Shown here piece after piece: positions 1-64,000 of a stretch of DNA of 64,000 nucleotides. Origin of the DNA: an uncultured Candidatus Saccharibacteria bacterium. GTDB taxonomy: Bacteria; Patescibacteriota; Minisyncoccia; Minisyncoccales; CAZKCU01. The stretch spans positions 197,321 through 261,320 of the forward strand of contig CAZKCU010000001.1 of NCBI GenBank assembly GCA_964551595.1. Direction: 5' to 3'. Below the pieces are notes generated by a model. That model was not told where the DNA came from. It ran no database searches and was given only the letters and a program-made list of their open reading frames with translations. The position numbers were made by a program, and so were the translations under genes. Within the stretch, counting starts at the first letter, position 1, and the number at the start of each line of letters is the position of its first letter.

Positions 1-129
1 GTAAGGCATGATAAGCCCGGTGAATAACAGAGTTGGAATCAATAATTATCAAACGTTTTTTCTTGCCATTCATTGGTTTATTTTAACACAAATTAAAAAA
101 ATCTTCGAAGGAAGGTTAATATCGAAATC

Positions 130-582
130 TCAAAGTGCCAAAATAATTATCTTTCTTTTATTCTGGCCAATAAACTCAAATTTTAGTATTATACTATTTT
201 TTGGTAGTATTTTGCCGATGCGGTCAGCCCATTCAATGGCAACGATATTTTTGGGATTAGAAATAATTTCTTTAAAACCCAAATCTAAAATTTCTTTTGG
301 TTTTTGGATGCGATAACAATCAATATGATAGAAATCCTTAAACCTTCCATCTTGAACCTTAAGTCTTTTTAAAATAACAAAGGTGGGGCTTAAAATTTTC
401 TCTTTCACTCCTAACCCTTTGGCAAAGCCCTGCAAAAAAGTAGTTTTCCCACCACCCAAATCACCCTCGAGCCCGATAACAAAGGCGGTTTTTTTAATTT
501 TAGTTCTTAAAATTTCCTTTGCTAATATTTCTCCCAGCTTTTTGGTCTGAAAACGATTAGCAGTTAGATATTGAAATTTCAT
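130..582 (-). CDS. tsaE: tRNA threonylcarbamoyladenosine biosynthesis ATPase TsaE (YjeE family)
   Basis: 150 aa; P-loop GDLGGGKTTF typical of TsaE/YjeE. Confidence 0.7.
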   Translation of the reverse strand: MKFQYLTANRFQTKKLGEILAKEILRTKIKKTAFVIGLEGDLGGGKTTFLQGFAKGLGVKEKILSPTFVILKRLKVQDGRFKDFYHIDCYRIQKPKEILDLGFKEIISNPKNIVAIEWADRIGKILPKNSIILKFEFIGQNKRKIIILAL

Positions 583-648
583 ATGACAAGTTGACTAATT
601 CTTGAATATAAGATAAATTAAAATAACAAAATTCTTTTTTATTTTACC

Positions 649-1935
649 ATGAATGAATTTCCAAAAAAAATTACAGGTCTAATAGAAATTTCTCCCAAAA
701 TACTTGCTGAAACTCAAAAGAAAATAAAAAATATTTCTGATTTTAAGGAAAAGATTGAAGAGTTTTTGAAAAAGAGTGTTTCGGAAATTTTAGAAATTCT
801 TTTGGGAGGGGGAATAAGTCTCAAGGCCTCTGACATTCACATTGAGCCAGAAGAAAATCAAGCCAAAATCCGAGCCAGAATTGATGGAATCTTACAAGAT
901 GTAATAATTCTTGATTTAAAAACATACCAAACTCTTCTCTCTCGGATTAAGCTTCTTTCTGGAGTTAAATTAAATATTACTGACCGACCCCAGGATGGCC
1001 GGTTTTCTATTCTAATGGAAAAAACAGAAGTTGAAATCAGGGTATCAACCTTGCCGGCTGAGTATGGAGAATCAATTGTCCTGAGAATTTTAAACCCAAA
1101 AGGTTTAATTGAGATTGAGGAATTAGGGGTGAGAAAAGATTTATTAGAAATTTTTAAAAAGGAAATAAAAAGACCGAATGGAATGATTATTGTTACCGGG
1201 CCTACCGGCTGCGGGAAAACTACAACTCTATATGCCTTTTTAAAAAAAATCCAAAAACCAGAGATTAAAATTATAACTATTGAAGACCCTATTGAGTATC
1301 ATTTAAAAGAGATTTCCCAGACTCAGGTGAATGCCGCAAAAGGCTATAATTTTGCCTCAGGCCTCAAATCCATTATGCGCCAAGACCCTGATGTAGTTTT
1401 GGTGGGAGAAATAAGAGACCTGGAAACAGCCAAGATTAGCCTTCAATCAGCCTTAACCGGCCATTTAGTTTTAACTACCTTACACACCAACGATGCTGCT
1501 GGAACCGTGGTCAGGTTGGAAGCCCTGGGAGAAAAACCAGTAAACATTGCTCCAGCAATAAACATGGCTGTTGCCCAAAGATTGGTCAGAAAAGTTTGCC
1601 AGAAATGCGTGAAGTTTGAAAAAATCTCTTCGCCTGATTTTAAAAAAATTAAAAAAATTCTCAAGAAAGTCCCAATTTCGCCTGCCTTAAAAATCCCTCA
1701 AGCTAAAGGATGTAAAGATTGTAATTTTACAGGGTTCAGGGGCCGAATCGGGATTTTTGAGGCTTTTTTAGTTGATAATGAGATGGAAAAATTTATTCTA
1801 ACTTCGCCTTCAATTTCAGCCTTAAGAGAAAAAGCTATAAAAAAAGGAATGCTCACTATGCACCAGGATGGAATAATGAAGGTCCTGGAAGGAATTACTA
1901 CAATTGGAGAAGTAGAAAGAGTAACCGGAGAATAA
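649..1935 (+). CDS. pilB: type IV pilus / type II secretion assembly ATPase (GspE/PilB family)
   Basis: Walker A VTGPTGCGKTTT; GEIRD motif; C-terminal tetracysteine CQKC...CKDC typical of GspE/PilB. Confidence 0.8.
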   Translation: MNEFPKKITGLIEISPKILAETQKKIKNISDFKEKIEEFLKKSVSEILEILLGGGISLKASDIHIEPEENQAKIRARIDGILQDVIILDLKTYQTLLSRIKLLSGVKLNITDRPQDGRFSILMEKTEVEIRVSTLPAEYGESIVLRILNPKGLIEIEELGVRKDLLEIFKKEIKRPNGMIIVTGPTGCGKTTTLYAFLKKIQKPEIKIITIEDPIEYHLKEISQTQVNAAKGYNFASGLKSIMRQDPDVVLVGEIRDLETAKISLQSALTGHLVLTTLHTNDAAGTVVRLEALGEKPVNIAPAINMAVAQRLVRKVCQKCVKFEKISSPDFKKIKKILKKVPISPALKIPQAKGCKDCNFTGFRGRIGIFEAFLVDNEMEKFILTSPSISALREKAIKKGMLTMHQDGIMKVLEGITTIGEVERVTGE

Positions 1936-1937
1936 GA

Positions 1938-1960
1938 ACCTCGCCTTCGGCGAGAACCTT
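1938..1960 (+). terminator. short hairpin after pilB stop (cctcgcc-ttcg-ggcgagg)
   Basis: inverted repeat with tetraloop immediately after the TAA stop; weak T tract. Confidence 0.35.
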
Positions 1961-2152
1961 GACTCGCTAATGTATAAACACTTAGTCTTGAATTAAATTA
2001 ACCCCGAAGATGGGGGCCAATCTTGAGTTTTAGGAACACGAAGTTAGAATTTTTCCGAGGGGTAATTTCGCCGTAGCCAAATTATCCATCTCTGAAAAAT
2101 TCCAGGGGCCCCCATCTTCGGGGTTAATTATAATACTAATTATAAGCGAAGC

Positions 2153-2920
2153 TTGAAATTAGTCGTTTTACTCCTAATTATAACAAGCTATGAGAAATTT
2201 GTCAAGAGTAACGGTTCTCTTTCTTATTTTTTTTGGTTAGGGACGACTGGAATATTTTCAACTAACTTTATTTTTGCTGCAGAAAAAATAGATATTAATA
2301 TCGCTCCCATTGAAGATTTGGTTAAAATTATTCATATAGGAGAAAATAGTGAAAGAGAATTGATTTCTCTAAGGCCTTTCTCTTCTTTAGATGAACTCAC
2401 CAAAATAAAAGGTATAGGCGAAGCGAGGCTTAGGGATATCAGGGAACAGGGTTTGGCGTGGGTCGCCCTTGAGTCTCAGCCAGAATCTCAGCAAGAGCCG
2501 GAACCAAAGCTCCAACAAGAACCGCAAATAGAGACCGGTGTTCTGCAGAGCTATCCAGGAGGAATCATCTTCAATGAAATTCTACCTTCCCCTGAGGGAC
2601 CTGACGCTGAAAACGAATGGATTGAAATTTTTAATCAGAATAATTTTGAAGTTTTGTTTTCTGACTGGAAAATAACTGACACAGTAGGAAAAATTAATAC
2701 TTATTCTCTCCCAAAAAGAACAAAAATTCCTCCTCAGGGGTTTTTAGTTCTTTCTCGGCCAACTACTAAAATTACTTTAAATAATGATGGCGATGGCCTA
2801 AAGCTTATTCAACCTGATGGAAAAAGAGTGGATGAGATAACTTATGAAAAAGCTCCTCGAGGACAATCTTATAACCTTATTAACTCTGATTGGGCCTGGA
2901 ACACGAATTTAACCCCTTGA
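2153..2920 (+). CDS. comEA: ComEA-like helix-hairpin-helix DNA-binding protein fused to a lamin tail domain (LTD)
   Basis: N-terminal hydrophobic segment; HhH region IGEARLRDIREQG; LTD signature IFNEILPSP...NEWIEIFN...FLVL; TTG start inferred. Confidence 0.7.
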   Translation: MKLVVLLLIITSYEKFVKSNGSLSYFFWLGTTGIFSTNFIFAAEKIDINIAPIEDLVKIIHIGENSERELISLRPFSSLDELTKIKGIGEARLRDIREQGLAWVALESQPESQQEPEPKLQQEPQIETGVLQSYPGGIIFNEILPSPEGPDAENEWIEIFNQNNFEVLFSDWKITDTVGKINTYSLPKRTKIPPQGFLVLSRPTTKITLNNDGDGLKLIQPDGKRVDEITYEKAPRGQSYNLINSDWAWNTNLTP

Positions 2921-3214
2921 GCAGCAAATTTCATTCCTTTTGCTCAACCAGAAGAAAAAACAGAGGACGGGCCTCTGAAAGATAAATCTGCTACCGAACC
3001 CGAAACAAAAAGAGAATTAGCAGCCGCAGGTCTACAAATCTCAAAACCCTCAAAGTCTTTATTTATTTTATTAATTGCTTTGGCTATTGCCATTTCCTCG
3101 GGAATAATAATCTTACTTTTAAAAAAGAAACTATCAAGTAGGGTTGATTTATAGAGAAAATTAGAATAAAATAAGATAAGTAAGATAATTATATATAGAA
3201 GAAGGGATAAAAAT

Positions 3215-3946
3215 ATGAGCGGTCATTCTCACGCTAAAAAAATCTTACGAAAAAAACAAATTACCGACGCTCAAAGAGGTAAGGTATTTTCAAAGCTGGC
3301 TCGGATGATTTCAGTTGCTGCCAGAGAAGGTGGTGACCCGGAAACCAATCTTCAGTTACGACGGGCATTAGAAGAGGCTAAGACTTTTGCCTTGCCAAAG
3401 GAGAATATAGAAAGGGCGATAAAACGAGGAACCGGCGAGATTGGTGAAAAAAAATTAGAACAGTTTATTTTCGAGGCTTATGGTCCCGGTGGAATTGCAA
3501 TTATTATTGAAGGAATTACCGATAATAAAAATCGAACTCTGAGCGAAATTAAACAAATTTTAAATCAAAACAATGGAAAACTGGCTGATGCTGGCTCAGT
3601 GAGATGGCTATTTGAAAGAAAGGGTTGTATTATTGTAGATTTAAAATTGCAGATTGAAGATTTTAAAAATAAAGAAGATTTAGAGCTGTTAGCAATTGAA
3701 ACCGGGGCAGAAGATATATATTGGCATAATAATCTTTTAGATGTTTATACAAAAATCGAAGAATTAGAAAAAGTAAAGAAAAATTTGGAAGAAAAAGGAA
3801 TTAAAATTGAATCTGCTTCTTTGGATTGGGTAGCAAAAGAAGAAATTTCTGTTGACATAAAAACAAAAGAGGCCTGTCAAAAACTTTTTGAGACCTTAGA
3901 CGAATCAGAAGCTGTCCAAGATGTTTATTCAAATCTAAAAATATGA
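3215..3946 (+). CDS. yebC: YebC/PmpR family DNA-binding transcriptional regulator
   Basis: 243 aa, MSGHSHAKKI...RGK start is highly characteristic of YebC; stop overlaps ruvC start (ATGA). Confidence 0.85.
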   Translation: MSGHSHAKKILRKKQITDAQRGKVFSKLARMISVAAREGGDPETNLQLRRALEEAKTFALPKENIERAIKRGTGEIGEKKLEQFIFEAYGPGGIAIIIEGITDNKNRTLSEIKQILNQNNGKLADAGSVRWLFERKGCIIVDLKLQIEDFKNKEDLELLAIETGAEDIYWHNNLLDVYTKIEELEKVKKNLEEKGIKIESASLDWVAKEEISVDIKTKEACQKLFETLDESEAVQDVYSNLKI

Positions 3947-4437
3947 TTATTATAGGTATTGACCCGGGCACGGCCCATCTAGGGTATGGCATCATCAAAA
4001 AAACCAAAGGTAAGAAAAATAAACTCAAAGCCATTGATTATGGCTGCATTAAAACTAGCCCAGACTTTTCAGATGGGGACCGTTTAAAGAAAATTAACAA
4101 CGAACTTAATAAGTTAATTAAAAAATATAAACCAAAGATTTTGGCGATTGAGAGTCTTTATTTTTTTAAAAATTTAAAAACAGCACTTCCTGTCAGCCAG
4201 GCCACAGGAGTAATTTTACTTACTGCTGCTAAGAAAAAAATTCCGGTCGTTGAATTTACTCCTCTACAGGTTAAACTTGCAATTACCGGTTATGGAAGAG
4301 CGGAAAAGCAACAAGTCCAAAAAATGGTTAAAATTTTGCTTAATTTAAAAGAAATACCTCAATCCCCCGATGCTGCCGATGCCCTTGGCGTGGCTATTTG
4401 CTGTACAAATTTTCGCAAAAAAGTTCTTAAAGCTTGA
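3943..4437 (+). CDS. ruvC: crossover junction endodeoxyribonuclease RuvC
   Basis: MIIIGIDPGTAHLGYGII catalytic N-terminus; 164 aa. Confidence 0.85.
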   Translation: MIIIGIDPGTAHLGYGIIKKTKGKKNKLKAIDYGCIKTSPDFSDGDRLKKINNELNKLIKKYKPKILAIESLYFFKNLKTALPVSQATGVILLTAAKKKIPVVEFTPLQVKLAITGYGRAEKQQVQKMVKILLNLKEIPQSPDAADALGVAICCTNFRKKVLKA

Positions 4438-4462
4438 CAAGCCTTGTTCAGAAAACTATAAT
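4434..4462 (+). promoter_or_regulatory. sigma70-consensus promoter (TTGACA-17 nt-TATAAT)
   Basis: ttgaca at 4434-4439, 17-nt spacer, tataat at 4457-4462; lies in the ruvC 3' end/intergenic region upstream of the small repeat ORF. Confidence 0.5.
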
Positions 4463-4559
4463 CTTTGTATCCCTTAGAAAATGGCTAATAGAGAGATTGA
4501 AAAGGTCGAAAATAATTGAATAAAAATTAATAAAATTTAATAAAGAGAATTAATCAAAT

Positions 4560-4736
4560 ATGATTTACAAAGAAAAAATTTTAACTCCGGTTGTTAGCCA
4601 AGAACCAGGAACAGTTCCTGAAGGAACTCCTGCAGAAGGAACTCCTGCAGAGGAAACTCCTGCAGAGGAAACTCCTGCTGAAGAAACTCCTGCTGAAGAA
4701 ACTCCTGCAGAAGAAGAAAAGAAAGAGGAAGTTTAG
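4560..4736 (+). CDS. small acidic repeat protein (59 aa) containing six 15-nt tandem repeats encoding (E/G)(G/E)TPA
   Basis: ATG at 4560, TAG at 4734; peptide MIYKEKILTPVVSQEPGTVPEGTPAEGTPAEETPAEETPAEETPAEETPAEEEKKEEV. The track ORF 4591..4791 is the wrong frame of the same repeat. Confidence 0.4.
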   Translation: MIYKEKILTPVVSQEPGTVPEGTPAEGTPAEETPAEETPAEETPAEETPAEEEKKEEV

Positions 4737-4745
4737 GAGTTTTTT

Positions 4746-4773
4746 AAAACCCCGCTTTAAAAAGCGGGGTTTT
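4746..4773. terminator. bidirectional rho-independent terminator (aaaaccccgc-tttaaaaa-gcggggtttt)
   Basis: perfect GC-rich stem flanked by A/T runs, between convergent small ORF (+) and tyrS (-). Confidence 0.7.
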
Positions 4774-4787
4774 AAAAAAACGGGGTC

Positions 4788-5990
4788 TTAATAAATAATC
4801 TTGACGAATTTTCTTTTCCCTATTTGGACAATCTGTCCCTTTTTTATTTCTATAACTTTTTGCCAGTCTTCCTGAGTCTGGCCATCTATTTTCACTCCCT
4901 TTTGAAAAACTAATCTCTTAGCCTCAGCCTTTGATGAGGCTAATTTTATTCTGACTAATAAATCAAGGATATTAAGAAATTTTTCTTTAATTGAAATTTT
5001 TGAAATTTTTGCCGGTATTTTTTTTTCTTTGAAGACGCGATTAAATTCCTCTTCAGATTTTCCCGCTATTTTTTTTCCATAATAAATATTCACAATCTCT
5101 CTGGCCAATCTTGCTTTTAAATCCCGGGGATTTATCTTTTTCCTCTTTAATCCTTCTCTCATCTTTTTAATTTCTTTTATCGTTATCCGGGTTGTTAATT
5201 CAAAATAATCTAAAATTAATTTATCAGGGATTGACATTATCTTCCCATACTGCTCTTCTGGTTTCTCGGTAATACCAATATAATTTCCTAAAGTTTTACT
5301 CATTTTTCTTTGACCATCTAGTCCCACAAGTAAAGGGATAATAACTAAATCTTGCTGAGTCTGGCCCCTTTTCTTTTGTAAGTCTCTACCAGTCAACATA
5401 TTAAATTTTTGGTCTGAGCCCCCAAGCTCTATGTCTGCTCTAATCATAATCGAATCATAGGCCTGCATTAAGGGATAAATTATTTCGTGCACCCCGATAT
5501 TTATTCCCTTTTTTAAGCGTTGGGTAAAGTCATCTCGTTCTAAAATTCTCGCTACCATGAATTTACTGGCCACTTTTAATAAATCTGTCAAATCCATTTT
5601 AGAAAACCACTTACTATTTCTTAAAATTTTAATCTTTTTTATATCTAAAATTTTCCCTATTTGTTTAAAATAGGTCTTAGCGTTCCTCTCTACCTCCTTT
5701 TTAGAAAGAGGAGATCTTATTTTTAATCTCTTTGAAGGGTCTCCAATCATCGCTGTAAAGTCACCAATAATAAAAATTATTTGGTGACCTAAATCCTGAA
5801 ATTCTTTTAATTTTAATAAACAAGCACTGTGTCCCAAATGTAAATCAGGAGCTGAAGGATCTGCTCCATATTTTATTCTGAGCCTCTTACCAGAATGTAA
5901 TTTTTTAATCAGGCTTTCTTCCTCAATAACCTCCTCTACTCCCCGGGTTAAAAGTTCTTCAATTTTTTTAGGGTCAGTATTTACTTTCAT
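4788..5990 (-). CDS. tyrS: tyrosyl-tRNA synthetase
   Basis: 400 aa; class I HLGH and KMSKT motifs; C-terminal S4 RNA-binding domain. Confidence 0.85.
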   Translation of the reverse strand: MKVNTDPKKIEELLTRGVEEVIEEESLIKKLHSGKRLRIKYGADPSAPDLHLGHSACLLKLKEFQDLGHQIIFIIGDFTAMIGDPSKRLKIRSPLSKKEVERNAKTYFKQIGKILDIKKIKILRNSKWFSKMDLTDLLKVASKFMVARILERDDFTQRLKKGINIGVHEIIYPLMQAYDSIMIRADIELGGSDQKFNMLTGRDLQKKRGQTQQDLVIIPLLVGLDGQRKMSKTLGNYIGITEKPEEQYGKIMSIPDKLILDYFELTTRITIKEIKKMREGLKRKKINPRDLKARLAREIVNIYYGKKIAGKSEEEFNRVFKEKKIPAKISKISIKEKFLNILDLLVRIKLASSKAEAKRLVFQKGVKIDGQTQEDWQKVIEIKKGQIVQIGKRKFVKIIY

Positions 5991-6053
5991 ATCTTCATAT
6001 TAAAATAAATTGTAAAAATTGTAAATTTGGCTAAAATTTATTAAGATTAAATT

Positions 6054-7979
6054 ATGCCCCGTAGAAAATTTTATCGAAAAATTTATCAGAAGGCCAAAAA
6101 AGGAAAAAGAAGAAGCAGATTTCTTCTAATTTTAAAATTCTTTGGATATTTTCTTTTATTTTTTGTTTTTATTTCTTTGTTTTTATTTATTTACTATGCT
6201 AAGGACCTTCCCCGCCCGGAAAGATTTACCGAAAAGCCATTTATCCAATCAACTAAAGTTTACGACAAGACAGGGGAAATTCTTCTCTATGACGTTTATG
6301 GCGAAGAAAAAAGAGATGTTGTTTCTTTGGACCAAGTTCCAGAATATTTAAAGGAAGCTGTGATTGTAACTGAAGACGTCAATTTTTATCACCATTTTGG
6401 ATTAGATATTAAGGGAATAATTCGAGCCGTTTTAGCTAATTTGAGAGTGGGTAAAGCAATTTATGGAGGCTCAACTATCAGCCAACAACTTATCCGTTCT
6501 TCTTTCTTAACCAGAGAAAAAACTTTAAAAAGAAAAGTAAGAGAGATTATTTTAACTCTTGAATTAGAAAGAAGATATTCTAAAGATGAAATTTTAGAAT
6601 TTTATTTAAACCAGGTCCCCTTTGGCTCTAACACCTATGGAGTAGAAGCTGCTTGCCAGACTTATTTTAACAAGCCTATCTCTGAAATTTCTTTGTCAGA
6701 AGCTACTATTTTAGTTTCTTTAATCAGGTCCCCGAGTTATCTTTCTCCTTACGGAGAACACAAAGATGAGCTCCTATCTAGAAAAGATTATATCTTAAAC
6801 AAAATGTTAAAAGAAGGATACTTAACTCAAGAAGAGAGAGATAAAGCCAAAGAATCTGAAATAACCTTCGCCAAAATTTTACAGCCAATCCAAGCTCCTC
6901 ATTTTGTAATGTATGTTATGGAATACCTTAAACAAAGATATGGAGAAGATTTTTTAAAAGAAAAAGGGCTTAGGGTTTATACTTCTTTAGATTGGGAACT
7001 CCAGGAATGGGCTGAAAAAGTAATTAAAGAAGGAGGAGAGATTAATAAAAATTACCGAGCTCATAACGCCAGCTTAGTGGTTATTGATCCAAAAACCGGT
7101 CAAATTTTAGCTATGGTGGGATCAATAGATTATTTCGGAGACCCCTTTCCTAAAGATTGCCTGTCAGGAGAAAATTGTTTGTTTGATCCTTATCCTAATG
7201 TTACAATTCGAGGACGCCAGCCAGGCTCTGCTTTTAAACCTTTTGTCTATGCTACCGCTTTTAAAAAGGGTTATGATGATAAAACTGTCGTCATTGACGA
7301 AGAAACTAATTTCGGCACCCCGGCCTACCCTTATATCCCCAGAAATTATGATGGGCTTTTCCGGGGGCAGGTCTCTTTGAGACAGGCTTTGGCTCAATCT
7401 TTGAATGTCCCGTCAATAAAAGTCCTGGCCAATTTTGCCGGTTTACAAGATAGCCTTCAGACTGCTAAGGATTTGGGTATTACTACCTTAACTAAGCCTC
7501 CTTCTTTTTACGGTCTTCCTTTGGTTTTGGGCGGCGGAGAGGTGACTTTATTGGAAATGGTTTCAGCTTATGGAACTTTTGCTACCAAAGGATGGCACGT
7601 TCCCCCGGTCTCTATTTTAAAAATCGAGGATTCTGCTGGAAATATTATTGAGGAGAATAAAAAAACTCCAAAAATGGTCTTGGAGCCGGAAGTTGCTTCC
7701 CTTATTAATGACATTTTATCAGACAATGAAGCCAGAGCTCCTATGTTTGGAAGCAGGTCTTTACTTTATTTTGAAAACTACCAGGTAGCGGCAAAAACTG
7801 GAACGACCCAAAGCTATAAAGACGGTTGGGTAATTGGTTATACTCCTTCAATAGTAGCTGGGGTTTGGGTTGGGAATAACAATAACTCTCCGATGTCAAA
7901 ACAACCAGGGATAGTTTTAGCTGGTCCTATCTGGAGAAGATTTATGGAGAAAGTTCTTTTAAGAGGAACTGAGAACTAA
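6054..7979 (+). CDS. penicillin-binding protein 1A family (bifunctional glycosyltransferase/transpeptidase)
   Basis: N-terminal TM; GT51 motifs EDVNFYHHFGLDIKGI...GGSTISQQL; transpeptidase SxxK-like region; 641 aa. Confidence 0.8.
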   Translation: MPRRKFYRKIYQKAKKGKRRSRFLLILKFFGYFLLFFVFISLFLFIYYAKDLPRPERFTEKPFIQSTKVYDKTGEILLYDVYGEEKRDVVSLDQVPEYLKEAVIVTEDVNFYHHFGLDIKGIIRAVLANLRVGKAIYGGSTISQQLIRSSFLTREKTLKRKVREIILTLELERRYSKDEILEFYLNQVPFGSNTYGVEAACQTYFNKPISEISLSEATILVSLIRSPSYLSPYGEHKDELLSRKDYILNKMLKEGYLTQEERDKAKESEITFAKILQPIQAPHFVMYVMEYLKQRYGEDFLKEKGLRVYTSLDWELQEWAEKVIKEGGEINKNYRAHNASLVVIDPKTGQILAMVGSIDYFGDPFPKDCLSGENCLFDPYPNVTIRGRQPGSAFKPFVYATAFKKGYDDKTVVIDEETNFGTPAYPYIPRNYDGLFRGQVSLRQALAQSLNVPSIKVLANFAGLQDSLQTAKDLGITTLTKPPSFYGLPLVLGGGEVTLLEMVSAYGTFATKGWHVPPVSILKIEDSAGNIIEENKKTPKMVLEPEVASLINDILSDNEARAPMFGSRSLLYFENYQVAAKTGTTQSYKDGWVIGYTPSIVAGVWVGNNNNSPMSKQPGIVLAGPIWRRFMEKVLLRGTEN

Positions 7980-7980
7980 A

Positions 7981-8023
7981 GAACCGTTCGCTTCGCTCGC
8001 TGTAATTTGCTTCGCAAATTATC
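7981..8023 (+). repeat. copy A of ~40-bp intergenic repeat family (gaaccgttcgcttcgctcRctgtaatttgcttcgcaaatt)
   Basis: near-identical copies at 11185-11224, 35506-35545; extended variant 12622-12686; reverse-complement diverged copy 17259-17299. Confidence 0.8.
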
Positions 8024-8045
8024 TAAAGTAATACCTAAAAAAATG

Positions 8046-9191
8046 CTATGTCCCTTTAATTGGCATTGCAACATAGATATAACTTTCATCCCCTACCGGT
8101 TTCAAAACTCCAGGGCCTACCTCGCCGTTTAACTCAAAAATCACCTCTGAACTTTTTATATTCAAGAGCCCGCTATTTAAAAATTTATAATTAAAAGAAA
8201 TTTCTTCCTCTTTCCCTTTTGTTTTCCCTGAGAGTAAAGAATGGTATTCTCCAGTTTCGGGGTTCTGGCTGGAAATCTCCACTATTTCTTTTTTAGGGTC
8301 AATTTTAAATTTGACCTCGTTTATTTTCCCGCTAAAAAGACTAGCTGCTTTAATCTGGTTTAAAAATTCCTGCTTATCTAAAATAACCTGAGTTTCATAT
8401 TTTTTAGGAATAATCTCCTGATAGTTTGGGTATTCTCCTTCGATTAATTTTGAAGTGAGACGAATCTCTGGATGGGGGGTTTCAGACATTGTAGATTCAA
8501 ATAAAATTTGGTTAGGGCTAACCAGGATTTTAAGCTCTCCTTGTTTTTCTCCAAAAATATTAATTATTTCTTTTGCTGTTTTTTGCGGCAGAATCAGGGA
8601 AATTTCCTTTTCAATTGTAAGCGGTTTTTTTAAAAACAGAGTTTTTTCACCTAATCTAAAACTATCAGTAGCTGCCATTTTTATTAAGTCTTTTTGGATA
8701 AAGAAATGGATGCCTGAAATTTCAGGCCTTACCGTAGAGGGAAGGACGATATCTACAATTTGATTTACGGCTTGACAAAAAGAATAACTGTCAAGAGAAA
8801 ATGAGATACCTTCTGATATTTCAGGAATAATCGGAAAATCTTCTGAGCTTTGTCCTTTTATTTTGGTTTTATAACCTTCACATTCAACAGATAGAATTTG
8901 ATTATGGGTTGTTAGTTCGACCGGTTTTTCAGGTAAGAGGCTTACAAAAGTTGATAAAATAGAAGTTGGAACAGTAACCTCACCTTCTTTTTCTATTTTA
9001 GAAAGAACCCACCATTTAATTCCTATTTCTAAATCTGTTGTTACCAATAGTAAAAAGTTTTTTTCAGTTTTAAGAAGAAGGTTTCTAAGAATAGGTAAAT
9101 TAAAAGATTTAGAGGAAACTCTTTCGATGATGTTAAGTCCTTGTTTTAATTTATTTTGTAATATTATTAATTTCATTATAGTTATAGGCAC
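8046..9191 (-). CDS. dnaN: DNA polymerase III beta sliding clamp
   Basis: 381 aa, MKLIILQNKLKQGLNIIERV N-terminus; positioned immediately downstream of dnaA. Confidence 0.85.
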   Translation of the reverse strand: MPITIMKLIILQNKLKQGLNIIERVSSKSFNLPILRNLLLKTEKNFLLLVTTDLEIGIKWWVLSKIEKEGEVTVPTSILSTFVSLLPEKPVELTTHNQILSVECEGYKTKIKGQSSEDFPIIPEISEGISFSLDSYSFCQAVNQIVDIVLPSTVRPEISGIHFFIQKDLIKMAATDSFRLGEKTLFLKKPLTIEKEISLILPQKTAKEIINIFGEKQGELKILVSPNQILFESTMSETPHPEIRLTSKLIEGEYPNYQEIIPKKYETQVILDKQEFLNQIKAASLFSGKINEVKFKIDPKKEIVEISSQNPETGEYHSLLSGKTKGKEEEISFNYKFLNSGLLNIKSSEVIFELNGEVGPGVLKPVGDESYIYVAMPIKGT

Positions 9192-9381
9192 TGGGTAAAA
9201 ATATTTTTTTAAAATAGATTAGCTAAAAGAAAACTAATGGAAAATGAGTAAAGAAGTAGTTAATTAATTAGGGATAACAAAGAGAAGAAAAGAAAAAGAA
9301 CTTTTTAAAGAGATTTTCCACTTCTAATACCATGTCTTTTTCACTAATAAACCAGGGAAGTTTCCAATAAAAAGTAAAAAG

Positions 9382-10842
9382 TCAGATGCTGAAAACAAGC
9401 TGTCTAATTAACTCAATTTCTTCCTTTAAATTTTCGTTTGTTTCAAGTTCTTTGAAAATTTTCTCGTAGGAATGAATAGCCGTGGTGTGGTCTTTTCCTC
9501 CCATTTTCCTTCCTATAAAAGGGTAGGAACTTTTTAAGTCTTCTCTTAATAAATACATCGCAATTTGGCGAGGCCTGACAATCTCTCTTTTACGTGAGGA
9601 ATCTAAAAGGTTATTTTCTTTAAGGTCGTAAAATTTAGCTACAGCCCTGATTATTTTTTTCGGCGTGGCTGTTCTAGTTGAGGAAAAGAGTAATTTTTTA
9701 AGCAAAGATTTAGCTTCTTCGGGCTCTAAGGGGCGGTTATTTAACTTTTGGTGAGCGACTAATCTGTTCAAAGCTCCTTCAAGTTCCCTAATATTTCTTT
9801 GGATGTTTGATGCGATATAGGTAAGGGTTTCTTCGGGAAGGCTAATTTTTTTTTCTTGGGCCTTTGTTTTAAGAATAGCCATTCTTGTTTCGAAATCAGG
9901 ATAACCGATGTCAGCTATCATTCCTCCTTCAAATCTGGACCTTAATCTTTCGGTAAGTGCCGGGATAGCCTTTGGGGGCCGGTCAGAGGAAAGAATTATT
10001 TGTTTATTTCTTTCGTAAAGAGTATTAAAAGTATGGAAAAACTCTTCTTGAGTTTTTTCTTTCCCAGCCAGAAATTGAACATCATCAATAATAAGGACAT
10101 CTATCTGTCGGTATTTCGTTTTAAAATTTTCCATCGTATGATTTTTAATTGCCGTTACTACTCCAGAAGTAAATTTTTCAGAAGGAATATATTTTAATTT
10201 TTTTTCTGGAAAATTTTTAATCACCTCATTACCGACTGCCTGTAATAAATGGGTTTTACCGAGACCTACCCCTCCATAAATAAATAAAGGATTGTAGACA
10301 AGGCCAGGATTTTTTGAGGATGCCCAGGCAGCGGCCTGCGGTAGTTCATTAAAAGGACCAACCACAAAATTTTCAAAAGTATAGCGGGGGTTAAGATTAG
10401 TGTCTTTGTCTATTCTTAATTCTTGGAACTCAAGCTGGTCCGATTCTGGATAAGAGAAAGAGGGTTTTTTCAAAACTTTTAATCCTTGTCGGGCGACAGC
10501 ATATTTAATCTCTTTGATTTCTCCGTCCAAGCTGTGCAAGAGTTTAAAAATAATTTTGTTGTATTTATTTTCAAGCCACTCTTTGGCAAAAGAATTAGGA
10601 ACAGAGACTATAACTTTGCCTTCTTTCTGGGAAAGAATCCCGGTATTCCTAAACCAAGTGCTAAAATTAGCCTGAGAAATATTTAATTGGATTTGGGCCA
10701 AAACTGCCTGCCAGAGTTCTTCCTTAGTCACGATTTTATTTTTTAAATTACTTCTCATATTTATGTAGTTGCAATCAACTTTTTCCTTTTCTGGAATTGC
10801 GACTGCTTTCTCTCGAGTTTTAATTATTATATCACATGTCAA
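9382..10842 (-). CDS. dnaA: chromosomal replication initiator protein DnaA
   Basis: AAA+ Walker A GGVGLGKTHLLQAVGNE, sensor motifs, C-terminal DNA-binding domain; 486 aa. Confidence 0.9.
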   Translation of the reverse strand: MTCDIIIKTREKAVAIPEKEKVDCNYINMRSNLKNKIVTKEELWQAVLAQIQLNISQANFSTWFRNTGILSQKEGKVIVSVPNSFAKEWLENKYNKIIFKLLHSLDGEIKEIKYAVARQGLKVLKKPSFSYPESDQLEFQELRIDKDTNLNPRYTFENFVVGPFNELPQAAAWASSKNPGLVYNPLFIYGGVGLGKTHLLQAVGNEVIKNFPEKKLKYIPSEKFTSGVVTAIKNHTMENFKTKYRQIDVLIIDDVQFLAGKEKTQEEFFHTFNTLYERNKQIILSSDRPPKAIPALTERLRSRFEGGMIADIGYPDFETRMAILKTKAQEKKISLPEETLTYIASNIQRNIRELEGALNRLVAHQKLNNRPLEPEEAKSLLKKLLFSSTRTATPKKIIRAVAKFYDLKENNLLDSSRKREIVRPRQIAMYLLREDLKSSYPFIGRKMGGKDHTTAIHSYEKIFKELETNENLKEEIELIRQLVFSI

Positions 10843-11184
10843 AATAAAAATAAAACAAAGGAAAAACTAATTTCTGTTAATAAACTGGGGAGAACTTGTG
10901 GGTTATTAACAGCTTAATAATTCGCCAATATATTATTAATACCCTCCCTAATTTCAAGAAGAGTTGACAGATATTTTTAAGGAATTAATATATAAAGTGA
11001 GGGGGTGCGAGGGATTCTCCTCTAAGGACACGGTTTTAATAAAGGAGGTTAAAAAGCAATTGCCTGGTTATGTCCGACCCAGCGGCTCCAAATGACTTAA
11101 TTTGTTAAGACCATTCCCCCCTCACTAAAGAAGAGGTACTTTACCTCTTCTTTAGTTTTTAAAAATGTGTTAAACTAAAAAAAG
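10843..11184. promoter_or_regulatory. dnaA upstream region; candidate oriC neighbourhood by synteny only
   Basis: dnaA-dnaN order; AT-rich stretch 10900-10990; no canonical TTATCCACA DnaA boxes found by eye. Confidence 0.25.
10964..11160 (+). ncRNA. candidate small RNA transcription unit (promoter, ~160-nt structured body, intrinsic terminator)
   Basis: TTGACA at 10964 with -10-like tatata about 19 nt downstream; 5' gugaggggg pairs with 3' ccccccucac (10997/11115); hairpin aaagaagaggta-ctt-tacctcttcttt plus T run at 11127-11160; no ORF. Confidence 0.35.
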
Positions 11185-11224
11185 GAACCGTTCGCTTCGC
11201 TCACTGTAATTTGCTTCGCAAATT
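11185..11224 (+). repeat. copy B of ~40-bp intergenic repeat family
   Basis: ggaaccgttcgcttcgctcactgtaatttgcttcgcaaatt, ends 4 nt before the ATG of the next gene. Confidence 0.8.
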
Positions 11225-11228
11225 AAAT

Positions 11229-11801
11229 ATGAAATACAAAATTGCTGTTTCTGGGGCAGCCCGGGTTGGCCATTGTTGTAAGGGGATTAAGGAGCTATCT
11301 AAAGAAATTGGGCGAGAAATTTTTCGCCAAAATTCTGTTCTTGTTACTGGAGCTACAACAGGTGTTCCTTATTTTGCTGCTTTAGGATGTAAGGAGGTAG
11401 GGGGATTCAGTGTTGGTTTTTCACCGGCGCCTTCTGAAGCCGCCCACTTAAAAAGATATAAACTTCCAGTGGATGCTTTTGACGTAATGGTCTATACCGG
11501 CGCTGATTATGTGGGAAGAAACGTAATCATGACAAAGGCAGCAGATGGTGTGATTATTATTTGCGGAAGAATGGGGACCTTGCATGAATTCGCCACTGCT
11601 TTTGAAATTCAAAAACCGATTGCGGTTTTAGAAGAAACAGGGGGAACGGCTGATAAAATTAAAAAGATTGCTACCGGTCCTTATCGAGGGGCTAAAAAAA
11701 TTATTTATGAAAAAAAACCTAAAGAATTAGTAAAAAAATTAATTGAATTAATTAAAAAAGAGAAAAAAGAAAACTCTGGACTAAAAGGTCGACTCAAATA
11801 G
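11229..11801 (+). CDS. LOG/TIGR00725-like Rossmann-fold nucleotide-binding protein
   Basis: IAVSGAARVG...VLVTGATTGVPYFAALGC...GADYVGRNVIMTKAADGVIIICGRMGTLHEF pattern typical of LOG/DprA-like SLOG fold; start moved to ATG 11229 because the repeat overlaps the longer ORF. Confidence 0.5.
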   Translation: MKYKIAVSGAARVGHCCKGIKELSKEIGREIFRQNSVLVTGATTGVPYFAALGCKEVGGFSVGFSPAPSEAAHLKRYKLPVDAFDVMVYTGADYVGRNVIMTKAADGVIIICGRMGTLHEFATAFEIQKPIAVLEETGGTADKIKKIATGPYRGAKKIIYEKKPKELVKKLIELIKKEKKENSGLKGRLK

Positions 11802-11821
11802 AAAATAAGTTTTTAAAAATT

Positions 11822-12097
11822 ATGCCAAATGAAGAACCTCAAGTTCCCGAGGAAGGAAAATTAGTGGGGGGAATTACTCACTATTTCGGGAATATAGGGG
11901 TAGCAGTTATTAAGCTTTCTGATGCCTTAAAAGCAGGAGATAATATTAGAATTGTTGGAGGGGACACTGATTTTACTCAGGCTGTAGAGTCTATGGAAAT
12001 CGAGCACAAAAAAATTGAAACAGCTAAAGCTGGAGATTCTGCTGGTTTAAAAGTTGAGCAAAAAGTAAGAGAGGGATATAAGGTATACAAACTGTAA
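11822..12097 (+). CDS. small beta-barrel protein resembling EF-Tu domain 2 (hypothetical)
   Basis: 91 aa; GxxKxGDxIRIVGGD pattern reminiscent of translation-factor domain II barrels. Confidence 0.3.
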   Translation: MPNEEPQVPEEGKLVGGITHYFGNIGVAVIKLSDALKAGDNIRIVGGDTDFTQAVESMEIEHKKIETAKAGDSAGLKVEQKVREGYKVYKL

Positions 12098-12120
12098 AGG
12101 CAGTACCAAGATACTAATAA

Positions 12121-12585
12121 GTGCAGCATCTTATGGAGTTTTTAGTTAACTCTCAAATTAGAATTATTTTACAATTATTACTGGCTGCTTTTTTGGGCGG
12201 GCTAATTGGTCTAGAAAGAGAATATAAGAGGAAAGAAGCCGGACTTCAAACCTATAGTTTGGTAGCTTTGGGGACTTGTCTTTTTACTGTGATTACTTTT
12301 GAATTATTTAATTTTTTTATTAACAAAGAAGGTATTAGTTTTGACCCTTCCAGAATAATTCAGGCTATAGCTATTGGAATTGGTTTTATTGGAGCCGGGG
12401 TGATTTTCCGCCAGCCATCAGGGGTTGTAGGTTTAACTACTGCTGCCGGTTTATGGACGACTGCGGCTATTGGAATTACCATAGGAGTTAACCTTTATTT
12501 TTTAGCTATTTTTGCTACTTTTTTAGCTCTTCTGGTGTTGGCCGGCTTTGGTTTATTAGAAGAGAAAATTTTTGGGAAAGATTGA
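12121..12585 (+). CDS. mgtC: MgtC/SapB family membrane protein
   Basis: LLAAFLGGLIGLEREYKRKEAGLQTY signature of MgtC family; multiple TM helices. Confidence 0.65.
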   Translation: MQHLMEFLVNSQIRIILQLLLAAFLGGLIGLEREYKRKEAGLQTYSLVALGTCLFTVITFELFNFFINKEGISFDPSRIIQAIAIGIGFIGAGVIFRQPSGVVGLTTAAGLWTTAAIGITIGVNLYFLAIFATFLALLVLAGFGLLEEKIFGKD

Positions 12586-12621
12586 CCGTTAAAGGTAAGA
12601 TGATAAAAGAACTAAAGAAAG

Positions 12622-12686
12622 GAACCGTTCGCTTCTCTCACCGTAATACAAACCAGTCGCTTCGCTCCTTGTAATTGCTTCGCAAT
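12622..12686 (+). repeat. copy C (extended/duplicated variant) of the ~40-bp repeat family
   Basis: gaaccgttcgcttctctcaccgtaata...cgcttcgctccttgtaattgcttcgcaattaat, upstream of ORF 12706. Confidence 0.7.
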
Positions 12687-12705
12687 TAATAATTCGTAAA
12701 TTAAA

Positions 12706-13044
12706 ATGAAACCTCAAAAAATTATCGGCTGGTTCTTGTTATTCGCCGGCCTAATAATAATATTTTACAGTATTTTTACTTCTTATAATATTTTTACCGG
12801 AAAAGCTCTGGAGCCAACAGTTTTTAAAACGCCAGAAAAAGAAGTAGTTTTGCCTCAGAAAGGTAAAGTTCAGACCCAAGAGGCTCAGATGCAAGAAATG
12901 CTTGGGGGACAATTGAAGGAAATGTTGCCTGTTGATTTTATACCAAAAGTTTTAAATCTGCTTGCCTGGTCAATAATGGCGGGAATTATGATTTTCGCTG
13001 GTACCCAAATATCAAGCCTGGGCATTAAATTAATAAAAAGATAA
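12706..13044 (+). CDS. small membrane protein, two predicted TM helices (hypothetical)
   Basis: 112 aa; hydrophobic N- and C-terminal segments. Confidence 0.35.
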   Translation: MKPQKIIGWFLLFAGLIIIFYSIFTSYNIFTGKALEPTVFKTPEKEVVLPQKGKVQTQEAQMQEMLGGQLKEMLPVDFIPKVLNLLAWSIMAGIMIFAGTQISSLGIKLIKR

Positions 13045-13123
13045 TTATTCTTTCAATTTTTTCCGGTGCAGTTTTTAGCTGCGCTTTTTTGGTTTTCAAA
13101 ATAAATGTGATATAAAAAAGAGT

Positions 13124-14371
13124 ATGCAATTCTTCGCTGATTTTCATCTACATTCAAAATATTCAAGAGCAACTTCTCCTCAGATGGATTTGGAAAATCT
13201 TGATAAGTGGGCAAAAATTAAAGGAATAAAAGTTGTTGGGAGTGGAGATTTCACTCACCCAGAGTGGTTTAATAACCTGAAAGAAAAACTTGAGCCCGCA
13301 GAACAGGAACTTTTTAAATTGAAAAATAATGATTCTGAGACCCGTTTCATTTTGACTTCGGAGATTAGTTGTATTTATTCAAAAGGAGGAAGGGTGAGAA
13401 AAATCCATATTTTAATCTTTGCTCCTGATTTCCAAACAGTTGAGAAAATTAATACCCAGCTTGGCTGGATTGGAAATTTAAAATCCGACGGTCGCCCCAT
13501 TTTAGGCCTGGATGCCAAAGAATTAGTAAAAATTGTTTTAAATATTAATTCTAAATGCTTGATTGTCGGCGCTCATTTAATGACCCCATGGTTTTCTTTA
13601 TTTGGTTCAAAATCTGGATTTGATTCAGTTGAAGAATGTTTTGAAGAATATTCAAAATATATCTATGCGGGGGAAACTGGGCTTTCAGCTTCTCCAGAAA
13701 TGCTTTGGCGAATGCCTGATGGCCAAAAGCTTAGTTTAATCTCAAACAGTGATTCACACAGTCCGGCCAAACTGGGCAGAGAGGCAAATGTTTTTGACAC
13801 GGAATTGAGTTATCCGGCAATTGTTGCGGCAATAAAAAGCAAAGACCCTCAAAAATTTTTATACACCATTGAATTTTTTCCCGAAGAGGGCAAATATCAT
13901 TTTGACGGCCACAGGAATTGCAATATAAGTTTAAGTCCGGCTGAAACCAAAAAATACAACGGAATTTGTCCCCGCTGCGGCCGGCCCTTGACCGTTGGAG
14001 TTCTAAACCGAGTTGAACAATTAGCCGACCGGCCCGAGGGATTTAAGCCTCAAGGTGCCATTCCCTACAAAAGTTTGATTCCTTTGGCAGAAATAATTGC
14101 TGAAGTTTTAGGTGTTGGGGTTGGAACAAAAGAAGTAGAAAAACAATACAGGGACCTGATTGAAAAATTCGGTTCAGAATTTAATGTTTTGCTTAACGTT
14201 TCTGTTTCTGATTTGAGGGCAGCAACTTTACCCGAAATTGCAGAAGCCATTTCAAGAGTCCGCGAGGGAAAAGTTAGTGTTGAGCCAGGCTACGATGGAG
14301 TTTATGGGAAAATCAGGATTTTTTCGAAAGGTGAGAAAAAAGACTTATCTCGCCAAGGAACCTTGTTTTAA
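13124..14371 (+). CDS. PHP-domain metallophosphoesterase with C-terminal zinc finger, endonuclease Q-like (TIGR00375-type)
   Basis: FADFHLHSKYSRA PHP motif at N-terminus, GSGDFTHPEW, CPRCGRP zinc-ribbon; 415 aa. Confidence 0.45.
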   Translation: MQFFADFHLHSKYSRATSPQMDLENLDKWAKIKGIKVVGSGDFTHPEWFNNLKEKLEPAEQELFKLKNNDSETRFILTSEISCIYSKGGRVRKIHILIFAPDFQTVEKINTQLGWIGNLKSDGRPILGLDAKELVKIVLNINSKCLIVGAHLMTPWFSLFGSKSGFDSVEECFEEYSKYIYAGETGLSASPEMLWRMPDGQKLSLISNSDSHSPAKLGREANVFDTELSYPAIVAAIKSKDPQKFLYTIEFFPEEGKYHFDGHRNCNISLSPAETKKYNGICPRCGRPLTVGVLNRVEQLADRPEGFKPQGAIPYKSLIPLAEIIAEVLGVGVGTKEVEKQYRDLIEKFGSEFNVLLNVSVSDLRAATLPEIAEAISRVREGKVSVEPGYDGVYGKIRIFSKGEKKDLSRQGTLF

Positions 14372-14374
14372 AAT

Positions 14375-14737
14375 ATGATCGAAAATTATAATTTCGGCTC
14401 AATTACCATTAATGGTGAAAATTATACTTATGATGTTGAAGTTCGTTGGACAGATGAAGTTTTAAAATGGTGGAGAAAAGAATCCCATGGGATTGACGTT
14501 AAAGATGTAAAAAGAGCAGTTGAACAAAACCCTGATACAATTATTATAGGAACCGGAGAATCGGGGTTAGCCAGAGTCACCGAAGATACCCAGAGGTTTA
14601 TTACCAAGGAAAATATCAAACTGATTATTGACAAAACCGGAGAGGCAGTAAAAACTTTCAACATAATCAAAAGAGAATCGGAGAGAGAGAAAGGGAGACA
14701 AAGAAAGGTGATAGGTTTGTTTCACTTGACTTGTTAA
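14375..14737 (+). CDS. Mth938-like domain protein (hypothetical)
   Basis: 120 aa, TIIIGTGESG motif resembling Mth938/DUF498 family. Confidence 0.35.
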   Translation: MIENYNFGSITINGENYTYDVEVRWTDEVLKWWRKESHGIDVKDVKRAVEQNPDTIIIGTGESGLARVTEDTQRFITKENIKLIIDKTGEAVKTFNIIKRESEREKGRQRKVIGLFHLTC

Positions 14738-14918
14738 TTGAATCGTGTATGATAGGCTTAGACCGATAAGTCGAGTATCTTAAGTTAAGTCTTGTTAATA
14801 CTCCAAAATTGGTTTCCAATTTTGGAGGCCACAATTAGCGAAGGCCAAAAATTAAGCATAGCGACCGAGGGTCTAAAAGGTCGTTTTTTATTAATCTAAA
14901 TTTAATCTATTAGAATTT

Positions 14919-15125
14919 ATGGCCTTCAAAAAATTCGATGAAAAACCTTCTGAAGGAGGTTTCCAGCGTCAGATGTTCGATGTTTCCAAAATGAATATTA
15001 AATGCCGTGATTGTGGAACACCAATAACTCAGCTACCCTTTAACCCAGACCCTGCAAGATTAGATTCTATTCGTTGCCAAGATTGTATGCGTAAATTTCG
15101 AGAGCAGAGACCAAGGAGATTTTAG
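14919..15125 (+). CDS. small zinc-ribbon protein (hypothetical)
   Basis: 68 aa; CRDCG...CQDC two CxxC pairs. Confidence 0.4.
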   Translation: MAFKKFDEKPSEGGFQRQMFDVSKMNIKCRDCGTPITQLPFNPDPARLDSIRCQDCMRKFREQRPRRF

Positions 15126-15144
15126 TTTTCATTCTTCAGATAAC

Positions 15145-15172
15145 AAAAAACCCGCCTTGGGCGGGTTTTTTG
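15145..15172. terminator. bidirectional rho-independent terminator (aaaaaacccgcc-ttgg-gcgggtttttt)
   Basis: GC stem flanked by A6 and T6 between convergent genes. Confidence 0.75.
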
Positions 15173-15208
15173 TTAGAAGTAATTTATTTTTCAGTTGTCT
15201 CTCTATTG

Positions 15209-16309
15209 TTAAAAATTTTTGCCTAAAAAGGAAATTGAACTTCCTTTAATTTCAAATTTTCCTTCAATGAATTTTTCAATTACCCAGATGTTAGTTTTAC
15301 AATGGTTGGTAATTTCGGAAACTGTTACTCGGGATTTACCTTGGGCTAAGGCCAAATAAGGAAGAACTTGGTCAGCTAAATGTTTATCTAAACAAGCCTG
15401 GGATTTTTGTTCTTTTAATAATTCCAAAGCTGCTTCTTTGCCTACATCTTCTGCCCTTTTTGATAATTTCCCCAAATTATCAGTTCCAATTATTGTATTT
15501 TCAAATAAGGCTGCTAAGCAAATTTGACTGCCCGGGCATTGAGTATCGTAATATTCAATTTTTTCTTCAGTTGGTAATTTCAATTTTCCTAAAACTTCTC
15601 TTACCCCGGCAACTTGACGTTCCGCCACTTTTTTATTTTTTAAAGCATTTGAAGCTCCAGAAATTACTAAAATCTTTTTTAATTCTCCTCTTTCAGTTAA
15701 ATTAATTGGTTTCAATTTTGATGGGAAAACTTTTACCTCCACTCTTGCTCCACCTTCCGGATAATAACCTCGTTTTAAAACACTGATTTCGACTAACAGA
15801 GAACGGTTCTCTGTTAAATTCATTTTTTCTAAGGTTGGTAAAAAGACATAATGAAAATAATCAATAGTAGGCGAGAAAAAAGTATCAGTTGCTCCGCCAG
15901 TAAAAATAATTTTTATAGGTTGGGAAGCAAATAAAGCAGGCAGAATCAAAGTTTGTAAAACTAAGGTTATGCTTCCAGCAGTAGGAATATTTACAGAAAC
16001 CCGGTCGAGGTTCCTTCTAGGAGGGTGGAGGGGGGGTTGTAGTCTGTAAATTTGGCCTGGATAAAATTTAATTTCTTCACTTCCTAACCTATCACCTTCT
16101 AACCGTCCATTGCAGAGTTGTGCCAAAGCTTGAATGCCTAAAAGATGTTGAATGGACAGGCCTGGTTTCGGCCTCGACTTGCGAATATTAAAAATTCGGC
16201 AGGGTTTTTGAGTTACTGCCGAAAGAGCACCGGCAACTCTAAGTATAGCCCCTGCCCCAGAGCCGTAGGAACCGTCAATTTCAATAAAATTTTGATTTAG
16301 CATAATCAA
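15209..16309 (-). CDS. rtcA: RNA 3'-terminal phosphate cyclase
   Basis: 366 aa; IDGSYGSGAGAILRVAGALS N-terminal motif of RtcA. Confidence 0.8.
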   Translation of the reverse strand: MIMLNQNFIEIDGSYGSGAGAILRVAGALSAVTQKPCRIFNIRKSRPKPGLSIQHLLGIQALAQLCNGRLEGDRLGSEEIKFYPGQIYRLQPPLHPPRRNLDRVSVNIPTAGSITLVLQTLILPALFASQPIKIIFTGGATDTFFSPTIDYFHYVFLPTLEKMNLTENRSLLVEISVLKRGYYPEGGARVEVKVFPSKLKPINLTERGELKKILVISGASNALKNKKVAERQVAGVREVLGKLKLPTEEKIEYYDTQCPGSQICLAALFENTIIGTDNLGKLSKRAEDVGKEAALELLKEQKSQACLDKHLADQVLPYLALAQGKSRVTVSEITNHCKTNIWVIEKFIEGKFEIKGSSISFLGKNF

Positions 16310-16505
16310 ATAAAATTTTCTTCTACAATTAATTTTAGCACGATATTTAGATTTTTTAATCTTTGATAGGGAACTTGACAGAGTTTCTTGGTATAATAGA
16401 ATAAATCGTTGGAGAGAAACTTAAGAAACTGAATTGAAAAGGCAATTTTAATTAATTTTCTAACCAAGAATTAGCTCCTAAAGTTTGAAAACAAACTTAG
16501 GGGGC

Positions 16506-16533
16506 TTGACAAGAGTCCTCCAGTAGCTAAAAT
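16506..16533 (+). promoter_or_regulatory. sigma70-like promoter (TTGACA-16 nt-TAAAAT) far upstream of greA
   Basis: ttgaca 16506-16511, taaaat 16528-16533; would give a ~220-nt leader ending in a C6/G5 hairpin that includes the only SD-like GGGGG before greA. Confidence 0.35.
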
Positions 16534-16755
16534 AGAAGCGAGAGGAGTTTTAAAAAAAATTATGTCGAGAAAGCAAAAAAATTTACAGATGAGAAAAACC
16601 TGTTTTTCAACTGGCATTGTTTGGGTTAGGGTGTATTTTACCCCACTTGCCAAAGAAATTTTTCGGGAGGATTCGGAAATTAGATTAATTAGATAAATAA
16701 ATCTCGACAATAAAAAAATTTTCGAACCCCCCCCGAAAAGGGGGTTTGTCCTTAT

Positions 16756-17232
16756 ATGACGAAAGAAAAAAAGTTTTATTTAACTAAAGAAGGATTAGAG
16801 AAAATAAAGAAAGAATACAAAGACCTCAAGGCTCTCAAATTTTTGAAAACCAGAGGAGAGATGCCCAAAATTTGGCATTCTGAGGATTTAAATCCTGAAT
16901 ACCTCTCTTTTCAGGAAGATTTAAGTTTTCTAGAAACAAGAATAGCGGAGCTTGAATACATTTTAAAAAATGCGGAATTGATTAAAGCTCCCAAAAAAGA
17001 AAAACAAAATATCATTAATTTAGGGGCTCAGGTAATAGTTGGGGTCGATGATCAAAACGATGAATTTGAAATCGTTGGAACATTAGAGGCCAATCCTGCT
17101 ATTGGTAAAATTTCTAATGAATCGCCAGTTGGGAAAATTCTTTTGGGTCATAAAGTTGGCGATGAGGTTGTTGTATCTTCTCCAATTATGACAACTTATA
17201 AAATAAAGAAAATAAAATATAATATTTCTTAG
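16756..17232 (+). CDS. greA: transcription elongation factor GreA
   Basis: 158 aa; coiled-coil N-terminal domain and FKBP-like C-terminal domain pattern. Confidence 0.8.
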   Translation: MTKEKKFYLTKEGLEKIKKEYKDLKALKFLKTRGEMPKIWHSEDLNPEYLSFQEDLSFLETRIAELEYILKNAELIKAPKKEKQNIINLGAQVIVGVDDQNDEFEIVGTLEANPAIGKISNESPVGKILLGHKVGDEVVVSSPIMTTYKIKKIKYNIS

Positions 17233-17258
17233 AATAATTTTAATTATCTCACATTTTT

Positions 17259-17299
17259 AATTTGCGGAACAAATTGCAGTAAGCGAAGTGAGCGGTTTC
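17259..17299 (-). repeat. copy E (reverse orientation, diverged) of the ~40-bp repeat family
   Basis: reverse complement gaaaccgctcacttcgcttactgcaatttgttccgcaaatt, ~80% identical to canonical unit. Confidence 0.6.
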
Positions 17300-17363
17300 T
17301 TATCTAGAGAGGATTTTTCCTCTCTTTTTAATTCATTGAGTCTATGGTAAAATTAAATGAAGT

Positions 17364-18002
17364 ATGAAAAATATTCTCAATTTTTTAATTGAAGTTGGAA
17401 AATTAAAACGCCTTCCGAGAAGGGGTTGGGTAATAAATCAAATAAAAAACCCAGAGAGTATTGCCGAACATATTTTTCGATCTGCGATAATGGTCTGGAT
17501 TTTAGGTTATAAAAAGGGCGGTATTAATATAGAAAAACTTATCAAAATAGCCTTAATTCACGATCTCTGTGAAATATATGCAGGAGATACAACTCCTTAT
17601 GACTCGGTTTTACCTAAAAACAAAAAGAAACTTAGAGAACTAATGAAGACCTGGCCAAGATTCTCTAATTATGAGAAAAGAGAGCAGGCTATCAAGAAAT
17701 ATAAAAAAGAAAACAAAGCCCTTAAGAAACTTATTTCAAAATTACCACCCAAATTAAAAAAAGAAATAAATAAACTCTGGTTAGATTATGAAAAAGGGTT
17801 AACTCCAGAAGGGAGATTTTTCCACCAAGCCGATAGAATGGAAAATTTCTTGCAAGCTTATGAATATTGGAAAAAGTATAAAAATCCTCCTTTGGGTCCT
17901 TGGTGGTTGTGGGCAAGGGAATTTTTCGACGACCCCACTTTGCTTGAATTTATGAAAGTTTTAGATAAAAAATTTCGAGAAAAAAAACTAAAGAAAAAAT
18001 AA
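17364..18002 (+). CDS. HD-domain phosphohydrolase (YfbR/5'-deoxynucleotidase-like)
   Basis: H...HDLCEIYAGD metal-binding HD motif; 212 aa. Confidence 0.65.
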   Translation: MKNILNFLIEVGKLKRLPRRGWVINQIKNPESIAEHIFRSAIMVWILGYKKGGINIEKLIKIALIHDLCEIYAGDTTPYDSVLPKNKKKLRELMKTWPRFSNYEKREQAIKKYKKENKALKKLISKLPPKLKKEINKLWLDYEKGLTPEGRFFHQADRMENFLQAYEYWKKYKNPPLGPWWLWAREFFDDPTLLEFMKVLDKKFREKKLKKK

Positions 18003-18014
18003 AGGGCAAAACAT

Positions 18015-18245
18015 ATGGACCCCAACCCACCCATAACCTTCCCGTCTTCTGCGGGCCCCTGTAAAAAGGAACAAAATTTAAGAGATTGCCCCTGCACTTA
18101 TCCTGATTGTCCAAGAAAAGGGATTTGTTGTCAGTGTCTAAAATATCATTTGAAAAATAACGAACTTCCAGCCTGTTGTTTTTCTAAAGAAGCAGAAAGA
18201 ACTTATGATCGCTCCTTTAAGAAATTCATTGCAGAGTTTAAATAA
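18015..18245 (+). CDS. small cysteine-rich protein (hypothetical metal-binding)
   Basis: 76 aa with 10 Cys: CPCTYPDCPRKGICCQCLKYH...ACCF. Confidence 0.35.
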   Translation: MDPNPPITFPSSAGPCKKEQNLRDCPCTYPDCPRKGICCQCLKYHLKNNELPACCFSKEAERTYDRSFKKFIAEFK

Positions 18246-18250
18246 AAGTT

Positions 18251-19270
18251 ATGAGAGAAACAATTTTAAATTTTCCAAAACAATTTAAAGAAGGCATAGA
18301 AAGAGCAAAAGATATTAGGGTTGAGGGAAGGTTTGAAAATATTATAATTTGCGGAATGGGCGGTTCAGCTTTACCTGCCGACCTTTTAGTTATTTTTTTT
18401 AATGATTTGAGATTACCCCTCTATATTCATCGCAGCTACAATCTTCCTCCTCAAGCAACTAAAGAAAGTTTAATAGTTTGTATTTCCTTTTCCGGGAATA
18501 CCAAAGAGCCAATTTCAGCTTTAAAAGAAGCTCAAGAAAGAAAACTTAAAGTGATAGCCATTACTACTGGAGGAGAGCTTGCAAAATTGGCCCAAAAATA
18601 TAATACGCCCCTTGTCTCTCTGCCTCCTGTTAAAATTCAGCCCCGCTGGGCCATTGGCTATCTTTTTGGAGCTTTGGTAAAGGTTTTGTCTAATTCCGGA
18701 ATAATTGAGGATAGTTCTGGAGAGATCTTTAAAATAGCTGAAAATTTGAGACCCCTTGAATTAGAAGACCGGGGCAAAATTTTAGCTAAAAAATTAGCGG
18801 GCAAAATCCCTATTATTTATGCTTCAAACAAATTTAAGTCCTTAGCCCGGATTTGGAAAATAAAATTAAATGAAAATTCAAAAACAATGGCTTTTTGGAA
18901 CTATTTTCCTGAACTTATTCATAACGAGATTGTAGGATATAACTTAATCGCGGAGCGATTGCCCACTGTTCACACACAGCAGGGAGCGAAGCGACCGGTT
19001 TGCTGTCTCAAAAATTTTCAGGTGATTATGCTTCGAGATTCAGATGACCATCCAAAGGTTTTAAAAGCAATGGATTTAACGGATGTTTTGTTAAGGAAAA
19101 AAGGCGCTGGAGTTGATTTCGTTGAGATTAAGGGGAAAAGTATTTTAGAGAAAGTATTCAATAATTTAATTCTTGCTGATTGGGTAAGCTATTATTTGGC
19201 TGAAGAATATAAAATTGACCCGGCTCCGGTAGAAATTGTGGAAGAATTCAAGAAAAAATTAAAAGAGTAA
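18251..19270 (+). CDS. bifunctional phosphoglucose/phosphomannose isomerase (SIS domain, archaeal type)
   Basis: GMGGSALPADLL SIS motif; 339 aa. Confidence 0.7.
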   Translation: MRETILNFPKQFKEGIERAKDIRVEGRFENIIICGMGGSALPADLLVIFFNDLRLPLYIHRSYNLPPQATKESLIVCISFSGNTKEPISALKEAQERKLKVIAITTGGELAKLAQKYNTPLVSLPPVKIQPRWAIGYLFGALVKVLSNSGIIEDSSGEIFKIAENLRPLELEDRGKILAKKLAGKIPIIYASNKFKSLARIWKIKLNENSKTMAFWNYFPELIHNEIVGYNLIAERLPTVHTQQGAKRPVCCLKNFQVIMLRDSDDHPKVLKAMDLTDVLLRKKGAGVDFVEIKGKSILEKVFNNLILADWVSYYLAEEYKIDPAPVEIVEEFKKKLKE

Positions 19271-19272
19271 TT

Positions 19273-19506
19273 ATGGAGAAAAAATCAGCTATTACAAAAG
19301 AAATGACTATTGGTGAGGTAATTAAGAGATATCCAAAGACAGCTTTCGTTTTTATTGATTATGGGCTTCATTGCGTTGGCTGTCCGATGGCAAAACCTGA
19401 AACAATTGAAGAAGCGGTTGGGTTCCATCGAATTGACCTGAAAAAGTTTTTAGAAGATTTAAATAAAACAGCTCTGTCTCAGAGTAAAACAGGAAAAAAG
19501 CCTTGA
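19273..19506 (+). CDS. DUF1858-like redox/disulfide small protein
   Basis: 77 aa; GLHCVGCPMA motif characteristic of hybrid-cluster-associated DUF1858. Confidence 0.55.
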   Translation: MEKKSAITKEMTIGEVIKRYPKTAFVFIDYGLHCVGCPMAKPETIEEAVGFHRIDLKKFLEDLNKTALSQSKTGKKP

Positions 19507-19535
19507 TTTGTCAAAAAACCAAGGCTTTTTAAGAT
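19498..19535. terminator. bidirectional terminator hairpin (aagccttg-atttgtcaaaaaac-caaggctt + T run)
   Basis: 8-bp stem between convergent DUF1858 gene and RT gene. Confidence 0.55.
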
Positions 19536-20662
19536 ATTCTTTTTTCCAATTTCAGATAATCATCCAGAAGACCTCGCGGCAAGGTATCAATTCTGGCAAA
19601 CCCCATTTGTCCGCGAACCTTCTGCCAGGTTTTTTCATAATCCAGGCCATGGTCTAAAAGCCAGCCAAGATGATGAAGAGAAAGACGCAGTCGCCTTTTA
19701 AAGGTGCGCGTATTGTGAGCTTTTCCTTCAATTACATTCAATCCGAGCATTCTTAAACTGCTTCCCCTTATCATCCTTCTCTCTTTAATCTTGTGAGGCT
19801 CAAATCCATATTTCCTAATTGCTCTTAAAAGGGCAATTTTTACTTTTTGAGGAAATTTTTCTTTTTCTATTGAAAAGAAAAGATTGTCAGCATAACGGGT
19901 ATATTTCCCTTCGGAGTTCTCTACCAGAGATAAAAGCTTCTCATCCAATTTCTTACATATTAAATCAAAAAGTTTTGGGCTGGGCGGTGCTCCTTGAGGA
20001 AGATTTCCCTTAAAGGTGGTGAGTTCAGCTACAATTCTCGCTCCATACCAGGAGAAATAACCATACTCATAGCGGTACTTTTTCTTTTGCTCTGCGGTTT
20101 CATCAGGGCCATAAAGGGCAGGATTCATTTCTGCTTTAAACCGTACCCTTCTTCCTTCAATTAGATATTGAAAGACATCATCAAAATTTACGCTTGGAAA
20201 AGCATCTTCAAAATCAACGCAAAGAATGCTTTTTGCTCCCAAATGAGGATTTATCGCTTCATTAATGCTTCCGCCGGAAAAACCAAATACATTTTTAGCC
20301 GGATTTAAGAAGCTGAGAACATATTTATTAATTTTCCTCTGAATTTTCTTTAAGCGTTCATCGGGAACGCAAACTTTTCTTTTGCCGCCACTTTCTTTTG
20401 GCAGGTATACTACTTTATAAAGGCAATTGCGGTTGCTTCTTATCAATCTTAGAATCTGGATTAAATCATCAGGATGGATTTTTATCTCTTTTGCCAGCCA
20501 AAAGCAGGTAGGTATCTCTCTGGGATTTATCAAGCTTGTTTTTTTAGGCAAAATAGCGTTAAATCTCGCTGTTTCTTCTTCCATTATTGCCCTTTCTATT
20601 AATTCTTCTTTCGCCAATTCCTCCGGAGACTTTTCCGGGAGTATTTCTTCATAGTTTCTCAT
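19529..20662 (-). CDS. reverse transcriptase, retron/Abi/DRT-like (RT domains 1-7, QGxxxSP type; motif C is YADN)
   Basis: RT1 YLPKESGGKRKVCVP; RT2a FGFSGGSINEAINPH; motif A CVDFEDAFPSV; motif B' LPQGAPPSPKLF; motif C RYADNLFFS; RT6 KYGFEPHKIK; RT7 LRMLGLNV; AGGAG RBS 6 nt before ATG. Confidence 0.8.
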   Translation of the reverse strand: MRNYEEILPEKSPEELAKEELIERAIMEEETARFNAILPKKTSLINPREIPTCFWLAKEIKIHPDDLIQILRLIRSNRNCLYKVVYLPKESGGKRKVCVPDERLKKIQRKINKYVLSFLNPAKNVFGFSGGSINEAINPHLGAKSILCVDFEDAFPSVNFDDVFQYLIEGRRVRFKAEMNPALYGPDETAEQKKKYRYEYGYFSWYGARIVAELTTFKGNLPQGAPPSPKLFDLICKKLDEKLLSLVENSEGKYTRYADNLFFSIEKEKFPQKVKIALLRAIRKYGFEPHKIKERRMIRGSSLRMLGLNVIEGKAHNTRTFKRRLRLSLHHLGWLLDHGLDYEKTWQKVRGQMGFARIDTLPRGLLDDYLKLEKRIS

Positions 20663-20960
20663 TAACTGCTCCTTTCATTATTATTTTTAAAAAGAACTGG
20701 GGTTGCCTCTAACTTTAAAAGATATATCTTAAAAGACAACCCCTTGATATTATGGTGGTGTTCCCTCCCTCGCCTTTTGCTGTGAAAAAAGATGCGAAGC
20801 GATACAAAGCTAGTATTCAGAGCTGTCAGATTTCTGACGGCCTGTCTTTTTGAAAAATTTTCAAAGACACTGACGAACCCCACCTTTATTTTAAAATAAC
20901 AAAATAAATCGTTAGTGTCAAAAATGAATAACCTCGGTCCTTAATTGAACCGAGGTTCTT
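20663..20960 (-). ncRNA. structured non-coding leader/ncRNA candidate upstream of RT (retron msr-msd-like or DRT ncRNA-like)
   Basis: ~300 nt without ORF support; TTGACA-like -35 (fwd 20916-20921); several hairpins (ggggttg...caacccc; gtcag-attt-ctgac; gtctttttgaaaa/ttttcaaagac). Confidence 0.35.
20927..20957 (-). terminator. hairpin immediately after stop of ORF 20962..21303 (aacctcggt-N10-accgaggtt)
   Basis: perfect 9-bp stem 4 nt downstream of TAG; followed on the minus strand by attcattttt. Confidence 0.45.
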
Positions 20961-20961
20961 A

Positions 20962-21303
20962 CTAATTGACATACCCATATATAGCTGATACTTTTTCTCT
21001 TTCTTTAGTCATGACTATAATGGTAGTAATAAAATCGGATACCAGAACACGACTTGATTTCGGACGGTCGGGGAACTTGATCCCTAACCTGTAGCCAGCC
21101 TCAATGTCTTGGGATAGAGGTGTGTATCCTAATGCTTTTGGCAAAACACTGCCCAGTAAAACTCCTCGGCCCTCCTTTTTACCGTCGAAATATACTGTCC
21201 TTAATCCTTTCCTGTCGGGGGCTTCAATAACCCAGGTGTGCCCTTCTTCCGTAGATATCACCAATCCATCCTCAATATCTTTCGGCGCTTTATTTATTTC
21301 CAT
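20962..21303 (-). CDS. hypothetical protein (113 aa), immediately upstream of RT on the same strand; candidate RT-associated effector
   Basis: ORF with no recognisable motif; MEINKAPKDIEDGLVISTEEGHTWVIEAPDRKGLRTVYFDGKKEGRG... Confidence 0.4.
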   Translation of the reverse strand: MEINKAPKDIEDGLVISTEEGHTWVIEAPDRKGLRTVYFDGKKEGRGVLLGSVLPKALGYTPLSQDIEAGYRLGIKFPDRPKSSRVLVSDFITTIIVMTKEREKVSAIYGYVN

Positions 21304-21489
21304 CTTGGCCTCCTTTACCTTAATAAATATTAACCTTTTAAGAACTACATAACTATATCTTCAATGGTTATTATAATTTTATATTCTATCTAACAAAAAA
21401 GAAAATGTCAACAAAGATAATATTCTATCAATTTTTTTTAATTCTTTAAAAAATTGCCAATCAGGTATTTTTTGGTAGAATAAAATAAT

Positions 21490-21894
21490 ATGAGTTTTGT
21501 GATTAAGACCAAAGGGTTCAACGATATCGTTGACATAACTTTGCAGGTTTCTCAGACGGTTAAAAGCTCTAAGATAAAAGATGGAATTTGCGTAATATCT
21601 TCTCCTGGTTCAACTTGCGGGATAACTACTATTGAGTATGAGCCAGGTTTAATTGAAGATTTAAAAAGAGTTCTGGAAAGAATTGCGCCGATGTCAAAAG
21701 ATTACGAGCATTGCAAAAAATGGGGTGATTGTAACGGCTATGCTCATATTCGTTCGGCTTTGCTAAAGCCATTTTTAGCAGTGCCGATTGAAGAAGGAAG
21801 ATTAGCTTTGGGCAATTGGCAACAAATTGCGTTTTTGGACTTCGACAATAGACCAAGAGAAAGAAAAATAATCGTAAAAATAATAAAAAGTTAA
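21490..21894 (+). CDS. YjbQ/UPF0047 family protein (secondary thiamine-phosphate synthase-like)
   Basis: 134 aa; CVISSPGSTCGITTIEYEPG...GNWQQIAFLDFD pattern of YjbQ family. Confidence 0.7.
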   Translation: MSFVIKTKGFNDIVDITLQVSQTVKSSKIKDGICVISSPGSTCGITTIEYEPGLIEDLKRVLERIAPMSKDYEHCKKWGDCNGYAHIRSALLKPFLAVPIEEGRLALGNWQQIAFLDFDNRPRERKIIVKIIKS

Positions 21895-21900
21895 TCAAGA

Positions 21901-22527
21901 ATGAAAATCAGCATTAATAAAGTTATTAAAACTTTTATCCTTTCTGACTTTTTTCTTCAATCCGGGTGGGGGTTAATCGGTCCTATTTTTGCTGTGTTTA
22001 TAATAAGAAACATTCACGGCGGAAGTTTGGCAATAGTTGGATTTGTTGCGGCGACTTACTGGATTGTCAAATCAATTTTTCAACCTTTCATTGCCTATTT
22101 TTTTGACCTTAAGAAAGGAGAGAAAGATGATTTTAAATTTCTGATTGTCGGTATGTATATAGCTAACCTAATTCCTCTCGGTTACCTTCTTTCTTCTCAA
22201 ATTTGGCAGATTTTTTTATTAGAATTTATCAGGGGTCTGGCCATGGCCTGCGTTATTCCAACTTGGGCAGGAATTTTCACCAGGCATATAAACAAGGGTT
22301 GGGAAGCATTTTCCTGGAGCGTCGAGAGTACCGCTATTGGTTTTGCCTTTGGTCTTGCCGCTGCTTTCGGCGGGGTAATGGCCACAATTTTAGGATTTAA
22401 AACCGTTTTTGTCTTGGTTTCTGTTTTTGGTTTAATTGCTTCCTCAATTTTGTTATTAATCCGTAATCAAATTTTTCCGAAAGACCACTTTATTCCGCGG
22501 GTACCACCGGCCGAGAAACCATTTTAA
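21901..22527 (+). CDS. multi-pass membrane protein (MFS-half-like, hypothetical)
   Basis: 208 aa; ~6 hydrophobic helices. Confidence 0.35.
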   Translation: MKISINKVIKTFILSDFFLQSGWGLIGPIFAVFIIRNIHGGSLAIVGFVAATYWIVKSIFQPFIAYFFDLKKGEKDDFKFLIVGMYIANLIPLGYLLSSQIWQIFLLEFIRGLAMACVIPTWAGIFTRHINKGWEAFSWSVESTAIGFAFGLAAAFGGVMATILGFKTVFVLVSVFGLIASSILLLIRNQIFPKDHFIPRVPPAEKPF

Positions 22528-22552
22528 CCGAAACCGACATTTCGTAAGAGCT

Positions 22553-24265
22553 ATGAAAAATCAGGAAATAGCTAAAATATTATATGAGATAGCTCAATAT
22601 CTTGAGATGGAAGGAGTGTCTTTCAAACCCTATGCCTATGAGAAGGCGGCGCTGACTTTGGAAACCCTGGAGGAAGATATTGAAGAAATTTATAAAAAAG
22701 GGAGAATTAAAGTTCTAAAAGATATTCCTGGAATAGGGAAAAGCATTGCTGAGAAAATTGAAGAATATTTAAAAACCGGAAAGATAAAGTATTACCAAGA
22801 ACTTAAGAGAAAAACTCCCTTGAATATCGGAGAATTAGCAGCTGTGGAGGGAATGGGTCCAAAAAAGGCAAAGGTATTATACCAAAAATTAGGGATTAGA
22901 AATTTAAAAGATTTAGAGAAAGCAGCCAGAGCTCACAAAATTGCTCCTCTCTTCGGTTTTGGGGAAAAAACTGAAAAAAATATCTTGGAGGGGATAGCTT
23001 TTTTAAAGAGAAGCAAAGGAAGGTTTCTTTTAGGAGATATTCTCTCGGTCGTTATGGAAGTTCAGGAAAAATTAAAAAGCCTAAAAGAGGTTGAGGAAAT
23101 AAGTCCGGCAGGTTCAGTTAGAAGAATGAAAGAAACTATTGGCGATGTCGATTTTTTGGTAATTTCCAAAAATCCAGAGAAAGTTATGGATTTTTTTGTT
23201 TCTTTACCCGGAGTGATTAAAATTTGGGGCAAGGGCAAAACTAAATCATCGGTTAAAATGAGAGAAGGTTTCGATATGGATATAAGAGTTGTTCCAAGAA
23301 AAAGTTATGGTTCAGCTCTCCAATACTTTACTGGTTCAAAAGAGCATAATATCGTCACCAGAAAAATTGCCATAGCTAAAGGATTAAAACTGAATGAATA
23401 TGGAGTTTTTCGGGGGAAGAAACAGATTGCTGGGAAAAATGAAGAAGAAGTTTATAAAATCTTAGGGATGGCTTGGATACCTCCTGAATTGAGAGAAAAC
23501 CAGGGCGAAATTGAAGCTGCCCTTGAATGGAAATTACCGAAGTTAATTGATTTTAAAGATATTAAAGGGGATTTACATACTCACTCTAAATGGAATGGAG
23601 GTCATAATTCGATTTTGGAAATGGCCGAAACTGCGATGAGAAGAGGATATAGATATTTGGGAATTACTGACCATACTAAATTTCTAAGAATTGAGCACGG
23701 ATTAGACGAGAAAAAGCTGGCCTTACAAAGAAAAGAAATTGACAAATTAAATCAAAAATTCAAAAATTTCAAAATTCTTCAGGGAGCAGAAACAAACATT
23801 TTGAATGATGGCTTAGTAGATATTAGAGATGAATCCCTAAAAAAGTTAGACTATGCTATTGCTGGAATTCACTCAAATATGAAAATGCCAAAAGAGAAAA
23901 TGACAGAAAGAATTATTCAGGCAATGAAAAATCCCTATATTAAAATAATCTCCCATCCAACCGGCAGAATCTTAAAAAGAAGAAATGAATACCAAATTGA
24001 TTTTGATAAAATTTTGAGAGCGGCTAAAGAAACAGGAACAATTTTAGAAATCAATTCTTTTCCTGAAAGATTAGATTTAAACGACCAGAATATTCGTCGG
24101 GCAAAAGAGGCTGAAGTAAAAATGGTAATCAATACTGACGCCCACCACCTGGACCAAATGAGATTTATTGAATTTGGAATTGCCCAAGCCCGCCGCGGCT
24201 GGGCCGAAAAAAAAGATATAATTAATGTCCAACCATTAGAAAAATTATTAAGGTATTTCAAATAA
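22553..24265 (+). CDS. DNA polymerase X family protein with C-terminal PHP domain (PolX)
   Basis: N-terminal Pol beta-like HhH region; GDVDFLV nucleotidyltransferase motif; C-terminal GDLHTHS...HT PHP motifs; 570 aa. Confidence 0.8.
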   Translation: MKNQEIAKILYEIAQYLEMEGVSFKPYAYEKAALTLETLEEDIEEIYKKGRIKVLKDIPGIGKSIAEKIEEYLKTGKIKYYQELKRKTPLNIGELAAVEGMGPKKAKVLYQKLGIRNLKDLEKAARAHKIAPLFGFGEKTEKNILEGIAFLKRSKGRFLLGDILSVVMEVQEKLKSLKEVEEISPAGSVRRMKETIGDVDFLVISKNPEKVMDFFVSLPGVIKIWGKGKTKSSVKMREGFDMDIRVVPRKSYGSALQYFTGSKEHNIVTRKIAIAKGLKLNEYGVFRGKKQIAGKNEEEVYKILGMAWIPPELRENQGEIEAALEWKLPKLIDFKDIKGDLHTHSKWNGGHNSILEMAETAMRRGYRYLGITDHTKFLRIEHGLDEKKLALQRKEIDKLNQKFKNFKILQGAETNILNDGLVDIRDESLKKLDYAIAGIHSNMKMPKEKMTERIIQAMKNPYIKIISHPTGRILKRRNEYQIDFDKILRAAKETGTILEINSFPERLDLNDQNIRRAKEAEVKMVINTDAHHLDQMRFIEFGIAQARRGWAEKKDIINVQPLEKLLRYFK

Positions 24266-24511
24266 AACATCCCACATCGGAGATGGGTCGGGTCAGGTCG
24301 CGAGAGTTCTCCGCGAAGCGGAAACTCCCGACCGAGAACCTTTCGGTTCTCCCGTGTAGGAAAAGATTAAAAACAGAGGGTGGTCAAAGAGATAAATCTC
24401 TTTTTCACCTCGCTGCGGTTCGGTTTTTAAGGAGCGAGCCCTAAGCGAGGCGAAGCCGAGCGCTAGCACTTTGTGCCAGAGAGGGCGAGCGACTAACTTG
24501 GTATTACCACT

Positions 24512-24958
24512 ATGCCAATTGAAAAATCAGCCGGAGCTATAATTTTTAGGAGAGAGAATGATAAAATTTATTATCTCTCGCTTCATTATCCTTCTTCGCC
24601 TAAGACACCGAAGGAATATTGGGATTTACCCAAGGGCCATATTGAAAAAGGGGAAAAGGAAATTGAAACTGTGAGAAGGGAAGTGGAAGAAGAAACCGGA
24701 TTAAAAGACATTGAATTTGAGGACGGTTTTAAAGAGCGGATAAAGTATTTTTTTAAATTTAGGGGAAAAAATATTCTGAAATTTGTCACTTTTTATTTAG
24801 CAGAAACGAAAGAAAAAGATATTAAAGTTTCTTTTGAACATCTTGGTTTTGAATGGTTATCCTACGAAAAAGCAATAAAAAAATTAACATTTAGAAATAC
24901 CAAAGAAATTCTCAAAAAAGCTAACCAATTTTTAGAAAAATATGCTGCCCAAAGTTAA
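24512..24958 (+). CDS. NUDIX hydrolase
   Basis: Nudix box GHIEKGEKEIETVRREVEEETGL. Confidence 0.7.
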   Translation: MPIEKSAGAIIFRRENDKIYYLSLHYPSSPKTPKEYWDLPKGHIEKGEKEIETVRREVEEETGLKDIEFEDGFKERIKYFFKFRGKNILKFVTFYLAETKEKDIKVSFEHLGFEWLSYEKAIKKLTFRNTKEILKKANQFLEKYAAQS

Positions 24959-26189
24959 GACTCTAACTCAAAAATTAGAAAAATATAAAAAATTAATTTC
25001 AAAAGAGAATTTTGAAGAAATAATAAATCTCGCCGGACCCCTTAAAGGGCTGAATATAAAAATGATTAATTCCACTCCCAGAGGTGGAGGGGTTGCTGAG
25101 GTTTTGAAAAGCCTCGTTCCCCTAATGAAGGGCGTGGGGATTAAAGTCGAATGGTATACTATTCCGCTGAGAGAGGATTTTTTCAAAATCACTAAAGAAA
25201 TTCATAATGCTATTCAAGGTAATGAATATGCTTTTCCTTTTTGGCACAGAGTAAAATATTTACAACACATGGAAAAAAGTGCCTTTTTAATGCGAGATAT
25301 GAAAGCTGATATTTGGGTAATTCACGACCCTCAACCAGCAGGTTTAATCTTATATTTGCCCCATTTCCATCCCTCAATTTGCCGTCTGCATATTGATTTA
25401 ACTTCTCCTAATCCAGAAGTTTGGAATTTTTTTGCTGGATTTTTAAGAATGTATGATAGACTTATTCTTAGTTCAAAAGAATATATTAAAAAAGAAATAA
25501 AAGAAAAAGCAGCGGTTTTCCCTCCAGCTATTGATCCCTTAATGCCAAAAAATCAATCCTTAGATTTGACTGTGGCGAAAGAGATTCTAAAAAATTATGG
25601 ATTAGATACTTCTCAACCTTTAATTTCTCAAGTTTCAAGATTTGATACTTGGAAAGGTTTTTCGGAAGTAATTGAAGGTTATCAGTTAGCCAAAAAGAAA
25701 ATTCCTGCTTTACAATTAACTTTAGTGGGATTTTTCTTAGCCAGAGACGACCCCGATGCAATGAAGGTTTATAAACTGATTAGAAAAAAGAGTGAAAAAG
25801 ATTCCAATATCTTTCTCTTTTCTGATCCTAATACGTTAGGAAGTTTAAAGGTTGATGATTTTGTTAATGCTATCCAAGTTGCTTCTGAAGTTGTTTTGCA
25901 AAATTCATTTCGGGAAGGTTTTGGATTGTCATTGACAGAGGCAATGTGGAAAGGAAAAGCGGTAATTGGCGGGAGAGCGGGCGGAATCAAACTCCAAATT
26001 CAAAATGGCAAAAATGGGTTTTTAGTTTCCAACTCTAAAGAAGTAGCAAAGAGAATTGTTCAGCTTATTAAAAATCCTGAATTAAGAGAAAAATTAGGAA
26101 CAGTTGCTAAAGAAACGGTCAGGGGAAAATTTTTAATACCTCGACTTTTGAGGGATTATTTAAAACTTTTTAAAGAAGTGTTATCATAA
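24942..26189 (+). CDS. GT4 glycosyltransferase, trehalose glycosyltransferring synthase (TreT)-like
   Basis: 415 aa; N-terminal NSTPRGGGVAEVLKSLVPLM motif typical of TreT; C-terminal GT-B EX7E-like region. Confidence 0.5.
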   Translation: MLPKVKTLTQKLEKYKKLISKENFEEIINLAGPLKGLNIKMINSTPRGGGVAEVLKSLVPLMKGVGIKVEWYTIPLREDFFKITKEIHNAIQGNEYAFPFWHRVKYLQHMEKSAFLMRDMKADIWVIHDPQPAGLILYLPHFHPSICRLHIDLTSPNPEVWNFFAGFLRMYDRLILSSKEYIKKEIKEKAAVFPPAIDPLMPKNQSLDLTVAKEILKNYGLDTSQPLISQVSRFDTWKGFSEVIEGYQLAKKKIPALQLTLVGFFLARDDPDAMKVYKLIRKKSEKDSNIFLFSDPNTLGSLKVDDFVNAIQVASEVVLQNSFREGFGLSLTEAMWKGKAVIGGRAGGIKLQIQNGKNGFLVSNSKEVAKRIVQLIKNPELREKLGTVAKETVRGKFLIPRLLRDYLKLFKEVLS

Positions 26190-26194
26190 AAAAA

Positions 26195-27031
26195 ATGGTA
26201 AATATTATCCCAAAATTAATCGCCTGGTTTTTTGCCCACGGCATAAAGATTTTTATTGTTTTATTGGTTGCTTATTTAATTAACAGAATCGGAGGGAAAA
26301 TTATTGAAAGGATGATTAGAAAGGGAGTGAAAGACACCACTAAAGAGGCAACGGAAAAAAGGAAGAATACTTTAACTGGGGTTTTTGCCGGCGCTTTGAA
26401 AATCGTCGTTTGGTTGATGGCGATAATGATGATTTTGCCTGAATTAGGGATAAACATTGGTCCGATATTAGCTGGAGCCGGAATTTTAGGAGTGGCCTTA
26501 GGATTTGGAGCTCAGTATATGATTAGAGATTTTTTAGCCGGGCTTTTTATCCTTATTGAAAATCAATATAGAAAAGGAGATGTGGTTTGCGCGGACGGAA
26601 CTTGTGGCTTAGTTGAAGATATAACTTTAAGAAAAACTATTTTGCGAGATTTAGATGGCGTTGTTCACCATATTCCTAATGGTGAGATAAAAAAGGCCTC
26701 AAATTTATCCAAAGGCTTTGCCAGAGTAAATTTAAATATCGGAATTTCTTATAAATCCGATTTGGAAAAAGTAATAAAGGTGGTCAATCAAGTTGGTGAA
26801 GAATTAGCTGAAGACCCCGACTGGGCAGATAGCATTATTAAAGCCCCTCAATTTTTAAGAGTTGATAATTTTGGAGATTCAGCAATAATCATAAAGATTT
26901 TAGGAGAGACAAAGCCCCTAAAACAATGGAGCATTACAGGTGAGCTTAGAAAAAGAATTAAAATTGCTTTTGACAAAGAAGGGATAGAAATTCCTTTCCC
27001 TCAAAGAGTAATTCATCAAGTCTCAAAGTAA
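26195..27031 (+). CDS. mscS: small-conductance mechanosensitive channel (MscS family)
   Basis: 278 aa; 3 TM helices followed by MscS beta-domain ENQYRKGDVV...HIPNGEI. Confidence 0.75.
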   Translation: MVNIIPKLIAWFFAHGIKIFIVLLVAYLINRIGGKIIERMIRKGVKDTTKEATEKRKNTLTGVFAGALKIVVWLMAIMMILPELGINIGPILAGAGILGVALGFGAQYMIRDFLAGLFILIENQYRKGDVVCADGTCGLVEDITLRKTILRDLDGVVHHIPNGEIKKASNLSKGFARVNLNIGISYKSDLEKVIKVVNQVGEELAEDPDWADSIIKAPQFLRVDNFGDSAIIIKILGETKPLKQWSITGELRKRIKIAFDKEGIEIPFPQRVIHQVSK

Positions 27032-27054
27032 GACAAGCAAAAGATTAATGTAAA

Positions 27055-27336
27055 ATGACTTCTTTTAAAGAAAAAGTTTTTCAGGTAGTTAAAAAAATTC
27101 CCGTCGGGGAAGTTTTAATTTATAAAACAGTGGCAAAATTAGCAGGCTATCCTCGGGCCTGGCGGGCAGTCGGGAATGTTTTAAATAAATCCGCCAGCTG
27201 GCGAATCAAAATCCCCTGTCATCGCGTCATAAAGTCAAAGGGGAGAATTGGAGGATATAAAAATGGAACCGGAAATAAAATTGCCCTTCTTAAAAAAGAA
27301 GGGCTAAAAATTGAAAGGAAAAAAGTTATTGTTTGA
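27055..27336 (+). CDS. methylated-DNA-protein-cysteine methyltransferase DNA-binding domain protein (Ogt/MGMT C-terminal domain)
   Basis: 93 aa; active-site PCHRV motif and HTH. Confidence 0.6.
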   Translation: MTSFKEKVFQVVKKIPVGEVLIYKTVAKLAGYPRAWRAVGNVLNKSASWRIKIPCHRVIKSKGRIGGYKNGTGNKIALLKKEGLKIERKKVIV

Positions 27337-27673
27337 TTTTCTCAACTATTTTTTCAAAAATTTTGGGATGACTTTGAGCTAAAATAGCTAAGATTTTTCT
27401 ATCTAGCTCAATTTTATTTTTCTTCAAACCTGCAATGAATTTACTATAGGAAATTCCCAGTTGGCGGCAGGCAGCATTAATTTGGACCTGCCAGAGTTTT
27501 CGAAAATCTCTTTTTTTAGCTCTCCTGTCTCGATAGGCATATTTCCAGGCATGCATTAGAGCTTCTTTAGCTGCTCGATATTTTGTCTTTCTTCCCCAGC
27601 GAAAACCTTTGGCATGTTCTAATAAATGCTTTCTTCTTTTGTGAGCAATTTTTCCTCGCTTAACTCTTACCAT
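27326..27673 (-). CDS. rplT: 50S ribosomal protein L20
   Basis: MVRVKRGKIAHKRRKHLLEHAKGFRWGRK canonical L20. Confidence 0.9.
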   Translation of the reverse strand: MVRVKRGKIAHKRRKHLLEHAKGFRWGRKTKYRAAKEALMHAWKYAYRDRRAKKRDFRKLWQVQINAACRQLGISYSKFIAGLKKNKIELDRKILAILAQSHPKIFEKIVEKIKQ

Positions 27674-27709
27674 ACTTTAATTAAATTACGCGGCCGGGTC
27701 GCGTAATTT

Positions 27710-27892
27710 TTACTTTAATAGTTTTTTAATTTTTTTAGCTTCAGCTTTTGAAACCAGAACCAATTTTCGGCTTTTTCTAATTCTTTTCCCGGATTTTTTT
27801 GCTCGACAATGGTTAAGCCCGGTTGGTCTTCTTAAAACCTTGCCGGTTTTCGTAATTTTAAAACGCTTTAATATAGACTTTCTTGTTTTCAT
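27710..27892 (-). CDS. rpmI: 50S ribosomal protein L35
   Basis: 60 aa basic protein MKTRKSILKRFKITKTGKV. Confidence 0.85.
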   Translation of the reverse strand: MKTRKSILKRFKITKTGKVLRRPTGLNHCRAKKSGKRIRKSRKLVLVSKAEAKKIKKLLK

Positions 27893-28344
27893 TGTTTTGA
27901 AATTATTACTATAAAACCTCTCGACTCTCTTTTTAATCCCCGCTCAATTTTTATTGGTAAAATCCCTTCTAAAATTCTAAGAAATTGGTTAATTTTCTCT
28001 CTGGCAAAGTCAGGAAGGGCTTTTTGCCGGCCCCTTAAGATTAATTCCACTCTGACTTTGTGCCCTTTTTTTAAAAATTTTTCTGCCAACTTTGCTCTGA
28101 CTTCTAAATCATGTTGGGAAATTCCAAACCCTAATCTTATTCCTTTTAACTCACCCGAACTTTTTGGAGTTAGCTTTTCTTTCTTTTTTTCCTGATAAAG
28201 ATACTTCCCGTAATCCATTATCTTACAGACTGGCGGCATTACCTTCTCGGTGACTTGAATTAAATCTAAATTACGCTCCCTGGCTATCTGGAGCGCTTTT
28301 TCAATTGCCAAAATTCCCAGCTGTTTTCCGGTCTTGTCAATCAC
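27889..28344 (-). CDS. infC: translation initiation factor IF-3
   Basis: 151 aa; IF3 N- and C-domains; operon infC-rpmI-rplT. Confidence 0.85.
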   Translation of the reverse strand: MIDKTGKQLGILAIEKALQIARERNLDLIQVTEKVMPPVCKIMDYGKYLYQEKKKEKLTPKSSGELKGIRLGFGISQHDLEVRAKLAEKFLKKGHKVRVELILRGRQKALPDFAREKINQFLRILEGILPIKIERGLKRESRGFIVIISKQ

Positions 28345-28412
28345 CCTGACCTGAGGAGCCCTTATTCGGTTATTGACTAATGGTCTTTTAAAAATAGAAT
28401 TTTTTAACTTTT

Positions 28413-28773
28413 TTGTGGAGATGGGGAGACGTGAACTCCCGTCTGAAAGTCCTTTTAAAATATTTCTACAGGTTTTTTCTGCTTTAGTTTTGGAATGCTG
28501 GATATAAAGCAGAAAAAAATTCCAGCATCATAGCCCCTATCTTTTGATAGAACCTTTGAGGCAAAAAGAACTATCTATCTCGATGATATAACACCTGATT
28601 TCACCTATCGAGAATCAGTGATCAGATGGCTCACGGGTTTATGCGTAAGCAGGAGCAAGCTTTGGGCTTGCAAATAAGTTGGCACTTATTATCTTACTAG
28701 AAGTTTTATGAGTTTCTAGTAAACTCAACCTGCATAGTTTAAAAGTTTCTTTCATCAATCCTTTTTCATCCCC
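28413..28773 (-). ncRNA. ssrA: tmRNA (ssrA) candidate, ~361 nt, adjacent to smpB
   Basis: 5' GGGGAUG pairs with 3' CAUCUCC including a G3-U70 wobble (tRNA-Ala identity); T-arm GGGAG-UUCACGU-CUCCC; discriminator A then genomic CAA; putative resume codon GCC at nt 91 and tag ANLFASPKLAPAYA ending at UAA nt 133-135; 5' end overlaps smpB stop. Confidence 0.55.
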
Positions 28774-29224
28774 TTATTTTTAATTGTTTTTCTATTTCTC
28801 GTTCTACTTCTCTTTTTTTAATTAATTCTCTTTTATCAGCTTTTTTCTTTCCTTTTGCTATTCCGAACTCTAACTTTATTTTCCTATTTTTAGTATATAA
28901 CCTAAGGGGTATTAAAGTCAAGCCTTTTTGTATTGTTTTACCAATTAGATATTTAATTTCTGATTTTTTAAGAAGAAGTTTTCGTGTTCTTTCTGGATTA
29001 TAGTCTTTTGGCGCATTTTTTGGCTGATAAGGAGGAATATTAAGCCCAATCCAAAAAACTTCCTCTTCCTTTAAAACCACATACGAACCTGCCAAACTTG
29101 CTCCCCTTGTTTTTATTGATTTCACTTCCTGGCCAATCAAAGAAATTCCTGCCTTAAATTTCTTCAGGATTTCATAATTAAAATAAGCCTTTCTGTTTTT
29201 GGCCAATACCTTCACCTCTTTCAT
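28766..29224 (-). CDS. smpB: SsrA-binding protein SmpB
   Basis: 152 aa; KNRKAYFNYEI...GQEVKS canonical SmpB. Confidence 0.85.
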   Translation of the reverse strand: MKEVKVLAKNRKAYFNYEILKKFKAGISLIGQEVKSIKTRGASLAGSYVVLKEEEVFWIGLNIPPYQPKNAPKDYNPERTRKLLLKKSEIKYLIGKTIQKGLTLIPLRLYTKNRKIKLEFGIAKGKKKADKRELIKKREVEREIEKQLKIRG

Positions 29225-29253
29225 TTTAGCAAAAATATGCTAAATTAGAAGTA

Positions 29254-30897
29254 ATGATTCGTCAAGAAATAGCTAAATTGATAGAGAAGTCAATAAAAAA
29301 ACTCCAAAAAGAGAAGGCTTTGCCTCAATTTGAAATTCCCGAGATTAAGATTGAACATCCGGAGGAGAAAATTCACGGTGATTATGCTACAAACATTGCG
29401 ATGGTAATTGCGAAAATTGTAGAAAAAAATCCCTTAGAGATTGCCAATATTTTAGGTTCTAGTTTAAAGGTTTTAGGTTCTAGTTTATTTGAAAAAGTCA
29501 AAATAGCAAAGCCAGGGTTTATTAATTTTTTTCTTTCAAAAGAATATTTACAACAAAGAATTGGAGAAATTTTAAAGAAGGGAGAGAAATTTGGTGAACT
29601 AAATATTGGTAAAGGAAAGAAGGTTCAGGTAGAATTTATTTCGGCAAATCCAACAGGTCCTTTAACTGTCGGCAATGCTCGGGGTGGTCCTTTTGGTGAT
29701 GTTTTGGGAAATGTTCTGAAAAAAGCGGGATTTAAAGTAGAGAAAGCTTATTATATCAACGATTACGGGATGCAAATTTTGGCTCTCGGACATTCGATTT
29801 TGAAAGATAGCGAAGCGAAATACAAGGGTAAATATATTGATGAACTTGCCAAAAGAATCAAAGAAAAAGAGGCCTATAAGGCAGGTAAGCTCGCAGCCAA
29901 AATTGTTATTGATGAGATGATTAAGAAAACAACCGACAGAATGGGAATTAACTATGACGAGTGGTTTCCAGAAAACACTCTTCACGAGAGTGGCCAAGTT
30001 AATAAAGTTTTGAAGATTTTGGAGCAGACTACAACCCTCCCATCACATCCTCCCGCCAAAGGCGGGCTCCTAAATTTAATTTATCAAAAAGAAGGAGCTC
30101 TGTGGTTTAAATCATCAAGATATGGCGATGAGAGGGATAGAGTCGTAGTCAAAGCGGATGGAGATAAGACTTATTTGGCAGGTGACGTCGCCTATCACCA
30201 CTATAAATTTGAGAAGAAGAAATTTGACAAGGTAATAGACGTTTGGGGAGCTGACCATGCTGGTGATGTAGTAGGTCTTCAGGCAGGAGTGGAAGCCTTA
30301 GGTCACAAAGGAAAACTTGATATTTTATTGCTTCAGTTTGTAACTATACTTGAAAAAGGGGAAAAGCTGAAAATTTCAAAAAGGAGAGGAACTTTTGTTA
30401 CTATGGATGAATTACTTGATGAGGTAGGAGTTGATATTGCTAGATTCTTTTTTCTTCAAAAATCAGCCAATACCCATTTAAATTTCGACCTCGCCCTGGC
30501 TAAAAAGCAGTCAGAGAAAAACCCGGTTTACTACGTACAATATGCTCATGCCAGAATATGTAGTATTTTGCGTAAAGCTGTTGATGTTAAACATCAACAA
30601 GGTTCTTCTCGGCAGGCCTTTAAACTATTAAATCATCCAAATGAACTAGAGCTTATTAAACAGCTGGTTAGGTTTCCAGAAATTATTGAAGATATAGTTA
30701 AAGATTATCAAGTCCAGAGAATTCCCCAATATGCTATGGATTTAGCTACAGTTTTCCACCAGTTTTATCGAGACTGCCACGTGATTACCGAAGATAAAGA
30801 ATTAGCCGGAGCAAGACTATCTTTGGTCTTAGCCACTAAAACCGTATTGAAAAACACTTTAGATTTAATGGGAATTTCTGCCCCTGAAAAAATGTAA
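29254..30897 (+). CDS. argS: arginyl-tRNA synthetase
   Basis: 547 aa; class I catalytic core, DALR anticodon-binding domain at C-terminus. Confidence 0.85.
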   Translation: MIRQEIAKLIEKSIKKLQKEKALPQFEIPEIKIEHPEEKIHGDYATNIAMVIAKIVEKNPLEIANILGSSLKVLGSSLFEKVKIAKPGFINFFLSKEYLQQRIGEILKKGEKFGELNIGKGKKVQVEFISANPTGPLTVGNARGGPFGDVLGNVLKKAGFKVEKAYYINDYGMQILALGHSILKDSEAKYKGKYIDELAKRIKEKEAYKAGKLAAKIVIDEMIKKTTDRMGINYDEWFPENTLHESGQVNKVLKILEQTTTLPSHPPAKGGLLNLIYQKEGALWFKSSRYGDERDRVVVKADGDKTYLAGDVAYHHYKFEKKKFDKVIDVWGADHAGDVVGLQAGVEALGHKGKLDILLLQFVTILEKGEKLKISKRRGTFVTMDELLDEVGVDIARFFFLQKSANTHLNFDLALAKKQSEKNPVYYVQYAHARICSILRKAVDVKHQQGSSRQAFKLLNHPNELELIKQLVRFPEIIEDIVKDYQVQRIPQYAMDLATVFHQFYRDCHVITEDKELAGARLSLVLATKTVLKNTLDLMGISAPEKM

Positions 30898-30899
30898 TT

Positions 30900-31466
30900 A
30901 TGCAAAATATTTATTTCATTTTGCGGCATGGTAATCCAGCCTGGAAATATCTGGATATAATTTATCCGGCAGACGAGATGTTTTCTGTGGGATTAAGCCG
31001 GCAGGGAAGAGAACAAATTAGAACCATTACCAAAGACCTGAAAAAACAAAGAATCGATTTGATTCTTTCTTCAGATTATCGGCGCACCAAAGAAACTGCT
31101 CAGATCATTGCCAAATCCCTTGACCTCAAAGTGAGTTACGACAAAAGACTACAAGATCAGAAACGAGGAGCTTATTGTGGTCGTCCCATAGCTGACTTTT
31201 ATCAGGATTTTCCTGATCCGAAAAAAAGATTTAGGATAAAGCCACAAGGTGGAGAGAGCTGGAACGATGTTAGAAGAAGGGTTGTCGATTTTTTGAGAGA
31301 TACAGAAAAGAAATACAAAAACAAAAAAATCTTAATTGTTAGCCATGGCGCCCCTTTATGGTTTTTGGAAGGAGCAGTAAAGGGCTTGGATAATGAGCAA
31401 CTTTTAGAGCAAAAGTTAAACAATACTGGCATAGAGGTTGGCGAACTAAGAAAACTATGTCCATAG
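30900..31466 (+). CDS. histidine phosphatase family protein (phosphoglycerate mutase-like)
   Basis: LRHGNPAW catalytic RHG motif; downstream VSHGAP. Confidence 0.65.
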   Translation: MQNIYFILRHGNPAWKYLDIIYPADEMFSVGLSRQGREQIRTITKDLKKQRIDLILSSDYRRTKETAQIIAKSLDLKVSYDKRLQDQKRGAYCGRPIADFYQDFPDPKKRFRIKPQGGESWNDVRRRVVDFLRDTEKKYKNKKILIVSHGAPLWFLEGAVKGLDNEQLLEQKLNNTGIEVGELRKLCP

Positions 31467-34336
31467 ATTTTTCTAAAATTGAGAAAAAAATCCTAAAATT
31501 TTGGAAAGAGAACAAGATTTTTGAAAAATTACGCCAGAAAAATCAGGGCAAAAAACGCTGGTCATTTTTAGATGGCCCGATTACTGCCAACAATCCTATG
31601 GGAGTTCATCATGCCTGGGGAAGAACCTACAAAGACCTTTTTCAAAGATATAAAGCAATGCAGGGTTTTTGCCAGAGATTTCAAAACGGCTTTGATTGTC
31701 AGGGCTTGTGGGTTGAAGTAGAAGTTGAGAAAGAGCTCGGCTTCCGCAATAAAAAAGATATAGAGAAATACGGCATAGAGAAGTTTGTCAAAAAATGCAA
31801 AGAGAGAGTTGAGAAATATTCGAAAATTCAAACAGAACAGTCAATTAGGCTCGGTCAATGGATGGACTGGCAAAATTCTTATTATACGATGTCTGATGAG
31901 AATAACTATGCTATTTGGCATTTCCTAAAAAAATGCCACAAAGACGGATTTTTATATAAAGGCAGAGATGTAGTTCCATGGTGTCCTCGGTGTGGAACGG
32001 CCATTTCTCAGCATGAAATTTTAACAGAAGAGTATAAAGAATTAACTCACAAATCAATATTTTTCAAGCTACCAGTCCAAAACCTAAAGAAAACTTATTT
32101 TCTTGTCTGGACAACTACTCCCTGGACATTACCTGGTAATGTCGCAATAGCTGTTCATCCTGATTTTGATTATGTAAAAGTAAAAGACAAAAAAGGCAAC
32201 ATTTTTATTTTACTTAAAGAAAAATCTTATTTCATTAAAGATGGAGAAATAATAGAGAAATTTAAGGGCAAGAAATTGAAGGGGTTTAAATACGAAGGGT
32301 TGTTTGACAAATTACCGTTTGTAAAAGAAACCTTAGGTAGCTACAAGCACTCTGTAATTTTGTGGAAGGAGGTAACCCAGGAAGAAGGAACGGGCATTGT
32401 TCATGTGGCGCCCGGCTGTGGTCAAGAGGACTTTCAATTGGCTAAAGAATTTAAACTATCTGTCATTGATTTAACCAATGATGAAAGCAACTATCTAAAG
32501 GGCCTTGGAGAACTGAGTGGCAAGTTTGTTGGCGGAGAAGAAGTAAGAGAATTGATTTTTGAAGATTTAAACCAGAAGGATAGGGTTTTTAAAATTGAGG
32601 ATTACCAACATCGCTATCCAATTTGCTGGCGCTGCCAGTCAGAATTGATTTTCCGTTTGGTTGATGAATGGTATATTTCAATGGCAAAGTTAAGGGAGAA
32701 ACTGATGAAAATTGCCAAAAAAATAAAATGGATTCCTTCCTTTGGTCTGGACAGGGAATTGGATTGGTTAAAAAATATGCAAGATTGGTTAATTTCTAAA
32801 AAACGTTATTGGGGATTAGCTTTACCGATTTATGAATGCCCAGACTGTGGAAACTTTGAGGTAATCGGTTCAAAAAAAGAATTAAAAGAAAAAGCGGTTA
32901 AAGGTTGGCAAGAACTTGAAGGCCATTCTCCTCACCGACCCTGGATAGATAAAGTAAAGATTAAATGTTCCAAATGTGGCAAAATAGTTTCTCGAATTTC
33001 CGATGTTGGTAATCCTTGGCTAGATGCCGGAATTGTGCCTTTTTCTACTATGAAGTATTTTTCTGACCGGGACTTTTGGCAGAAATGGTTTCCGTCTGAA
33101 TTCGTTTGCGAATCTTTCCCGGGTCAATTCAAAAATTGGTTTTATTCCCTTATTGTAATGAGTACTGTATTAGAGGAAGTTGCTCCAGTGAAGACAATCT
33201 TTGGCTACGCAACAGTAGTCGATGAAAAGGGCGAAGAAATGCATAAATCCAAAGGAAATGTTATTTGGTTTGATGAGGCAGTTGAAAAGATAGGGGCTGA
33301 TGTGATGCGTTGGATGTATGTTAAACAAAATCCAGTCTATAATCTAAGGTTTGGCTACAAAATTGCCAAAGAAACCCAAAGAAAACTTTTAACATTATGG
33401 AATAGCTACACCTTTTTTGAGACATATGTCTCAAAAAAGGAAATCCCAAAGCCCAAATCCCAAATCCCAAAACCCAAAAATGTTTTAGATAAATGGATTG
33501 TTTCGCGGCTAAACAGATTAATTGGAGCCGTTATTAAATCTTTAGAAAATTTTGATGCTGCCGGGGCAAGTTCGGCCATTGAGAATTTTTTCATTAATGA
33601 TTTATCTCTTTGGTATATCAGAAGGTCAAGAAAGAGATTTCAGAACCCAAGCAGTCAGAAAGAAAAAGATGAGGCAGTCAGTACTCTTTACTTTGTTCTT
33701 TTAATCCTATCAAAAATGATTGCGCCAATGATGCCGTTCTTTAGTGAAGAAATTTATTTGAATTTAAAAACAAAAAATATGCCTCAATCCGTTCATCTTT
33801 GCGACTGGCCAAAATATTGTGAAAAAGCAATTGACGATAATTTAGAGGAGAAAATGACAAAGGTTCGGGAGATTGTAAATAAGGTTTTAGCTAAAAGAAC
33901 TGAACTTGGAATTAAAGTGAGGCAGCCCTTACGGGGATTAAGAATTGCGAATTATAAATTACGAAGGGAGAAAGAATTACTGGAGTTGATTAAGGACGAG
34001 GTAAATGTAAAAGAAATTACTTTTGGCAAAACATTAAAATTGGATACAAAGATTAGCGAGGAGTTAAAAGAAGAGGGGCAGGTTCGAGAATTTATCCGAC
34101 AGGTTCAGCAACTGCGAAAAAATGCCAAACTTACCCCCAAAGACAAAATTATTATTTATTGTGAGTGCCCAGAGAAATTGAAAAAAGTTTTAGAAAAAAA
34201 TAAAAAAGACATTTTAGCAGAAACCAAAGCCAAAGATTTTCTTTTTGGTAAAAAACCAAAGAAAGTTTTCGACACTGAAAAAGATTTAAAGGTCGACCAA
34301 ACAAAATTATGGTTAGCAATCAACCGAAGCACATAA
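31457..34336 (+). CDS. ileS: isoleucyl-tRNA synthetase
   Basis: 959 aa; HMGH-type and KMSKS motifs, CP1 editing domain, zinc-binding C-terminus; contains in-frame palindrome+short tandem repeat at 33414-33480. Confidence 0.9.
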   Translation: MSIDFSKIEKKILKFWKENKIFEKLRQKNQGKKRWSFLDGPITANNPMGVHHAWGRTYKDLFQRYKAMQGFCQRFQNGFDCQGLWVEVEVEKELGFRNKKDIEKYGIEKFVKKCKERVEKYSKIQTEQSIRLGQWMDWQNSYYTMSDENNYAIWHFLKKCHKDGFLYKGRDVVPWCPRCGTAISQHEILTEEYKELTHKSIFFKLPVQNLKKTYFLVWTTTPWTLPGNVAIAVHPDFDYVKVKDKKGNIFILLKEKSYFIKDGEIIEKFKGKKLKGFKYEGLFDKLPFVKETLGSYKHSVILWKEVTQEEGTGIVHVAPGCGQEDFQLAKEFKLSVIDLTNDESNYLKGLGELSGKFVGGEEVRELIFEDLNQKDRVFKIEDYQHRYPICWRCQSELIFRLVDEWYISMAKLREKLMKIAKKIKWIPSFGLDRELDWLKNMQDWLISKKRYWGLALPIYECPDCGNFEVIGSKKELKEKAVKGWQELEGHSPHRPWIDKVKIKCSKCGKIVSRISDVGNPWLDAGIVPFSTMKYFSDRDFWQKWFPSEFVCESFPGQFKNWFYSLIVMSTVLEEVAPVKTIFGYATVVDEKGEEMHKSKGNVIWFDEAVEKIGADVMRWMYVKQNPVYNLRFGYKIAKETQRKLLTLWNSYTFFETYVSKKEIPKPKSQIPKPKNVLDKWIVSRLNRLIGAVIKSLENFDAAGASSAIENFFINDLSLWYIRRSRKRFQNPSSQKEKDEAVSTLYFVLLILSKMIAPMMPFFSEEIYLNLKTKNMPQSVHLCDWPKYCEKAIDDNLEEKMTKVREIVNKVLAKRTELGIKVRQPLRGLRIANYKLRREKELLELIKDEVNVKEITFGKTLKLDTKISEELKEEGQVREFIRQVQQLRKNAKLTPKDKIIIYCECPEKLKKVLEKNKKDILAETKAKDFLFGKKPKKVFDTEKDLKVDQTKLWLAINRST

Positions 34337-34345
34337 TCTTGTTAT

Positions 34346-34738
34346 GTGCTCGGTAAAAATATGGCAATTTTTGATATTAAAAAAATTTTTGGTGGAGGGA
34401 TAAAAGAAAGACCAGAAAAGAAGATAGAAAAAGCCCCTGTCCCCATTAAAGAGGCGAAGAAAGATACTTCAATATTCGGAGGGAAGTCTTATATGCGTCG
34501 GAGCAGTTTTATGTATCGATTAACAAACCCCGAGCTTTATAGAAACACCAGTTTGGGAGAAAAAGACAGGACCAGATTAGGAGAAAAGCTTTTCGGCCAC
34601 GGCAGTTCTGTAAAGAAAAAAGACGTGGAGAAGGCAGAAAGACAATTAGATTTGGGGGAATGGGGCGAATTTAAAGGTTTATCCCATGAAGATAAAGAGA
34701 AAGCAAAAAGGTTGACAAAGGGAATTCTGGGGAAATAA
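34346..34738 (+). CDS. hypothetical protein (130 aa, charged)
   Basis: ORF only; no recognisable motif. Confidence 0.3.
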   Translation: MLGKNMAIFDIKKIFGGGIKERPEKKIEKAPVPIKEAKKDTSIFGGKSYMRRSSFMYRLTNPELYRNTSLGEKDRTRLGEKLFGHGSSVKKKDVEKAERQLDLGEWGEFKGLSHEDKEKAKRLTKGILGK

Positions 34739-34744
34739 TTTAAG

Positions 34745-35482
34745 ATGTTCATCCATCACAGAACTCAGGGGATAATTATAAAAAAAGAAGATCGGGGGGA
34801 AGCCGACCAGCTTTTTACAATTTATACCAAAGATTTCGGGAAATTAGAGATTTTGGGAAGAGCTATCAGGAAAATCAAATCAAAATTAAGAGCAGGAGCC
34901 GAATTTTTTTATTTATCAGAAGTTGAATTTATTCAGGGGAAAGCCTATAAAACCCTAACCGACGCCATTTTAATTGACAAATTTGAAAATATCAGAAAAG
35001 ATTTAGAGAGATTGAAGATTTGTTATCAGATTTCAGAAGTTTTGGATAATTTAGTCAAAGGCCAAGAACCCGACAAAGACATTTGGAATTTATTAAACGA
35101 AGCTTTTATAAAATTAAATAACTTACAACTTACAACTTACAACTTACAACTAATTTATTACTATTTCTTCTGGAACCTTTTTTCTCTTTTAGGGTTTAAA
35201 CCTGAGCTTTCTACTTGCCCAATTTGCAGAAAGAAACTTTTAGCCGAAACTTTTTATTTTGTACCAAAAGAAGGAGGGGTAGTATGCTGGAGGTGTTTGA
35301 AAGAACTTAGCCCAGAAGAAAAAGAAAGAGTAAAAGAAATAAGCGTAGATACGGTTAAAATTTTAAGAATTTTTCTTTCAAAGAATTGGGAAATATTACC
35401 CAGGCTTAAAATAATAAAAGAAGAGAGAAAAAATCTAAAAGAGATATCAGAACTTTACCTTACTTTTTTAAAAGAAGGCTAA
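34745..35482 (+). CDS. recO: DNA repair protein RecO
   Basis: N-terminal OB fold GIIIKKEDRGEADQLFTIYTKDFGKL; C4 zinc motif CPICRKK...CWRC; contains (acttacaa)x4 in-frame repeat. Confidence 0.7.
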   Translation: MFIHHRTQGIIIKKEDRGEADQLFTIYTKDFGKLEILGRAIRKIKSKLRAGAEFFYLSEVEFIQGKAYKTLTDAILIDKFENIRKDLERLKICYQISEVLDNLVKGQEPDKDIWNLLNEAFIKLNNLQLTTYNLQLIYYYFFWNLFSLLGFKPELSTCPICRKKLLAETFYFVPKEGGVVCWRCLKELSPEEKERVKEISVDTVKILRIFLSKNWEILPRLKIIKEERKNLKEISELYLTFLKEG

Positions 35483-35505
35483 AGTATGTTAAAATAAATT
35501 AAAAG

Positions 35506-35545
35506 TAACCGTTCGCTTCGCTCACTGTAATTTGCTTCGCAAATT
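35506..35545 (+). repeat. copy D of ~40-bp intergenic repeat family
   Basis: aaccgttcgcttcgctcactgtaatttgcttcgcaaatt ending 1 nt before ATG 35547. Confidence 0.8.
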
Positions 35546-35546
35546 A

Positions 35547-37235
35547 ATGAAAGGGAAATTAATAAAAGTCGTTATCATTTTAACAATTATCTTAGGGATA
35601 GCCGGTTTTTGGTATTATCAAAGAAATATTTATTCAAAAGAAACTTTGAGAGTGGAAATTTTGGGGCCGGAAGAAGTAGAAATGGCCCAAGAGATTGAAT
35701 ATATAGTGAAATATAAAAATAACGGCAACATCAGGTTGGAAGAACCAAAACTTATTTTTGAATATCCTAAAAATTCAATAGTTATCGGAGAAGAAATCCG
35801 GTCTGAAAATCAGGAGCTTCCGCTTAAAGAGAAAGAATCTCTAAGACAAGAAAAAGAACTCGAGGATATCTACCCCGGACAAGAGCGAACCTTCCATTTT
35901 AAAGCCAGATTATTGGGTAAAGAAAATACAGCGAAAATTGCCAAGGTCTGGTTAAGTTATAAACCAAAAAATCTAAAAACTCGCTATGAGTCAGCCACCA
36001 CTTTCACCACCTTAATTAAAAGTGTTCCTCTTACTTTTGAATTTGATTTTCCTTCAAAAGTTGAGCCTGGCAGAAAAACTCTCTTTAGGTTAAATTATTT
36101 TTCAAATATAGATTACCCTATTTCTAATTTAAGAATAAAGATTGAATATCCTGCTGGCTTTGAGTTTTTTGAGAGTCAGCCAAAATCCTTGGGAAAAACA
36201 GAATGGGAGATTCCGCTTTTAAATAAGGCTGGGGGAGGAAGAATTGAAGTTTCCGGCATTCTGAGAGGAGAGGTTCAGGAGTCAAAAATCTTTCGGGCAA
36301 ACTTGGGTATCTGGCAGGAAGGAGAATTTGTTTTATTAAAAGAGGCAATTAAGGGAATAGAAATTACCAGACCCTCGATTTTTCTCTCCTATCAAATTAA
36401 TAATTCCCCTCAATATTCGGCTCGCCCCGGGGATTACCTATATTATGAAATCTTCTTTAAAAATACTGGAGAAGAAGCTCTGGAAAATTTATTTTTGGTA
36501 GTTCAATTAGAAGGAGGAGTTTTAGATTTTGACACCCTTCAAGCCGGAGCCGGCCAATTTCAAAAAGATTCAAACTCAATTATTTGGGACCATATCGTGG
36601 TTCCTCAATTACGTCTTCTGTCTAGTATGGAAGAAGGAAAAGTTGGATTTTGGGTAAGAGTAAAAGACGATTTCTCTCTCAAAAATCCTCAAATCAAAAC
36701 TAAAATTAGCCTGAGCGAGGCTAAAGAAGAATTTATTACTAAAATTAACACAAAGCTGGCTATTTCCCAGAGAGGTTATTTTAACAAGGGACCTTTTAAA
36801 AATTATGGCCCCCTTCCTCCTAAGGTTGGAAATGCAACAACCTATACTATCTTTTGGCAGGCTAAAAATTTTTACAACGATGTTAAAAATCTAAAAGTTA
36901 AAGCTAATTTACCTTTTCAGGTGAGATTAACTGGCGAAATTTCTTCAAAAGAAGCTAAGTTTTCTTTTGATCCTCAAAGCCGGGAAATTGTCTGGGAAAT
37001 TGGAGAGTTAGCGGCAGGAAAAGGAATTTCGGGCCCCGGGCCTGAGATTTCCTTTCAAGTTGCTTTAACTCCTGATTCGACACAGAGAGGAGAGATTCCT
37101 GAACTTATTTCTCAGGTTAAAATAATCGGAGAAGATATCTGGACAGGAGAAAGGGTGGAAGCCACAGCTGGAGCAGTTGATACTTCTTTACCAGATGACC
37201 CGAACGTTAGCGAGGAAATGGACAAGGTCCAATGA
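35547..37235 (+). CDS. large secreted/cell-surface protein with N-terminal TM anchor and repeated beta-sandwich (DUF11/CARDB-like) domains
   Basis: MKGKLIKVVIILTIILGIAGFWYY signal anchor; repeated segments of ~110 aa rich in beta-strand patterns; start moved to ATG 35547. Confidence 0.45.
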   Translation: MKGKLIKVVIILTIILGIAGFWYYQRNIYSKETLRVEILGPEEVEMAQEIEYIVKYKNNGNIRLEEPKLIFEYPKNSIVIGEEIRSENQELPLKEKESLRQEKELEDIYPGQERTFHFKARLLGKENTAKIAKVWLSYKPKNLKTRYESATTFTTLIKSVPLTFEFDFPSKVEPGRKTLFRLNYFSNIDYPISNLRIKIEYPAGFEFFESQPKSLGKTEWEIPLLNKAGGGRIEVSGILRGEVQESKIFRANLGIWQEGEFVLLKEAIKGIEITRPSIFLSYQINNSPQYSARPGDYLYYEIFFKNTGEEALENLFLVVQLEGGVLDFDTLQAGAGQFQKDSNSIIWDHIVVPQLRLLSSMEEGKVGFWVRVKDDFSLKNPQIKTKISLSEAKEEFITKINTKLAISQRGYFNKGPFKNYGPLPPKVGNATTYTIFWQAKNFYNDVKNLKVKANLPFQVRLTGEISSKEAKFSFDPQSREIVWEIGELAAGKGISGPGPEISFQVALTPDSTQRGEIPELISQVKIIGEDIWTGERVEATAGAVDTSLPDDPNVSEEMDKVQ

Positions 37236-37272
37236 ATTAAAAATTCATTTCACCTTTTATCGTCTGTCGGTA

Positions 37273-37299
37273 TTTGATACCGACAGACAGATACGACAG
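37273..37299. repeat. palindromic element copy P1 (gtctgtcggtatttgataccgacagac), intergenic
   Basis: perfect 12-bp arms; two further copies at 48781-48807 and 60767-60791 inside CDSs. Confidence 0.8.
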
Positions 37300-37314
37300 G
37301 GTCAATAAAAAATT

Positions 37315-38652
37315 ATGACTGATTTGATGTCAAAAATTATATCTTTGTGTAAAAGGCGGGGATTTGTTTTTCAATCCTCAGAGATTTACGGTGGTTTTGG
37401 TTCTTGTTATGATTTTGGACCTTTAGGAGTGGAACTAAAAAGAAATATTAAAAAGGTTTGGTGGGAAGAGATGACCAGGTTTCAGAAAGATATTGTTGGT
37501 TTGGACGCGGCAATTTTAATGAATCCCCGAGTTTGGCAAGCTTCGGGTCATCTGACAGCTGGTTTTGCTGACGAGTTAGTGGAATGTAAAAGTTGCCATA
37601 AGAGATTTAAAAAGGACGAAATTAAAGGAAATCGGTGTCCGGAGTGCAAAGGAGAGTTAGCTAAACCCCGAAAATTTAACTTAATGATGAAAACTTTTGT
37701 TGGGCCGGTAGAAGAGGAAGCTTCTACTACTTATCTTCGAGCCGAGACCTGCCAAGGAATTTATGCTAATTTTTTGAATATTTTAAAGTCTCAGCGTTTG
37801 AAGCTTCCTTTTGGTGTAGCTCAAATTGGAAAAGCTTTCCGTAATGAAATCACTCCGAAAAACTTTATTTTCAGAACCAGAGAGTTTGAGCAGATGGAAA
37901 TGCAGTGGTTCTGCTCGCCTTCGGCTAAGAAAACCCCAGATGATTGGTTTGAATATTGGAAAAAAGAAAGAATAAAATGGTATCTGAATTTAGGGATAAA
38001 AAAAGAAAATTTAAGAATGGTAGAAATTCCGGAGGGAGAGCGGGCTCATTACGCCAAAAGACAAATAGATGTTGAATATAAATTTCCTTTTGGCTGGCAA
38101 GAAATCGAAGGTATTCATAATCGAGGGGATTGGGACTTATCTAATCACTTAAAACATAGTGGAAAAGATTTAAGTTATTTTGATGAAAGCACCGGAGAAA
38201 AATATATTCCTCATATTATTGAAACTTCGGTTGGGGTAGAGAGATCTCTTTTTGCTTTTTTGTGTGAAGCTTATCAAGAGATAAAAGGCGGTCGAACAAA
38301 AACTACTAAAGCCGCTAAAGAAACTGAAATTTTATTAAAGCTTTCTAAAGCTTTAGCTCCAATAAAAGTAGCAGTTTTACCATTAGTTAGAAATAAACCA
38401 GAATTAGTGAAAAAAGCTAAAGAAGTTTATCAATTGTTGAAGCTTCATTTTGTTTGTCAATATGACGAGCTCGGTTCAATCGGCAGAAGATATCGAAGAC
38501 AAGATGAGGCAGGCACGCTTTATGCCATCACTATTGATTTTGAAACCTTAAAACAAAATGATATAACAGTGCGTGACCGCGACACTATGAAACAAGAAAG
38601 AGTAAAAATTAATGATTTAATAAAAGTTTTAAAAGAAAAATTAAATGTATAG
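37315..38652 (+). CDS. glyQS: glycyl-tRNA synthetase (alpha2 dimeric type)
   Basis: 445 aa; class II motifs, zinc knuckle CHKRF...CPEC, C-terminal anticodon-binding domain. Confidence 0.85.
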   Translation: MTDLMSKIISLCKRRGFVFQSSEIYGGFGSCYDFGPLGVELKRNIKKVWWEEMTRFQKDIVGLDAAILMNPRVWQASGHLTAGFADELVECKSCHKRFKKDEIKGNRCPECKGELAKPRKFNLMMKTFVGPVEEEASTTYLRAETCQGIYANFLNILKSQRLKLPFGVAQIGKAFRNEITPKNFIFRTREFEQMEMQWFCSPSAKKTPDDWFEYWKKERIKWYLNLGIKKENLRMVEIPEGERAHYAKRQIDVEYKFPFGWQEIEGIHNRGDWDLSNHLKHSGKDLSYFDESTGEKYIPHIIETSVGVERSLFAFLCEAYQEIKGGRTKTTKAAKETEILLKLSKALAPIKVAVLPLVRNKPELVKKAKEVYQLLKLHFVCQYDELGSIGRRYRRQDEAGTLYAITIDFETLKQNDITVRDRDTMKQERVKINDLIKVLKEKLNV

Positions 38653-39910
38653 AAAAACGACTCTTAAAAACGGTTTGAGAATTATTACTGTTCCCATAAG
38701 AGGCACTCAGACAATAACTCTTTTGATATTGGTAGCTACTGGTTCGAAATATGAAAAAAAAGAGATAAATGGCATTTCCCATTTGTTAGAACATATGGCT
38801 TTTCGGGGAACAAAAAAACGTCCCCAGACCTTAGACATTGCCAAGGAATTAGACAGAGTAGGCGGTCTTTATAATGCCTTTACCGGTAAAGAATTTATGG
38901 GATTTTGGGTAAAAGTTGATTCAAAGCATTTTGACTTAGCAGCCGATGTTTTATCTGATATGATTTTTAACTCTCTCTTTAAAGAAAAAGAAATTGGGAA
39001 GGAAAAAAAGGCGATTGTAGAAGAAATTAATATGTATTTAGATACTCCCCAGAGTTATGTTTTGGAACTTTGGGAAAAACTTTTATACAGAGAACAACCT
39101 GCAGGCTGGATGATTGCAGGACAAAAGGAAAAGGTAAAAAGAATTTCCAGGAAAAATATTTTGGATTATTTTAGAAAACAATTTAGCGCAGAAAATACGG
39201 TCATTTCTTTGGCCGGAAATTTTAAAAATAGGGAAGCCGTTTCCAAAATAAAAAAATTTTTTGAAAAAGCCAAAAAGACCAAAACTTTAGCAAAAAAACC
39301 GGTAATTGAAAGACAAAAATCTCCTCAGATTTTACTTCAGACAAAAGAAACCGACCAGACCCATTTAACCTTAGGGGTCCGAGCTTATAATATTTTTAAA
39401 CCCGAAAGATACCCCCTCGCTGTCCTATCTAATCTCTTGGGAGGAATTATGAGTTCCCGTCTTTTTATTGAAATCAGGGAAAAGAGAGGAATGGCTTATT
39501 ATATTAAGACTATTCATGAAAATTATAGTGATACAGGATATCTGGTAACTCATGCTGGAATTGACAATAAAAGAACGGAGGAGGCAATAAAAATCATTTT
39601 GAAAGAATATAAAAATCTAAAAGAGAAAAAAGTTCCGAAAGAAGAACTTCAGAAAGCCAAAGACAATATTAAGGGCCATCTTTATTTAGGTTTGGAAACC
39701 TCTGATGCCTGGGCTAGTTATCTTGGTGTTCAGGAAATCTTAAAAAGGAAAATTTCTACTCCCGCTCAAGAATGCAAAATGATTGATAAAGTCAGTCAAG
39801 ATGATATTCTAAAAGTAGCCAGAGATATTTTTCAACCAAAAAAATTAAATTTAGCCCTCATCGGCCCATTTAAGGATAAAAATCAGTTCCAAAAATTATT
39901 AAAACTATGA
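38645..39910 (+). CDS. M16 family zinc peptidase (insulinase-like)
   Basis: inverted zinc motif HLLEHMAFRGTKK (HxxEH). Confidence 0.7.
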   Translation: MYRKTTLKNGLRIITVPIRGTQTITLLILVATGSKYEKKEINGISHLLEHMAFRGTKKRPQTLDIAKELDRVGGLYNAFTGKEFMGFWVKVDSKHFDLAADVLSDMIFNSLFKEKEIGKEKKAIVEEINMYLDTPQSYVLELWEKLLYREQPAGWMIAGQKEKVKRISRKNILDYFRKQFSAENTVISLAGNFKNREAVSKIKKFFEKAKKTKTLAKKPVIERQKSPQILLQTKETDQTHLTLGVRAYNIFKPERYPLAVLSNLLGGIMSSRLFIEIREKRGMAYYIKTIHENYSDTGYLVTHAGIDNKRTEEAIKIILKEYKNLKEKKVPKEELQKAKDNIKGHLYLGLETSDAWASYLGVQEILKRKISTPAQECKMIDKVSQDDILKVARDIFQPKKLNLALIGPFKDKNQFQKLLKL

Positions 39911-40935
39911 ACAACGAGAAGATTCTTGATATTTCTTGGGGGACAATTTTGAAAATTTCTGTTGCTATCCTTTCTTTTTACATTCTCTACCAGATTAGAG
40001 ATATTTTGGTCTGGTTTATTTTCGCCTTAATAATTTGCCTTTTATTTAATCCAGTCATTAATTTTTTAAGGAAATTAAAAATCCCCCGGGTCCTGGCAGT
40101 TATTTTTGTCTACGTTGGAGTTTTTGGATTCTTGACTCTTTTGATTTATTTGATTGTTCCCATATTTGTTTCTGAAATTCAACAATTTTCAAAAATCCTC
40201 CCTCAATATTTTGAAAAAATTTCCCCTCCCTTAAAAGGACTGGGCATTCAGGCATTTGAAAATATTGAAACTTTTGTTAATACTCTGGGAGGGGCATTAA
40301 ATAGAATAGCTTCCAACATTTTTAATGTCTTATTAATAATCTTTGGAGGGATTTTCAAAACAATTTTTATCTTAGCTATTGCTATTTTTCTCTCTTTAGA
40401 TGAAAAGATAATTGAAAAGAGTTTAAATCTTCTTTTCCCTAAAAAATATGAGGATTATGCCTTATCTCTCTGGAGAAAATGTCAAAAAAAAGTTAGCGGT
40501 TGGTTTCTGACAAGAATATTAACCTGTCTATTTGTTGGAATAGCGACTTATGTTGCTTTATTGCTTTTTAATGTAGGTTATCCTGCCTCCTTGGGATTAC
40601 TGGCTGGAACCCTTAATTTTATTCCTTATCTGGGACCAATTATTACAGCAGTTCTCCTTCTTGCAATTATCTCTTTGGAAAATGTATATAAAGCAATTTT
40701 TGTTTTTATTGTTTTTATCTTAATTCAGCAAATTGAAAATAATATTTTGACGCCAGTTTTAACCAAAAAATTTATTGGACTTTCTCCGGTTTTAGTTTTA
40801 ATGTCTTTGGCAATTGGGGGAACTCTCTGGGGATTTTTAGGAGCAATTTTAGCCGTTCCTTTAGCTGGAATTCTATTTGAATTCTTAAAAGACTTTTTGA
40901 AGAAAAAGAAAGAGGAAGAAGCAGTAGTTTTATGA
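39907..40935 (+). CDS. AI-2E family transporter (PerM/YhhT-like permease)
   Basis: 342 aa, ~8 TM helices, typical AI-2E topology. Confidence 0.6.
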   Translation: MNNEKILDISWGTILKISVAILSFYILYQIRDILVWFIFALIICLLFNPVINFLRKLKIPRVLAVIFVYVGVFGFLTLLIYLIVPIFVSEIQQFSKILPQYFEKISPPLKGLGIQAFENIETFVNTLGGALNRIASNIFNVLLIIFGGIFKTIFILAIAIFLSLDEKIIEKSLNLLFPKKYEDYALSLWRKCQKKVSGWFLTRILTCLFVGIATYVALLLFNVGYPASLGLLAGTLNFIPYLGPIITAVLLLAIISLENVYKAIFVFIVFILIQQIENNILTPVLTKKFIGLSPVLVLMSLAIGGTLWGFLGAILAVPLAGILFEFLKDFLKKKKEEEAVVL

Positions 40936-41618
40936 GCGCTCTCTATATTATAGGTACTCCAATTGGGAACCTCGAAGATTTATCTTTTAGAGCCCTCCAA
41001 ATTTTAAAGGGGGCTGATTTAATTTTGTGTGAAGACACAAGAGTCACCAAAAAATTATTGAATCATTATCAAATAAAAACTCCCACCCTAAGTTATCATC
41101 AACATTCAAAATTAAAAAAAGTTGAAGAGATTATTCAACTTTTAAAAGAAGGTAAAAATTTGGCCTTGGTTTCTGATGCCGGCACCCCTGGAATTTCCGA
41201 CCCCGGGAATTTATTAATTAATGAAATGATTAATAGATTAAGAAATGAAGTTAAAGTTATTCCGATTCCCGGGCCTTCGGCAGTAACGGCGGCAGCTTCT
41301 ATTTCTGGCTTTCCAACGGATAAATTTATTTTTATGGGTTTCCCGCCAACAAAAAGAAAAAGGAAGAAATTTTTTGAGGAAATTGTAGGATCCAAGTACC
41401 CGGTAATTTTTTACGAATCTCCTTACCGAATCCTAAAAAGCCTTAAAGAATTGGAACTAAAAGCTGAAAGCTGCAAGCTAAAACCTAAAATAATGGTTTG
41501 CCGAGAACTAACTAAAAAATTCGAAACAATTTATCGGGGGGAAATTGAAGAGGTAATAAAAGAAATTAAAAAAAAAGAGATAAAAGGTGAATTTGTGGTT
41601 ATCGTAGCAGGAAAATAG
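40932..41618 (+). CDS. rsmI: 16S rRNA (cytidine1402-2'-O)-methyltransferase RsmI
   Basis: LYIIGTPIGNLEDLSFRALQILKGADLILCEDTRVT tetrapyrrole-methylase-like N-terminus. Confidence 0.8.
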   Translation: MSALYIIGTPIGNLEDLSFRALQILKGADLILCEDTRVTKKLLNHYQIKTPTLSYHQHSKLKKVEEIIQLLKEGKNLALVSDAGTPGISDPGNLLINEMINRLRNEVKVIPIPGPSAVTAAASISGFPTDKFIFMGFPPTKRKRKKFFEEIVGSKYPVIFYESPYRILKSLKELELKAESCKLKPKIMVCRELTKKFETIYRGEIEEVIKEIKKKEIKGEFVVIVAGK

Positions 41619-42054
41619 CTATTAAAACTATCAAAATCTGGCTAAAAATTCTCCCAAAAATGGAGATTTTTTTATTTTCAAAAAAATGAATTTTTTGATG
41701 AAGCTTATAATGGATTTCTAAAAATCTGTTAGGAAAAACGAAATTTAAAAAATTAAGACCATCGGCTAAAATAGCTAAAAAAGCTCCAACAAAAATTATC
41801 GGCTGATTTTTTGAAAAAATTAAAATAAGAAAAAGAGCTAAAGAAATGTCTAAAATTACTTTTAAAAAATCCGGAAAGACTTTTTTCCACTTTCTTTCGT
41901 AAATGTTTTCGTAAATGTTTTTAGCTGAATAGTCAATATGGGGTATAAAATCCAAAAAATAATGACTTAAAAAAGCGAGGAAAAATGCCAAAGGTAAAAA
42001 TTTAATTTTCGAAACTATGGCAGCACCTATAAGAAGATGAGGAGTTGCAATCAT
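41599..42054 (-). CDS. membrane protein, possible membrane-bound metal-dependent hydrolase (DUF457-like)
   Basis: 151 aa, 4 TM segments, His/Asp-rich loop HYFLDFIPH. Confidence 0.3.
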   Translation of the reverse strand: MIATPHLLIGAAIVSKIKFLPLAFFLAFLSHYFLDFIPHIDYSAKNIYENIYERKWKKVFPDFLKVILDISLALFLILIFSKNQPIIFVGAFLAILADGLNFLNFVFPNRFLEIHYKLHQKIHFFENKKISIFGRIFSQILIVLIAIFLLR

Positions 42055-42125
42055 GCTGGAGTTCTAATAAAAATATGATAAAATGAATTATTAAGCCGAA
42101 TTAAATTATATTTAATTGTATCCTA

Positions 42126-43574
42126 ATGTCAACAAAAAACAAAAAATTCTATATCTCCACTAGTATTCCTTATACTAATGCGCCACCCCATATTGGTTTT
42201 GCCTTAGAGATAATTCAAGCAGATGTTTTGGCTCGTTATCATCATTCATTGGGCGAAGACGCCTTTTTCTTAACGGGTACGGACGAGCATGGATTAAAAA
42301 CTAAAAGGGCAGCAGAGAAGACTAATAAAACGCCGAAAGAGTTTGCTGATGAGATATCAGAAAAGTTTAGAAAATTAAAAACAACTTTAAATCTTTCTAA
42401 TAATGATTTTATTAGAACCACCGACAAAAAAAGACATTGGCCAGCAGTAAAGAAGGTTTGGTTAAAATTAAAAGAAAATGGGGAGATCTATAAAAAGAAC
42501 TATAGAGGTTTTTATTGTGCCGATTGTGAAGCTTTTGTTACTAAAAAAGATTTAGTTGATGAAAAATGTCCTATTCATCAAAAGAAAGTAGAGTTAGTTG
42601 AGGAAGAAAATTATTTTTTCCGCCTTTCAAAATATTCTCAAAAGATAAAAGAAATAATTAAAAAGGATAAAATAAGGATTATTCCGGAATCAAGGAAAAA
42701 TGAAATATTGGCTATTATCAGACAAGGATTGGAAGATATTAGTTTTTCAAGAGTAAAAGAAAAGTATTTAGGAATTCCGGTTCCTAATGATCCTACTCAA
42801 TTTTTATACATATGGCCAGATGCCCTCACTAACTATATTTCAGCTATTGGTTATTCAAAGAATAGTGAGAGGTTCAAAAAATACTGGCCCGCTGATGTCC
42901 ATTGTATCGGTAAAGATATTGTAAGATTTCACGCTTTGATTTGGCCGGCAATACTTTTATCCCTTAATTTAAAATTACCAAAAACCATATTTGTTCACGG
43001 TTTCATTACGGTTGATGGGAAAAAAATGTCAAAATCTTTGGGAAATGTCATTAATCCCTTTGAACTGGTAAAAAAATACGGGACTGATACCGTTCGCTAT
43101 TTTCTTTTACGGGAGATTCCACCAACTGAAGATGGCGATTTTACTTATGAGAAATTTGAAGAGAGATATAATGCTGATTTAGCAAGCGGATTAGGAAATT
43201 TGGTGGCGAGGGTTTTAACAATGGCAGAGAAGATAAATCCAAATAACAAAATCCAAATGTCAAATCAAATCCAAAATTCAAATATCAAAAAAGAAATTGA
43301 CAAAACGTGGGGAAATTATAAAAAGGCATTAGAGGAGTTTAAGTTTAATGAGGCTTTAATTTTTATCTGGGAATTAATTAGTTTTTGCGATAGATATATT
43401 GAAAAAGAAAGACCTTGGGAAGAAAGTAAAAAGCAAAAAGAAGTTATCAATAATCTATTATTGGCTATCGATGAAATAGCAAAATTGTTGCAGCCATTTT
43501 TACCAGAAACTTCCGAAAAAATATTTAAGCAATTAAAAACTAAGAAAAGTAAGTCTTTGTTCCCAAGAATTTAG
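42126..43574 (+). CDS. metG: methionyl-tRNA synthetase
   Basis: 482 aa; PHIGFA (HIGH-type) and KMSKS motifs, zinc knuckles CADC...CPIH; in-frame AT-rich repeat 43234-43290. Confidence 0.85.
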   Translation: MSTKNKKFYISTSIPYTNAPPHIGFALEIIQADVLARYHHSLGEDAFFLTGTDEHGLKTKRAAEKTNKTPKEFADEISEKFRKLKTTLNLSNNDFIRTTDKKRHWPAVKKVWLKLKENGEIYKKNYRGFYCADCEAFVTKKDLVDEKCPIHQKKVELVEEENYFFRLSKYSQKIKEIIKKDKIRIIPESRKNEILAIIRQGLEDISFSRVKEKYLGIPVPNDPTQFLYIWPDALTNYISAIGYSKNSERFKKYWPADVHCIGKDIVRFHALIWPAILLSLNLKLPKTIFVHGFITVDGKKMSKSLGNVINPFELVKKYGTDTVRYFLLREIPPTEDGDFTYEKFEERYNADLASGLGNLVARVLTMAEKINPNNKIQMSNQIQNSNIKKEIDKTWGNYKKALEEFKFNEALIFIWELISFCDRYIEKERPWEESKKQKEVINNLLLAIDEIAKLLQPFLPETSEKIFKQLKTKKSKSLFPRI

Positions 43575-43613
43575 TTATTCGTATATTTGTAATAATTTGT
43601 AATTCGTAGGGAT

Positions 43614-44408
43614 ATGTTGATTGACACTCACGCCCATTTAAATTTTAAAGAGTTTAATAAAGACCGATCTCAGGTAATCAAGCGGGCTTTTGAGGGAGGA
43701 GTAGAGAAGATTATTAATGTGGGAACTAACCTTAAGGATTCAAAGGATTCTATTTTGCTCGCAGAAAAATATAAAAATATCTCAGCAACCATAGGCCTTC
43801 ACCCGATTGATGTTCAAAATGAAAGATTTGACAAGAAGGTGTGGCTAAAATTAGCAAAGCATCAAAAGGTGGTGGCGGTTGGCGAGATTGGTTTAGATTA
43901 CTATTATAAACCGAAAACAAAAAGGAAGCTGGAAGTATTTAAAGAAAAACAGAGGACGGGCCTCTGTCAGCAGCTAAAGTTATCCAAGGAGTTAAATTTG
44001 CCAGTGATTTTCCACTGCCGTCAGGCTCATCAAGACTTAATTGAGCTTCTTTCCGCTCAATCAGAACTTAGACCCCAAAAAGCAGTAGCTCATAGTTTTG
44101 TAGGAAATTTGGACCAGCTTCAAAAATATTTAGATTTTGGATTTTACATCGGCTTTAATGGAATAATTTTTAAATCTATTGAGAGAATTAATTTTGAGGA
44201 GAGCATTAAAAGAACGCCTTTAGACAGAATTCTTATTGAAACTGACTGTCCATTTTTAACGCCTCTACAGGTAAAGCCGGCCCAAGAAAGAAACGAGCCA
44301 TTATATGTAAAATTCGTTGCTCAAAGAATTGCTGAAATAAAAAATTTTACTCTTGAGCAGGTGGCTGGAAAAACTACTGAAAATGCTAAAAAATTATTTA
44401 ATATTTAA
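43614..44408 (+). CDS. tatD: TatD family deoxyribonuclease
   Basis: MLIDTHAHLNF metal-binding start, 264 aa TIM-barrel hydrolase pattern. Confidence 0.8.
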   Translation: MLIDTHAHLNFKEFNKDRSQVIKRAFEGGVEKIINVGTNLKDSKDSILLAEKYKNISATIGLHPIDVQNERFDKKVWLKLAKHQKVVAVGEIGLDYYYKPKTKRKLEVFKEKQRTGLCQQLKLSKELNLPVIFHCRQAHQDLIELLSAQSELRPQKAVAHSFVGNLDQLQKYLDFGFYIGFNGIIFKSIERINFEESIKRTPLDRILIETDCPFLTPLQVKPAQERNEPLYVKFVAQRIAEIKNFTLEQVAGKTTENAKKLFNI

Positions 44409-44420
44409 TTAAAATTAATC

Positions 44421-45356
44421 ATGAATTGCAAAAAGTTTATTGATGAGAAAATTAAAGAGATTAGAAAAATTGTTGGCAGAAGAAAAGTTATTAGTGTTTT
44501 ATCAGGAGGAGTAGATAGTTCAACGGTAACTATTTTGGGCTATCGGGCCATAGGAAGTCAATTAAAAACTATCTCTGTGGATAATGGTTTAATGAGAGAG
44601 AATGAGCCAGAGAATATTGTTAAAACTTTTAAAAAACTGGGGATAAAAGTTAAAGTGGTAAATGCTAAAAAAGAATTCTTTAAATCCCTAAGACATAAAG
44701 TTGACCCGGAAGAAAAAAGAAAAGCAATTACAGCTGTTTTTTATGGAGATGTTTTTAAGAAAATTATAAAAGAAAGTAAAATCAAATTTTTATTACAAGG
44801 GACAATTTTAACCGACATCAAAGAAGCTGTTGCCGGCATTAAAAGACAACATAATGTTTTAGCTCAAGTTGGTATTAATCCTGAAAAAGAATATGGATAC
44901 CAGGTTGTTGAACCCTTAAGCAAACTCCGAAAAGATGAAGTAAGAAAAGTGGCTAAACTCCTTGGGTTGCCAAAAACAATTTTTCAAGGAATTCCCTTTC
45001 CTGGCCCAGCTTTAGCTGCCAGAATAATTGGCGAAGTAACGCCAGAAAAAGTTGAGATTGTCAGAAAAGCAACTAGTATTATTGAGAAAGAATTAAAAAA
45101 TTCAGGTGCCTTTCAATATTTTCCGGTTTTAATGGAAGATAAAGCAACCGGGATGAGAAATAACAAAAGAGAGTTTGGTAATATTATAATAATTAGATGT
45201 GTTGAAAGTGTTGATGCCAGGGTAGCTGTTCCGACCAGAGTTCCTTGGAAGATTTTGGAGAAAATTACAAAAAAAATAATAAATGAAATACCCAAAATAA
45301 CTCGAGTCTGTTACGATATAACCCCAAAACCACCAGCTACAATAGAATATATTTAA
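44421..45356 (+). CDS. guaA: GMP synthase ATP-pyrophosphatase subunit (GuaA subunit B, stand-alone)
   Basis: PP-loop SGGVDSS; C-terminal KPPATIEYI dimerisation tail characteristic of GMP synthase. Confidence 0.7.
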   Translation: MNCKKFIDEKIKEIRKIVGRRKVISVLSGGVDSSTVTILGYRAIGSQLKTISVDNGLMRENEPENIVKTFKKLGIKVKVVNAKKEFFKSLRHKVDPEEKRKAITAVFYGDVFKKIIKESKIKFLLQGTILTDIKEAVAGIKRQHNVLAQVGINPEKEYGYQVVEPLSKLRKDEVRKVAKLLGLPKTIFQGIPFPGPALAARIIGEVTPEKVEIVRKATSIIEKELKNSGAFQYFPVLMEDKATGMRNNKREFGNIIIIRCVESVDARVAVPTRVPWKILEKITKKIINEIPKITRVCYDITPKPPATIEYI

Positions 45357-45394
45357 AATTTATTTTAAAATCACCTAAAAATTTGCCTTAAGAG

Positions 45395-45422
45395 GCGTTT
45401 TAAACAAAACGCTATTTTTTTT
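45395..45422 (+). terminator. rho-independent terminator after guaA (gcgtttt-aaacaa-aaacgc + T9)
   Basis: 7-bp stem followed by ttttttttt. Confidence 0.65.
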
Positions 45423-45427
45423 GGTAA

Positions 45428-45488
45428 ACCCCGTTAGAGATTCTCTCTTCTCGTGCTTCTTCCCCGGCTCCGTAATCTCTAACGGGGT
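45428..45488 (+). promoter_or_regulatory. 15-bp perfect inverted repeat (accccgttagagatt ... aatctctaacggggt) with 31-nt loop in leuS leader
   Basis: seen directly; 47 nt upstream of leuS ATG. Confidence 0.4.
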
Positions 45489-45534
45489 AAAATAGACAAA
45501 ACAGAAAAGATAAGTTAAAATTTAAGAAGCGAAA

Positions 45535-48051
45535 ATGAAATATAATCCCCAAAAAATAGAACGAAAATGGCAAATATTTTGGGAGAAAATAGGAATTTTT
45601 GAAGCGAAAGATTTTTCTAAAAAGGCAAAGAGCTATATTTTAGTTGAGTTTCCTTATCCATCTGGCGAAGGGCTTCATGTTGGGCATTGCCGACCTTATA
45701 TTGCCTTGGATATAGTCAGCCGCAAAAGAAGAATGGAGGGTTTTAATGTTTTGTTTCCTATGGGCTGGGATGCTTTTGGATTGCCGACCGAAAACTATGC
45801 TATTAAAACCGGGATTTATCCCCGAGAAGCTACCAGGAAAAACATCTCTTTTTTTAAGGATCAGCAAAAAAGTATAGGTCTGTCTTTTGATTGGAGCCGC
45901 GAAATTAACACTACTGATCCGGCCTACTATAAATGGACTCAATGGATATTTTTGCAGCTTTTTAAAAAAGGCTTAGCTTATAAAAGCAAAATGCCAATTA
46001 ACTGGTGCCCGGCTTGTAAAATTGGCCTGGCTAATGAGGAAGTGGTTGATGGAAAATGCGAAAGATGCGGGGAAAAAGTTGAGAGAAGAGAAAAAGAACA
46101 GTGGATGCTGAAAATAACTAGGTATGCTGAAAGACTAATTCAGGATTTAGACAAAGTTGATTACCCGGAGAAAGTTAAGATTCTCCAGAAAGATTGGATA
46201 GGGAAATCAGAAGGCTGGGAAATAACTTTTAAGATTAAAGATTCAAGTTCAAAGATTCAAGTATTCACTACTCGGGCAGACACTCTTTTTGGAGCTACTT
46301 ATTTGGTGGTAGCTCCTGAGCATCCAATAATTCAAAATCTGAAATCTAAAATCCTAAATCTTAAATCTGTAGAGAAATATATTGAAGAATCCAAGAAAAA
46401 GATTGAGAGAGAAAGAATTAGTGAAATTAAAGAGAAAACTGGAATAGAAGTTAAAGGAATAAAAGCAGTCAACCCGGTCAAGTTGAGACAAATCCCCATT
46501 TTTTTAGCAGATTATGTTTTGATGCACTATGGCACCGGGGCAATTATGGCTGTGCCAACTCACGACCAAAGAGATTTTGATTTCGCCAGACAATATAATT
46601 TACCGATGATTGAGGTGATTAAACCTTTTAAAGAAAAAAAAGAATTACCAAAAGAAGTCGGAATAGTGGTTTCCAACGGTAGATTTAAAAAAGCTTATGA
46701 AGGTGAAGGATATTTGATTAATTCTGGAAGATTTAATGGAATAGGCTCAGAAATTGCCAAAGAAAGAATTGGTGAGTGGTTAGCAAGAAAAAGTTTAGCA
46801 AAAAAAACCGTCCATTATAAATTAAGAGATTGGATTTTTTCTCGGCAACGTTATTGGGGAGAGCCAATTCCAATGATAAAGTGTGAGAGATGTGGTTGGT
46901 TGGCAGTTTCAGAAAAAGATTTACCGGTTAAACTTCCTCGAGTTAAAAAATATCAACCGACTGAAACTGGCGAATCCCCATTGGCAGCGGTTAAAAATTG
47001 GGTAAATGTCAAATGCCCTAAATGCGGCGGTCCTGCCAGAAGAGAAACCGATGTTATGCCAAACTGGGCTGGTTCTAATTGGTATTTTCTTCGCTATTGT
47101 GATCCCCAAAATGATAAAAAATTAGCCAATCCAAAATTACTTAAATATTGGATGCCAGTAGGCTGGTATAATGGAGGCATGGAGCATACTACTTTGCATC
47201 TTTTGTATTCTCGTTTTATCTATAAATTTTTATGGGACATTGGGGCTGTGCCAAAATCTGTTGGCTCTGAACCATATAAGAAACGAACTTCTCATGGTAT
47301 GGTTCTTGGCGAGGGAGGAATTAAAATGTCAAAATCCAAAGGTAATGTCATTAACCCCGATAATGTTGTTAAAAGTTACGGAGCTGACACAATGAGAGTT
47401 TATGAAATGTTTATGGGACCTTTTGAGCAAATGATTTCCTGGGACAGCAAAGGAGTAAGGGGAGTAAGGAGATTTCTGGGAAAAGTTTGGGAACTTTTTG
47501 AAAAATCCCAAATCCCAAATCCTAAATCCCAATCAAATCCCAAATCTCAATTTCCAAATCCAAAACTTAAAAAACTTTTACATAAGACTATTAAGAAAGT
47601 ATCAGAGGATATTGAACATTTAAAGTTTAACACAGCGGTAAGCTCTTTAATGAAATTTTGTAATGCTTGGCAAGAAAATGTTCAGGGGCTGAAGAGAGAA
47701 GATTTTAAAAATTTCCTAAAGATTTTTTCTCCTTTTGCTCCTCATATGGCAGAAGAACTTTGGCGAAAATTAAAACCTAAAAAAGACCTTAAAGATTATG
47801 AGAAAAGAGATTCAATTTTCTCTCAGCCCTGGCCCAAATATGACTCAAAATTAATTGAAGAGGAAAAAATAACTTTAGTTATTCAGGTCAATGGTAAAGT
47901 TCGTGATAGAATAGAAGTAATGGCAGATATAAAAGAAGAAAAGGCCAGAGAGTTAGCTTTGGCCCAAGAAAAAATCAAAAAATGGATAGGAGGAAAAAAG
48001 ATAAAAAGAGTTATTTTTGTTCCCGGGAAACTTATAAATATAGTAATATAA
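45535..48051 (+). CDS. leuS: leucyl-tRNA synthetase
   Basis: 838 aa; HVGH and KMSKS motifs, CP1 editing domain; two in-frame short tandem repeat insertions (46334-46378, 47503-47570). Confidence 0.9.
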   Translation: MKYNPQKIERKWQIFWEKIGIFEAKDFSKKAKSYILVEFPYPSGEGLHVGHCRPYIALDIVSRKRRMEGFNVLFPMGWDAFGLPTENYAIKTGIYPREATRKNISFFKDQQKSIGLSFDWSREINTTDPAYYKWTQWIFLQLFKKGLAYKSKMPINWCPACKIGLANEEVVDGKCERCGEKVERREKEQWMLKITRYAERLIQDLDKVDYPEKVKILQKDWIGKSEGWEITFKIKDSSSKIQVFTTRADTLFGATYLVVAPEHPIIQNLKSKILNLKSVEKYIEESKKKIERERISEIKEKTGIEVKGIKAVNPVKLRQIPIFLADYVLMHYGTGAIMAVPTHDQRDFDFARQYNLPMIEVIKPFKEKKELPKEVGIVVSNGRFKKAYEGEGYLINSGRFNGIGSEIAKERIGEWLARKSLAKKTVHYKLRDWIFSRQRYWGEPIPMIKCERCGWLAVSEKDLPVKLPRVKKYQPTETGESPLAAVKNWVNVKCPKCGGPARRETDVMPNWAGSNWYFLRYCDPQNDKKLANPKLLKYWMPVGWYNGGMEHTTLHLLYSRFIYKFLWDIGAVPKSVGSEPYKKRTSHGMVLGEGGIKMSKSKGNVINPDNVVKSYGADTMRVYEMFMGPFEQMISWDSKGVRGVRRFLGKVWELFEKSQIPNPKSQSNPKSQFPNPKLKKLLHKTIKKVSEDIEHLKFNTAVSSLMKFCNAWQENVQGLKREDFKNFLKIFSPFAPHMAEELWRKLKPKKDLKDYEKRDSIFSQPWPKYDSKLIEEEKITLVIQVNGKVRDRIEVMADIKEEKARELALAQEKIKKWIGGKKIKRVIFVPGKLINIVI

Positions 48052-48060
48052 TTAAAAAAA

Positions 48061-49700
48061 TGGAGGAGATTTTATTACAAAAAGCTGGCAAAAAAATGAT
48101 ACTTTTGGGTAACGAAGCCATTTGTCGGGGTGCTTTGGAAGCAGGAGTTCAATTTGTTTCTACTTATCCTGGAACCCCGGCTTCAGAAATTGGAAATACC
48201 TTTTTTAAACTTTCTCAATCAGGAAAATATAAAGGTTATTTTGAGTTTTCTACCAATGAAAAAGTAGCTTTGGAAGCAGGAATTGGAGCTTCTTTTTCTG
48301 GTTTGAAAACTTTGGTGGCAATGAAAAACTTTGGCTTAAATGTCTGTTCAGATTCTTTACTTCCATTTTTATATACTGGTGCAAAAGGTCCGACTGTAAT
48401 TGTTGCTGCCGATGACCCTTCCTGCCACAGTTCAGCTCAATCTGAAGAAAATAGCCGAGCTTTTGCTTTTTTAGCCCATATCCCCGTTTTAGAACCTTCA
48501 GATCCTCAGGAATGCAAAGATTTTGTTAAGTTAGGTTTCAAAATTTCAGAAAAATTTCAAATTCCAGTAATGATAAGAACTACAACAAGAGTTGCTCACC
48601 AGCGAGCAATAGTAAAATTGGGAAAGATTACGAAACCCGGCAACGTAGTGGGAAAGTTTATTAAAGAGCCAAAGAGATTTGTTACCATGCCCCCGAGAGT
48701 ATTGGAGATGAAAAAAGAGCTGCTTAAAAAAATCAAACAAATCAGAAAATTTTCCGAAAAAACCCAAATAAATAAGATAAGTCTGTCAGTATCAGATACC
48801 GACAGACAGAAAATAGGAATAATTAGTTCAGGGGTTACCCATTTATATGTAATGGAGGCAGTAAAGGAACTAAAATTAAATTTGCCAGTTTTGAAGCTGG
48901 GATTTTTTTATCCTTTGCCAAAAGAGAAAATAAAGAATTTTATTAAAAATTTTAAAAAAGTTCTGATTGTTGAAGAATTAGAGCCGTATTTAGAAAGAGA
49001 AATAGAAAGATTAGCAAAAGATGTCAATCCGAAACTTCAAATTTTCGGCAAAGGTCTGGTTCCCGAAGTTGGCGAACTAAAACCCGAAATCGTTACCTTG
49101 GCCATCGTCAAGTTTGCTAATTGTAAATTGAAAATTGAAAATTGGAAATTCCAAATTCCAAAACGTTCTCCTCAGCTTTGTCCAGGTTGTCCTTATTGGT
49201 TAGTTTTTGGGGCAGTTAAAAAAGCAGTAGATCCCAAAAAGGTAATTTTTGGGGGAGACATTGGTTGTTATATGTTAGCAGGTCTCCCTCCTCACTTTAT
49301 CCAAGATTATCTCTCTTGTATGGGGTCATCTATAGGAATTGCCCACGGGATTAAAAAAGCGACTGGCCAAAAATTAATTACTTTTATTGGTGACTCAACT
49401 TTTTTTCATGCTGGTATCCCAGCTTTGATTAATACGGTTTTTAATAAATCCAATCCTTTAATTATCGTAATGAACAACCAAACCACTGCTATGACCGGAC
49501 ATCAGCCTCATCCCGGGGCGCCAGCCAAACCAGATGGAATAAAGATTGAAAATATTGTCAAAGCTTGCGGTGTAAAGAATTTAAAAGTAATTGACCCTAT
49601 CAAACAAAAAGAGTTTATTAATACAGTTAAAAAATTTTTAAATAAAAAAGAGGTTTCAGTAATTATAGCTCGTCGTCCATGCATCCAGATAAAAAAATGA
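48061..49700 (+). CDS. iorA: indolepyruvate/2-oxoacid:ferredoxin oxidoreductase alpha subunit (TPP-binding)
   Basis: GNEAICRGALEAG N-terminus, TPP motif GGDIGCYMLAG; start set to ATG 48061 rather than 47982, which overlaps leuS; carries palindromic element P2 in frame. Confidence 0.7.
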
Positions 49701-50281
49701 ACAAGAAAACAAACCAATTTAATATAGTTATAGTTGGTACTGGAGGCCAGGGTTTAATTACTCTTTTGAGAATTTTAGCTGAAGCTGCCTTATCTGAAGG
49801 CTATGATATAAAAACCTCTGAATTGCATGGTCTATCTCAGAGAGGAGGTTCAGTTGAGGTTCATATCAGATTTGGGAAAGAGGTTTTTTCTCCTTTAGTT
49901 TCACAAGGGAAAGCAGATTTGATTTTAGGTCTAGAAATGCAAGAAACTTTAAGGGCTTATTCCTTTGCCAATTCGGGAACCACTTTTTTACTTAACAAAA
50001 AGATTGTTTCTGTTTCTTTAGTAAAATCTTTATCTGAAAAAGAGATTTTAAAGCGCCTAAAAAAGATTAGCAAAAATATTATTTTAGTTCCGGCAGAAGA
50101 AATCTGCCAGGAAAAACTGGGAGTTAAAGTAGTCGCTGGAATTTATCTAATCAGTTTAACCTCCTTTAAAAATTTAATTCCAATTAAAGCAAATTCAATT
50201 TTAAAAGCAATTAATAAAATTATTCCGAAAAAATATCTGGAATTAAATAAAAAAACTTTTAAGCTCGCTAAAACTTATTAA
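49679..50281 (+). CDS. iorB: indolepyruvate oxidoreductase beta subunit / 2-oxoacid:ferredoxin oxidoreductase gamma-like subunit
   Basis: 200 aa; IVIVGTGGQG N-terminal motif; translationally coupled to iorA. Confidence 0.6.
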   Translation: MHPDKKMNKKTNQFNIVIVGTGGQGLITLLRILAEAALSEGYDIKTSELHGLSQRGGSVEVHIRFGKEVFSPLVSQGKADLILGLEMQETLRAYSFANSGTTFLLNKKIVSVSLVKSLSEKEILKRLKKISKNIILVPAEEICQEKLGVKVVAGIYLISLTSFKNLIPIKANSILKAINKIIPKKYLELNKKTFKLAKTY

Positions 50282-50297
50282 CTAACCCTTCTTTACT

Positions 50298-51554
50298 GTG
50301 ATAAAAAGATTACAGGCCCCGTACAACAACAAGTTGTATACGGGGCAGGCAGTAATTTTAGCCGCCGGAAAAGGCAAGAGATTTCAACCCCTTACCGAAA
50401 CCCGACCAAAACCTCTTTTAAAAGTTTTAAATAAAACTATTTTAGAATATAATTTGGACCAATTAAATGGTTTAGTAGGAGAGGTAGTTTTAGTCATTGG
50501 TTATCAAGGCGAGAAAATAAGAAACCTTATTGGAGAGCGTTACAAAAACCTAAAAATAAAATATGTTTTTCAAAAAGAGCAATTAGGAACGGGTAATGCG
50601 GCAAAAAAGGCTCTTTCTTTAATTGGAGATAAATTTTTACTTTTAAATGGCGATGATTTATACGATAGAGAGGATATTAAAAAATGCTTAAAAAAATATC
50701 CCTGTATTTTATTAGCTCGGGCAAAAAATCTTTCTAATTTCGGGATTGTTTCTTGTAAGGAAAGATTTGTTAAAAGTATAGTTGAAAAACCAAAAAAGCC
50801 GATAGATAAATTGGTAAATACCGGACTTTATTTTTTACCAAAACTAATTTTTAATTTCAAAATTAAAAAATCGTTGAGAGGTGAGTATGAATTCACCGAT
50901 TATTTAAGGGAATTTATAAAAAAAGAAAAATTATTTTTTGTTAAGGCAAAAAAATGGCACTTTCTTTCTTATCCCTGGGATTTATTTGAAGTTAATGAGC
51001 TTTTAATAAAGAGAGAAAAAGGAATTAGGGAAGGTAAAATTGAGAAAGAAACCCAACTAAAAGGAAAAGTAATAATTAAAAAAGGAACTTTAATTAAAAG
51101 CGGGAGTTATCTTGAAGGCCCTATCTATATTGGTAAGGGCTGTCAGGTCGGATCAAATTGTTATATAAGAGGACCTGTTAGTATTGGTTCAAATTGCCGA
51201 ATTGGCCAGGCGGTAGAAATAAAAAATTCAATCATAGGAGATAATGTTGAAATTTCTCATTTAAGTTATATTGGCGATTCAATAATTGGAGAAGATTGTA
51301 ACCTTGGGACAGGAACAATTATTGCCAATCTCCGATTCAACAAAAAAACAATTAAAGTAATAACTAATGAGAAATTAGTTGATACCAGGAGAGAAAAGTT
51401 CGGCTGCATTTTAGGAGATAACGTTAAAACTGGAATAAACGTCTCTATAATGCCAGGAGTATTAATTGGTTCTGATTGCTTAATTTATCCTAATTCTTTA
51501 GTAAAAAGAAATATTAAAGGTAAAGAGATTTTCTATGGAGGTATTAAAAGTTAA
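50298..51554 (+). CDS. bifunctional sugar-1-phosphate nucleotidyltransferase / hexapeptide-repeat acyltransferase (GlmU-like)
   Basis: N-terminal AVILAAGKGKRF NTP-transferase motif; C-terminal left-handed beta-helix hexapeptide repeats (IGKGCQVGSNCYIRGPVSIGSNCRIG...). Confidence 0.55.
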   Translation: MIKRLQAPYNNKLYTGQAVILAAGKGKRFQPLTETRPKPLLKVLNKTILEYNLDQLNGLVGEVVLVIGYQGEKIRNLIGERYKNLKIKYVFQKEQLGTGNAAKKALSLIGDKFLLLNGDDLYDREDIKKCLKKYPCILLARAKNLSNFGIVSCKERFVKSIVEKPKKPIDKLVNTGLYFLPKLIFNFKIKKSLRGEYEFTDYLREFIKKEKLFFVKAKKWHFLSYPWDLFEVNELLIKREKGIREGKIEKETQLKGKVIIKKGTLIKSGSYLEGPIYIGKGCQVGSNCYIRGPVSIGSNCRIGQAVEIKNSIIGDNVEISHLSYIGDSIIGEDCNLGTGTIIANLRFNKKTIKVITNEKLVDTRREKFGCILGDNVKTGINVSIMPGVLIGSDCLIYPNSLVKRNIKGKEIFYGGIKS

Positions 51555-52128
51555 TCAAAAAAATTTTAAAAAAACAATAAATAAAACTATAGAATCGATA
51601 AAAAAGGGCGAAGTAATAGCTTGCCCAACTGACACAGTTTATGGTTTAATAGCCGATGCGACAAACGAGAAGGCAGTAAAAAAGCTTTTTAAAATAAAAA
51701 AGAGATCAAGTCTCAAACCTGTCCCTATTTTTGTTAAAGATATGAAAATGGCGAAAAAGTCTGCCCATATCAACAAAAAACAAGAAGAATTTTTAAAAAA
51801 AGTTTGGCCGGGGAAAATAACAGTAGTTTTAAAAAGGAGAAAGAAAAAAATAAAATTATTTGGAGCAGCTCCAGATACAATTGCTCTCCGAATTCCAAAA
51901 TATAAATTAATTAATGAATTGCTTAAAAAACTAAACTGTCCCTTAACCGGCACCTCAGCTAACATTTCAGGGGAACCTGCTTCAACAAAAATAGGAGAAG
52001 TAACTTCTCAATTTGAAAAACAAAAAATCCAGCCTGATTTAATTTTAAATGCCGGAAACTTGCCAAAAAGCAAACCGTCAATAGTTTTAGATTTAACGAC
52101 TTCGCTACCTAAAATTTTAAGACCTTAA
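51535..52128 (+). CDS. tsaC: L-threonylcarbamoyladenylate synthase (TsaC/YrdC/Sua5 family)
   Basis: IACPTDTVYGLIADA and ALRIP motifs of YrdC fold. Confidence 0.7.
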   Translation: MEVLKVNQKNFKKTINKTIESIKKGEVIACPTDTVYGLIADATNEKAVKKLFKIKKRSSLKPVPIFVKDMKMAKKSAHINKKQEEFLKKVWPGKITVVLKRRKKKIKLFGAAPDTIALRIPKYKLINELLKKLNCPLTGTSANISGEPASTKIGEVTSQFEKQKIQPDLILNAGNLPKSKPSIVLDLTTSLPKILRP

Positions 52129-52134
52129 ACCTGC

Positions 52135-52722
52135 ATGAAACAAGCTTTAATCAGTGTTTATAATAAAACCGGCATAGCTGATTTTGCTAAAAAATTGATT
52201 AAATTGGACTGGAAAATAATTTCCACTGGCGGAACGGCCAAAGTTTTAAGAAAAGCAGGAATTAAAGTTATTCCAATTGAAAAAATCACCCAGAATCCCG
52301 AAACTTTTGATGGAAGAATGAAAACAATCTCTTTTCAGATTGGCGGAGCCATTCTTTATGACCGAAAAAATAAAAAACATTTAAAGGAAGCTAAAAAATT
52401 AGGAATTTTTCCAATTGATATGGTAGTTTGTAATCTTTATCCCTTTGAGAAGGTTATTATAAAGAAAAATTGCACCTTAAAAGAGGCGATAGAAAATATT
52501 GATATTGGAGGCCCTATGATGGTTCGAGCTGCAGCCAAAAATTACAAATACGTTACCGTAATAATCGACCCAAAAGATTATAAAAGAATTATTAAGATTC
52601 TGAGAATTAAAGGAAAAATTCCAGAAAAAACTCGATTGAAACTAGCCCAAAGAGTTTTTCAGAGAACAACTGAATATGATAAAAGCATAAATAAGTTTCT
52701 TAAAAATGTCTTTCAAAAATAA
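52135..52722 (+). CDS. purH: IMP cyclohydrolase domain protein (PurH N-terminal MGS-like domain, separate ORF)
   Basis: ALISVYNKTGIADFAKKL...STGGTAKVLRKAGIKV...FDGRMKTISFQIGGAILYDR. Confidence 0.7.
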   Translation: MKQALISVYNKTGIADFAKKLIKLDWKIISTGGTAKVLRKAGIKVIPIEKITQNPETFDGRMKTISFQIGGAILYDRKNKKHLKEAKKLGIFPIDMVVCNLYPFEKVIIKKNCTLKEAIENIDIGGPMMVRAAAKNYKYVTVIIDPKDYKRIIKILRIKGKIPEKTRLKLAQRVFQRTTEYDKSINKFLKNVFQK

Positions 52723-53674
52723 ATTTAAAATTGAGGGAATTAAAGTCTATAACGCTCGCTATGGTGAAAACCCTCATCAAAAAGGCGCTTTTTATCTTGA
52801 CCCCAAAGGCAAAGACCCTTTGTCTCCCCAAAAATTTAAAAAACTTCAGGGTAAAGAAATTTCTTTTAATAATCTTTTAGATATAAATGCTGCAATCAAT
52901 GTTTTGGCCGAGATAGGAAATGAAAGACCTACTTGCGTAATAATTAAACACGGTAACCCTTGTAGTGCAGCTTATGGGAAAAATGTCAAAGACGCTTTTT
53001 CCCGTGCTTGGAAGAAAGGAGATTCTTTAGCTGCTTTCGGTGGGATAATTGGAATTAATCGAGAAGTTGATGAAAGACTGGCGAAATTAATGATAAAAAA
53101 CTTTTTTGAGGTTCTTTTAGCCCCTAAAATTACAGAAAGAGCATTAAAAATTTTTTCTCGAAAACCGAATTTAATAATTTCAGTTAGCCGGGCTTTAAAA
53201 AATCTCCAACCTTCAAAAGAAACTGATTTCAAGAAAATCAGAGGAGGATTTTTAGTCCAAGAGCCGGATTTAAAAGAAATTAAAGAAAAAGATTTAAAAA
53301 TAGCAACAAAAGTTAAACCAACTAAAAAACAAATAAGAGACCTTCTTTTTGCCTGGAAAATTTGTAAACTTTCCAAGTCAAATGCTATAGTCTTAGTAAA
53401 GGATGAAACTTTAATTTCTTCGGGAGTTGGCCAGCAAGATAGAAAAAAATGTTGTGAGTTGGCAATAAGTAAAGCGAGAAAAAGGGCTAAAAATACAGTT
53501 GCGGCTTCCGACGGGTTTTTCCCATTTCCCGACGGCCCAGAAATTTTAATCAAAGCCGAGGTAAAAGCAATTATTCAACCTGGCGGCTCGATTCGAGAAG
53601 ACGAGATTATCAAACTTTGCAATAAATACAAAATTCCAATGGTTTTTACAAAAATTCGATGTTTTAAACACTAA
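52706..53674 (+). CDS. purH: AICAR transformylase domain protein (PurH C-terminal domain, separate ORF)
   Basis: 322 aa; own ATG overlapping the 3' end of the cyclohydrolase ORF in a different frame. Confidence 0.7.
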   Translation: MSFKNKFKIEGIKVYNARYGENPHQKGAFYLDPKGKDPLSPQKFKKLQGKEISFNNLLDINAAINVLAEIGNERPTCVIIKHGNPCSAAYGKNVKDAFSRAWKKGDSLAAFGGIIGINREVDERLAKLMIKNFFEVLLAPKITERALKIFSRKPNLIISVSRALKNLQPSKETDFKKIRGGFLVQEPDLKEIKEKDLKIATKVKPTKKQIRDLLFAWKICKLSKSNAIVLVKDETLISSGVGQQDRKKCCELAISKARKRAKNTVAASDGFFPFPDGPEILIKAEVKAIIQPGGSIREDEIIKLCNKYKIPMVFTKIRCFKH

Positions 53675-53675
53675 T

Positions 53676-54905
53676 ATGTTTATAAAAAAGACCGACCCTC
53701 AAATTACAAAACTTATCGAGAAAGAAAATAGACGTCAGGAAGGGACGCTCAATTTAATTGCTTCAGAAAATTATCCTTCAAAAGCTGTTAAAGAAGCTTT
53801 GAGTTCAATTTTTGTAGTGAAATATGCCGAAGGAAGGCCTTATAAAAGATATTACGGGGGAATGGAAAATATTGATAAACTGGAAACTTTAGTTGATGAA
53901 AGGGTGAGAAAAGTTTTTGGGTTATCAGTTAAAAAATGGGCAGTTAATGTTCAGCCTTATTCTGGAAGTCCGGCAAATTATGCAATTTTAAGAGGGCTTT
54001 TAAAAAAGGGTGAGAAAATAATGAGCTTACCCCTTTCTCACGGGGGCCATTTAACCCATGGAGCCCCAGTTTCTTTGTCCGGTCAAGATTTCAAAGTGGT
54101 CAATTATTTTTTAGGTAAAGATGGATTTTTAGATTACAGGGCAATTAGAAAATTAGCTAAAAGAGAAAAGCCAAAGCTTATTATTTGTGGCTTTACTGCC
54201 TATCCAAGGAAAATTGATTTTAAAAAATTTAGAGAAATTGCCTTAGATGTAGGCAGCTATCTTATGGCAGACATCTCCCATATCGCTGGTTTAATAGTAG
54301 GAGGAGTTCACCCTAGTCCTTTTCCTTTAGCTGATGTGGTAATGAGTACTACCCATAAGAGTTTAAGAGGACCTAGGGGAGCGATTATTATTTGTAAAAG
54401 AGAGTTGGAAAATAAAATTTTTCCAAAAGTTTTCCCGGGATTACAGGGCGGCCCTCATGAACACACAATTTGTGCCATTGGAGTGGCCTTGAAAGAAGCA
54501 ATGACTCCTGGTTTTAAAAAATATGCTCAACAAATTGTCAAAAATACTAAAACTTTAGCTCAGGAATTAAAGAAATATAATTTTAATTTAATTTCTGGGG
54601 GGACCGATAATCATTTAATTTTAATTGATTTAACTAATAAAAATATTACCGGCAAAAAGAGTCAAGAAATACTTGAGAAAGTTGAGATAGTGGTAAACAA
54701 AAACGCTATTCCTTATGATAGTAGGACTCCTTACGATCCCTCAGGAATTAGACTGGGAACTCCAGCTTTAACCACCAGGGGAATGAAAGAAAAAGAAATG
54801 AGAAAGATAGCTTTTTGGATTAATAAAGTTATTATCGACCCAGAATCCATCACCAAAATCAAAAAAGAAGTTAAAAAACTTTGTCAGAGATTTCCCATAC
54901 CATGA
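53676..54905 (+). CDS. glyA: serine hydroxymethyltransferase
   Basis: 409 aa; PLP-lysine region STTHKSLRGPRGA; stop overlaps folD ATG (ATGA). Confidence 0.9.
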   Translation: MFIKKTDPQITKLIEKENRRQEGTLNLIASENYPSKAVKEALSSIFVVKYAEGRPYKRYYGGMENIDKLETLVDERVRKVFGLSVKKWAVNVQPYSGSPANYAILRGLLKKGEKIMSLPLSHGGHLTHGAPVSLSGQDFKVVNYFLGKDGFLDYRAIRKLAKREKPKLIICGFTAYPRKIDFKKFREIALDVGSYLMADISHIAGLIVGGVHPSPFPLADVVMSTTHKSLRGPRGAIIICKRELENKIFPKVFPGLQGGPHEHTICAIGVALKEAMTPGFKKYAQQIVKNTKTLAQELKKYNFNLISGGTDNHLILIDLTNKNITGKKSQEILEKVEIVVNKNAIPYDSRTPYDPSGIRLGTPALTTRGMKEKEMRKIAFWINKVIIDPESITKIKKEVKKLCQRFPIP

Positions 54906-55774
54906 AAATTCTCGATGGTAAAAAATTATCCGAAGAAATTTTAGAGAATCTTAAAAAAGACTACAACTCTCCCAACGAATCCTCCCATTCGCCGAAGGGC
55001 GGGCGGGACCCTATTAAAAAGAGGAAATTAAAGTTAAGATTGGCAGTAATTCAAGTTGGAGAAAACCCGGTTTCTAAAATTTTTATCTCGCAAAAGAAAA
55101 AAGCCTGCGAAAAGGCAGGCATTAATTTTAAGTTGTTTAAATTTCCAGCCAAAATTAGCGCCTCGAAATTAAAAAAAGAAATTGAGAAAATTGTTAAAAA
55201 CCTGGCCAATTCTGGAGTAATTATTCAGCTACCTTTACCTAAAAAATTTTTCCCCGAGGAATTTTTAAATTTAATTCCAGAAGAAAAAGATATCGATGTT
55301 CTGTCTGAAAAGAGCTTGGGGAAATTTTATCAAGGGACACTACTAATTCTTCCGCCAACTGTCAGCGGGATTTCCCGTCTTTTAAAAAGTTATCAAATAA
55401 AGGTAAAAGGGAAAGACGTTGTTATTGTTGGTGCTGGAAGATTAGTTGGAAACCCTTTAGTTCTCCGCCTTTTACAACAAGAAGCAACCGTTTCGGTTCT
55501 TAATGATTTTACAAAAGACATTCCTTCTTTCACAAAAAAAGCAGATATTTTAATTTCTGGAGTAGGCAAACCTGATTTAATTACCGGGAAGATGGTTAAA
55601 AAAGGAATAGTGGTAATTGATGCCGGAACCACTATTAAAAAAGGAAAATTAGTAGGCGATGTTGATTTTAAAAGTGTTTCTAAAAAAGCAAGTTATATTA
55701 CTCCTGTTCCTGGCGGCGTAGGGCCAATGACCGTTGCCTGCCTGATTGAAAATTTGGTGAAACTTAATTTATGA
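54902..55774 (+). CDS. folD: bifunctional 5,10-methylene-THF dehydrogenase/cyclohydrolase
   Basis: MKILDGKKLSEEIL start; NAD(P) Rossmann VVIVGAGRLVGNPL; start set to ATG 54902; contains a GC-rich ~14-aa in-frame insertion near N-terminus. Confidence 0.8.
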   Translation: MKILDGKKLSEEILENLKKDYNSPNESSHSPKGGRDPIKKRKLKLRLAVIQVGENPVSKIFISQKKKACEKAGINFKLFKFPAKISASKLKKEIEKIVKNLANSGVIIQLPLPKKFFPEEFLNLIPEEKDIDVLSEKSLGKFYQGTLLILPPTVSGISRLLKSYQIKVKGKDVVIVGAGRLVGNPLVLRLLQQEATVSVLNDFTKDIPSFTKKADILISGVGKPDLITGKMVKKGIVVIDAGTTIKKGKLVGDVDFKSVSKKASYITPVPGGVGPMTVACLIENLVKLNL

Positions 55775-56304
55775 ATTTGGATTTCTTTTTGTTTCAACAA
55801 ATTAATGGTTTTACCGGGAAGTGGCTATGGTTCGATACTCTGAATATTTATTTTGCTGAACATTTCGAACACGTTCTGTGGTTTATTCTTTTTTTATTTT
55901 TACTGAAAAACTTTAAGAAATACTGGCCGATGATAATCCAGGCTTTTGGGGCAGCAATTTTAGCAAGATTGGTTATTGTTAATTTTATTCGCTGGCTTTG
56001 GCAAAGACCCAGGCCATTTATTGAAAACAATGTTAATTTGCTCCTATCTCATAAGGCAGCTTCTTTTCCTTCTGGTCACGCTGCCTTTTATTTCGCTATA
56101 TCTACAATTGTTTATGTTTATAATAAAAAAGCCGGCATTGGATTTTTTCTTGCCAGTTTTTTAATTTCTATTTCCCGAGTGGTTTGTGGAATTCACTGGC
56201 TATCTGACATTTTGGCCGGAGCTTTGATTGGAATTTTTTCAGGATGTGTAATTATTCTTTTTTTTCAGCGATTTTTCTCAACCTCATCGAAACAAGCACT
56301 ATAA
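55771..56304 (+). CDS. PAP2 family phosphatase (undecaprenyl-diphosphatase-like)
   Basis: KAASFPSGHAAFYFA phosphatase motif 2 and SRVVCGIHWLSD motif 3. Confidence 0.7.
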   Translation: MNLDFFLFQQINGFTGKWLWFDTLNIYFAEHFEHVLWFILFLFLLKNFKKYWPMIIQAFGAAILARLVIVNFIRWLWQRPRPFIENNVNLLLSHKAASFPSGHAAFYFAISTIVYVYNKKAGIGFFLASFLISISRVVCGIHWLSDILAGALIGIFSGCVIILFFQRFFSTSSKQAL

Positions 56305-56527
56305 TAACTGTAACTATTATTGCGTAAATAAATTTCCCAATTAATTCATTGTTTTTCTTAAAAAAAGTCTCAAATAAACTTTTTATTGCCTCGTTCCGGG
56401 CCAAAGCTGCCACTAATCCAAACCCGCCCAAAATTAAAGTAATTGTTTTTTCTTTAAATTCTCTTTTTGTTTCCTCAATCTCCTTCAATGGTTTTATGTT
56501 TTTGATTTTATTTAATGGAGATTTCAT
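56252..56527 (-). CDS. small membrane protein (hypothetical)
   Basis: 91 aa with two hydrophobic helices; weak support. Confidence 0.25.
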   Translation of the reverse strand: MKSPLNKIKNIKPLKEIEETKREFKEKTITLILGGFGLVAALARNEAIKSLFETFFKKNNELIGKFIYAIIVTVIIVLVSMRLRKIAEKKE

Positions 56528-56714
56528 AATTTAAAATAGTAGTTAAAGTTCCACGATTATATTATTATATAAAAAGGTTGAATTTTAAGCAAGTCTGTGC
56601 GGCGCCAAACTTGCCTTAGTAATGGGTTTTTAAAAATTGCCTTAGCTTGTTATATGATATTTAAGTTGGGGTTATTAATTAAGTATTTTAAATAATAATT
56701 TTCAAACCAATAAT

Positions 56715-57260
56715 ATGATAGATGAGTTAATTGATATTTGTGATGAAAACAATAATTTACTTGGAATCCAAAGGGCGTGGAGTGAGGTACATAAAAACGG
56801 GCTATGGCACAGGGCTTCACATATTTGGATATACAATTCCAAAGGAGAAATTCTTCTTCAATTAAGAGCTAAAGGCAAAGAACTTTATCCTGATATGTGG
56901 GATATTTCGGCAGCAGGCCAAGTTAAGGCCGGCGAAGAGCCAATTATTTCTGGATTAAGAGAAGTTGAGGAAGAAATTGGACTATCAGTCAAAGAAAGGG
57001 ATTTAGAATTTTTTAAGGTCAAGAAACACAAATCAATTTTCAGAGATATAAAGGACAATGAATTTTGTTATGTTTACTTTTTAAAATTCGATGGCGATAT
57101 TAAAAAATTAAAATTACAAGATGAGGAAGTTCAATCAGTCCAATTTCTTCCTCTTGAGAAAATTGAAGAAGAATTAAAAACAAATCCCGAAAAATATGTG
57201 CCTCACGGAGATTATTGGTTTGAAGTAATAAATAAAGTTAAACAAAAACTAAATCTTTAA
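56715..57260 (+). CDS. NUDIX hydrolase
   Basis: Nudix box GEEPIISGLREVEEEIGL. Confidence 0.7.
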   Translation: MIDELIDICDENNNLLGIQRAWSEVHKNGLWHRASHIWIYNSKGEILLQLRAKGKELYPDMWDISAAGQVKAGEEPIISGLREVEEEIGLSVKERDLEFFKVKKHKSIFRDIKDNEFCYVYFLKFDGDIKKLKLQDEEVQSVQFLPLEKIEEELKTNPEKYVPHGDYWFEVINKVKQKLNL

Positions 57261-57287
57261 CAAAAGCCCTGGGAAGCCTTCCCGGAG

Positions 57288-57908
57288 GTGCTATTTTTTA
57301 TGATACAAATCAAAGAATGTAAAGAGCCATTAGTTGATATAAAAAAATTATGTCCTGATATAATAATTGATTTAGGCACAAAAAGGATGCAAAGAGAAAA
57401 AACTGCCTACCTGAGAAAGAAGGTGGCCGAAATGATTTGTCGAGCCGAGAAAGAACTGCCGGAGGGAACAACATTTATTATCGGAGACGCTTGGAGGCCA
57501 AAATATATTCAAAAGGAAAGAATCAATTGGTTTATTAATTATTTTTCTAAAAAGTACCCAAATTGGTCTAAGAAGAAAATTCTTAATGAGGTTGAAAAAT
57601 ATGTTGCTTTATCTGAAGGAAAATATGCTTCCGGACATATGACCGGTGGAGCAGTAGATTTGAGATTATGGAAAAATGGTAGAAAAATACCTATGAAATG
57701 TTCTAAATTAACTTACCAAGAAAACGCCAAATCATTTCAGCCTAAGTTACCAAGACATATTCAAAAAAACAGAGAGATAATGTTTAACGCACTAAAAAAA
57801 GCTGGTTTATCCAACTATCCAAAAGAGTATTGGCATTGGTCATATGGTGATATCTGGTGGGCCAAAAGGAACAAAGAAAAAATTGCCATTTATGGAGTGA
57901 TAAATTAA
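57288..57908 (+). CDS. D-alanyl-D-alanine dipeptidase (VanX/DdpX, M15D family)
   Basis: zinc-ligand motifs SGHMTGGAVDL and EYWHWSYGD. Confidence 0.65.
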   Translation: MLFFMIQIKECKEPLVDIKKLCPDIIIDLGTKRMQREKTAYLRKKVAEMICRAEKELPEGTTFIIGDAWRPKYIQKERINWFINYFSKKYPNWSKKKILNEVEKYVALSEGKYASGHMTGGAVDLRLWKNGRKIPMKCSKLTYQENAKSFQPKLPRHIQKNREIMFNALKKAGLSNYPKEYWHWSYGDIWWAKRNKEKIAIYGVIN

Positions 57909-58002
57909 ATTGGGAAGCCATCTCGAAAGTACTGTTGATTTTTTTAAGTAAAACCCGCCCAAGTATTATCCGAGCGGGTTATTGTCTATGGTGACGTTCT
58001 AA

Positions 58003-58374
58003 TTATGAGACTTTAAGGCCCTCAACTTTTGCAGGGTCGAGTTTGCTACCATTTGGTGGAAACAGAATTAATAATTCACCGCTGGTAAAAGAGCAAAGGC
58101 TGAGCCGGTCATTACCGATTTCTGAAACGCCATAAAGTTTCAGATTTCTTACATAGCCATCAGAGGCAAATTTATCTTCCTTTTTCCAGTTAATCCACCA
58201 TGGCCATAACCGATAACGTTTTCCTTTCGCTATCCATGCAAACTTGACCAGAAACATATTATTCTCAATGGTAGCACTCTTAATCGGGCCTCGATATAGA
58301 TAACCTTCGTTTTTATTCTGAATTTCCATATCTCCCTCCACAAATTCTGCAACTTTTTCATTGGTAAGGTTCAT
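58003..58374 (-). CDS. hypothetical protein (123 aa)
   Basis: ORF only; followed on the minus strand by hairpin aacccgc...gcgggtttt at 57945-57975. Confidence 0.35.
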   Translation of the reverse strand: MNLTNEKVAEFVEGDMEIQNKNEGYLYRGPIKSATIENNMFLVKFAWIAKGKRYRLWPWWINWKKEDKFASDGYVRNLKLYGVSEIGNDRLSLCSFTSGELLILFPPNGSKLDPAKVEGLKVS

Positions 58375-58416
58375 AACTACCTCCTTTCTTTGTTATAGTG
58401 TTTCCAAATTCTTATG

Positions 58417-58500
58417 TGCCGGAGGTGGGACTTGAACCCACAAGCCCTTGCGGACAGTAGATTTTGAATCTACCCTGTTTTCCAATTTCAGCACTCCGGC
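58417..58500 (-). tRNA. tRNA-Leu (anticodon CAA), class II with long variable arm; CCA not encoded
   Basis: minus-strand read GCCGGAG...GGTAGA-TTCAAAA-TCTAC...GTCCGCAAGGGCTTGT...GTGGGTTCAAGTCCCAC-CTCCGGC-A; 7-bp acceptor, T-loop GGTTCAAGTCC. Confidence 0.8.
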
Positions 58501-58515
58501 AAGTACTTTATTCTT

Positions 58516-60594
58516 TTATTTCACCATATTTTTCTCGAAATTGCAATCTTTGTCGGAACACTTAATTTTCCTCCCTTTTTCTACCAAAAGTGAGCCGCAT
58601 TTTGGGCATTTTTTTCCTGTTGGTTTGTCCCATAAGGCAAAATCACATTTTGGCCACTGATTGCAGCCATAAAAGATTTTTTTCTTTTTAGTTCTTTTTT
58701 CAACCACCTCGCCTTTTTTACATTTAGGGCATTTAATTCCTAATTTTATTTTTTCAAAAGATTCAGTGTATTTACATTTAGGAAAGCGAGAGCAGCCATA
58801 GAATTTTCCGAATTTCCCCAGCCGAATTAAAAGTGGAGCTTTGCATTTTGGACAGATTTTTTCGGTTTTCTCAGTTAAAACCTTTTTTGAAACCTCCTGA
58901 TATTTTTGTTTCAGGTTTTCTTCAAAAGGATTGTAAAACTCTCTTATAACCGGAACCCATTTTTCTTTCCCTTGGGCAATTTTATCTAAATCTTCTTCCA
59001 TTAGGGCGGTAAATTTAATATCAACAATTTTTGGGAAGTGCTTTACCAGGATATCGTTTACTACTGTCCCAATTTCAGTTGGTTGAAAGCGCTTCTCTGT
59101 ATTTTTCTCAATATAATTTCTTTCTTGAACTGTAGATAAAATGGGGGCATAAGTTGATGGCCTACCAATTCCATTTTCTTCCAGGGTCTTAATTAAAGTA
59201 GCTTCACTGTACCGAGGAGGAGGTTGAGTAAAGTGCTGGGAGGGAATTAATTTTATTAGTTCCAAGATTTCATTTATTTCCAAAGACGGCAACTCGGTTT
59301 CCTCGAATTTCATCGGGTAAACTTTCAAAAATCCATCAAATTTCAGAATCTGCCCCGTTGTTCTTAAAATATAACTTTTAACTTTTAATTTTTGATTTTT
59401 AACTTTTGATTCGATATCGACTTTAGACGAATCGAAGCTCGCCTTTGCCATCTGACAAGCTATAAATCGCCGCCAAATTAAATCGTAAAGACGAAACTGC
59501 CTGTCGTCTAATTTAGCTTGAATTTTTAATTTCTCTGGAGCTTTCTCAGCAAAAGTAGGCCTTATGGCTTCATGAGCTTCCTGGGCCCCCTTGGTTTTTG
59601 TTTTATATCTTCTCAAAAAACCAGCCCAATATTCCTTGCCATAATTCTCAATGATAAATTTTCTGGTAGCAAATAAAGATTGGTCAGAAAGATTTAAGGA
59701 ATCGGTTCTGTGATAGGTCGTAAGTCCTTTCTCATAAAGTTGCTGGGCAACTTGCATTGTCATTTTAGCTGGCCAATGGAATCTCCCCCAGGATTCTTGT
59801 TGGAGAGTGCTGGTGGTAAATGGTGGTAGAGGATTTCTTTTTACTTCTTTCTTTTCGATATTGATTACTTTGTATTCAGTTTTTTCTAAATCTTTAACAA
59901 TTTTATCTGCTTCTTTTTTAGTTTTAATTCCCAGCTTGGGAATTGTTTTTTTATCCCTTTTAATTAAAATAGCTTCAAACAGAGGCTCGTCCTCTGTTTT
60001 TTTTAGTTGGGCGGCGATTGTCCAGTATTCTTGGGGTACAAAATTTTTAATTTCTCTTTCTCTTTCTACAACCAGACGAACTGCTACTGACTGAACTCTT
60101 CCAGCTGACAGGCGTCGAGCCACTTTTTTCCACAAAAAAGGGGATAATTTATAACCAACAATTCTATCCAAAATTCTTCTTGTTTGCTGGGCATAGACCA
60201 GATTTAAATCAATTTTCCTTGGGTTTTTGAGAGCTTCCTCAATTGCTGATTTTGTAATCTCATGAAAGACAATTCTTTGGTAAGGTTTTTTGCCATTTAG
60301 ATTTAAAATCTTGGTCAAATGCCAAGATATTGCTTCTCCTTCTCTATCCTCGTCAGTGGCTAAAATAACTGTTTTTGTTTTTTCCGCTTCTTTTTTTAAA
60401 ATATTTACATTTCTTCTGGCTTTAGGAGGAATAATATATTTTGGTTCGAAATTGTTTTCTACATCAACGCCAAATTCAGCCTTAGGCAAATCTCTGATGT
60501 GACCATAGGAAGAAAGAACCCGATATTTAGGGCCTAAAAATCCTTGAAGCGTTTTTGATTTCGTCGGTGACTCAACTACTACGATTAATTGCAT
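58516..60594 (-). CDS. topA: DNA topoisomerase I
   Basis: 692 aa; Toprim [15 protein letters not shown], active-site Tyr region, three C-terminal C4 zinc ribbons; contains in-frame repeat 59374-59413. Confidence 0.9.
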
Positions 60595-61445
60595 AAATAT
60601 TTCTTCCTAAATTTCCTACTTTACCTTTTATTTCCAAAATAGCAAGAGTGCCGGCAACCTCTGTCGCTGATAATTTTGTTTTCTCAATAATTTTATCAAT
60701 ATATAATGCCTCTTCTCTTAAAACTTCCAAAATCAAATTTTCTTCTTCATTTTCACCCCTTACTGTTCTGTCGGTATTTGATACCGACAGACTTAGATTG
60801 AGCTCCTTTAGAATGTCGTTGGCGTTTTCAACTAATTTAGCTCCCTGTTTGATTAGATAATGGGGTCCTTTTGAATTTAAAGAGTGAACCGGGCCAGGAA
60901 CGGCAAAAATTTTTCTTATTTTTTTTGGCCCAGTTTGCCGTGATTAAAGCTCCTGATTTTTGTTTAGCTTCCACAAGTAAAACTCCAAAAGAAAGACCAG
61001 AGATTATCCGATTTCTCTGGGGAAAAGTGAATTTTGACCCAGGAGTTCCCGAAGGATATTCGGAAATTAAACACCCTCCGGTTTCTAAAATCCTTTGAGA
61101 TAATTTTAAATTCGACTGGGGATAAATACTTTTTTCATCAAGCCCGGTACCTAAAACAGTAATCGTTCTTTTGTTTCTTTCAACTGTTGCCGTATGAGCG
61201 AAAGTATCAATTCCTGGTGCTAATCCTGAAACAATAATTAATCCTGCTTCAGCTAAATCTCCAGCAATTTCCAAAGCTACCTGTTTCCCGTAAGGAGAGC
61301 ACATTCTGGTTCCAACTACGGCAAAACATTGCTCATTAGGATTGAGTCTTCCCCTAACATAAAGAATCTCCGGCGCATCCTTAATTTCTTTCAAAAGTTT
61401 CGGATAACTTTTATCTTTAATAGTTATGGTTTTAATCTCGTCCAT
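60572..61445 (-). pseudogene. dprA: DNA processing protein DprA interrupted by a frameshift in an A8/T8 homopolymer (60919-60926); possibly a sequencing error
   Basis: in-frame ORF 60837..61445 has the Rossmann domain up to ALITAN; shifting one nt at the A8 run restores [30 protein letters not shown] plus the C-terminal winged-helix domain, ending 60572 and overlapping topA start; carries palindromic element P3. Confidence 0.7.
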
Positions 61446-61457
61446 TTTTAGAGTTTA

Positions 61458-63401
61458 TCATTTCCCCTTTAATTTTTCTATACTTTCCGATAATATCTGG
61501 CAATAAAGATTGAGACCGATTGAGTTTATGTTTCCTGATTGCTCTTTGCCCAAAACATTTCCCGCCCCGCGGATTTCTAAATCTTTTAAGGCAATTCGAT
61601 AACCTGAACCTAATTCCTCGGCCTCTTTCAAAGCATCTAATCTCATTTTAACTTTTTTTGAAAGGAGGCTACCGTATAAAAAAAAGGAGAAAGCCTGAAT
61701 ATGGGAACGGCCGATTCTTCCCCGGATTTGATAAGCTTCTGCCAGACCCAACCTTGTTGAATCAGCAACAATTAAAGTATTCACATTGGGCAAATCAAGC
61801 CCATTTTCAATAATAGTAGTCGCCACTAAAACATCAATTTTTTTATTCTGGAAATCTTCCATTACTTTGACTAATTCCTTTTCTTTTAATCTTCCGTGGG
61901 CAATACCGAATTTAACTTGAGGAACCAAATTTTCCAAAAAATTCTTTATCACTCTAATTGTTTGGACTCGGTTATGTAAATAATAAACCTGACCGCCCCT
62001 AAAAATTTCTTTTTTAATTGCTTCCTGAATAACTTTTTTTTTCCAGGGTAAGACAAAAGTTTTAACTGGCAATCTGCCAACCGGTGGAGTTTGAATCAGA
62101 CTAATATCTTTTAAGGAAGAGAGGGCCATATATAAAGTTCGGGGGATAGGGGTTGCAGAAAGGCTCAAGATATCTAAAGAGGCCCTTATTTTTTTCAATT
62201 TTTCTTTTTGCCTAACTCCAAACCTTTGTTCATCATCAATAACTAATAGTCCCAAATTTTTAAATTCGACATCAGAAGACAAAATCCTGTGAGTGCCCAC
62301 CACTACGTCAACTTTCCCATTTTTTAAATCATTAATTATTTCTCTCTGCTTTTTTTTGGATTGCAACCTGGATAAAGTTGCTATTTTAACTGGTAAATTT
62401 TTTAATCGTCCCTTAAAATTTTGATAATGTTGAGAAGCTAAAATAGTAGTCGGACAAATCATGGCTGCCTGATAGCCAGAATTAACTACCTTTATCATTG
62501 TCCTCAAAGCTACTTCCGTTTTTCCAAACCCAACATCGCCGCAGACAATTCTATCCATTGGTTCTGGCTTCTCTAAATCCTTTTTTATATCCTTAATTGC
62601 CTGGGATTGATCCGGAGTTTCTTCAAATTGGAAAGAAGAATTTATTTGGAGATTTATCTCATCTTCTGATAAATAAGGAGGACGAGTGGCAATTTCTCTA
62701 ATAGCTGCAACCTCTAAAAGTTCTCTGGCTAATTTTTCAACTTCTTCCTTGATTTTTCTTTTTGTTCTCTGCCAGAGAGGAGAGCCAAGCCTGGAAATTT
62801 TTGGTTTAATAAAACCAATGTAGCGAGATAATTTTCTTTCTAATCCTACTGGAACATACAATTTATCTCCCTGAGCGTATTCGAGTTGGTAATATTGTTG
62901 ATTGTTAATTGCTAATTGTCGATTGTATATTCCTATGCCGTGGTCTAAATGAACTAAATAATCTTTGGGTTTTATTCTCCTTAAATCGGAAAACAGTTTT
63001 TGGGATTTTAATTTCTTTTTTAAAATCTCTTTTGATTTCTTCTCATCTTCAATCCTTATATCTAAAGGTTTAATATTTTCAATCTGATTTCCAAAAAAAT
63101 CAAAGCGAACTGCTGAATTTAGGTTTACTGGAAAAACATCAATAATTCCTCCTCTCTGAGAAAATTCTCCGGGTCCTGAAACTCTCAAAACTTTTTTATA
63201 TCCCATCTCATCCAATTTTCTTAAAAATTGAGAAAAATTGCAAATTTGATTTTTTTCTAAATATAAAATATTGTCTTCAAAAAAAGACTGAGTTTTCCTG
63301 GCTTCTAAAATTTTATTTAAGTTCTGTTCAAACCAAGAAGCATTCTTTTCTAGAAAATAAGGCGTAATACTCACTATTAATAATTTTTGCAGGGTGTTCA
63401 T
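61458..63401 (-). CDS. mfd: transcription-repair coupling factor Mfd, short form lacking the N-terminal UvrB-homology module
   Basis: RNAP-interacting domain KDYLVHLDHGIGIYNRQ...DKLYVPV; SF2 helicase motifs GDVGFGKTEVA, DDEQRFG; TRG-type C-terminal region; start set to Met at 63401 because upstream residues are encoded by a 30-bp palindrome. Confidence 0.75.
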   Translation of the reverse strand: MNTLQKLLIVSITPYFLEKNASWFEQNLNKILEARKTQSFFEDNILYLEKNQICNFSQFLRKLDEMGYKKVLRVSGPGEFSQRGGIIDVFPVNLNSAVRFDFFGNQIENIKPLDIRIEDEKKSKEILKKKLKSQKLFSDLRRIKPKDYLVHLDHGIGIYNRQLAINNQQYYQLEYAQGDKLYVPVGLERKLSRYIGFIKPKISRLGSPLWQRTKRKIKEEVEKLARELLEVAAIREIATRPPYLSEDEINLQINSSFQFEETPDQSQAIKDIKKDLEKPEPMDRIVCGDVGFGKTEVALRTMIKVVNSGYQAAMICPTTILASQHYQNFKGRLKNLPVKIATLSRLQSKKKQREIINDLKNGKVDVVVGTHRILSSDVEFKNLGLLVIDDEQRFGVRQKEKLKKIRASLDILSLSATPIPRTLYMALSSLKDISLIQTPPVGRLPVKTFVLPWKKKVIQEAIKKEIFRGGQVYYLHNRVQTIRVIKNFLENLVPQVKFGIAHGRLKEKELVKVMEDFQNKKIDVLVATTIIENGLDLPNVNTLIVADSTRLGLAEAYQIRGRIGRSHIQAFSFFLYGSLLSKKVKMRLDALKEAEELGSGYRIALKDLEIRGAGNVLGKEQSGNINSIGLNLYCQILSESIEKLKGK

Positions 63402-63417
63402 ATGTAATTTTTTCAAA

Positions 63418-63480
63418 CCCCGTAGTAGAATTTGACAGGATTTTTCTTTTAGAAAAATCCTGTCAAATTCTACTACGGGG
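63418..63480. repeat. near-perfect ~30-bp-arm inverted repeat (ccccgtagtagaatttgacaggatttttct / agaaaaatcctgtcaaattctactacgggg) upstream of mfd
   Basis: read directly; 3-nt loop; contains ttgaca in each arm. Confidence 0.8.
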
Positions 63481-63590
63481 CAAACCAAAAATTCTCCCTT
63501 TCTAAAAAATAGGGGGTAAGTCCAACAATTAAGACTGAATTTAAATTTAATACATTCTTCACTAATACAGGATAATTAAATTTGTGGGGG

Positions 63591-63619
63591 TTGACAAATT
63601 TATTCTGTTAGATTATAAT
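63591..63619 (+). promoter_or_regulatory. perfect sigma70 consensus promoter TTGACA-17 nt-TATAAT reading into ORF-free sequence to the window end
   Basis: ttgaca 63591-63596, tataat 63614-63619; no ORF of 60 aa or more in 63620-64000 in any frame. Confidence 0.5.
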
Positions 63620-64000
63620 ATAATATTCTTCTTTTGTCTTCCAGCCTGCCTGCGAGTGGCTAAACCGAGCACATAACTTTGTTATATGTTTGGGGATGGA
63701 TTCTAAGCAATCCCTCCTTTAGCTTAGTAGCCTTAGGCTATGGATTAGAATTTTTGTTCTTAATTTATAGCGCTCGGAGGTAGACTGGAGGGTAAAAAAT
63801 TTTACAAATGAATAAGGAGGTGAAGAGTGATAGGAAGAGTGAAAAAAAGAATAAAGGCCGCTTGGTTAGCATTTTTACATCCAGAAATCGGCGAGATAAG
63901 GGATCCCCTTACGGGAGCACTCAAGAGAGAAATTTTCCCCCGGGCCGCCAACCGTGAACTGGCTCGGGCTCAACGTGGAAATCAGTCTCTATGTATAGTT

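Follow-up and report, generated by a model that had tools for sequence, protein, structure and literature searches.

A short repeat dispersed through the 64-kb stretch of DNA analysed here (the window) is best explained as a miniature, non-coding, non-autonomous mobile element of the REP/RPE/MITE class, which carries two hairpins and spreads by copy-and-paste. We give this reading a probability of about 0.8. Judged from comparison with related genomes, the repeat has been copied recently into at least six places of a very small genome, once within a gene. On the same grounds, the family is real and recently active, and is a variant of the REP/RPE/MITE kind; we found no description of such an element in the literature on CPR and MITEs or REPs. 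The initial annotation of this DNA had offered a regulator binding site, a promoter module or a small mobile or REP-like element, and only the last fits the insertions with empty sites, the use of both orientations and the copy in coding sequence.

A profile built from the copies picked out seven units in the window, spread over six loci, and otherwise gave only noise. The near-identical 40-mer reported previously, GAACCGTTCGCTTCGCTCACTGTAATTTGCTTCGCAAATT, was recovered by a window search at 7981-8020, 11185-11224 and 35506-35545 with 0-1 mismatch, whereas 100 dinucleotide shuffles gave an expectation of 0 for these three near-identical occurrences. With the 5′ half alone as query, six sites were obtained in the window against 0.01 expected; among them are the internally doubled copy near 12.6 kb, the reverse-strand one near 17.3 kb and a minus-strand site at 18982-18999. 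The five copies of the initial annotation, including the longer internally duplicated one and the diverged reverse-complement one, are thus all real and lie in the gene contexts it gave them, but a sixth locus (copy F) had been missed and the tally was understated. One further copy lies just outside the window; the counts cover the 64-kb window and about 10 kb to its left. The copies are as follows, with the lengths of the inserts as aligned to relatives.

7978-8021, plus strand: copy A, a 44-nt insert between the convergent PBP1A and dnaN genes, with one mismatch to the 40-mer.
11179-11224, plus strand: copy B, a 46-nt insert with an exact match to the 40-mer, ending 4 nt 5′ of an ATG (11229).
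About 12618-12690, plus strand: copy C, with a doubled 5′ box (C1, 12621-12647; C2, 12648-12671); the insert as aligned to L136 is 12625-12701, 77 nt.
17254-17299, minus strand: copy E, a diverged 46-nt insert between the greA stop codon and a pre-existing terminator hairpin.
18942-19001, minus strand: copy F, a variant of 60 nt that has a third hairpin in the middle, in-frame and antisense in a PGI/PMI gene.
35503-35545, plus strand: copy D, a 43-nt insert abutting the ATG (35547) of a DUF11 surface-protein gene, downstream of recO.
14490-14526 of contig L148: copy G, the diverged extra copy just outside the window.

Copy A starts two codons ahead of the ancestral PBP1A stop, provides a new TAA stop and sits opposite the end of dnaN. 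The gene 3′ of copy B encodes an SLOG/LOG-like protein (Pfam LDcluster4). Copy C carries its 3′ hairpin, AATTGC-TTC-GCAATT, at 12673-12687 and ends 17-20 nt 5′ of the ATG (12706) of a gene for a 112-aa membrane protein. Copy E is antisense to both of its neighbours, greA and the HD hydrolase gene. Copy F contributes 20 aa, NLIAERLPTVHTQQGAKRPV, in a variable loop of PGI; the ORF is intact, and the Pfam domain bact-PGI_C spans the insert.

Filled and empty sites speak for mobility. Homologs of PGI and RecO assign the window to a Nealsonbacteria-like CPR (Patescibacteria) lineage. We compared syntenic loci in a complete genome of 639,534 bp (L123) and in the lineages L124-L126, L136/L137 with L146/L147, and L144/L145, together with independent assemblies of the same species (L140-L143, L148 and L149). 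A 34-kb alignment to the nearest relative contig, from a Nealsonbacteria-like CPR bacterium at 85% nucleotide identity, contains 21 window-specific insertions of at least 15 nt, and six of these are exactly the six element loci (43-77 nt). For copies A, B, D, E and F, base-precise empty sites were found in up to four relatives, as listed below, where a slash marks the point of insertion.

Site A, empty in L136: gagaact/tctgaagtaat.
Site B, empty in L136: tgtgttaaactaa/aaatATG.
Site D, empty in L146 and L147: tgctaaaatagacta/acATG, also written TGCTAAAATagactaacATG.
Site E, empty in L123 and L124: attatctcaca/ttatttagagagg.
Site F, empty in L123 and L124 at the DNA level: ggatata/gcgagctc.

Copy B is missing in L123, L124 and L136, in which the ATG comes 6 nt after TAAACT, and the 20 codons of copy F are missing from PGI homologs at 78-81% identity. 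Only copy C is shared: L123 holds a diverged single copy at the same site. L124 and L136 are empty at all shared sites, and L123 is empty at all except C. When filled and empty sites were aligned, no flank was found to be duplicated at A, B, D, E or F. A target-site duplication at A, suggested by a flanking CTAAAG repeat, was rejected because the empty site of L136 shows CTAAAG to be native. The left flanks vary (AACT, CTAA, ACTA, ATAA and CAGC) and the right flank opens with T at 4-5 sites, a small sample; across the flanks compared, likewise few, no constant target tetranucleotide was found 5′ of the element. When set against the inferred direction of replication, the copies are split 4/7 to 3/7, without strand bias. 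As far as aligned loci can tell, what is shown here is copy-and-paste spread that involves neither target duplication nor terminal inverted repeats.

The copies are not products of assembly, a possibility that had been raised at the outset. Copy D is identical in four independent assemblies from different samples (L140-L143), copy A is identical in two (L148 and L149), and the PGI protein bearing the F insert is recorded from 4 contigs. The unit also occurs outside this species' loci: besides the diverged copy at the C site of L123, a metagenome scan for the junction of both modules of the unit returned four further contigs (L119-L122), in which 43 nt are 100% identical to copy B and the flanks have no nucleotide or translated similarity to the window. 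Three of them (L119, L121 and L122) carry a composite of box, hairpin and inverted box, a REPIN-like doublet. Relatives have a different two-hairpin family, GGCGAAGAGnnCTTCGnnCTCTTC...GCTTCCATAAATGGAAGC, and in L144 and L145 a 57-nt insert of this family sits exactly at the D position. The clade thus hosts several such mini-elements.

These comparisons bear directly on the binding site for a dedicated regulator put forward in the initial annotation, which would make the unit an operator with a small regulon. A conserved 40-mer with a tandem TTCGC motif near several gene starts is what such an operator would look like, but it should then be conserved at orthologous promoters, and it is missing there in four relatives, which contradicts this reading. 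Moreover, one copy is found within coding sequence and another where two convergent genes end, both orientations are used, the downstream genes are functionally unrelated, and the unit is identical in contigs whose flanks fail to align with the window. We consider an operator scarcely credible.

To place the insertions relative to host promoters, we refer to two extended −10 elements that lie outside the repeat.

11166-11176, plus strand: host extended −10 of the LOG-like gene, TGTGTTAAACT, conserved in L123, L124 and L136.
35487-35495, plus strand: host extended −10 of the surface-protein gene (TG at 35487-35488, TAAAAT at 35490-35495).

The extended −10 of the surface-protein gene was picked up by a promoter scan, and it is conserved (TGCTAAAAT) in relatives that have no element. 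In relatives, the B and D loci have the extended −10 followed by the ATG 6-8 nt on, and this spacing implies leaderless or near-leaderless mRNAs. The B and D inserts fall between the conserved −10 and the ATG, and the B insert would thereby lie between the probable transcription start and the ATG. A gene with an element in this position would gain a structured 5′ leader of about 45 nt, which may secondarily alter mRNA stability or translation.

At four of this genome's seven loci (B, C, D and G) the unit runs in the sense direction and stops 0-20 nt short of a start codon, and the second copy in L120 and the copy in L123 do the same. In a crude count, made without a chance estimate and supportive only, a −10-like hexamer lies 5-8 nt before the start codon in 17/70 genes, and Shine-Dalgarno-like tetramers occur in 12/70. 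Leaderless-type starts therefore appear to be common in this genome and Shine-Dalgarno-like motifs rare.

We wondered whether the unit, in line with the promoter module of the initial annotation, might be a portable promoter, carrying its own −35/−10 or an ECF-type GGAAC...−10 pair to drive the downstream gene. Its position directly upstream of genes would suit this, a GGAAC-N16-TGTAAT arrangement can be read in B and C, and there is a single weak TTCGCA-17-TAAAAT match at C. However, the host promoters were there before the insertion, upstream of which they are conserved in relatives. Since B, C and D each have a conserved extended −10 on the 5′ side of the insert, a promoter module is unneeded. 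No well-placed internal −35/−10 pair was found in the unit: TGTAAT lacks the A that is essential at position 2 of the −10 hexamer, the match at C overlaps the start codon, and GGAAC is missing in D and E. Copies A, E and F face no gene, and other phyla have the same box within attC sites, within ORFs and at the apex of hairpins. A promoter function is thus quite improbable.

A cis-acting 5′-leader RNA module for translation or mRNA stability, either selected for this role or exapted after insertion, deserves more weight, though we still think it unlikely. Sited between transcription start and AUG in genes that were once leaderless, the two hairpins would protect the 5′ end or place an upstream AAGGA near the AUG. 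The sense copies 0-20 nt before an ATG (B, C, D and G, with the L120 and L123 copies) agree with such a role, as do the conserved −10 elements upstream, from which the unit would be transcribed, the opening AAAGGA of the B, C and L123 copies, and the seemingly common leaderless-type starts (17/70, against 12/70 for the rare Shine-Dalgarno-like tetramers, again as a crude count). Relatives, however, express the same genes without the element, and the contexts of A, E and F allow no leader function. The GGA is missing in D and G, the box on the sense RNA has U-C/C-U mismatches and no predicted fold, and no Rfam match was found. A leader role also leaves the identical copies at new loci unexplained, and would therefore be secondary at best. 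Within the mobile-element reading, the bias of the unit towards start codons may stem from preferential insertion into melted promoter DNA as a single-stranded target, or it may reflect selection, through sites tolerated in a compact genome or through a leader with an acquired function. The forward orientation of the start-codon-abutting copies (B, C, D and G; L120 and L123) could point to selected function rather than mere tolerance.

The structure of the unit was then considered in terms of its two modules. The unit consists of two adjacent hairpins of 20 nt and 17 nt, with a standard length of 43-46 bp and variants of 60 and 77 bp. Its 5′ box is (A)AACCG-N-TCGCTTCGCTC-N′-CTG, spelled out as (A)AACCG-N-TC-GC-TTC-GC-TC-N′-CTG, of which the 20-nt form begins with ACCG. 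The 3′ module is an A+T-rich 7-bp hairpin, AATTTGC-TTC-GCAAATT, with TA(A)n after it. The heptamer GCTTCGC caps both hairpins; the window contains it 15 times, where composition predicts 2.2. Its complement, GCGAAGC, is an extraordinarily stable DNA mini-hairpin (PMC13037366), and on the complementary strand the box consists of a stem, tandem G-A/A-G pairs and then GC-GAA-GC. Single units have no terminal inverted repeats, their ends being AAGGAACCG... and ...GCAAATTAA.

Changes among the copies tend to keep the stems paired. In the 3′ stem, copy C has AATTGC/GCAATT, with one pair lost in both arms, copy F has AATCGC/GCGATT, in which T-A is swapped for C-G, and copy E has one T-G wobble. Pairing within the box is backed by covariation at positions 2-20, 4-18, 5-17, 8-14 and 9-13: N/N′ is T-A, G-C or T-G among the copies, pair 4-18 changes from G-C to A-T in C2, and in copy G the mismatched pairs 6-16 and 7-15 become G-C and T-A. 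Support for the putative box hairpin comes from this covariation only; nearest-neighbour folding does not predict it, and its z-scores are insignificant, so thermodynamic folding alone cannot support it. The initial annotation had argued for a protein- or RNA-recognised site on the premise that the unit has no strong self-complementarity. With compensatory changes in the 7-bp 3′ hairpin and covariation in the box, this premise is wrong and the argument fails.

Stable hairpins, and the position of copy A between convergent genes, raise the question of a transcription terminator or an RNA 3′-end stabiliser, as is usually suggested for REPs. The hairpins are not followed by a T-run, however, and a terminator scan makes no call. 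Most copies adjoin start codons rather than stop codons, and E is inserted beside an existing terminator. We regard this role as very improbable. In a search of Rfam 15 the element had no match at the gathering score, and only noise at E≤10.

Several other candidates were tried. In the ops sites of Bacteroides, GCGAAGC is part of the non-template strand (PMC11213015); that strand reads GCTTCGC in the 5′-leader copies, and an ops-like site was therefore rejected. A retron-type reverse transcriptase gene lies at 19529-20662 on the minus strand, but its upstream non-coding region (20663-20961) shares only GCTTCGC with the element. As this region is otherwise unlike the element, and L124 and L136 bear the reverse transcriptase without the element, a link to the retron was rejected. 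A phage origin was rejected, as viral contigs and a phage collection gave no match to the part of the element that is specific to CPR. The unit may also resemble the Rep-binding element of the AAV ITR, GCTCGCTCGCTCACTG.

The box itself also recurs in other phyla. A scan for ACCGNTCGCTTCGCTCNCTG with one genome per species gave at least 118 loci, all identical by the design of the pattern and with a chance expectation that is raised in GC-rich genomes. Among the matches listed, about half are from Pseudomonas, Stutzerimonas or Azotobacter and have the form cTAACaa..ggttcaa-BOX-gggacgggctaaagcccgcccc..GTTAG. These Pseudomonas-type sites are integron attC sites; one match, on a plasmid, has a cassette ORF on one side and aacA4 on the other, with intI1 adjacent. 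The remaining matches listed belong to lineage-specific repeat families. The box is flanked by GACGAG repeats in PVC bacteria and by TTCTAGA repeats in Kiritimatiellae, and it lies inside one arm of long repeat-based hairpins in Omnitrophota and Lentisphaerae. In Bacteroidales it forms arrays with GACAGA spacers, some of them in-frame in long ORFs and encoding ..VSERSERS.., and in Actinomycetota it is part of 55-nt tandem repeats. Kofleriaceae and Acidobacteriota have it in repeat families, and in phage contigs it is enclosed by GC-rich stems. No Rfam family was found for the box-bearing loci of other phyla, and a literature search with the box sequence returned primers and shRNA backbones only, with no paper describing the box.

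In these loci, too, the variable positions N and N′ of the box tend to pair: among the matches listed, N/N′ is Watson-Crick in 56/74 combinations versus 27 expected under independence (66 flank families). In viral contigs the box has 8 matches, while a reversed pattern and a shuffled pattern of the same composition have 0. The occurrence of the box across phyla may reflect either homology or convergence on a very stable hairpin. Tentatively, the box might be a pan-prokaryotic 20-nt hairpin module, ACCG-N-TCGCTTCGCTC-N′-CTG, which would be either an undescribed superfamily of small palindromes beside the GTAG- and CGTC-tagged REPs, or a common recognition or priming hairpin for single strands in unrelated mobile DNA; we hold this to be possible but doubtful. 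If the box is one homologous module, integron attC sites, REP-like repeats and intragenic inserts would be joined via a single-strand hairpin, and a widely distributed enzyme or host factor that recognises the box would be indicated.

As to how the element moves, we speculate that its mobile or recognised form is the folded single strand, which would be acted on in trans by an enzyme encoded elsewhere. Our best guess for this enzyme is an HUH/Y1-type transposase that recognises hairpins, like those that serve IS200/IS605 derivatives and REPs. The window ORFs and the called genes of the fetched loci, which represent a partial genome, included no transposase, recombinase, HUH protein or RAYT. 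Since no such gene was found and no fixed target sequence was detected, we have low confidence in this step, and single-strand mobilisation by an HUH/Y1-type enzyme encoded elsewhere is a conjecture that we would not favour over its opposite. Copies would survive only where the compact genome permits, at gene ends, in an in-frame variable protein loop and, above all, in the handful of nucleotides that separate −10 and start codon in leaderless-looking genes.

CPR/Patescibacteria genomes are regarded as streamlined and poor in mobile DNA. Here, an element with a standard unit below 50 bp accounts for 6 of the 21 insertions of at least 15 nt by which this genome differs from a relative with 85% identity. 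Through these insertions, leaderless-looking genes gain structured leaders, the 3′ end of one gene is rewritten and one enzyme is extended by 20 aa. Such visible effects suggest that small hairpin elements may rank among the main causes of structural change in these tiny genomes. These elements would also serve as strain-level population markers in groundwater metagenomes.

Among known systems, the element shares with classical MITEs its small size, lack of coding capacity, multiple copies and insertion polymorphism among relatives. It differs in that single units have no terminal inverted repeats and there is no target-site duplication; inverted boxes are present only in the composite of L119, L121 and L122. 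With the integron attC sites of Pseudomonas and Stutzerimonas, it has in common an identical 21-mer, AACCGTTCGCTTCGCTCACTG, followed by a second hairpin in the same order, and attC sites act as folded single strands. Membership in this class was nevertheless rejected. The flanks of the copies have no R″/L″...L′/R′ core sites (RYYYAAC...GTTRRRY), in contrast to the cTAACaa...GTTAG of the Pseudomonas matches, and there is no array and no adjacent integrase; the copies are scattered among fixed housekeeping genes (dnaA, dnaN, greA and recO) whose synteny is shared by relatives.

Elements derived from IS200/IS605 resemble the unit: they lack terminal inverted repeats, do not duplicate their target and carry subterminal hairpins whose tips are similar. 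Their insertion requires a fixed 4-5-nt target 5′ of the element, and no fixed target tetranucleotide was detected here in the small set of flanks compared; we found no strand bias and, in the window and the fetched loci, no TnpA, and the unit is much shorter than known derivatives. Copy F is comparable to the Rickettsia palindromic elements and to intragenic REPs, in which a palindrome likewise lies in-frame in a gene of a reduced genome and adds a peptide in a variable loop. RPE-1, however, is 100-150 bp, compared with 60 bp for the coding copy and 43-46 bp for the standard unit described here, and only one coding copy of this family was seen.

REPs carry an unpaired GTAG or CGTC tag at one end (PMC3733652), and neither GTAG/CTAC nor CGTC/GACG is present at either end of any aligned copy. 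Unlike REPs, each unit has two different hairpins. REPs are sited mainly downstream of ORFs, whereas 4/7 loci here adjoin a start codon and only A lies at convergent gene ends, and the host is a CPR bacterium with, to judge from the complete genome of the relative, about 0.6 Mb of DNA. On the other hand, both are short hairpin repeats of 20-40 bp that are dispersed and exist in singlet and inverted-doublet forms, and the composite of L119, L121 and L122 resembles a REPIN. REPs can sit inside ORFs and provide stop codons (PMC3733652), as copy A does for PBP1A. Finally, insertion of REPs into the apex of other palindromes has been described (PMC3733652), and the same apex-insertion pattern is shown by the box in other phyla, for which it is the nearest precedent.

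In addition to the main element, the two-hairpin mobile unit, we found other short repeat and insertion families in the window and in relatives:

30029-30070: second family, short in-frame coding insertion in ArgRS
16007-16042, minus strand: second family, in RtcA
about 54961-55000: second family, in FolD
9770 of L123, a complete relative genome: second family
37262-37288, 48781-48807 and 60766-60792: third family, perfect palindrome GTCTGTCGGTAT(N3)ATACCGACAGAC in intergenic DNA
10755-10811 of L144, a relative locus: different two-hairpin mini-element, aggcGAAGAGGGCTTCGCCCTCTTCttcacctttGCTTCCATAAATGGAAGCtcgg
about 9940-9990 and about 14920-14990 of L124, another relative lineage: same mini-element
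24265-24508: 244 nt inserted between PolX and NUDIX, specific to the window

The coding insertions start with CTACAACCCnCCC...TCCTCCC and encode peptides such as TTTLPSHPPAKGGL, and the nearest relative lacks the ArgRS and RtcA copies. As for the third family, the palindrome at 37.2 kb lies inside a 73-nt window-specific insertion. In L144 and L145, the insertion point of the relatives' mini-element corresponds exactly to that of copy D, the main-element insertion before the DUF11 surface-protein gene in the window.

At the place of the 244-nt insertion, relatives have a gap of 2-3 nt. The inserted DNA is G+C-rich and contains several hairpins with GCGAAGC tips, one of which has the architecture of the box, the 20-nt 5' hairpin module of the main element, as it appears on the complementary strand, with a stem, tandem G-A pairs and GC-GAA-GC.

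A retron and a tandem repeat were also found, along with an RNA-like locus and a possible structured RNA:

19529-21303, minus strand: retron locus with a retron-type reverse transcriptase of 377 aa (PADLOC RT_II-A, 4e-45)
10964-11160, plus strand: RNA-like locus, about 130-160 nt long, lying between dnaA and the LOG-like gene
1936-2152, plus strand: intergenic region in which a long inverted repeat, TTAACCCCGAAGATGGGGGCC ... GGCCCCCATCTTCGGGGTTAA, is accompanied by a hairpin flanked by GAACC
4590-4739: 15-nt tandem repeat of about 9 copies, GAAGGAACTCCTGCA and variants

The 415-aa ORF at 13124-14371 has an 832-aa ortholog in L123 (3700-6198) containing an intein that includes a LAGLIDADG-type domain; this intein is another mobile insertion variable within the clade. 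Within the same ORF, ARAGORN called a 'tRNA-???' at 13997-14074 on the minus strand whose anticodon has four bases (taaa); since Rfam made no call there, it is probably a false positive.

With the locus at 19529-21303, a CPR genome carries a retron; L124 and L136, a further relative lineage, have it too, and L123 lacks it. Upstream of the reverse transcriptase gene lies a non-coding region of about 300 nt (20663-20961) with GGGGTTG/CAACCCC inverted repeats, and the 113-aa ORF beyond it had no match in Pfam, PADLOC or NCBIfam.

The RNA-like locus comprises a promoter (TTGACA-16-TAATAT), a closing helix, GTGAGGGGG...CCCCCCTCAC, and a terminator, and is kept in L123, L124 and L136; nothing in Rfam matched it beyond noise (best E = 0.2). 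The region at 1936-2152, for which Rfam returned nothing at E<=1, is possibly a structured RNA. The 15-nt repeat possibly encodes an (E/G)ETPA-type peptide repeat where a small ORF ends. In addition, purH (MGS + AICARFT/IMPCHase, 52135-53674) is apparently split into overlapping ORFs, 52135-52722 and 52706-53674; a frameshift, programmed shifting or an error in sequencing could account for this.

In many transcription units, a -10-like hexamer stands 5-8 nt ahead of the start codon of the first gene, in several cases with an upstream TG (for example 6054, 21490, 26195 and 29254 on the plus strand, 5990 and 61445 on the minus strand), and few gene starts in the window have Shine-Dalgarno-like motifs. 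Together, these sequence features suggest that leaderless translation is widespread in this CPR genome.

The box, ACCG-N-TCGCTTCGCTC-N'-CTG, was matched at 118 or more genome-contig loci (L001-L118), at viral loci L128-L135 and at plasmid locus L127 (3001-3021). Among the matches listed, positions N and N' covary as Watson-Crick pairs, and the box frequently occupies the apex or a single arm of larger palindromes, or is flanked by short direct repeats. Exact matches among those listed include lineage-specific repeat families of many phyla as well as Pseudomonas-type integron attC sites.

Follow-up and report, generated by a model that had tools for sequence, protein, structure and literature searches.

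The reverse transcriptase (RT) described here belongs to the retron lineage by sequence and fold, fits none of the classified retron types (I–XIII), and is encoded directly downstream of a conserved structured non-coding RNA (ncRNA) that has its own promoter. We consider it probable (roughly 60%) that RT and ncRNA together make up an orphan, i.e. effector-less, retron-like retroelement of two parts, which would represent an unclassified clade centred on the Patescibacteria. The two-part system is compact, at ~1.45 kb.

Results

Organisation of the locus

The window is the whole 64-kb stretch of DNA that was analysed, and positions are counted from its first letter. All features described in an earlier note on this DNA were present where it had placed them, and its picture of a module amid unrelated housekeeping genes agreed with Pfam, which identified the flanking genes as DUF1858, PGI, UPF0047/YjbQ and PolX. 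The RT stop codon is separated from the convergent DUF1858 gene by 22 nt, with one hairpin common to both genes. The features of the locus are as follows.

19529–20662, minus strand: RT gene, 377 aa, retron lineage (sequence, profile and fold matches)
20669–20888, minus strand: conserved structured ncRNA, ~220 nt (full-length match of covariance model R1)
20893–20921, minus strand: predicted ncRNA–RT promoter, sigma-70-like, TTGACA-17-TATTTT, with a TG-extended −10
20875–20884, minus strand: a1, 5′ arm of the closing helix P1, GGUGGGGUUC (covariation and folds)
20874, minus strand: conserved G immediately 3′ of a1, candidate branching/priming G (alignment of 38 RNAs)
20844–20868, minus strand: HP1, hairpin of variable length (covariation)
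20821–20842, minus strand: HP2, near-invariant hairpin and clade signature, here GGCCGUCAGAAAUCUGACAGCU, consensus CUGUCAGAAUUCUGACGG
20764–20820, minus strand: fast-evolving stretch between HP2 and a2, in an msd-like position (locus comparison)
20754–20763, minus strand: a2, 3′ arm of the closing helix P1, GAACACCACC (covariation and folds)
20689–20743, minus strand: terminator- or attenuator-like GC-rich hairpin and the tract that follows it (fold and covariation)
20699–20743, minus strand: the GC-rich hairpin itself, GGGGUUGUC...GGCAACCCC, then UUCUUUUU at 20689–20696
20669–20675, minus strand: Shine-Dalgarno sequence AAAGGAG of the RT gene (sequence)
19495–19530, no strand assigned: predicted terminator hairpin common to the RT gene and the convergent DUF1858 gene
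20962–21303, minus strand: 113-aa orphan ORF with its own promoter and terminator, probably adjacent cargo of a variable gap
21411–21383, minus strand: predicted promoter-like site of the 113-aa ORF, TTGACA-17-TAGAAT
20957–20930, minus strand: predicted terminator hairpin of the 113-aa ORF

The RT belongs to the retron lineage and fits no classified type

The 377-aa protein matched Pfam RVT_1 (E = 6.9e-17), and retron RT models took all of the top 25 places in PADLOC (E = 4e-45 to 1e-30). Within NCBIfam it matched retron_St85_RT with E = 2.7e-44 (151.6 bits, under that family's cut-off of 235), with group II (8e-08) and Drt2 (1e-05) far behind. A phmmer search of PDB sequences placed the Ec86 RT first (1.5e-20), followed by Kva2, Ec67, Ec83, Ec78 and Eco8, with group II at only 1e-04. 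When the AlphaFold2 model of the RT (pLDDT 88) was compared with PDB structures using Foldseek, ranks 1–18 were all retron RTs, and the C-terminal region was of retron type, aligning to the end of the St85-family RT. The earlier note's view of a genuine RT was thus borne out, with a retron lineage supported by profile, PDB sequence and fold matches; membership of the DRT/UG group, which it had also suggested, was not upheld, as Drt2 (NF041746) gave 24.5 bits where the cut-off is 390.

Assignment to a type was assessed with the PADLOC 2023 type models, on which the RT scored 152, 150, 142, 141 and 140 bits for II-A, III-A, XII, XI and XIII, and only 118 bits for the Ec107-like model. P0011 reached 161 bits at most on these type models, and control YADD RTs scored 291–542 bits, each on one model.

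Group II introns and diversity-generating retroelements (DGRs) are the two commonest bacterial RT classes, and a remnant of the former or a member of the latter was weighed as the source of this RT. [quoted passage not shown] The group II profile TIGR04416 gave 31.8 bits against a cut-off of 300, an Rfam search of positions 19000–22000 at E = 10 returned no intron RNA family, and 22 nt separate the RT stop from the neighbouring gene. As for a DGR, the variable region of the ncRNA had no second copy within the 64-kb window (the longest chance match was 14 nt), there was no Avd-like gene or target gene nearby, and DGR RT structures ranked 31st or lower in the fold search. Both classes had been dismissed in the earlier note, and we likewise regard them as having a negligible chance of being correct.

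A structured ncRNA is conserved upstream of the RT gene

The leader (20650–20965) folded with −93 kcal/mol (z = −6.9 vs shuffles) and contained TTGACA-17-TATTTT at 20921–20893, in keeping with the structured leader and TTGACA −35 element reported earlier. This promoter was unchanged in the six closest loci, and transcription is predicted to start 1–3 nt before a1. The leader had been described as free of any plausible ORF; a 73-aa ORF starting with GTG (20662–20883) does overlap it, but relatives carry 1–2-nt indels and paired compensatory changes there; this ORF is not conserved, and the description stands. Rfam searched over positions 19000–22000 at E up to 10 turned up neither a retron msr nor a group II family, and nothing else of relevance.

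A covariance model, R1, was built from 6 close loci and gave full-length matches at about 45 loci, directly upstream of an RT gene and on the same strand, where the RTs were as little as ~30% identical. Conservation of the structure was evident from the proportion of paired cells (93.7% vs 72% in shuffles), the number of double-change cells (305 vs 78 in shuffles) and the covariation score (0.439 vs ≤0.106 for slid controls). The placing of an ncRNA directly upstream of the RT in the earlier note therefore stands. The covariance analysis that it had proposed found both a closing helix formed by a1 and a2 and a conserved G after a1: P1 comprised 9 pairs, all with compensatory changes and 89–96% paired, and single-sequence folds closed the ends of 35 of 38 RNAs, compared with 3–5 of 38 in shifted windows. 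The G right after a1 was present in 35 of the 38 aligned RNAs, and a conserved G just 5′ of a2, facing it, in 34.

Inside P1, HP1 ranged from 3 to 54 nt across the clade, and all its pairs covaried. The HP2 motif was found by regex search in 57 of 70 YADN loci vs 1 of 34 YADD retron loci, and since it is near-invariant it offers an easy sequence tag with which more members can be found. The stretch between HP2 and a2 measured 42–61 nt across the clade and held three conserved islands (GA, U..A and CGCnnCUUU). Among close loci, identity was 84–93% in the 5′ half of the ncRNA, 77–83% in the RT coding sequence and 16–89% in the variable stretch. Canonical msd regions have long stems of 10–50 bp (PMC7736814); the 42–61-nt stretch showed no excess of msd-type hairpins over shuffles (7.6 vs 7.1 pairs; −9.4 vs −8.7 kcal/mol). 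Beyond a2, all 11 stem pairs of the GC-rich hairpin covaried across the clade, and the U tract was able to pair with the Shine-Dalgarno region (helices 8–9, 81–93% paired).

An RT acting with one ncRNA could also be a two-part defence system like DRT2 or DRT9, in which repeated copying of the ncRNA would yield a toxic or signalling DNA, either through rolling-circle copying that assembles a repetitive gene or through copying a short U-rich template, the CGCnnCUUU island, over and over. DRT2 and DRT9 likewise consist only of RT and ncRNA, P1 joins the ends of the template region, and the CUUU island is conserved inside an otherwise variable stretch. However, the RT is of the retron and not the UG/Abi lineage, and the DRT2 and DRT9 structures ranked below all retron RTs and below group II-type RTs (GsI-IIC, G2L4). 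The segment inside P1 was not a multiple of 3 in length (mod-3 classes 8/17/13), and concatemers contained stops in all frames in most members, so that no endless ORF is possible. We therefore judge a system of this kind to be improbable.

A clade-wide change in motif C

Motif C of the RT reads YADN, with N260 in place of the second catalytic Asp. The earlier note had read it as YxD(D); the change to YADN in fact defines a whole clade, and N260 was shared by at least 90% of the 35 homologues in the alignment. Its FLG-like thumb likewise had to be corrected, to MLGLN, which recurs across the clade as xLGLN. Neighbour-joining of 211 RT domains placed 139 YADN sequences and 1 YVDN sequence in one clade with no YADD member inside; YADN was read in the window RT and in 139 of 139 clade members, compared with YADD in the St85 family and all other sampled retron RTs. 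YADN together with xLGLN occurred in about 70 of the best 75 representatives at 50% identity. The clade comprised at least ~70 clusters at 50% identity, almost entirely from Patescibacteria, and on this tree the YADN RTs appear to be a monophyletic, Patescibacteria-centred and previously unclassified group. Pfam found no fused domains in its longer members, and searches of phage sequences and IMG/VR returned no clade member, only ordinary retron RTs at ≤32% identity. The same searches also gave one unrelated YADN RT (L180).

In retrons, region X carries NAxxH between RT2 and RT3, with the H most conserved, and region Y carries VTG in RT7, with the G most conserved (PMC7736814). Here region X reads AINPH (NATPH in Ec86), retaining the P and H, and AIxPH across the clade, with H140 in at least 90% of members. 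In region Y, VTG is replaced by M-L-G ((M/L)LG in the clade), of which only G307, which is invariant, is kept. There is also an insertion of ~30 aa between motifs A and B relative to the Ec86 RT. D150 of motif A, D259 of motif C, the QGxxxSP box and the steric-gate F155 were invariant or nearly so.

To our knowledge, every characterised retron has a canonical YADD RT, and a literature search on YADN RTs found nothing relevant. In retroviral RTs the loss of the second Asp abolishes activity, while the Ty1 RT with the same change (D211N) keeps polymerase activity in vitro, with kpol lowered 223-fold and a preference for Mn2+ (PMC2148107). The clade-wide YADN motif suggests a slow or Mn2+-preferring polymerase rather than a dead one, as the invariance of the other polymerase residues across RTs that are ~30% identical is hard to explain without catalysis.

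The opposite reading is that the RT no longer makes DNA and serves as an RNA-binding protein with a cis-regulatory leader or partner RNA; it might, for example, bind HP2 and so regulate its own synthesis, through termination downstream or through how accessible its ribosome-binding site is, or it might act in a ribonucleoprotein with a non-polymerase function. Such a role would fit the replacement of YADD by YADN in every member, the terminator-like hairpin that is conserved, together with a U tract, in the interval from the RNA to the RT start, the capacity of this U tract to pair with the Shine-Dalgarno region, the lack of a significant msd-type hairpin and the lack of an effector. It is harder to reconcile with the invariant residues listed above and with polymerisation by Ty1 D211N, and the pairing of a1 with a2, which has a conserved G at its base, matches the priming geometry of retrons, something that a simple leader would not need. 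We regard loss of DNA synthesis as unlikely, while giving it real weight.

The module occupies a variable gap and has no conserved effector

The RT module lies in the gap between the DUF1858 and YjbQ genes in the window and in L026, L104, L105, L107, L108 and L113. In a sibling Nealsonbacteria genome (L109), the two genes are 91 nt apart with nothing between them, which agrees with the inserted accessory module proposed in the earlier note; no direct repeats were seen by eye at the edges of the indel. In L112 the same gap contains a toxin–antitoxin pair (ParE and a Phd-like ORF), and cargo of this kind in a sibling favours a conflict or defence role for the RT module, with a partner that is unlinked or does not exist.

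The candidate for a linked partner was the 113-aa ORF, and a classical three-part retron would result if this protein were an effector restrained by an RT–msDNA complex. It is encoded directly upstream on the same strand, is an orphan, evolves fast (36–39% identity where the RT is 77–78% identical), has a strong ribosome-binding site as well as a promoter and the terminator hairpin already noted at 20957–20930, and has homologues at the same position in L024, L025 and L105. Against this, the ORF is absent from L026, L107 and L108, in which RT and ncRNA are intact, is replaced in L104 by unrelated ORFs of 140 and 65 aa, and has no counterpart in ~40 other clade loci. It forms a separate transcription unit, had only 7 homologues in a search of 5.8 billion clusters, all in close relatives, showed no domain match in Pfam, PADLOC or NCBIfam, and gave an unusable AlphaFold2 model (pLDDT 45). 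The effector-like ORF, ncRNA and RT layout of the earlier note thus did not survive comparison with close relatives. From its distribution, the 113-aa ORF is most likely a separate cargo of the variable gap and not a conserved partner of the RT, and we consider a three-part retron very unlikely.

No conserved neighbour of the RT module was found in ~43 loci. Recurrent neighbours were cysS (17 loci), dnaX, efp and membrane proteins, which reflect housekeeping synteny and not an effector. A PADLOC scan of the 59 other ORFs of the window for an unlinked effector gave only single matches, to ShosA, QatD, PsyrA, DpdF, PbeA and Cas3, which were read, from a Pfam scan of the same ORFs, as housekeeping look-alikes (DprA, TatD and helicases).

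Discussion

The locus shares with retrons such as Retron-Eco1 (Ec86) its closest sequence and fold similarity (to the solved retron RTs), an ncRNA that immediately precedes the RT gene and is read from the same strand, closure of this RNA by the terminal inverted repeats a1 and a2 with a conserved G after a1, an ncRNA with a conserved 5′ half and a variable 3′ half, and a retron-type C-terminal region in the RT. It differs in its motifs (YADN, (M/L)LG and AIxPH, whereas retrons have YADD, VTG and NAxxH), in the insertion between motifs A and B, and in having no long msd stem and no effector. Its PADLOC scores peak at 152 bits and are evenly spread, whereas ordinary retron RTs score 290–540 bits on their own type. 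The conserved terminator-like hairpin after a2 is a further difference; we know of no such feature between a2 and the RT gene in described retrons.

The RT of an orphan retron would be expected to be canonical in sequence and to fall in a classified clade. About 75% of retrons have an associated gene or a fused domain, and roughly 25% are orphans (PMC7736814, PMC8632793). Orphans such as the Retron-Eco5 (Ec107) branch resemble the present system in consisting of RT and ncRNA only, with no linked effector, and Retron-Eco5 is likewise not associated with a prophage; they differ in their hosts and in their ncRNA, the one described here having no matching Rfam family.

Three other groups of RTs invite comparison. 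DRT2 (UG2) and DRT9 (UG28) also combine one RT with one upstream structured ncRNA and no separate effector; however, theirs are UG/Abi-lineage RTs that carry an alpha-repeat domain at the C terminus, every retron RT outranks their structures in the fold search, and the 'endless ORF' test was negative here. UG38 is a small uncharacterised group of UG/Abi class 2 from Parcubacteria, Nealsonbacteria and Atribacteria (PMC9226505). It has similar hosts, its RT stands alone and has no additional domain that is known, and it comes from metagenomes only; by its published description it is placed in UG/Abi, whereas the present RT scored with the retrons in all profile and fold tests. G2L4 RTs, which are group II intron-like, are likewise free-standing chromosomal RTs amid housekeeping genes, but in the fold search every retron RT came ahead of both the G2L4 and the group II structures, and we know of no dedicated upstream ncRNA for G2L4.

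Under the preferred reading of an orphan retron-like element, a single promoter would drive both the ~220-nt ncRNA and the RT gene. By analogy with retrons, the RT would bind the conserved 5′ hairpins of the ncRNA; the 2′-OH of the G after a1, given its position and conservation, could serve as primer; and the template would be a portion of the variable stretch, no longer than ~55 nt, from which the RT may make a short branched cDNA. After a2, the GC-rich hairpin and U tract would act as a terminator or attenuator, again as judged from retron biology, so that ncRNA would be made in large excess over RT mRNA.

A bolder proposal, which is possible although on the whole we doubt it, is that the YADN clade is a retron-derived yet functionally distinct class of Patescibacteria retroelement, a self-sufficient RT–RNA particle with a different product or chemistry. 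If so, the cDNA could be very short or Mn2+-dependent, the CGCnnCUUU island could be copied reiteratively, or the particle could work in an RNA-guided manner with no bulk synthesis of DNA; it would then serve some purpose other than the toxin-guard defence of known retrons.

Retrons are studied as anti-phage systems and as genome-editing tools. The toxin-guard logic of the studied retrons cannot be read from this locus, since it has no effector. The earlier note had called such systems rarely reported in reduced, Patescibacteria-type genomes, and our literature search on retrons in CPR lineages found nothing relevant and no paper tying retrons to lineages of Patescibacteria. An orphan retron-like element here would be the first retron-type element described for reduced Patescibacteria genomes, in which RTs have been thought to be almost all DGRs (PMC8632793). 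With all polymerase motifs kept except the second catalytic Asp, this large natural clade would also provide a natural experiment on the role of the third carboxylate in RTs.

A retron-lineage reverse transcriptase outside the known types

Two separate transcription units lie on the minus strand at 19495-21411. One, distal, carries a 113-aa ORF with a strong ribosome-binding site; the other, proximal, runs from a second promoter through ~220 nt without a conserved ORF to a reverse transcriptase (RT) gene, which ends 22 nt from a convergent DUF1858 gene, with a hairpin common to both. PGI and DUF1858 flank the locus on one side; on the other side lie UPF0047/YjbQ, a protein of the MFS family and PolX. 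Elsewhere the 64-kb window carries ordinary housekeeping genes (aminoacyl-tRNA synthetases, DnaA, topoisomerase I, tmRNA with SmpB).

Features of the two transcription units
21411-21383, minus strand: near-consensus promoter of the 113-aa ORF, TTGACA-17-TAGAAT
20962-21303, minus strand: 113-aa ORF (distal unit)
20957-20930, minus strand: terminator hairpin of the 113-aa ORF
20921-20893, minus strand: second promoter (proximal unit), TTGACA-17-TATTTT with TG
20662-19529, minus strand: RT gene, 377 aa

The RT is of the retron lineage and fits no known type. It matched Pfam RVT_1 (6.9e-17), its best 25 PADLOC matches were retron RT models throughout (3.9e-45 to 1.4e-30), and NCBIfam returned retron_St85_RT (2.7e-44), group II RT/maturase (8e-08) and Drt2 (1.3e-05), none reaching its curated cut-off. 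The solved structures nearest by sequence were retron RTs (Ec86, 1.5e-20; Kva2, Ec67, Ec83, Ec78 and Eco8), the first non-retron being a group II RT (1e-04). With a confident AlphaFold2 model (pLDDT 88), the 18 best Foldseek matches in the PDB were retron RTs, followed by group II, G2L4, DRT2, DRT9 and DGR RTs. Scores were flat over retron types (152 to 105 bits), whereas ordinary retron RTs from the same searches reached 291-542 bits on one type-specific model, which places the RT outside every type represented in PADLOC 2023. A group II intron was rejected on profile scores and because no intron RNA was found, and a DGR because the template-like stretch had no second copy in the 64-kb window. 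A small group of UG/Abi RTs, UG38, has been reported from Parcubacteria and Nealsonbacteria and is uncharacterised (PMC9226505); all tests here put the window RT with retrons, not with UG/Abi RTs.

The YADN clade and its active site

A homologue search with the RT gave 196 proteins, mostly unnamed metagenomic sequences, the named ones being from Patescibacteria MAGs. When 35 homologues were aligned, motif C was R-Y-A-D-N, with N260 kept in at least 90%, as against RYADD in the St85-family retron RT of that alignment. In place of the retron 'VTG' triplet stands (M/L/I)-L-G, and in place of 'NAxxH' A-I-x-P-H, so that only G and H, the most conserved residues of these signatures (Mestre et al., PMC7736814), are kept. 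At or above about 200 bits, a profile search of 1.84 billion representatives yielded ~75 clusters (50% identity), ~70 of which had both YADN and xLGLN; matches below ~195 bits were ordinary YADD/VTG retron RTs. In a neighbour-joining tree of 211 RT domains, one clade held all 139 YADN sequences, one YVDN and no YADD.

The other polymerase residues (D150 of motif A, D259 and the QGxxxSP box) were invariant or nearly so, as was the Phe that forms the steric gate for dNTPs (DFEDAF). A Ty1 RT in which the second Asp is likewise changed to Asn still polymerises in vitro, 223-fold slower and with a preference for Mn2+ (PMC2148107). By this precedent and the kept residues, the enzyme is probably active but kinetically unusual; a non-polymerase, autoregulatory role for the RT and its RNA appears unlikely. 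Any mechanism beyond putative RNA binding and retron-type geometry is an inference.

Two side observations concern other RTs. An unrelated retron-like RT (29% identical) on a GC-rich, 106-kb IMG/VR contig (L180:3923-4954) also has RYADN, suggesting that the Asp-to-Asn change arose there independently; no covariance-model match to the HP2-containing RNA described below was found at that locus. Three long proteins among the best-scoring YADD matches, P0268 (1381 aa), P0262 (719 aa) and P0283 (584 aa), have a C-terminal RT domain and RT_XIII as best PADLOC match; P0268 has a protein kinase domain N-terminal to it, and no extra Pfam domain was found in P0262 or P0283.

A conserved, retron-like RNA upstream of the RT

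The upstream RNA is a genuine, conserved feature whose outline resembles that of a retron RNA. Across six closely related loci, whose RTs are 70-78% identical, identity was 84-93% in the promoter and in the leader's 5' half, compared with 77-83% for the RT coding sequence, and it ranged from 16% to 89% in the stretch before the 3' arm. RNAalifold on these loci gave a helix that closes the two ends, a pair of hairpins, a variable stretch with no structure, and a GC-rich hairpin with U's after it. The covariance model made from the six loci matched at full length (E 1e-14 to 1e-3) in about 45 more, immediately upstream of the RT and on its strand, with RTs down to ~30% identical. In a 41-row alignment, fitted to the model, 93.7% of cells were paired (72% in shuffles), 305 were changed on both sides (78 in shuffles), and the covariation score was 0.439 (at most 0.106 with partners slid 1-3 columns). 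As an independent check each RNA was folded alone: 5 or more pairs joined the two ends in 35 of 38 RNAs, compared with 3-5 of 38 when control windows shifted 12 or 20 nt were used. The earlier note's core reading, a stand-alone, retron-like RT with a structured RNA, holds.

Features of the upstream RNA
20884-20875, minus strand: a1, 5' arm of closing helix P1
20874, minus strand: conserved G (35/38 RNAs), opposite a G kept in 34/38
20868-20844, minus strand: hairpin HP1, length range 3 to 54 nt
20842-20821, minus strand: hairpin HP2
20820-20764, minus strand: variable stretch, 42-61 nt over the clade
20763-20754, minus strand: a2, 3' arm of P1
20743-20699, minus strand: GC-rich hairpin, 11/11 stem pairs covarying
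20696-20689, minus strand: U tract, UUCUUUUU
20675-20669, minus strand: Shine-Dalgarno of the RT

The HP2 sequence, CUGUCAGAAUUCUGACGG, is nearly invariant and its five core pairs show zero compensatory change, a pattern that points to base-specific recognition. Of 70 YADN loci, 57 matched an HP2 regular expression, in every case a short way upstream of the RT; among 34 ordinary retron loci there was one match. Transcription is predicted to start 1-3 nt before a1, which would put a1 at the extreme 5' end of the transcript, as in a retron msr. Conservation within the variable stretch is confined to islands: GA, U..A and, about 30 nt to the 5' side of a2, CGCnnCUUU. The U tract (20689-20696) can pair with the Shine-Dalgarno (20669-20675; model helices 8-9, 81-93% paired over the clade), which may reflect translational coupling or mere U/A-purine complementarity.

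The RNA also departs from known retrons. Retron msd regions have stems of 10-50 bp (PMC7736814), whereas the msd-position stretch showed no hairpin excess over shuffles (7.6 vs 7.1 pairs). Between a2 and the RT start there is also a conserved hairpin that resembles a terminator. Rfam gave no relevant family match in 19000-22000 at E up to 10. DRT2-like gene synthesis was rejected because the P1-enclosed unit lengths are not multiples of three (mod-3 classes 8/17/13) and concatemers have stops in all frames in most members.

Elsewhere in the window, a tmRNA gene (28413-28773, minus strand, 113 bits; SmpB-family gene at a separate site) and one tRNA (58417-58500, minus strand) were the sole Rfam gathering-level matches. 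The GC-rich 246 nt between PolX and a NUDIX gene (24266-24511; -96 kcal/mol, z = -3.9) matched no Rfam family (E up to 0.5) and may encode a structured RNA that lacks annotation.

No effector accompanies the RT

The 113-aa ORF, previously taken as an effector-like part of the module, is not part of it. Its homologues number only seven, all from close relatives; in one relative (L104) unrelated ORFs of 140 and 65 aa stand in its place, and it is absent from three others (L026, L107, L108), where YjbQ lies ~320 nt from the RT. It is 36-39% identical where the RT is 77-78% identical, matched no domain in Pfam, PADLOC or NCBIfam, and gave an unusable AlphaFold2 model. Over ~43 loci the genes next to the RT were a mixed housekeeping set (dnaX, cysS, efp, GtrA-like membrane proteins), longer clade members had no extra Pfam domain, and a PADLOC scan of 59 other window ORFs returned no convincing effector.

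Cysteinyl-tRNA synthetase, identified by eye from sequence motifs, adjoins the RT in 17 clade loci (e.g. L030:4944-6314, L032:1292-2677, L009:6094-7515, L012:1620-3092, L058:2585-4201). In some of these it lies 62 nt downstream in the same direction, in others it is convergent, and the association may be no more than synteny.

Genomic insertion and distribution

The order PolX-MFS-YjbQ-[module]-DUF1858-PGI-HD-GreA-RtcA is kept in relatives. In the complete Ca. Nealsonbacteria genome CP179888.1 (L109; PGI 78% identical) the DUF1858-YjbQ gap is empty (91 nt), and in L112 (PGI 80% identical) the same gap (4247-4716, corresponding to window 19507-21489) has, instead of the RT module, a toxin of the ParE family (30.4 bits, cut-off 23) with a 70-aa ORF resembling Phd/YefM. 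The gap thus behaves as a small hotspot for cargo, with the RT module as one alternative content, which supports the proposed accessory insertion among housekeeping genes.

The distribution of the clade is wide but patchy. It was essentially absent from phage records and 2.9 million viral contigs, and only 23 species-representative genomes both matched the peptide patterns of the clade and passed confirmation; almost all of them carry the label of a Patescibacteria lineage (Paceibacterota, Saccharibacteria, Moranbacteria, Doudnabacteria, WWE3, Nealsonbacteria, Falkowbacteria). Overall, the stand-alone retron-like RT with a structured RNA, inserted among Patescibacteria housekeeping genes, stands without the small ORF, and is best filed in a clade of RT-ncRNA pairs that derives from retrons, lacks an effector and has YADN, xLGLN and the HP2 hairpin as its defining features.

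What the first reader, a model, noticed from the sequence alone, without database searches (positions are those of the whole stretch)
20663..20960. ORF-free, hairpin-rich 300-nt leader upstream of the RT: candidate retron msr-msd or DRT ncRNA
Read on the minus strand, the region starts with a TTGACA (-35) about 17 nt ahead of a TATTTT -10-like hexamer. It then contains at least four local stem-loops. These are gtctttttgaaaa/ttttcaaagac; gtcag-attt-ctgac; ggggttg - 31 nt containing the palindrome taagatatatctta - caacccc; and a terminal AGGAG RBS right before the RT ATG. Only a spurious 73-aa ORF overlaps it on the sequence shown. Non-coding RNAs that template or prime RT activity sit exactly in this position in retrons and DRT2/DRT9-type systems.
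Basis: partly seen in the sequence, partly recalled or inferred. Interest (0 to 1): 0.6.

Follow-up and report, generated by a model that had tools for sequence, protein, structure and literature searches.

The report
Retron-like reverse transcriptase's conserved partner RNA
The 300-base gap upstream of this reverse transcriptase gene holds a promoter and a roughly 200-base folded RNA gene that is conserved next to every relative of the enzyme; the RNA is built like the template-primer RNA of a bacterial retron, but this enzyme clade is undescribed, has no toxin partner and occurs mostly in tiny-genome Patescibacteria.

Summary
Read on the minus strand, 20663-20960 holds the upstream ORF's terminator, an extended sigma-70-type promoter, a structured non-coding RNA (about 20886-20689) and the RT's ribosome-binding site. 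The fold is stronger than chance (z = -4.9).

The RNA is conserved upstream of the RT in all 32 related loci examined, with RT identity falling to about 30%. Its helices covary: 95.8% of cells are paired against 38-49% in slid controls, and 32 of 38 pairs change on both sides.

The anatomy is retron-like. The promoter places the RNA 5' end at a terminal helix P1 (the a1/a2 equivalent). An invariant G follows P1's 5' strand. Next come a variable hairpin, a near-invariant hairpin (GUCAGAAnUCUGAC), a hypervariable 50-65 nt segment, P1's 3' strand, and a terminator-like hairpin with a U-tract.

The RT is retron-class by sequence and predicted fold, but it lies outside every curated retron family. 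It carries YADN instead of YADD and has no conserved effector neighbour. It is inherited vertically among housekeeping genes.

Most likely this is an undescribed, effector-less retron variant. Synthesis of msDNA is inferred, not shown. A DRT2-like never-ending ORF and a DRT9-like universal U-tract template were tested and are not supported.

The parts
20930..20957 (-). Terminator-like hairpin of the upstream 113-aa ORF (AACCTCGGTTC...GAACCGAGGTT), followed by ATTCATTTTT
   Evidence: 11 pairs, 6 of them G-C, then a T-run. It is conserved in L023 and L108. It is not part of the RT-associated RNA.
20893..20921 (-). Sigma-70-type promoter of the ncRNA: -35 TTGACA (20921-20916), 17-nt spacer, extended -10 TGtTATTTT (-10 at 20898-20893)
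   Evidence: It is invariant in 6 relatives. Conservation begins at the -35. In about 20 of 24 family loci a promoter match ends 16-19 nt before the invariant G, which puts the transcription start at the foot of P1.
20875..20884 (-). P1 5' strand (GGUGGGGUUC), the a1-like arm of the terminal helix
   Evidence: It pairs with 20763-20754. All 9 modelled pairs change on both sides across the family (helix 1). A test anchored on sequence motifs only gave 6-7 of 7 extra pairs in 12 distant loci.
20874..20874 (-). Invariant G immediately 3' of the P1 5' strand; candidate branching (priming) guanosine
   Evidence: It is invariant in A2/A3. It is present as CUC-G, UUC-G, CAC-G or CUU-G in all 24 loci inspected. 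Its priming role is inferred, not tested.
20844..20868 (-). P2: hairpin of variable length and sequence (msr-like stem-loop 1)
   Evidence: All 6+3 modelled pairs show double changes (helices 2-3). Its length ranges from about 20 to about 90 nt across the family.
20821..20842 (-). P3: near-invariant hairpin GGCCGUCAGAAAUCUGACAGCU (family consensus GGCUGUCAGAAUUCUGACGGC); probable RT recognition element
   Evidence: It is found upstream of the RT in 26 of 27 family loci by motif search, and as a variant in the 27th, L019. It is absent upstream of 75 of 75 YxDD retron RTs. The G-U pairs in this helix fix the strand as the RT-sense strand.
20764..20820 (-). Hypervariable 57-nt segment between P3 and the P1 3' strand; contains a small hairpin and the motif CGCnnCUU; candidate template (msd-like) region
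   Evidence: Its length is held at about 47-65 nt while its sequence and local folds differ between members. No stop-free concatemer frame is conserved. Its template role is inferred.
20754..20763 (-). P1 3' strand (GAACACCACC), the a2-like arm
   Evidence: It is preceded by a conserved G (the G-GAG motif).
20699..20743 (-). Long G+C-ended hairpin (GGGGUUGUC...GAGGCAACCCC) lying outside P1
   Evidence: All 11 modelled pairs show double changes (helix 5), and the loop and inner stem vary in length. In L009 and L012 the equivalent hairpin is followed by U7, a canonical intrinsic terminator. L013 lacks it.
20689..20697 (-). U-rich tract GUUCUUUUU after the hairpin (family consensus GYWCUUUUAAAA); terminator U-tract that can also pair weakly with the RT's Shine-Dalgarno sequence
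   Evidence: Conserved across the family. In local MFE folds it pairs with the Shine-Dalgarno sequence AAAGGAG in the window (10 bp) and in most relatives (-3 to -9 kcal/mol). This evidence is weak.
20660..20674 (-). Shine-Dalgarno sequence AAGGAG (20674-20669) and the RT start codon ATG (20662-20660)
19529..20662 (-). Reverse transcriptase gene, 377 aa, retron-class, motif C = YADN
   Evidence: Pfam RVT_1 6.9e-17. PADLOC retron RT_II-A 3.9e-45. NCBIfam retron_St85_RT 151.6 bits, below the cut-off of 235. The AlphaFold model has pLDDT 86.9, and its 18 best PDB fold matches are all retron RTs.

Best explanation
The interval is the promoter and gene of a non-coding RNA of about 200 nt that is the dedicated partner of the downstream retron-class reverse transcriptase.

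Shown:
- Transcription is predicted to start at about 20886, at the foot of a 10-bp terminal helix P1 that joins the RNA's 5' end to a segment 120 nt downstream.
- P1 encloses a variable hairpin (P2), a near-invariant hairpin (P3) and a hypervariable 57-nt segment.
- A further hairpin plus a U-tract follows P1, and then the RT's ribosome-binding site.
- All of these helices covary.
- The RNA and this RT clade always occur together.

Inferred mechanism:
- The RT binds P3 and P2.
- As in retrons, the P1 duplex places the 2'-OH of the invariant G20874 opposite the template base just 5' of the P1 3' strand (G20764).
- The RT copies the hypervariable segment into a short single-stranded DNA (at most about 57 nt) that stays attached to the RNA.
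- The 3' hairpin and U-tract end most transcripts. This yields excess free RNA and only read-through RT mRNA, whose Shine-Dalgarno sequence the U-tract may partly mask.

What the product does is unknown. No effector gene accompanies the RT. Either the RNP or its DNA product acts by itself, or it acts with a factor encoded elsewhere.
For: Structure beyond chance: z = -4.87.

Conservation: the leader is conserved in six syntenic relatives whose RT is only 67-77% identical. nhmmer and covariance-model searches find it upstream of the RT in loci with 31-52% RT identity, and nowhere in generic retron loci.

Covariation: 95.8% of cells are paired against 38-49% in slid controls; 32 of 38 pairs have double changes against 11-22; 0 of 500 shuffles reach the observed values.

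P1 holds in a test that used only sequence anchors.

The distance from the promoter to the invariant G is fixed at 16-19 nt.

The equivalent 3' hairpin is a canonical terminator in L009 and L012.

The RT is retron-class: PADLOC, NCBIfam, PDB sequence match to Ec86 at 1.5e-20, and a fold search in which the top 18 hits are all retron RTs, ahead of group II intron, G2L4, DRT9, DRT2 and DGR RTs.

The YADN RT and the P3-type RNA co-occur: the single YADN locus among L027-L102 has P3, and 0 of 75 YxDD loci do.

The layout matches the published definition of a retron ncRNA: terminal inverted repeats, a branching G, 1-3 msr hairpins and then the msd (PMC7736814).
Against: - No experimental or transcriptomic evidence exists for a discrete RNA or for msDNA.
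- The RT misses NCBIfam's retron cut-off (151.6 bits against 235).
- It has AINPH for NAXXH, MLG for VTG and YADN for YADD. The changed catalytic motif leaves open a different chemistry.
- The candidate template holds only small, non-conserved hairpins rather than the long stable msd stem typical of retrons. The long stable hairpin lies outside P1.
- No effector is present, whereas characterised retrons are tripartite.
- In L010 and L014 the 'branching' G can pair with a C opposite.
- The covariation alignment was fitted to the model's structure, which inflates the percentage paired (caveat).
Confidence: 0.6

Rival explanations
1. It is an RT-ncRNA two-component system that works like the DRT9, DRT10 or DRT2 class rather than like a retron. 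The RNA would be scaffold and template, priming would come from a protein residue or occur de novo, and the product would be a repetitive or homopolymeric DNA that is itself the effector. This would explain why no effector gene is present.
For: - The conserved module is only RT plus ncRNA, with no effector, as in DRT9 (PMC12483538, PMC12489045).
- The altered catalytic motif YADN is invariant in the clade.
- There is a conserved internal motif CGCnnCUU(UU) and a second U-rich stretch at the 3' end, loosely reminiscent of DRT9's U-rich template and 3' U-rich region.
Against: - The RT is retron-class, not UG/Abi-class. The NCBIfam Drt2 model scores 24.5 bits against 151.6 for retron St85.
- DRT9 and DRT2 structures rank below 18 retron RTs in the fold search.
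- The internal U-run is not universal: L001, L005, L008, L024, L025 and L026 have CUUC, CUAU, CUAC or GC-rich sequence there.
- No stop-free concatemer frame is conserved, and unit lengths are not multiples of three.
- The P1-plus-adjacent-G geometry is the retron priming geometry.
Confidence: 0.2
2. It is only a cis-regulatory leader of the RT mRNA: an attenuator, or an autoregulatory RT-binding 5' UTR with a terminator and an anti-Shine-Dalgarno element. On this view it is neither a template nor a primer.
For: - A terminator-like hairpin and U-tract lie between the promoter and the RT, with no separate RT promoter.
- The U-tract can pair with the Shine-Dalgarno sequence in most members.
Against: - A leader would not need a 5'-terminal closing helix with an invariant adjacent G, a sequence-invariant hairpin kept across RTs that are 30% identical, and a length-constrained hypervariable insert.
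- The 3' hairpin is missing in L013 while P1-P3 persist.
- All characterised retron-class RTs act on a cognate ncRNA (PMC7736814).
- The Shine-Dalgarno pairing energies are weak, -3 to -9 kcal/mol.
Confidence: 0.12
3. It is a protein-coding region (the 73-aa ORF at 20662-20883), or an independent small RNA unrelated to the RT.
For: An ORF of 73 codons is present. Similar ORFs appear in L023 and L110 because the DNA is conserved.
Against: - Frame-shifting indels occur among close relatives.
- Substitutions are compensatory for RNA pairing, not for codons.
- No protein-family hit exists.
- The element is always immediately upstream of this RT clade and only there.
Confidence: 0.02

Closest known systems
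Bacterial retrons (msr-msd ncRNA plus retron RT), e.g. Retron-Eco1/Ec86 and the St85 (type II-A) family
   Same: - The RT is nearest to retron RTs by HMM, by PDB sequence and by fold.
- The ncRNA gene lies directly upstream on the same strand.
- A terminal inverted repeat closes the RNA, an invariant G abuts it, two msr-like hairpins follow, and a fast-evolving segment lies just before the 3' arm.
- The most conserved residues of the retron motifs, the H of NAXXH and the G of VTG, are kept.
   Different: - It scores below the curated cut-off of every retron family.
- It has YADN, not YADD, and AINPH and MLG for NAXXH and VTG.
- There is no long stable msd stem inside the closing helix.
- A terminator-like hairpin sits between the RNA and the RT.
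- No effector gene or fused effector domain is present.
- It sits among housekeeping genes and has been inherited vertically.
- Hosts are mostly Patescibacteria.
- There is no Rfam match.
Retron-Eco2 (Ec67), a minimal retron made of one RT-Toprim fusion protein plus ncRNA
   Same: It is the best fold match (E = 1.4e-17). It is also a one-protein, one-RNA system.
   Different: Eco2 carries a fused Toprim nuclease effector. The window RT (377 aa) has only a roughly 35-70 aa helical N-terminal extension and no added domain.
DRT9 and DRT2 (UG/Abi-class RT plus upstream ncRNA, no separate effector)
   Same: They are two-component RT-ncRNA modules with the ncRNA upstream of the RT and no effector gene.
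   Different: - The RT class differs.
- There is no universally conserved U-tract template.
- There is no never-ending ORF.
- The retron-type terminal helix with an adjacent G has no counterpart in those systems, as far as described in PMC12483538.

Membership tests
Retron | RT belongs to the retron/retron-like clade by sequence | tested here: inconclusive
   Retron models are by far the best hits: PADLOC RT_II-A 3.9e-45 and NCBIfam retron_St85_RT 2.7e-44. However, the 151.6 bits are below the curated cut-off of 235, and no PADLOC retron type is matched end to end (two stretches).
Retron | RT fold closest to solved retron RTs | tested here: met
   The model has pLDDT 86.9. Foldseek ranks 1-18 are all retron RTs (Eco2, Ec86, Eco7/Ec78, Ec83, Eco8), ahead of G2L4, group II intron, DRT9, DRT2 and DGR RTs.
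Retron | Region X motif NAXXH between RT2 and RT3 (H most conserved; PMC7736814) | tested here: inconclusive
   When aligned with Ec86, NATPH corresponds to AINPH. H140 and A136 are invariant in 36 of 36 sequences, but the N-A dipeptide is not kept.
Retron | Region Y triplet VTG in RT7 (G most conserved; PMC7736814) | tested here: inconclusive
   Ec86 RKVTGLVI aligns with LRMLGLNV. G307 is invariant, but V-T is replaced by M/x-L.
Retron | Catalytic motif YxDD | tested here: not met
   The motif is YADN in 36 of 36 aligned members and in 114 of 119 nearest homologues. Ec86, Kva2 and Ec67 have YADD. Among generic retron loci, 75 of 76 have YxDD.
Retron | ncRNA gene contiguous with the RT gene, on the same strand | tested here: met
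   The RNA ends about 25 nt before the RT start codon. The same arrangement holds in all family loci.
Retron | Inverted repeats (a1/a2) at the ends of the ncRNA that hybridise | tested here: met
   P1 is 20884-20875 pairing with 20763-20754. Nine of 9 pairs covary. A motif-anchored test supports it. The predicted transcription start lies at its foot. Caveat: a further hairpin lies 3' of the a2-like arm.
Retron | Conserved branching G adjacent to the a1/a2 duplex | tested here: met
   G20874 is invariant and lies directly 3' of the P1 5' strand in all 24 loci inspected. Its use as a primer cannot be tested here.
Retron | msr with one to three hairpins | tested here: met
   P2 and P3 both covary.
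Retron | msd with a long stable stem-loop just 5' of a2 | tested here: not met
   The 47-65 nt segment before the P1 3' strand folds into short, non-homologous hairpins of -5 to -19 kcal/mol. The long stable hairpin lies outside P1.
Retron | Production of msDNA (2'-5' branched RNA-DNA) | not testable with these tools
   This needs msDNA extraction or cDNA sequencing.
Retron | Associated effector gene or domain (tripartite system) | tested here: not met
   Clustering of all ORFs in 32 loci finds no gene shared family-wide except the RT. Neighbours are cysS, PolX, GreA, PGI and similar housekeeping genes. ORF113 has only 7 homologues, all in one lineage, and is absent in L103 and L104.
Rfam RNA families (any of 4227 models) | Covariance-model match | tested here: not met
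   There is no match in the leader on the RT strand, even at E up to 10. At gathering thresholds the window yields only a tmRNA and a tRNA.
DRT2 | Drt2-type RT, and an ncRNA whose concatenated cDNA gives a stop-free ORF | tested here: not met
   The NCBIfam Drt2 model scores 24.5 bits against a cut-off of 390. Most members have stops in all six concatemer frames, and unit lengths are not multiples of 3.
DRT9 | UG/Abi-class RT, and a universally conserved U-rich template loop in the ncRNA | tested here: not met
   DRT9 structures rank 21st or lower in the fold search. The internal U-run is present in the window lineage but is replaced in L001, L005, L008, L024, L025 and L026.

The most novel reading that the evidence does not exclude
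This may be an ancient, vertically inherited, effector-less ribonucleoprotein of Patescibacteria-type bacteria. A retron-derived RT with an altered active site (YADN) and its cognate RNA would make a DNA product, or have an RNA-bound activity, that serves a cellular or self-contained antiviral role and not the toxin-antitoxin abortive-infection logic of known retrons. That would be a retron lineage with a new output or function.
Probability: 0.3. Interest if true: 0.8.

Novelty: new variant of a known kind. Interest (0 to 1): 0.62.

Why it matters
Retrons are studied both as phage-defence systems and as genome-editing tools that write DNA inside cells. All characterised retrons pair the RT and RNA with a toxin-like effector.

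Here a whole clade keeps a clearly retron-shaped RNA but has none of that context. The clade comprises about 67 clusters at 50% identity with E below 1e-30. Its distinguishing features are:
- no effector gene;
- a changed catalytic motif;
- a built-in terminator between the RNA and the RT;
- a fixed chromosomal position among housekeeping genes in reduced genomes.

I found no description of it in the searchable literature.

The clade offers three things:
- a compact, well-delimited template RNA with a hypervariable, length-constrained insert, which is attractive for engineering;
- a natural test of what the second aspartate of YxDD does in 2'-OH-primed synthesis;
- a case for asking what a retron does when it has no toxin to guard.

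Tried and rejected
- **Outer long-range repeat as a1/a2.** I considered the 27-nt repeat found (I1, 20902-20876 with 20704-20678) as the a1/a2 pair. It overlaps the -10 box. Its AU-rich core is 94% paired with one compensatory pair in the six close relatives, and the duplex z-score there is about -2.5. It vanishes in distant members (z about 0), whereas P1 holds everywhere. I rejected it as the family's terminal helix and kept it as a lineage-specific oddity.
- **GGGGUU (20881-20876) pairing with AACCCC (20704-20699).** L103 and L108 change the 5' copy without compensation, and the local hairpin covaries instead.
- **DRT2-like never-ending ORF.** Not supported.
- **DRT9-like universal U-tract.** Not supported.
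- **ORF113 as the effector.** It has only 7 homologues in one lineage, is absent from L103 and L104, has its own promoter and terminator, and matches no family. Its AlphaFold model is unusable (pLDDT 45.5), so I ran no fold search on it.
- **Downstream about 470-aa gene in 5 loci as the effector.** It is a cysteinyl-tRNA synthetase by its HIGH and KMSKS-type motifs (my reading of the sequence).
- **Phage origin.** One P3-pattern match in viral contigs (L116) has no covariance-model hit and no RT.
- **Metagenome scan.** The second peptide pattern was generic, so 76 of the 80 loci returned were ordinary retrons. I used them as a negative control.
- **Literature.** Searches for YADN, and for retrons in Patescibacteria, CPR or Saccharibacteria, found nothing relevant.

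Full report
**What is in the sequence.** I read the interval on the minus strand. From 5' to 3' it contains:
- the terminator-like hairpin of an upstream 113-aa ORF, at 20957-20930, followed by a T-run;
- an extended sigma-70-type promoter: TTGACA at 20921-20916, a 17-nt spacer, and TGtTATTTT with its -10 at 20898-20893;
- a structured stretch of about 200 nt;
- the Shine-Dalgarno sequence AAGGAG at 20674-20669 and the ATG of a 377-aa ORF at 20662.

The stretch 20663-20900 folds at -67.3 kcal/mol, against -47.1 +/- 4.1 for dinucleotide shuffles (z = -4.87, 0 of 200 shuffles as good). The only ORF in the leader is a 73-codon GTG frame. Close relatives break it with 1-, 2- and 4-nt indels.

**The downstream gene.** The ORF at 19529-20662 is a reverse transcriptase (Pfam RVT_1, 6.9e-17).
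- Its best matches are all retron RTs: PADLOC RT_II-A at 3.9e-45 and RT_III-A at 4.9e-44, and NCBIfam retron_St85_RT at 151.6 bits.
- That score is below the curated cut-off of 235. The Drt2 model scores only 24.5 bits.
- The closest solved sequence is the Ec86 RT, at 1.5e-20.
- An AlphaFold model (pLDDT 86.9) finds retron RTs as its 18 best PDB fold matches, ahead of G2L4, group II intron, DRT9, DRT2 and DGR RTs.

Against the retron signature motifs given in PMC7736814, the enzyme keeps the most conserved residues but changes the rest:
- NATPH in Ec86 corresponds to AINPH here;
- VTG corresponds to MLG;
- the catalytic YADD is YADN.

The Asn is invariant in 36 of 36 aligned members and present in 114 of 119 nearest homologues. 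Ec86, Kva2 and Ec67 have YADD.

**Relatives and context.** The family is almost entirely metagenomic.
- There are 196 proteins with E at or below 1e-10.
- There are 67 cluster representatives at 50% identity with E at or below 1e-30.
- In species-representative genomes it occurs in 22 loci, mostly Patescibacteria MAGs: Paceibacterota, Saccharibacteria, Falkowbacteria, Moranbacteria, Doudnabacteria, Nealsonbacteria and WWE3.

Six close relatives (RT 67-77% identical) carry the RT at the same chromosomal place. It sits between yjbQ-MFS-PolX on one side and DUF1858-PGI-HD-GreA on the other. The RT has diverged about as much as these neighbours: YjbQ 66-72%, HD 64-66%, PGI 78-80%. This points to vertical inheritance.

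A Saccharibacteria-labelled MAG (L008) shares GreA, MFS and PolX at 68-74% identity around its RT. I therefore infer that the window's organism is a relative.

I clustered all ORFs of 32 loci, and no gene other than the RT is shared family-wide. Neighbours are housekeeping genes, for example a cysteinyl-tRNA synthetase in five loci. The upstream 113-aa ORF has seven homologues, all in the window's lineage. It is missing in L103 and L104. It matches no family, and its structure model is unusable.

**The leader is a conserved RNA gene.**
- A MAFFT alignment of the six close leaders shows near-complete conservation from the -35 box to the start codon.
- An nhmmer profile of it finds homologous sequence just upstream of the RT in loci whose RT is only 31-52% identical.
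- The motif GUCAGAAnUCUGA lies upstream of the RT in 26 of 27 family loci. The 27th, L019, has a variant that keeps GAGAAUUCU.
- A covariance model built from the six close leaders finds full-length matches in L001-L008, L014, L015 and L024-L026. It finds none in 34 ordinary retron loci.
- Among 76 further retron loci, the only one with YADN (L027) is the only one with this hairpin. The 75 loci with YxDD lack it.

The RNA and this RT clade go together.

**Structure and covariation.** RNAalifold on the sequence-only alignment gives four helices. On the 40-row model alignment:
- 95.8% of cells are paired, against 38-49% when partners are slid by 1-3 columns;
- 32 of 38 pairs change on both sides, against 11-22 in the slid controls;
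- no shuffle out of 500 reaches the observed values.

That alignment was fitted to the structure, so I repeated the test for P1 using sequence anchors alone. The anchors were the single CTCG upstream and a GAG 47-58 nt after P3. In 12 distant loci, 6-7 of the 7 further positions pair, with different sequences such as GCUGCUC/GAGCAGC, GCUACUC/GAGUGGC and CUACUGCUC/GAGUAGUAG. G-U pairs in P3 and P1 would be A-C mismatches on the other strand. That fixes the RNA to the RT-sense strand.

**Anatomy in window coordinates.**
- P1: 20884-20875 (GGUGGGGUUC) pairs with 20763-20754 (GAACACCACC).
- G20874: an invariant G directly follows the P1 5' strand.
- P2: 20868-20844. Its length ranges from about 20 to about 90 nt across the family.
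- P3: 20842-20821, nearly invariant in sequence.
- Variable segment: 20820-20764. Sequence and local fold differ between members, but its length stays at about 47-65 nt.
- 3' hairpin: after a 10-nt linker, a long hairpin at 20743-20699, followed by GUUCUUUUU at 20697-20689.

In about 20 of 24 loci a promoter match ends 16-19 nt before the invariant G. The transcript therefore starts at the foot of P1.

In L009 and L012 the 3' hairpin is followed by seven U's, a canonical intrinsic terminator. L013 lacks the hairpin but keeps P1-P3. The U-rich tract can pair with the RT's Shine-Dalgarno sequence in the window (10 bp) and in most relatives, but only weakly.

**Interpretation.** The layout is a 5' end at a terminal helix, an invariant G abutting it, two hairpins, and a fast-evolving segment just before the 3' arm. 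This is the layout that defines retron msr-msd RNAs (PMC7736814), and the enzyme is retron-class.

The best-supported mechanism is retron-type. The RT recognises P3 and P2. P1 positions the 2'-OH of G20874. The variable segment is copied into a short DNA. These steps are inferred; nothing here shows that DNA is made.

The terminator-like hairpin would give an excess of free RNA over read-through RT mRNA. This is also an inference.

Four features depart from known retrons:
- the YADN motif;
- the absence of a long msd stem inside P1;
- the missing effector;
- the stable chromosomal residence.

**Rivals.** A DRT-like mechanism is attractive because DRT9 and DRT2 are also RT-plus-ncRNA modules without an effector. 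However:
- the RT is not of that class;
- the internal U-run is not universal;
- no never-ending reading frame is conserved.

A purely regulatory leader would explain the terminator and the anti-Shine-Dalgarno pairing. It would not explain P1 with its adjacent G, the invariant P3, or the length-constrained variable insert. A coding function is excluded by the indels and by the pattern of substitutions.

**Left unexplained.**
- In the window's lineage only, the -10 box region is complementary to the tail after the 3' hairpin.
- The promoter spacer is invariant among relatives whose RT is 67-77% identical.
- The motif CGCnnCUU is conserved about 25-35 nt 5' of the P1 3' strand.
- P3 carries an A-U to G.G change in L009 and L012.

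**Novelty.** There is no Rfam match. No paper in the searchable library mentions YADN RTs, or retrons in Patescibacteria or CPR. Reviews state that DGRs dominate RTs in CPR. I rate this a new variant of a known kind: a retron-like RT-RNA module without an effector and with an altered active site.

Noticed in passing
window 20962-21303 (-), promoter 21411-21383 (-), terminator 20957-20930 (-): A 113-aa ORF with its own promoter-like site (TTGACA-17-TAGAAT, 11 of 12 matches) and its own terminator sits between yjbQ and the RNA gene. It has only 7 homologues, all in this lineage. It is present in the window, L023, L106 and L108, and absent in L103 and L104. It evolves faster than the RT: 42% identity in L023, where the RT is 77% identical. 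No family matches it, and its AlphaFold pLDDT is 45.5.
   Followed up: partly
window 20901-20887 with 20696-20678 (-): The -10 box region is complementary to the A/U-rich tail after the 3' hairpin. Across the six close relatives, 14 pairs are 94% paired, with one compensatory change. Distant family members do not show this. It would matter only if a transcript starts upstream of the mapped promoter.
   Followed up: partly
window 20899-20915 (-): The 17-nt promoter spacer CTAACGATTTATTTTGT is invariant in six relatives whose RT proteins are only 67-77% identical. It is more conserved than most of the RNA body. This suggests a bound regulator or another overlapping function.
   Followed up: no
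window 22553-24265 (+), 21901-22527 (+), 16756-17232 (+); L008 1471-6785: PolX (DNA polymerase beta-like with a PHP domain), an MFS protein and GreA lie near the RT both in the window lineage and in a Saccharibacteria-labelled MAG (L008), although in a different order. The RT-PolX neighbourhood seems old. I did not test whether it is functional.
   Followed up: partly
L008 3845-5004; L015 3941-4932: In these two MAGs the RT reading frame is split in two (214+179 aa and 110+186 aa) while the RNA upstream is intact. This is either a frameshift, meaning decay of the gene, or an assembly error.
   Followed up: no
L005 1101-3119: One family member has an RT of 672 aa, with a roughly 330-aa E/K-rich N-terminal extension of unknown nature. 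Several others are 410-510 aa.
   Followed up: no
L009 and L012, P3 hairpin (GUCGGAAUUCGGAC): The fourth base pair of the otherwise invariant hairpin is changed on both sides, from A-U to a G.G mismatch, identically in two loci. L027 has the G-U intermediate.
   Followed up: no
window 28413-28773 (-) and 58417-58500 (-): A tmRNA gene (113 bits) and a tRNA gene are the only Rfam matches at gathering thresholds in the 64-kb window.
   Followed up: no
proteins P0128-P0244: Among more distant retron-like RTs, other xxDN variants of motif C occur: FADN in 6, YTDN in 2, YVDN in 2, and YGDN, YSDN and FVDN once each. Loss of the second aspartate may therefore be more widespread in retron-like RTs than in this clade alone.
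   Followed up: no
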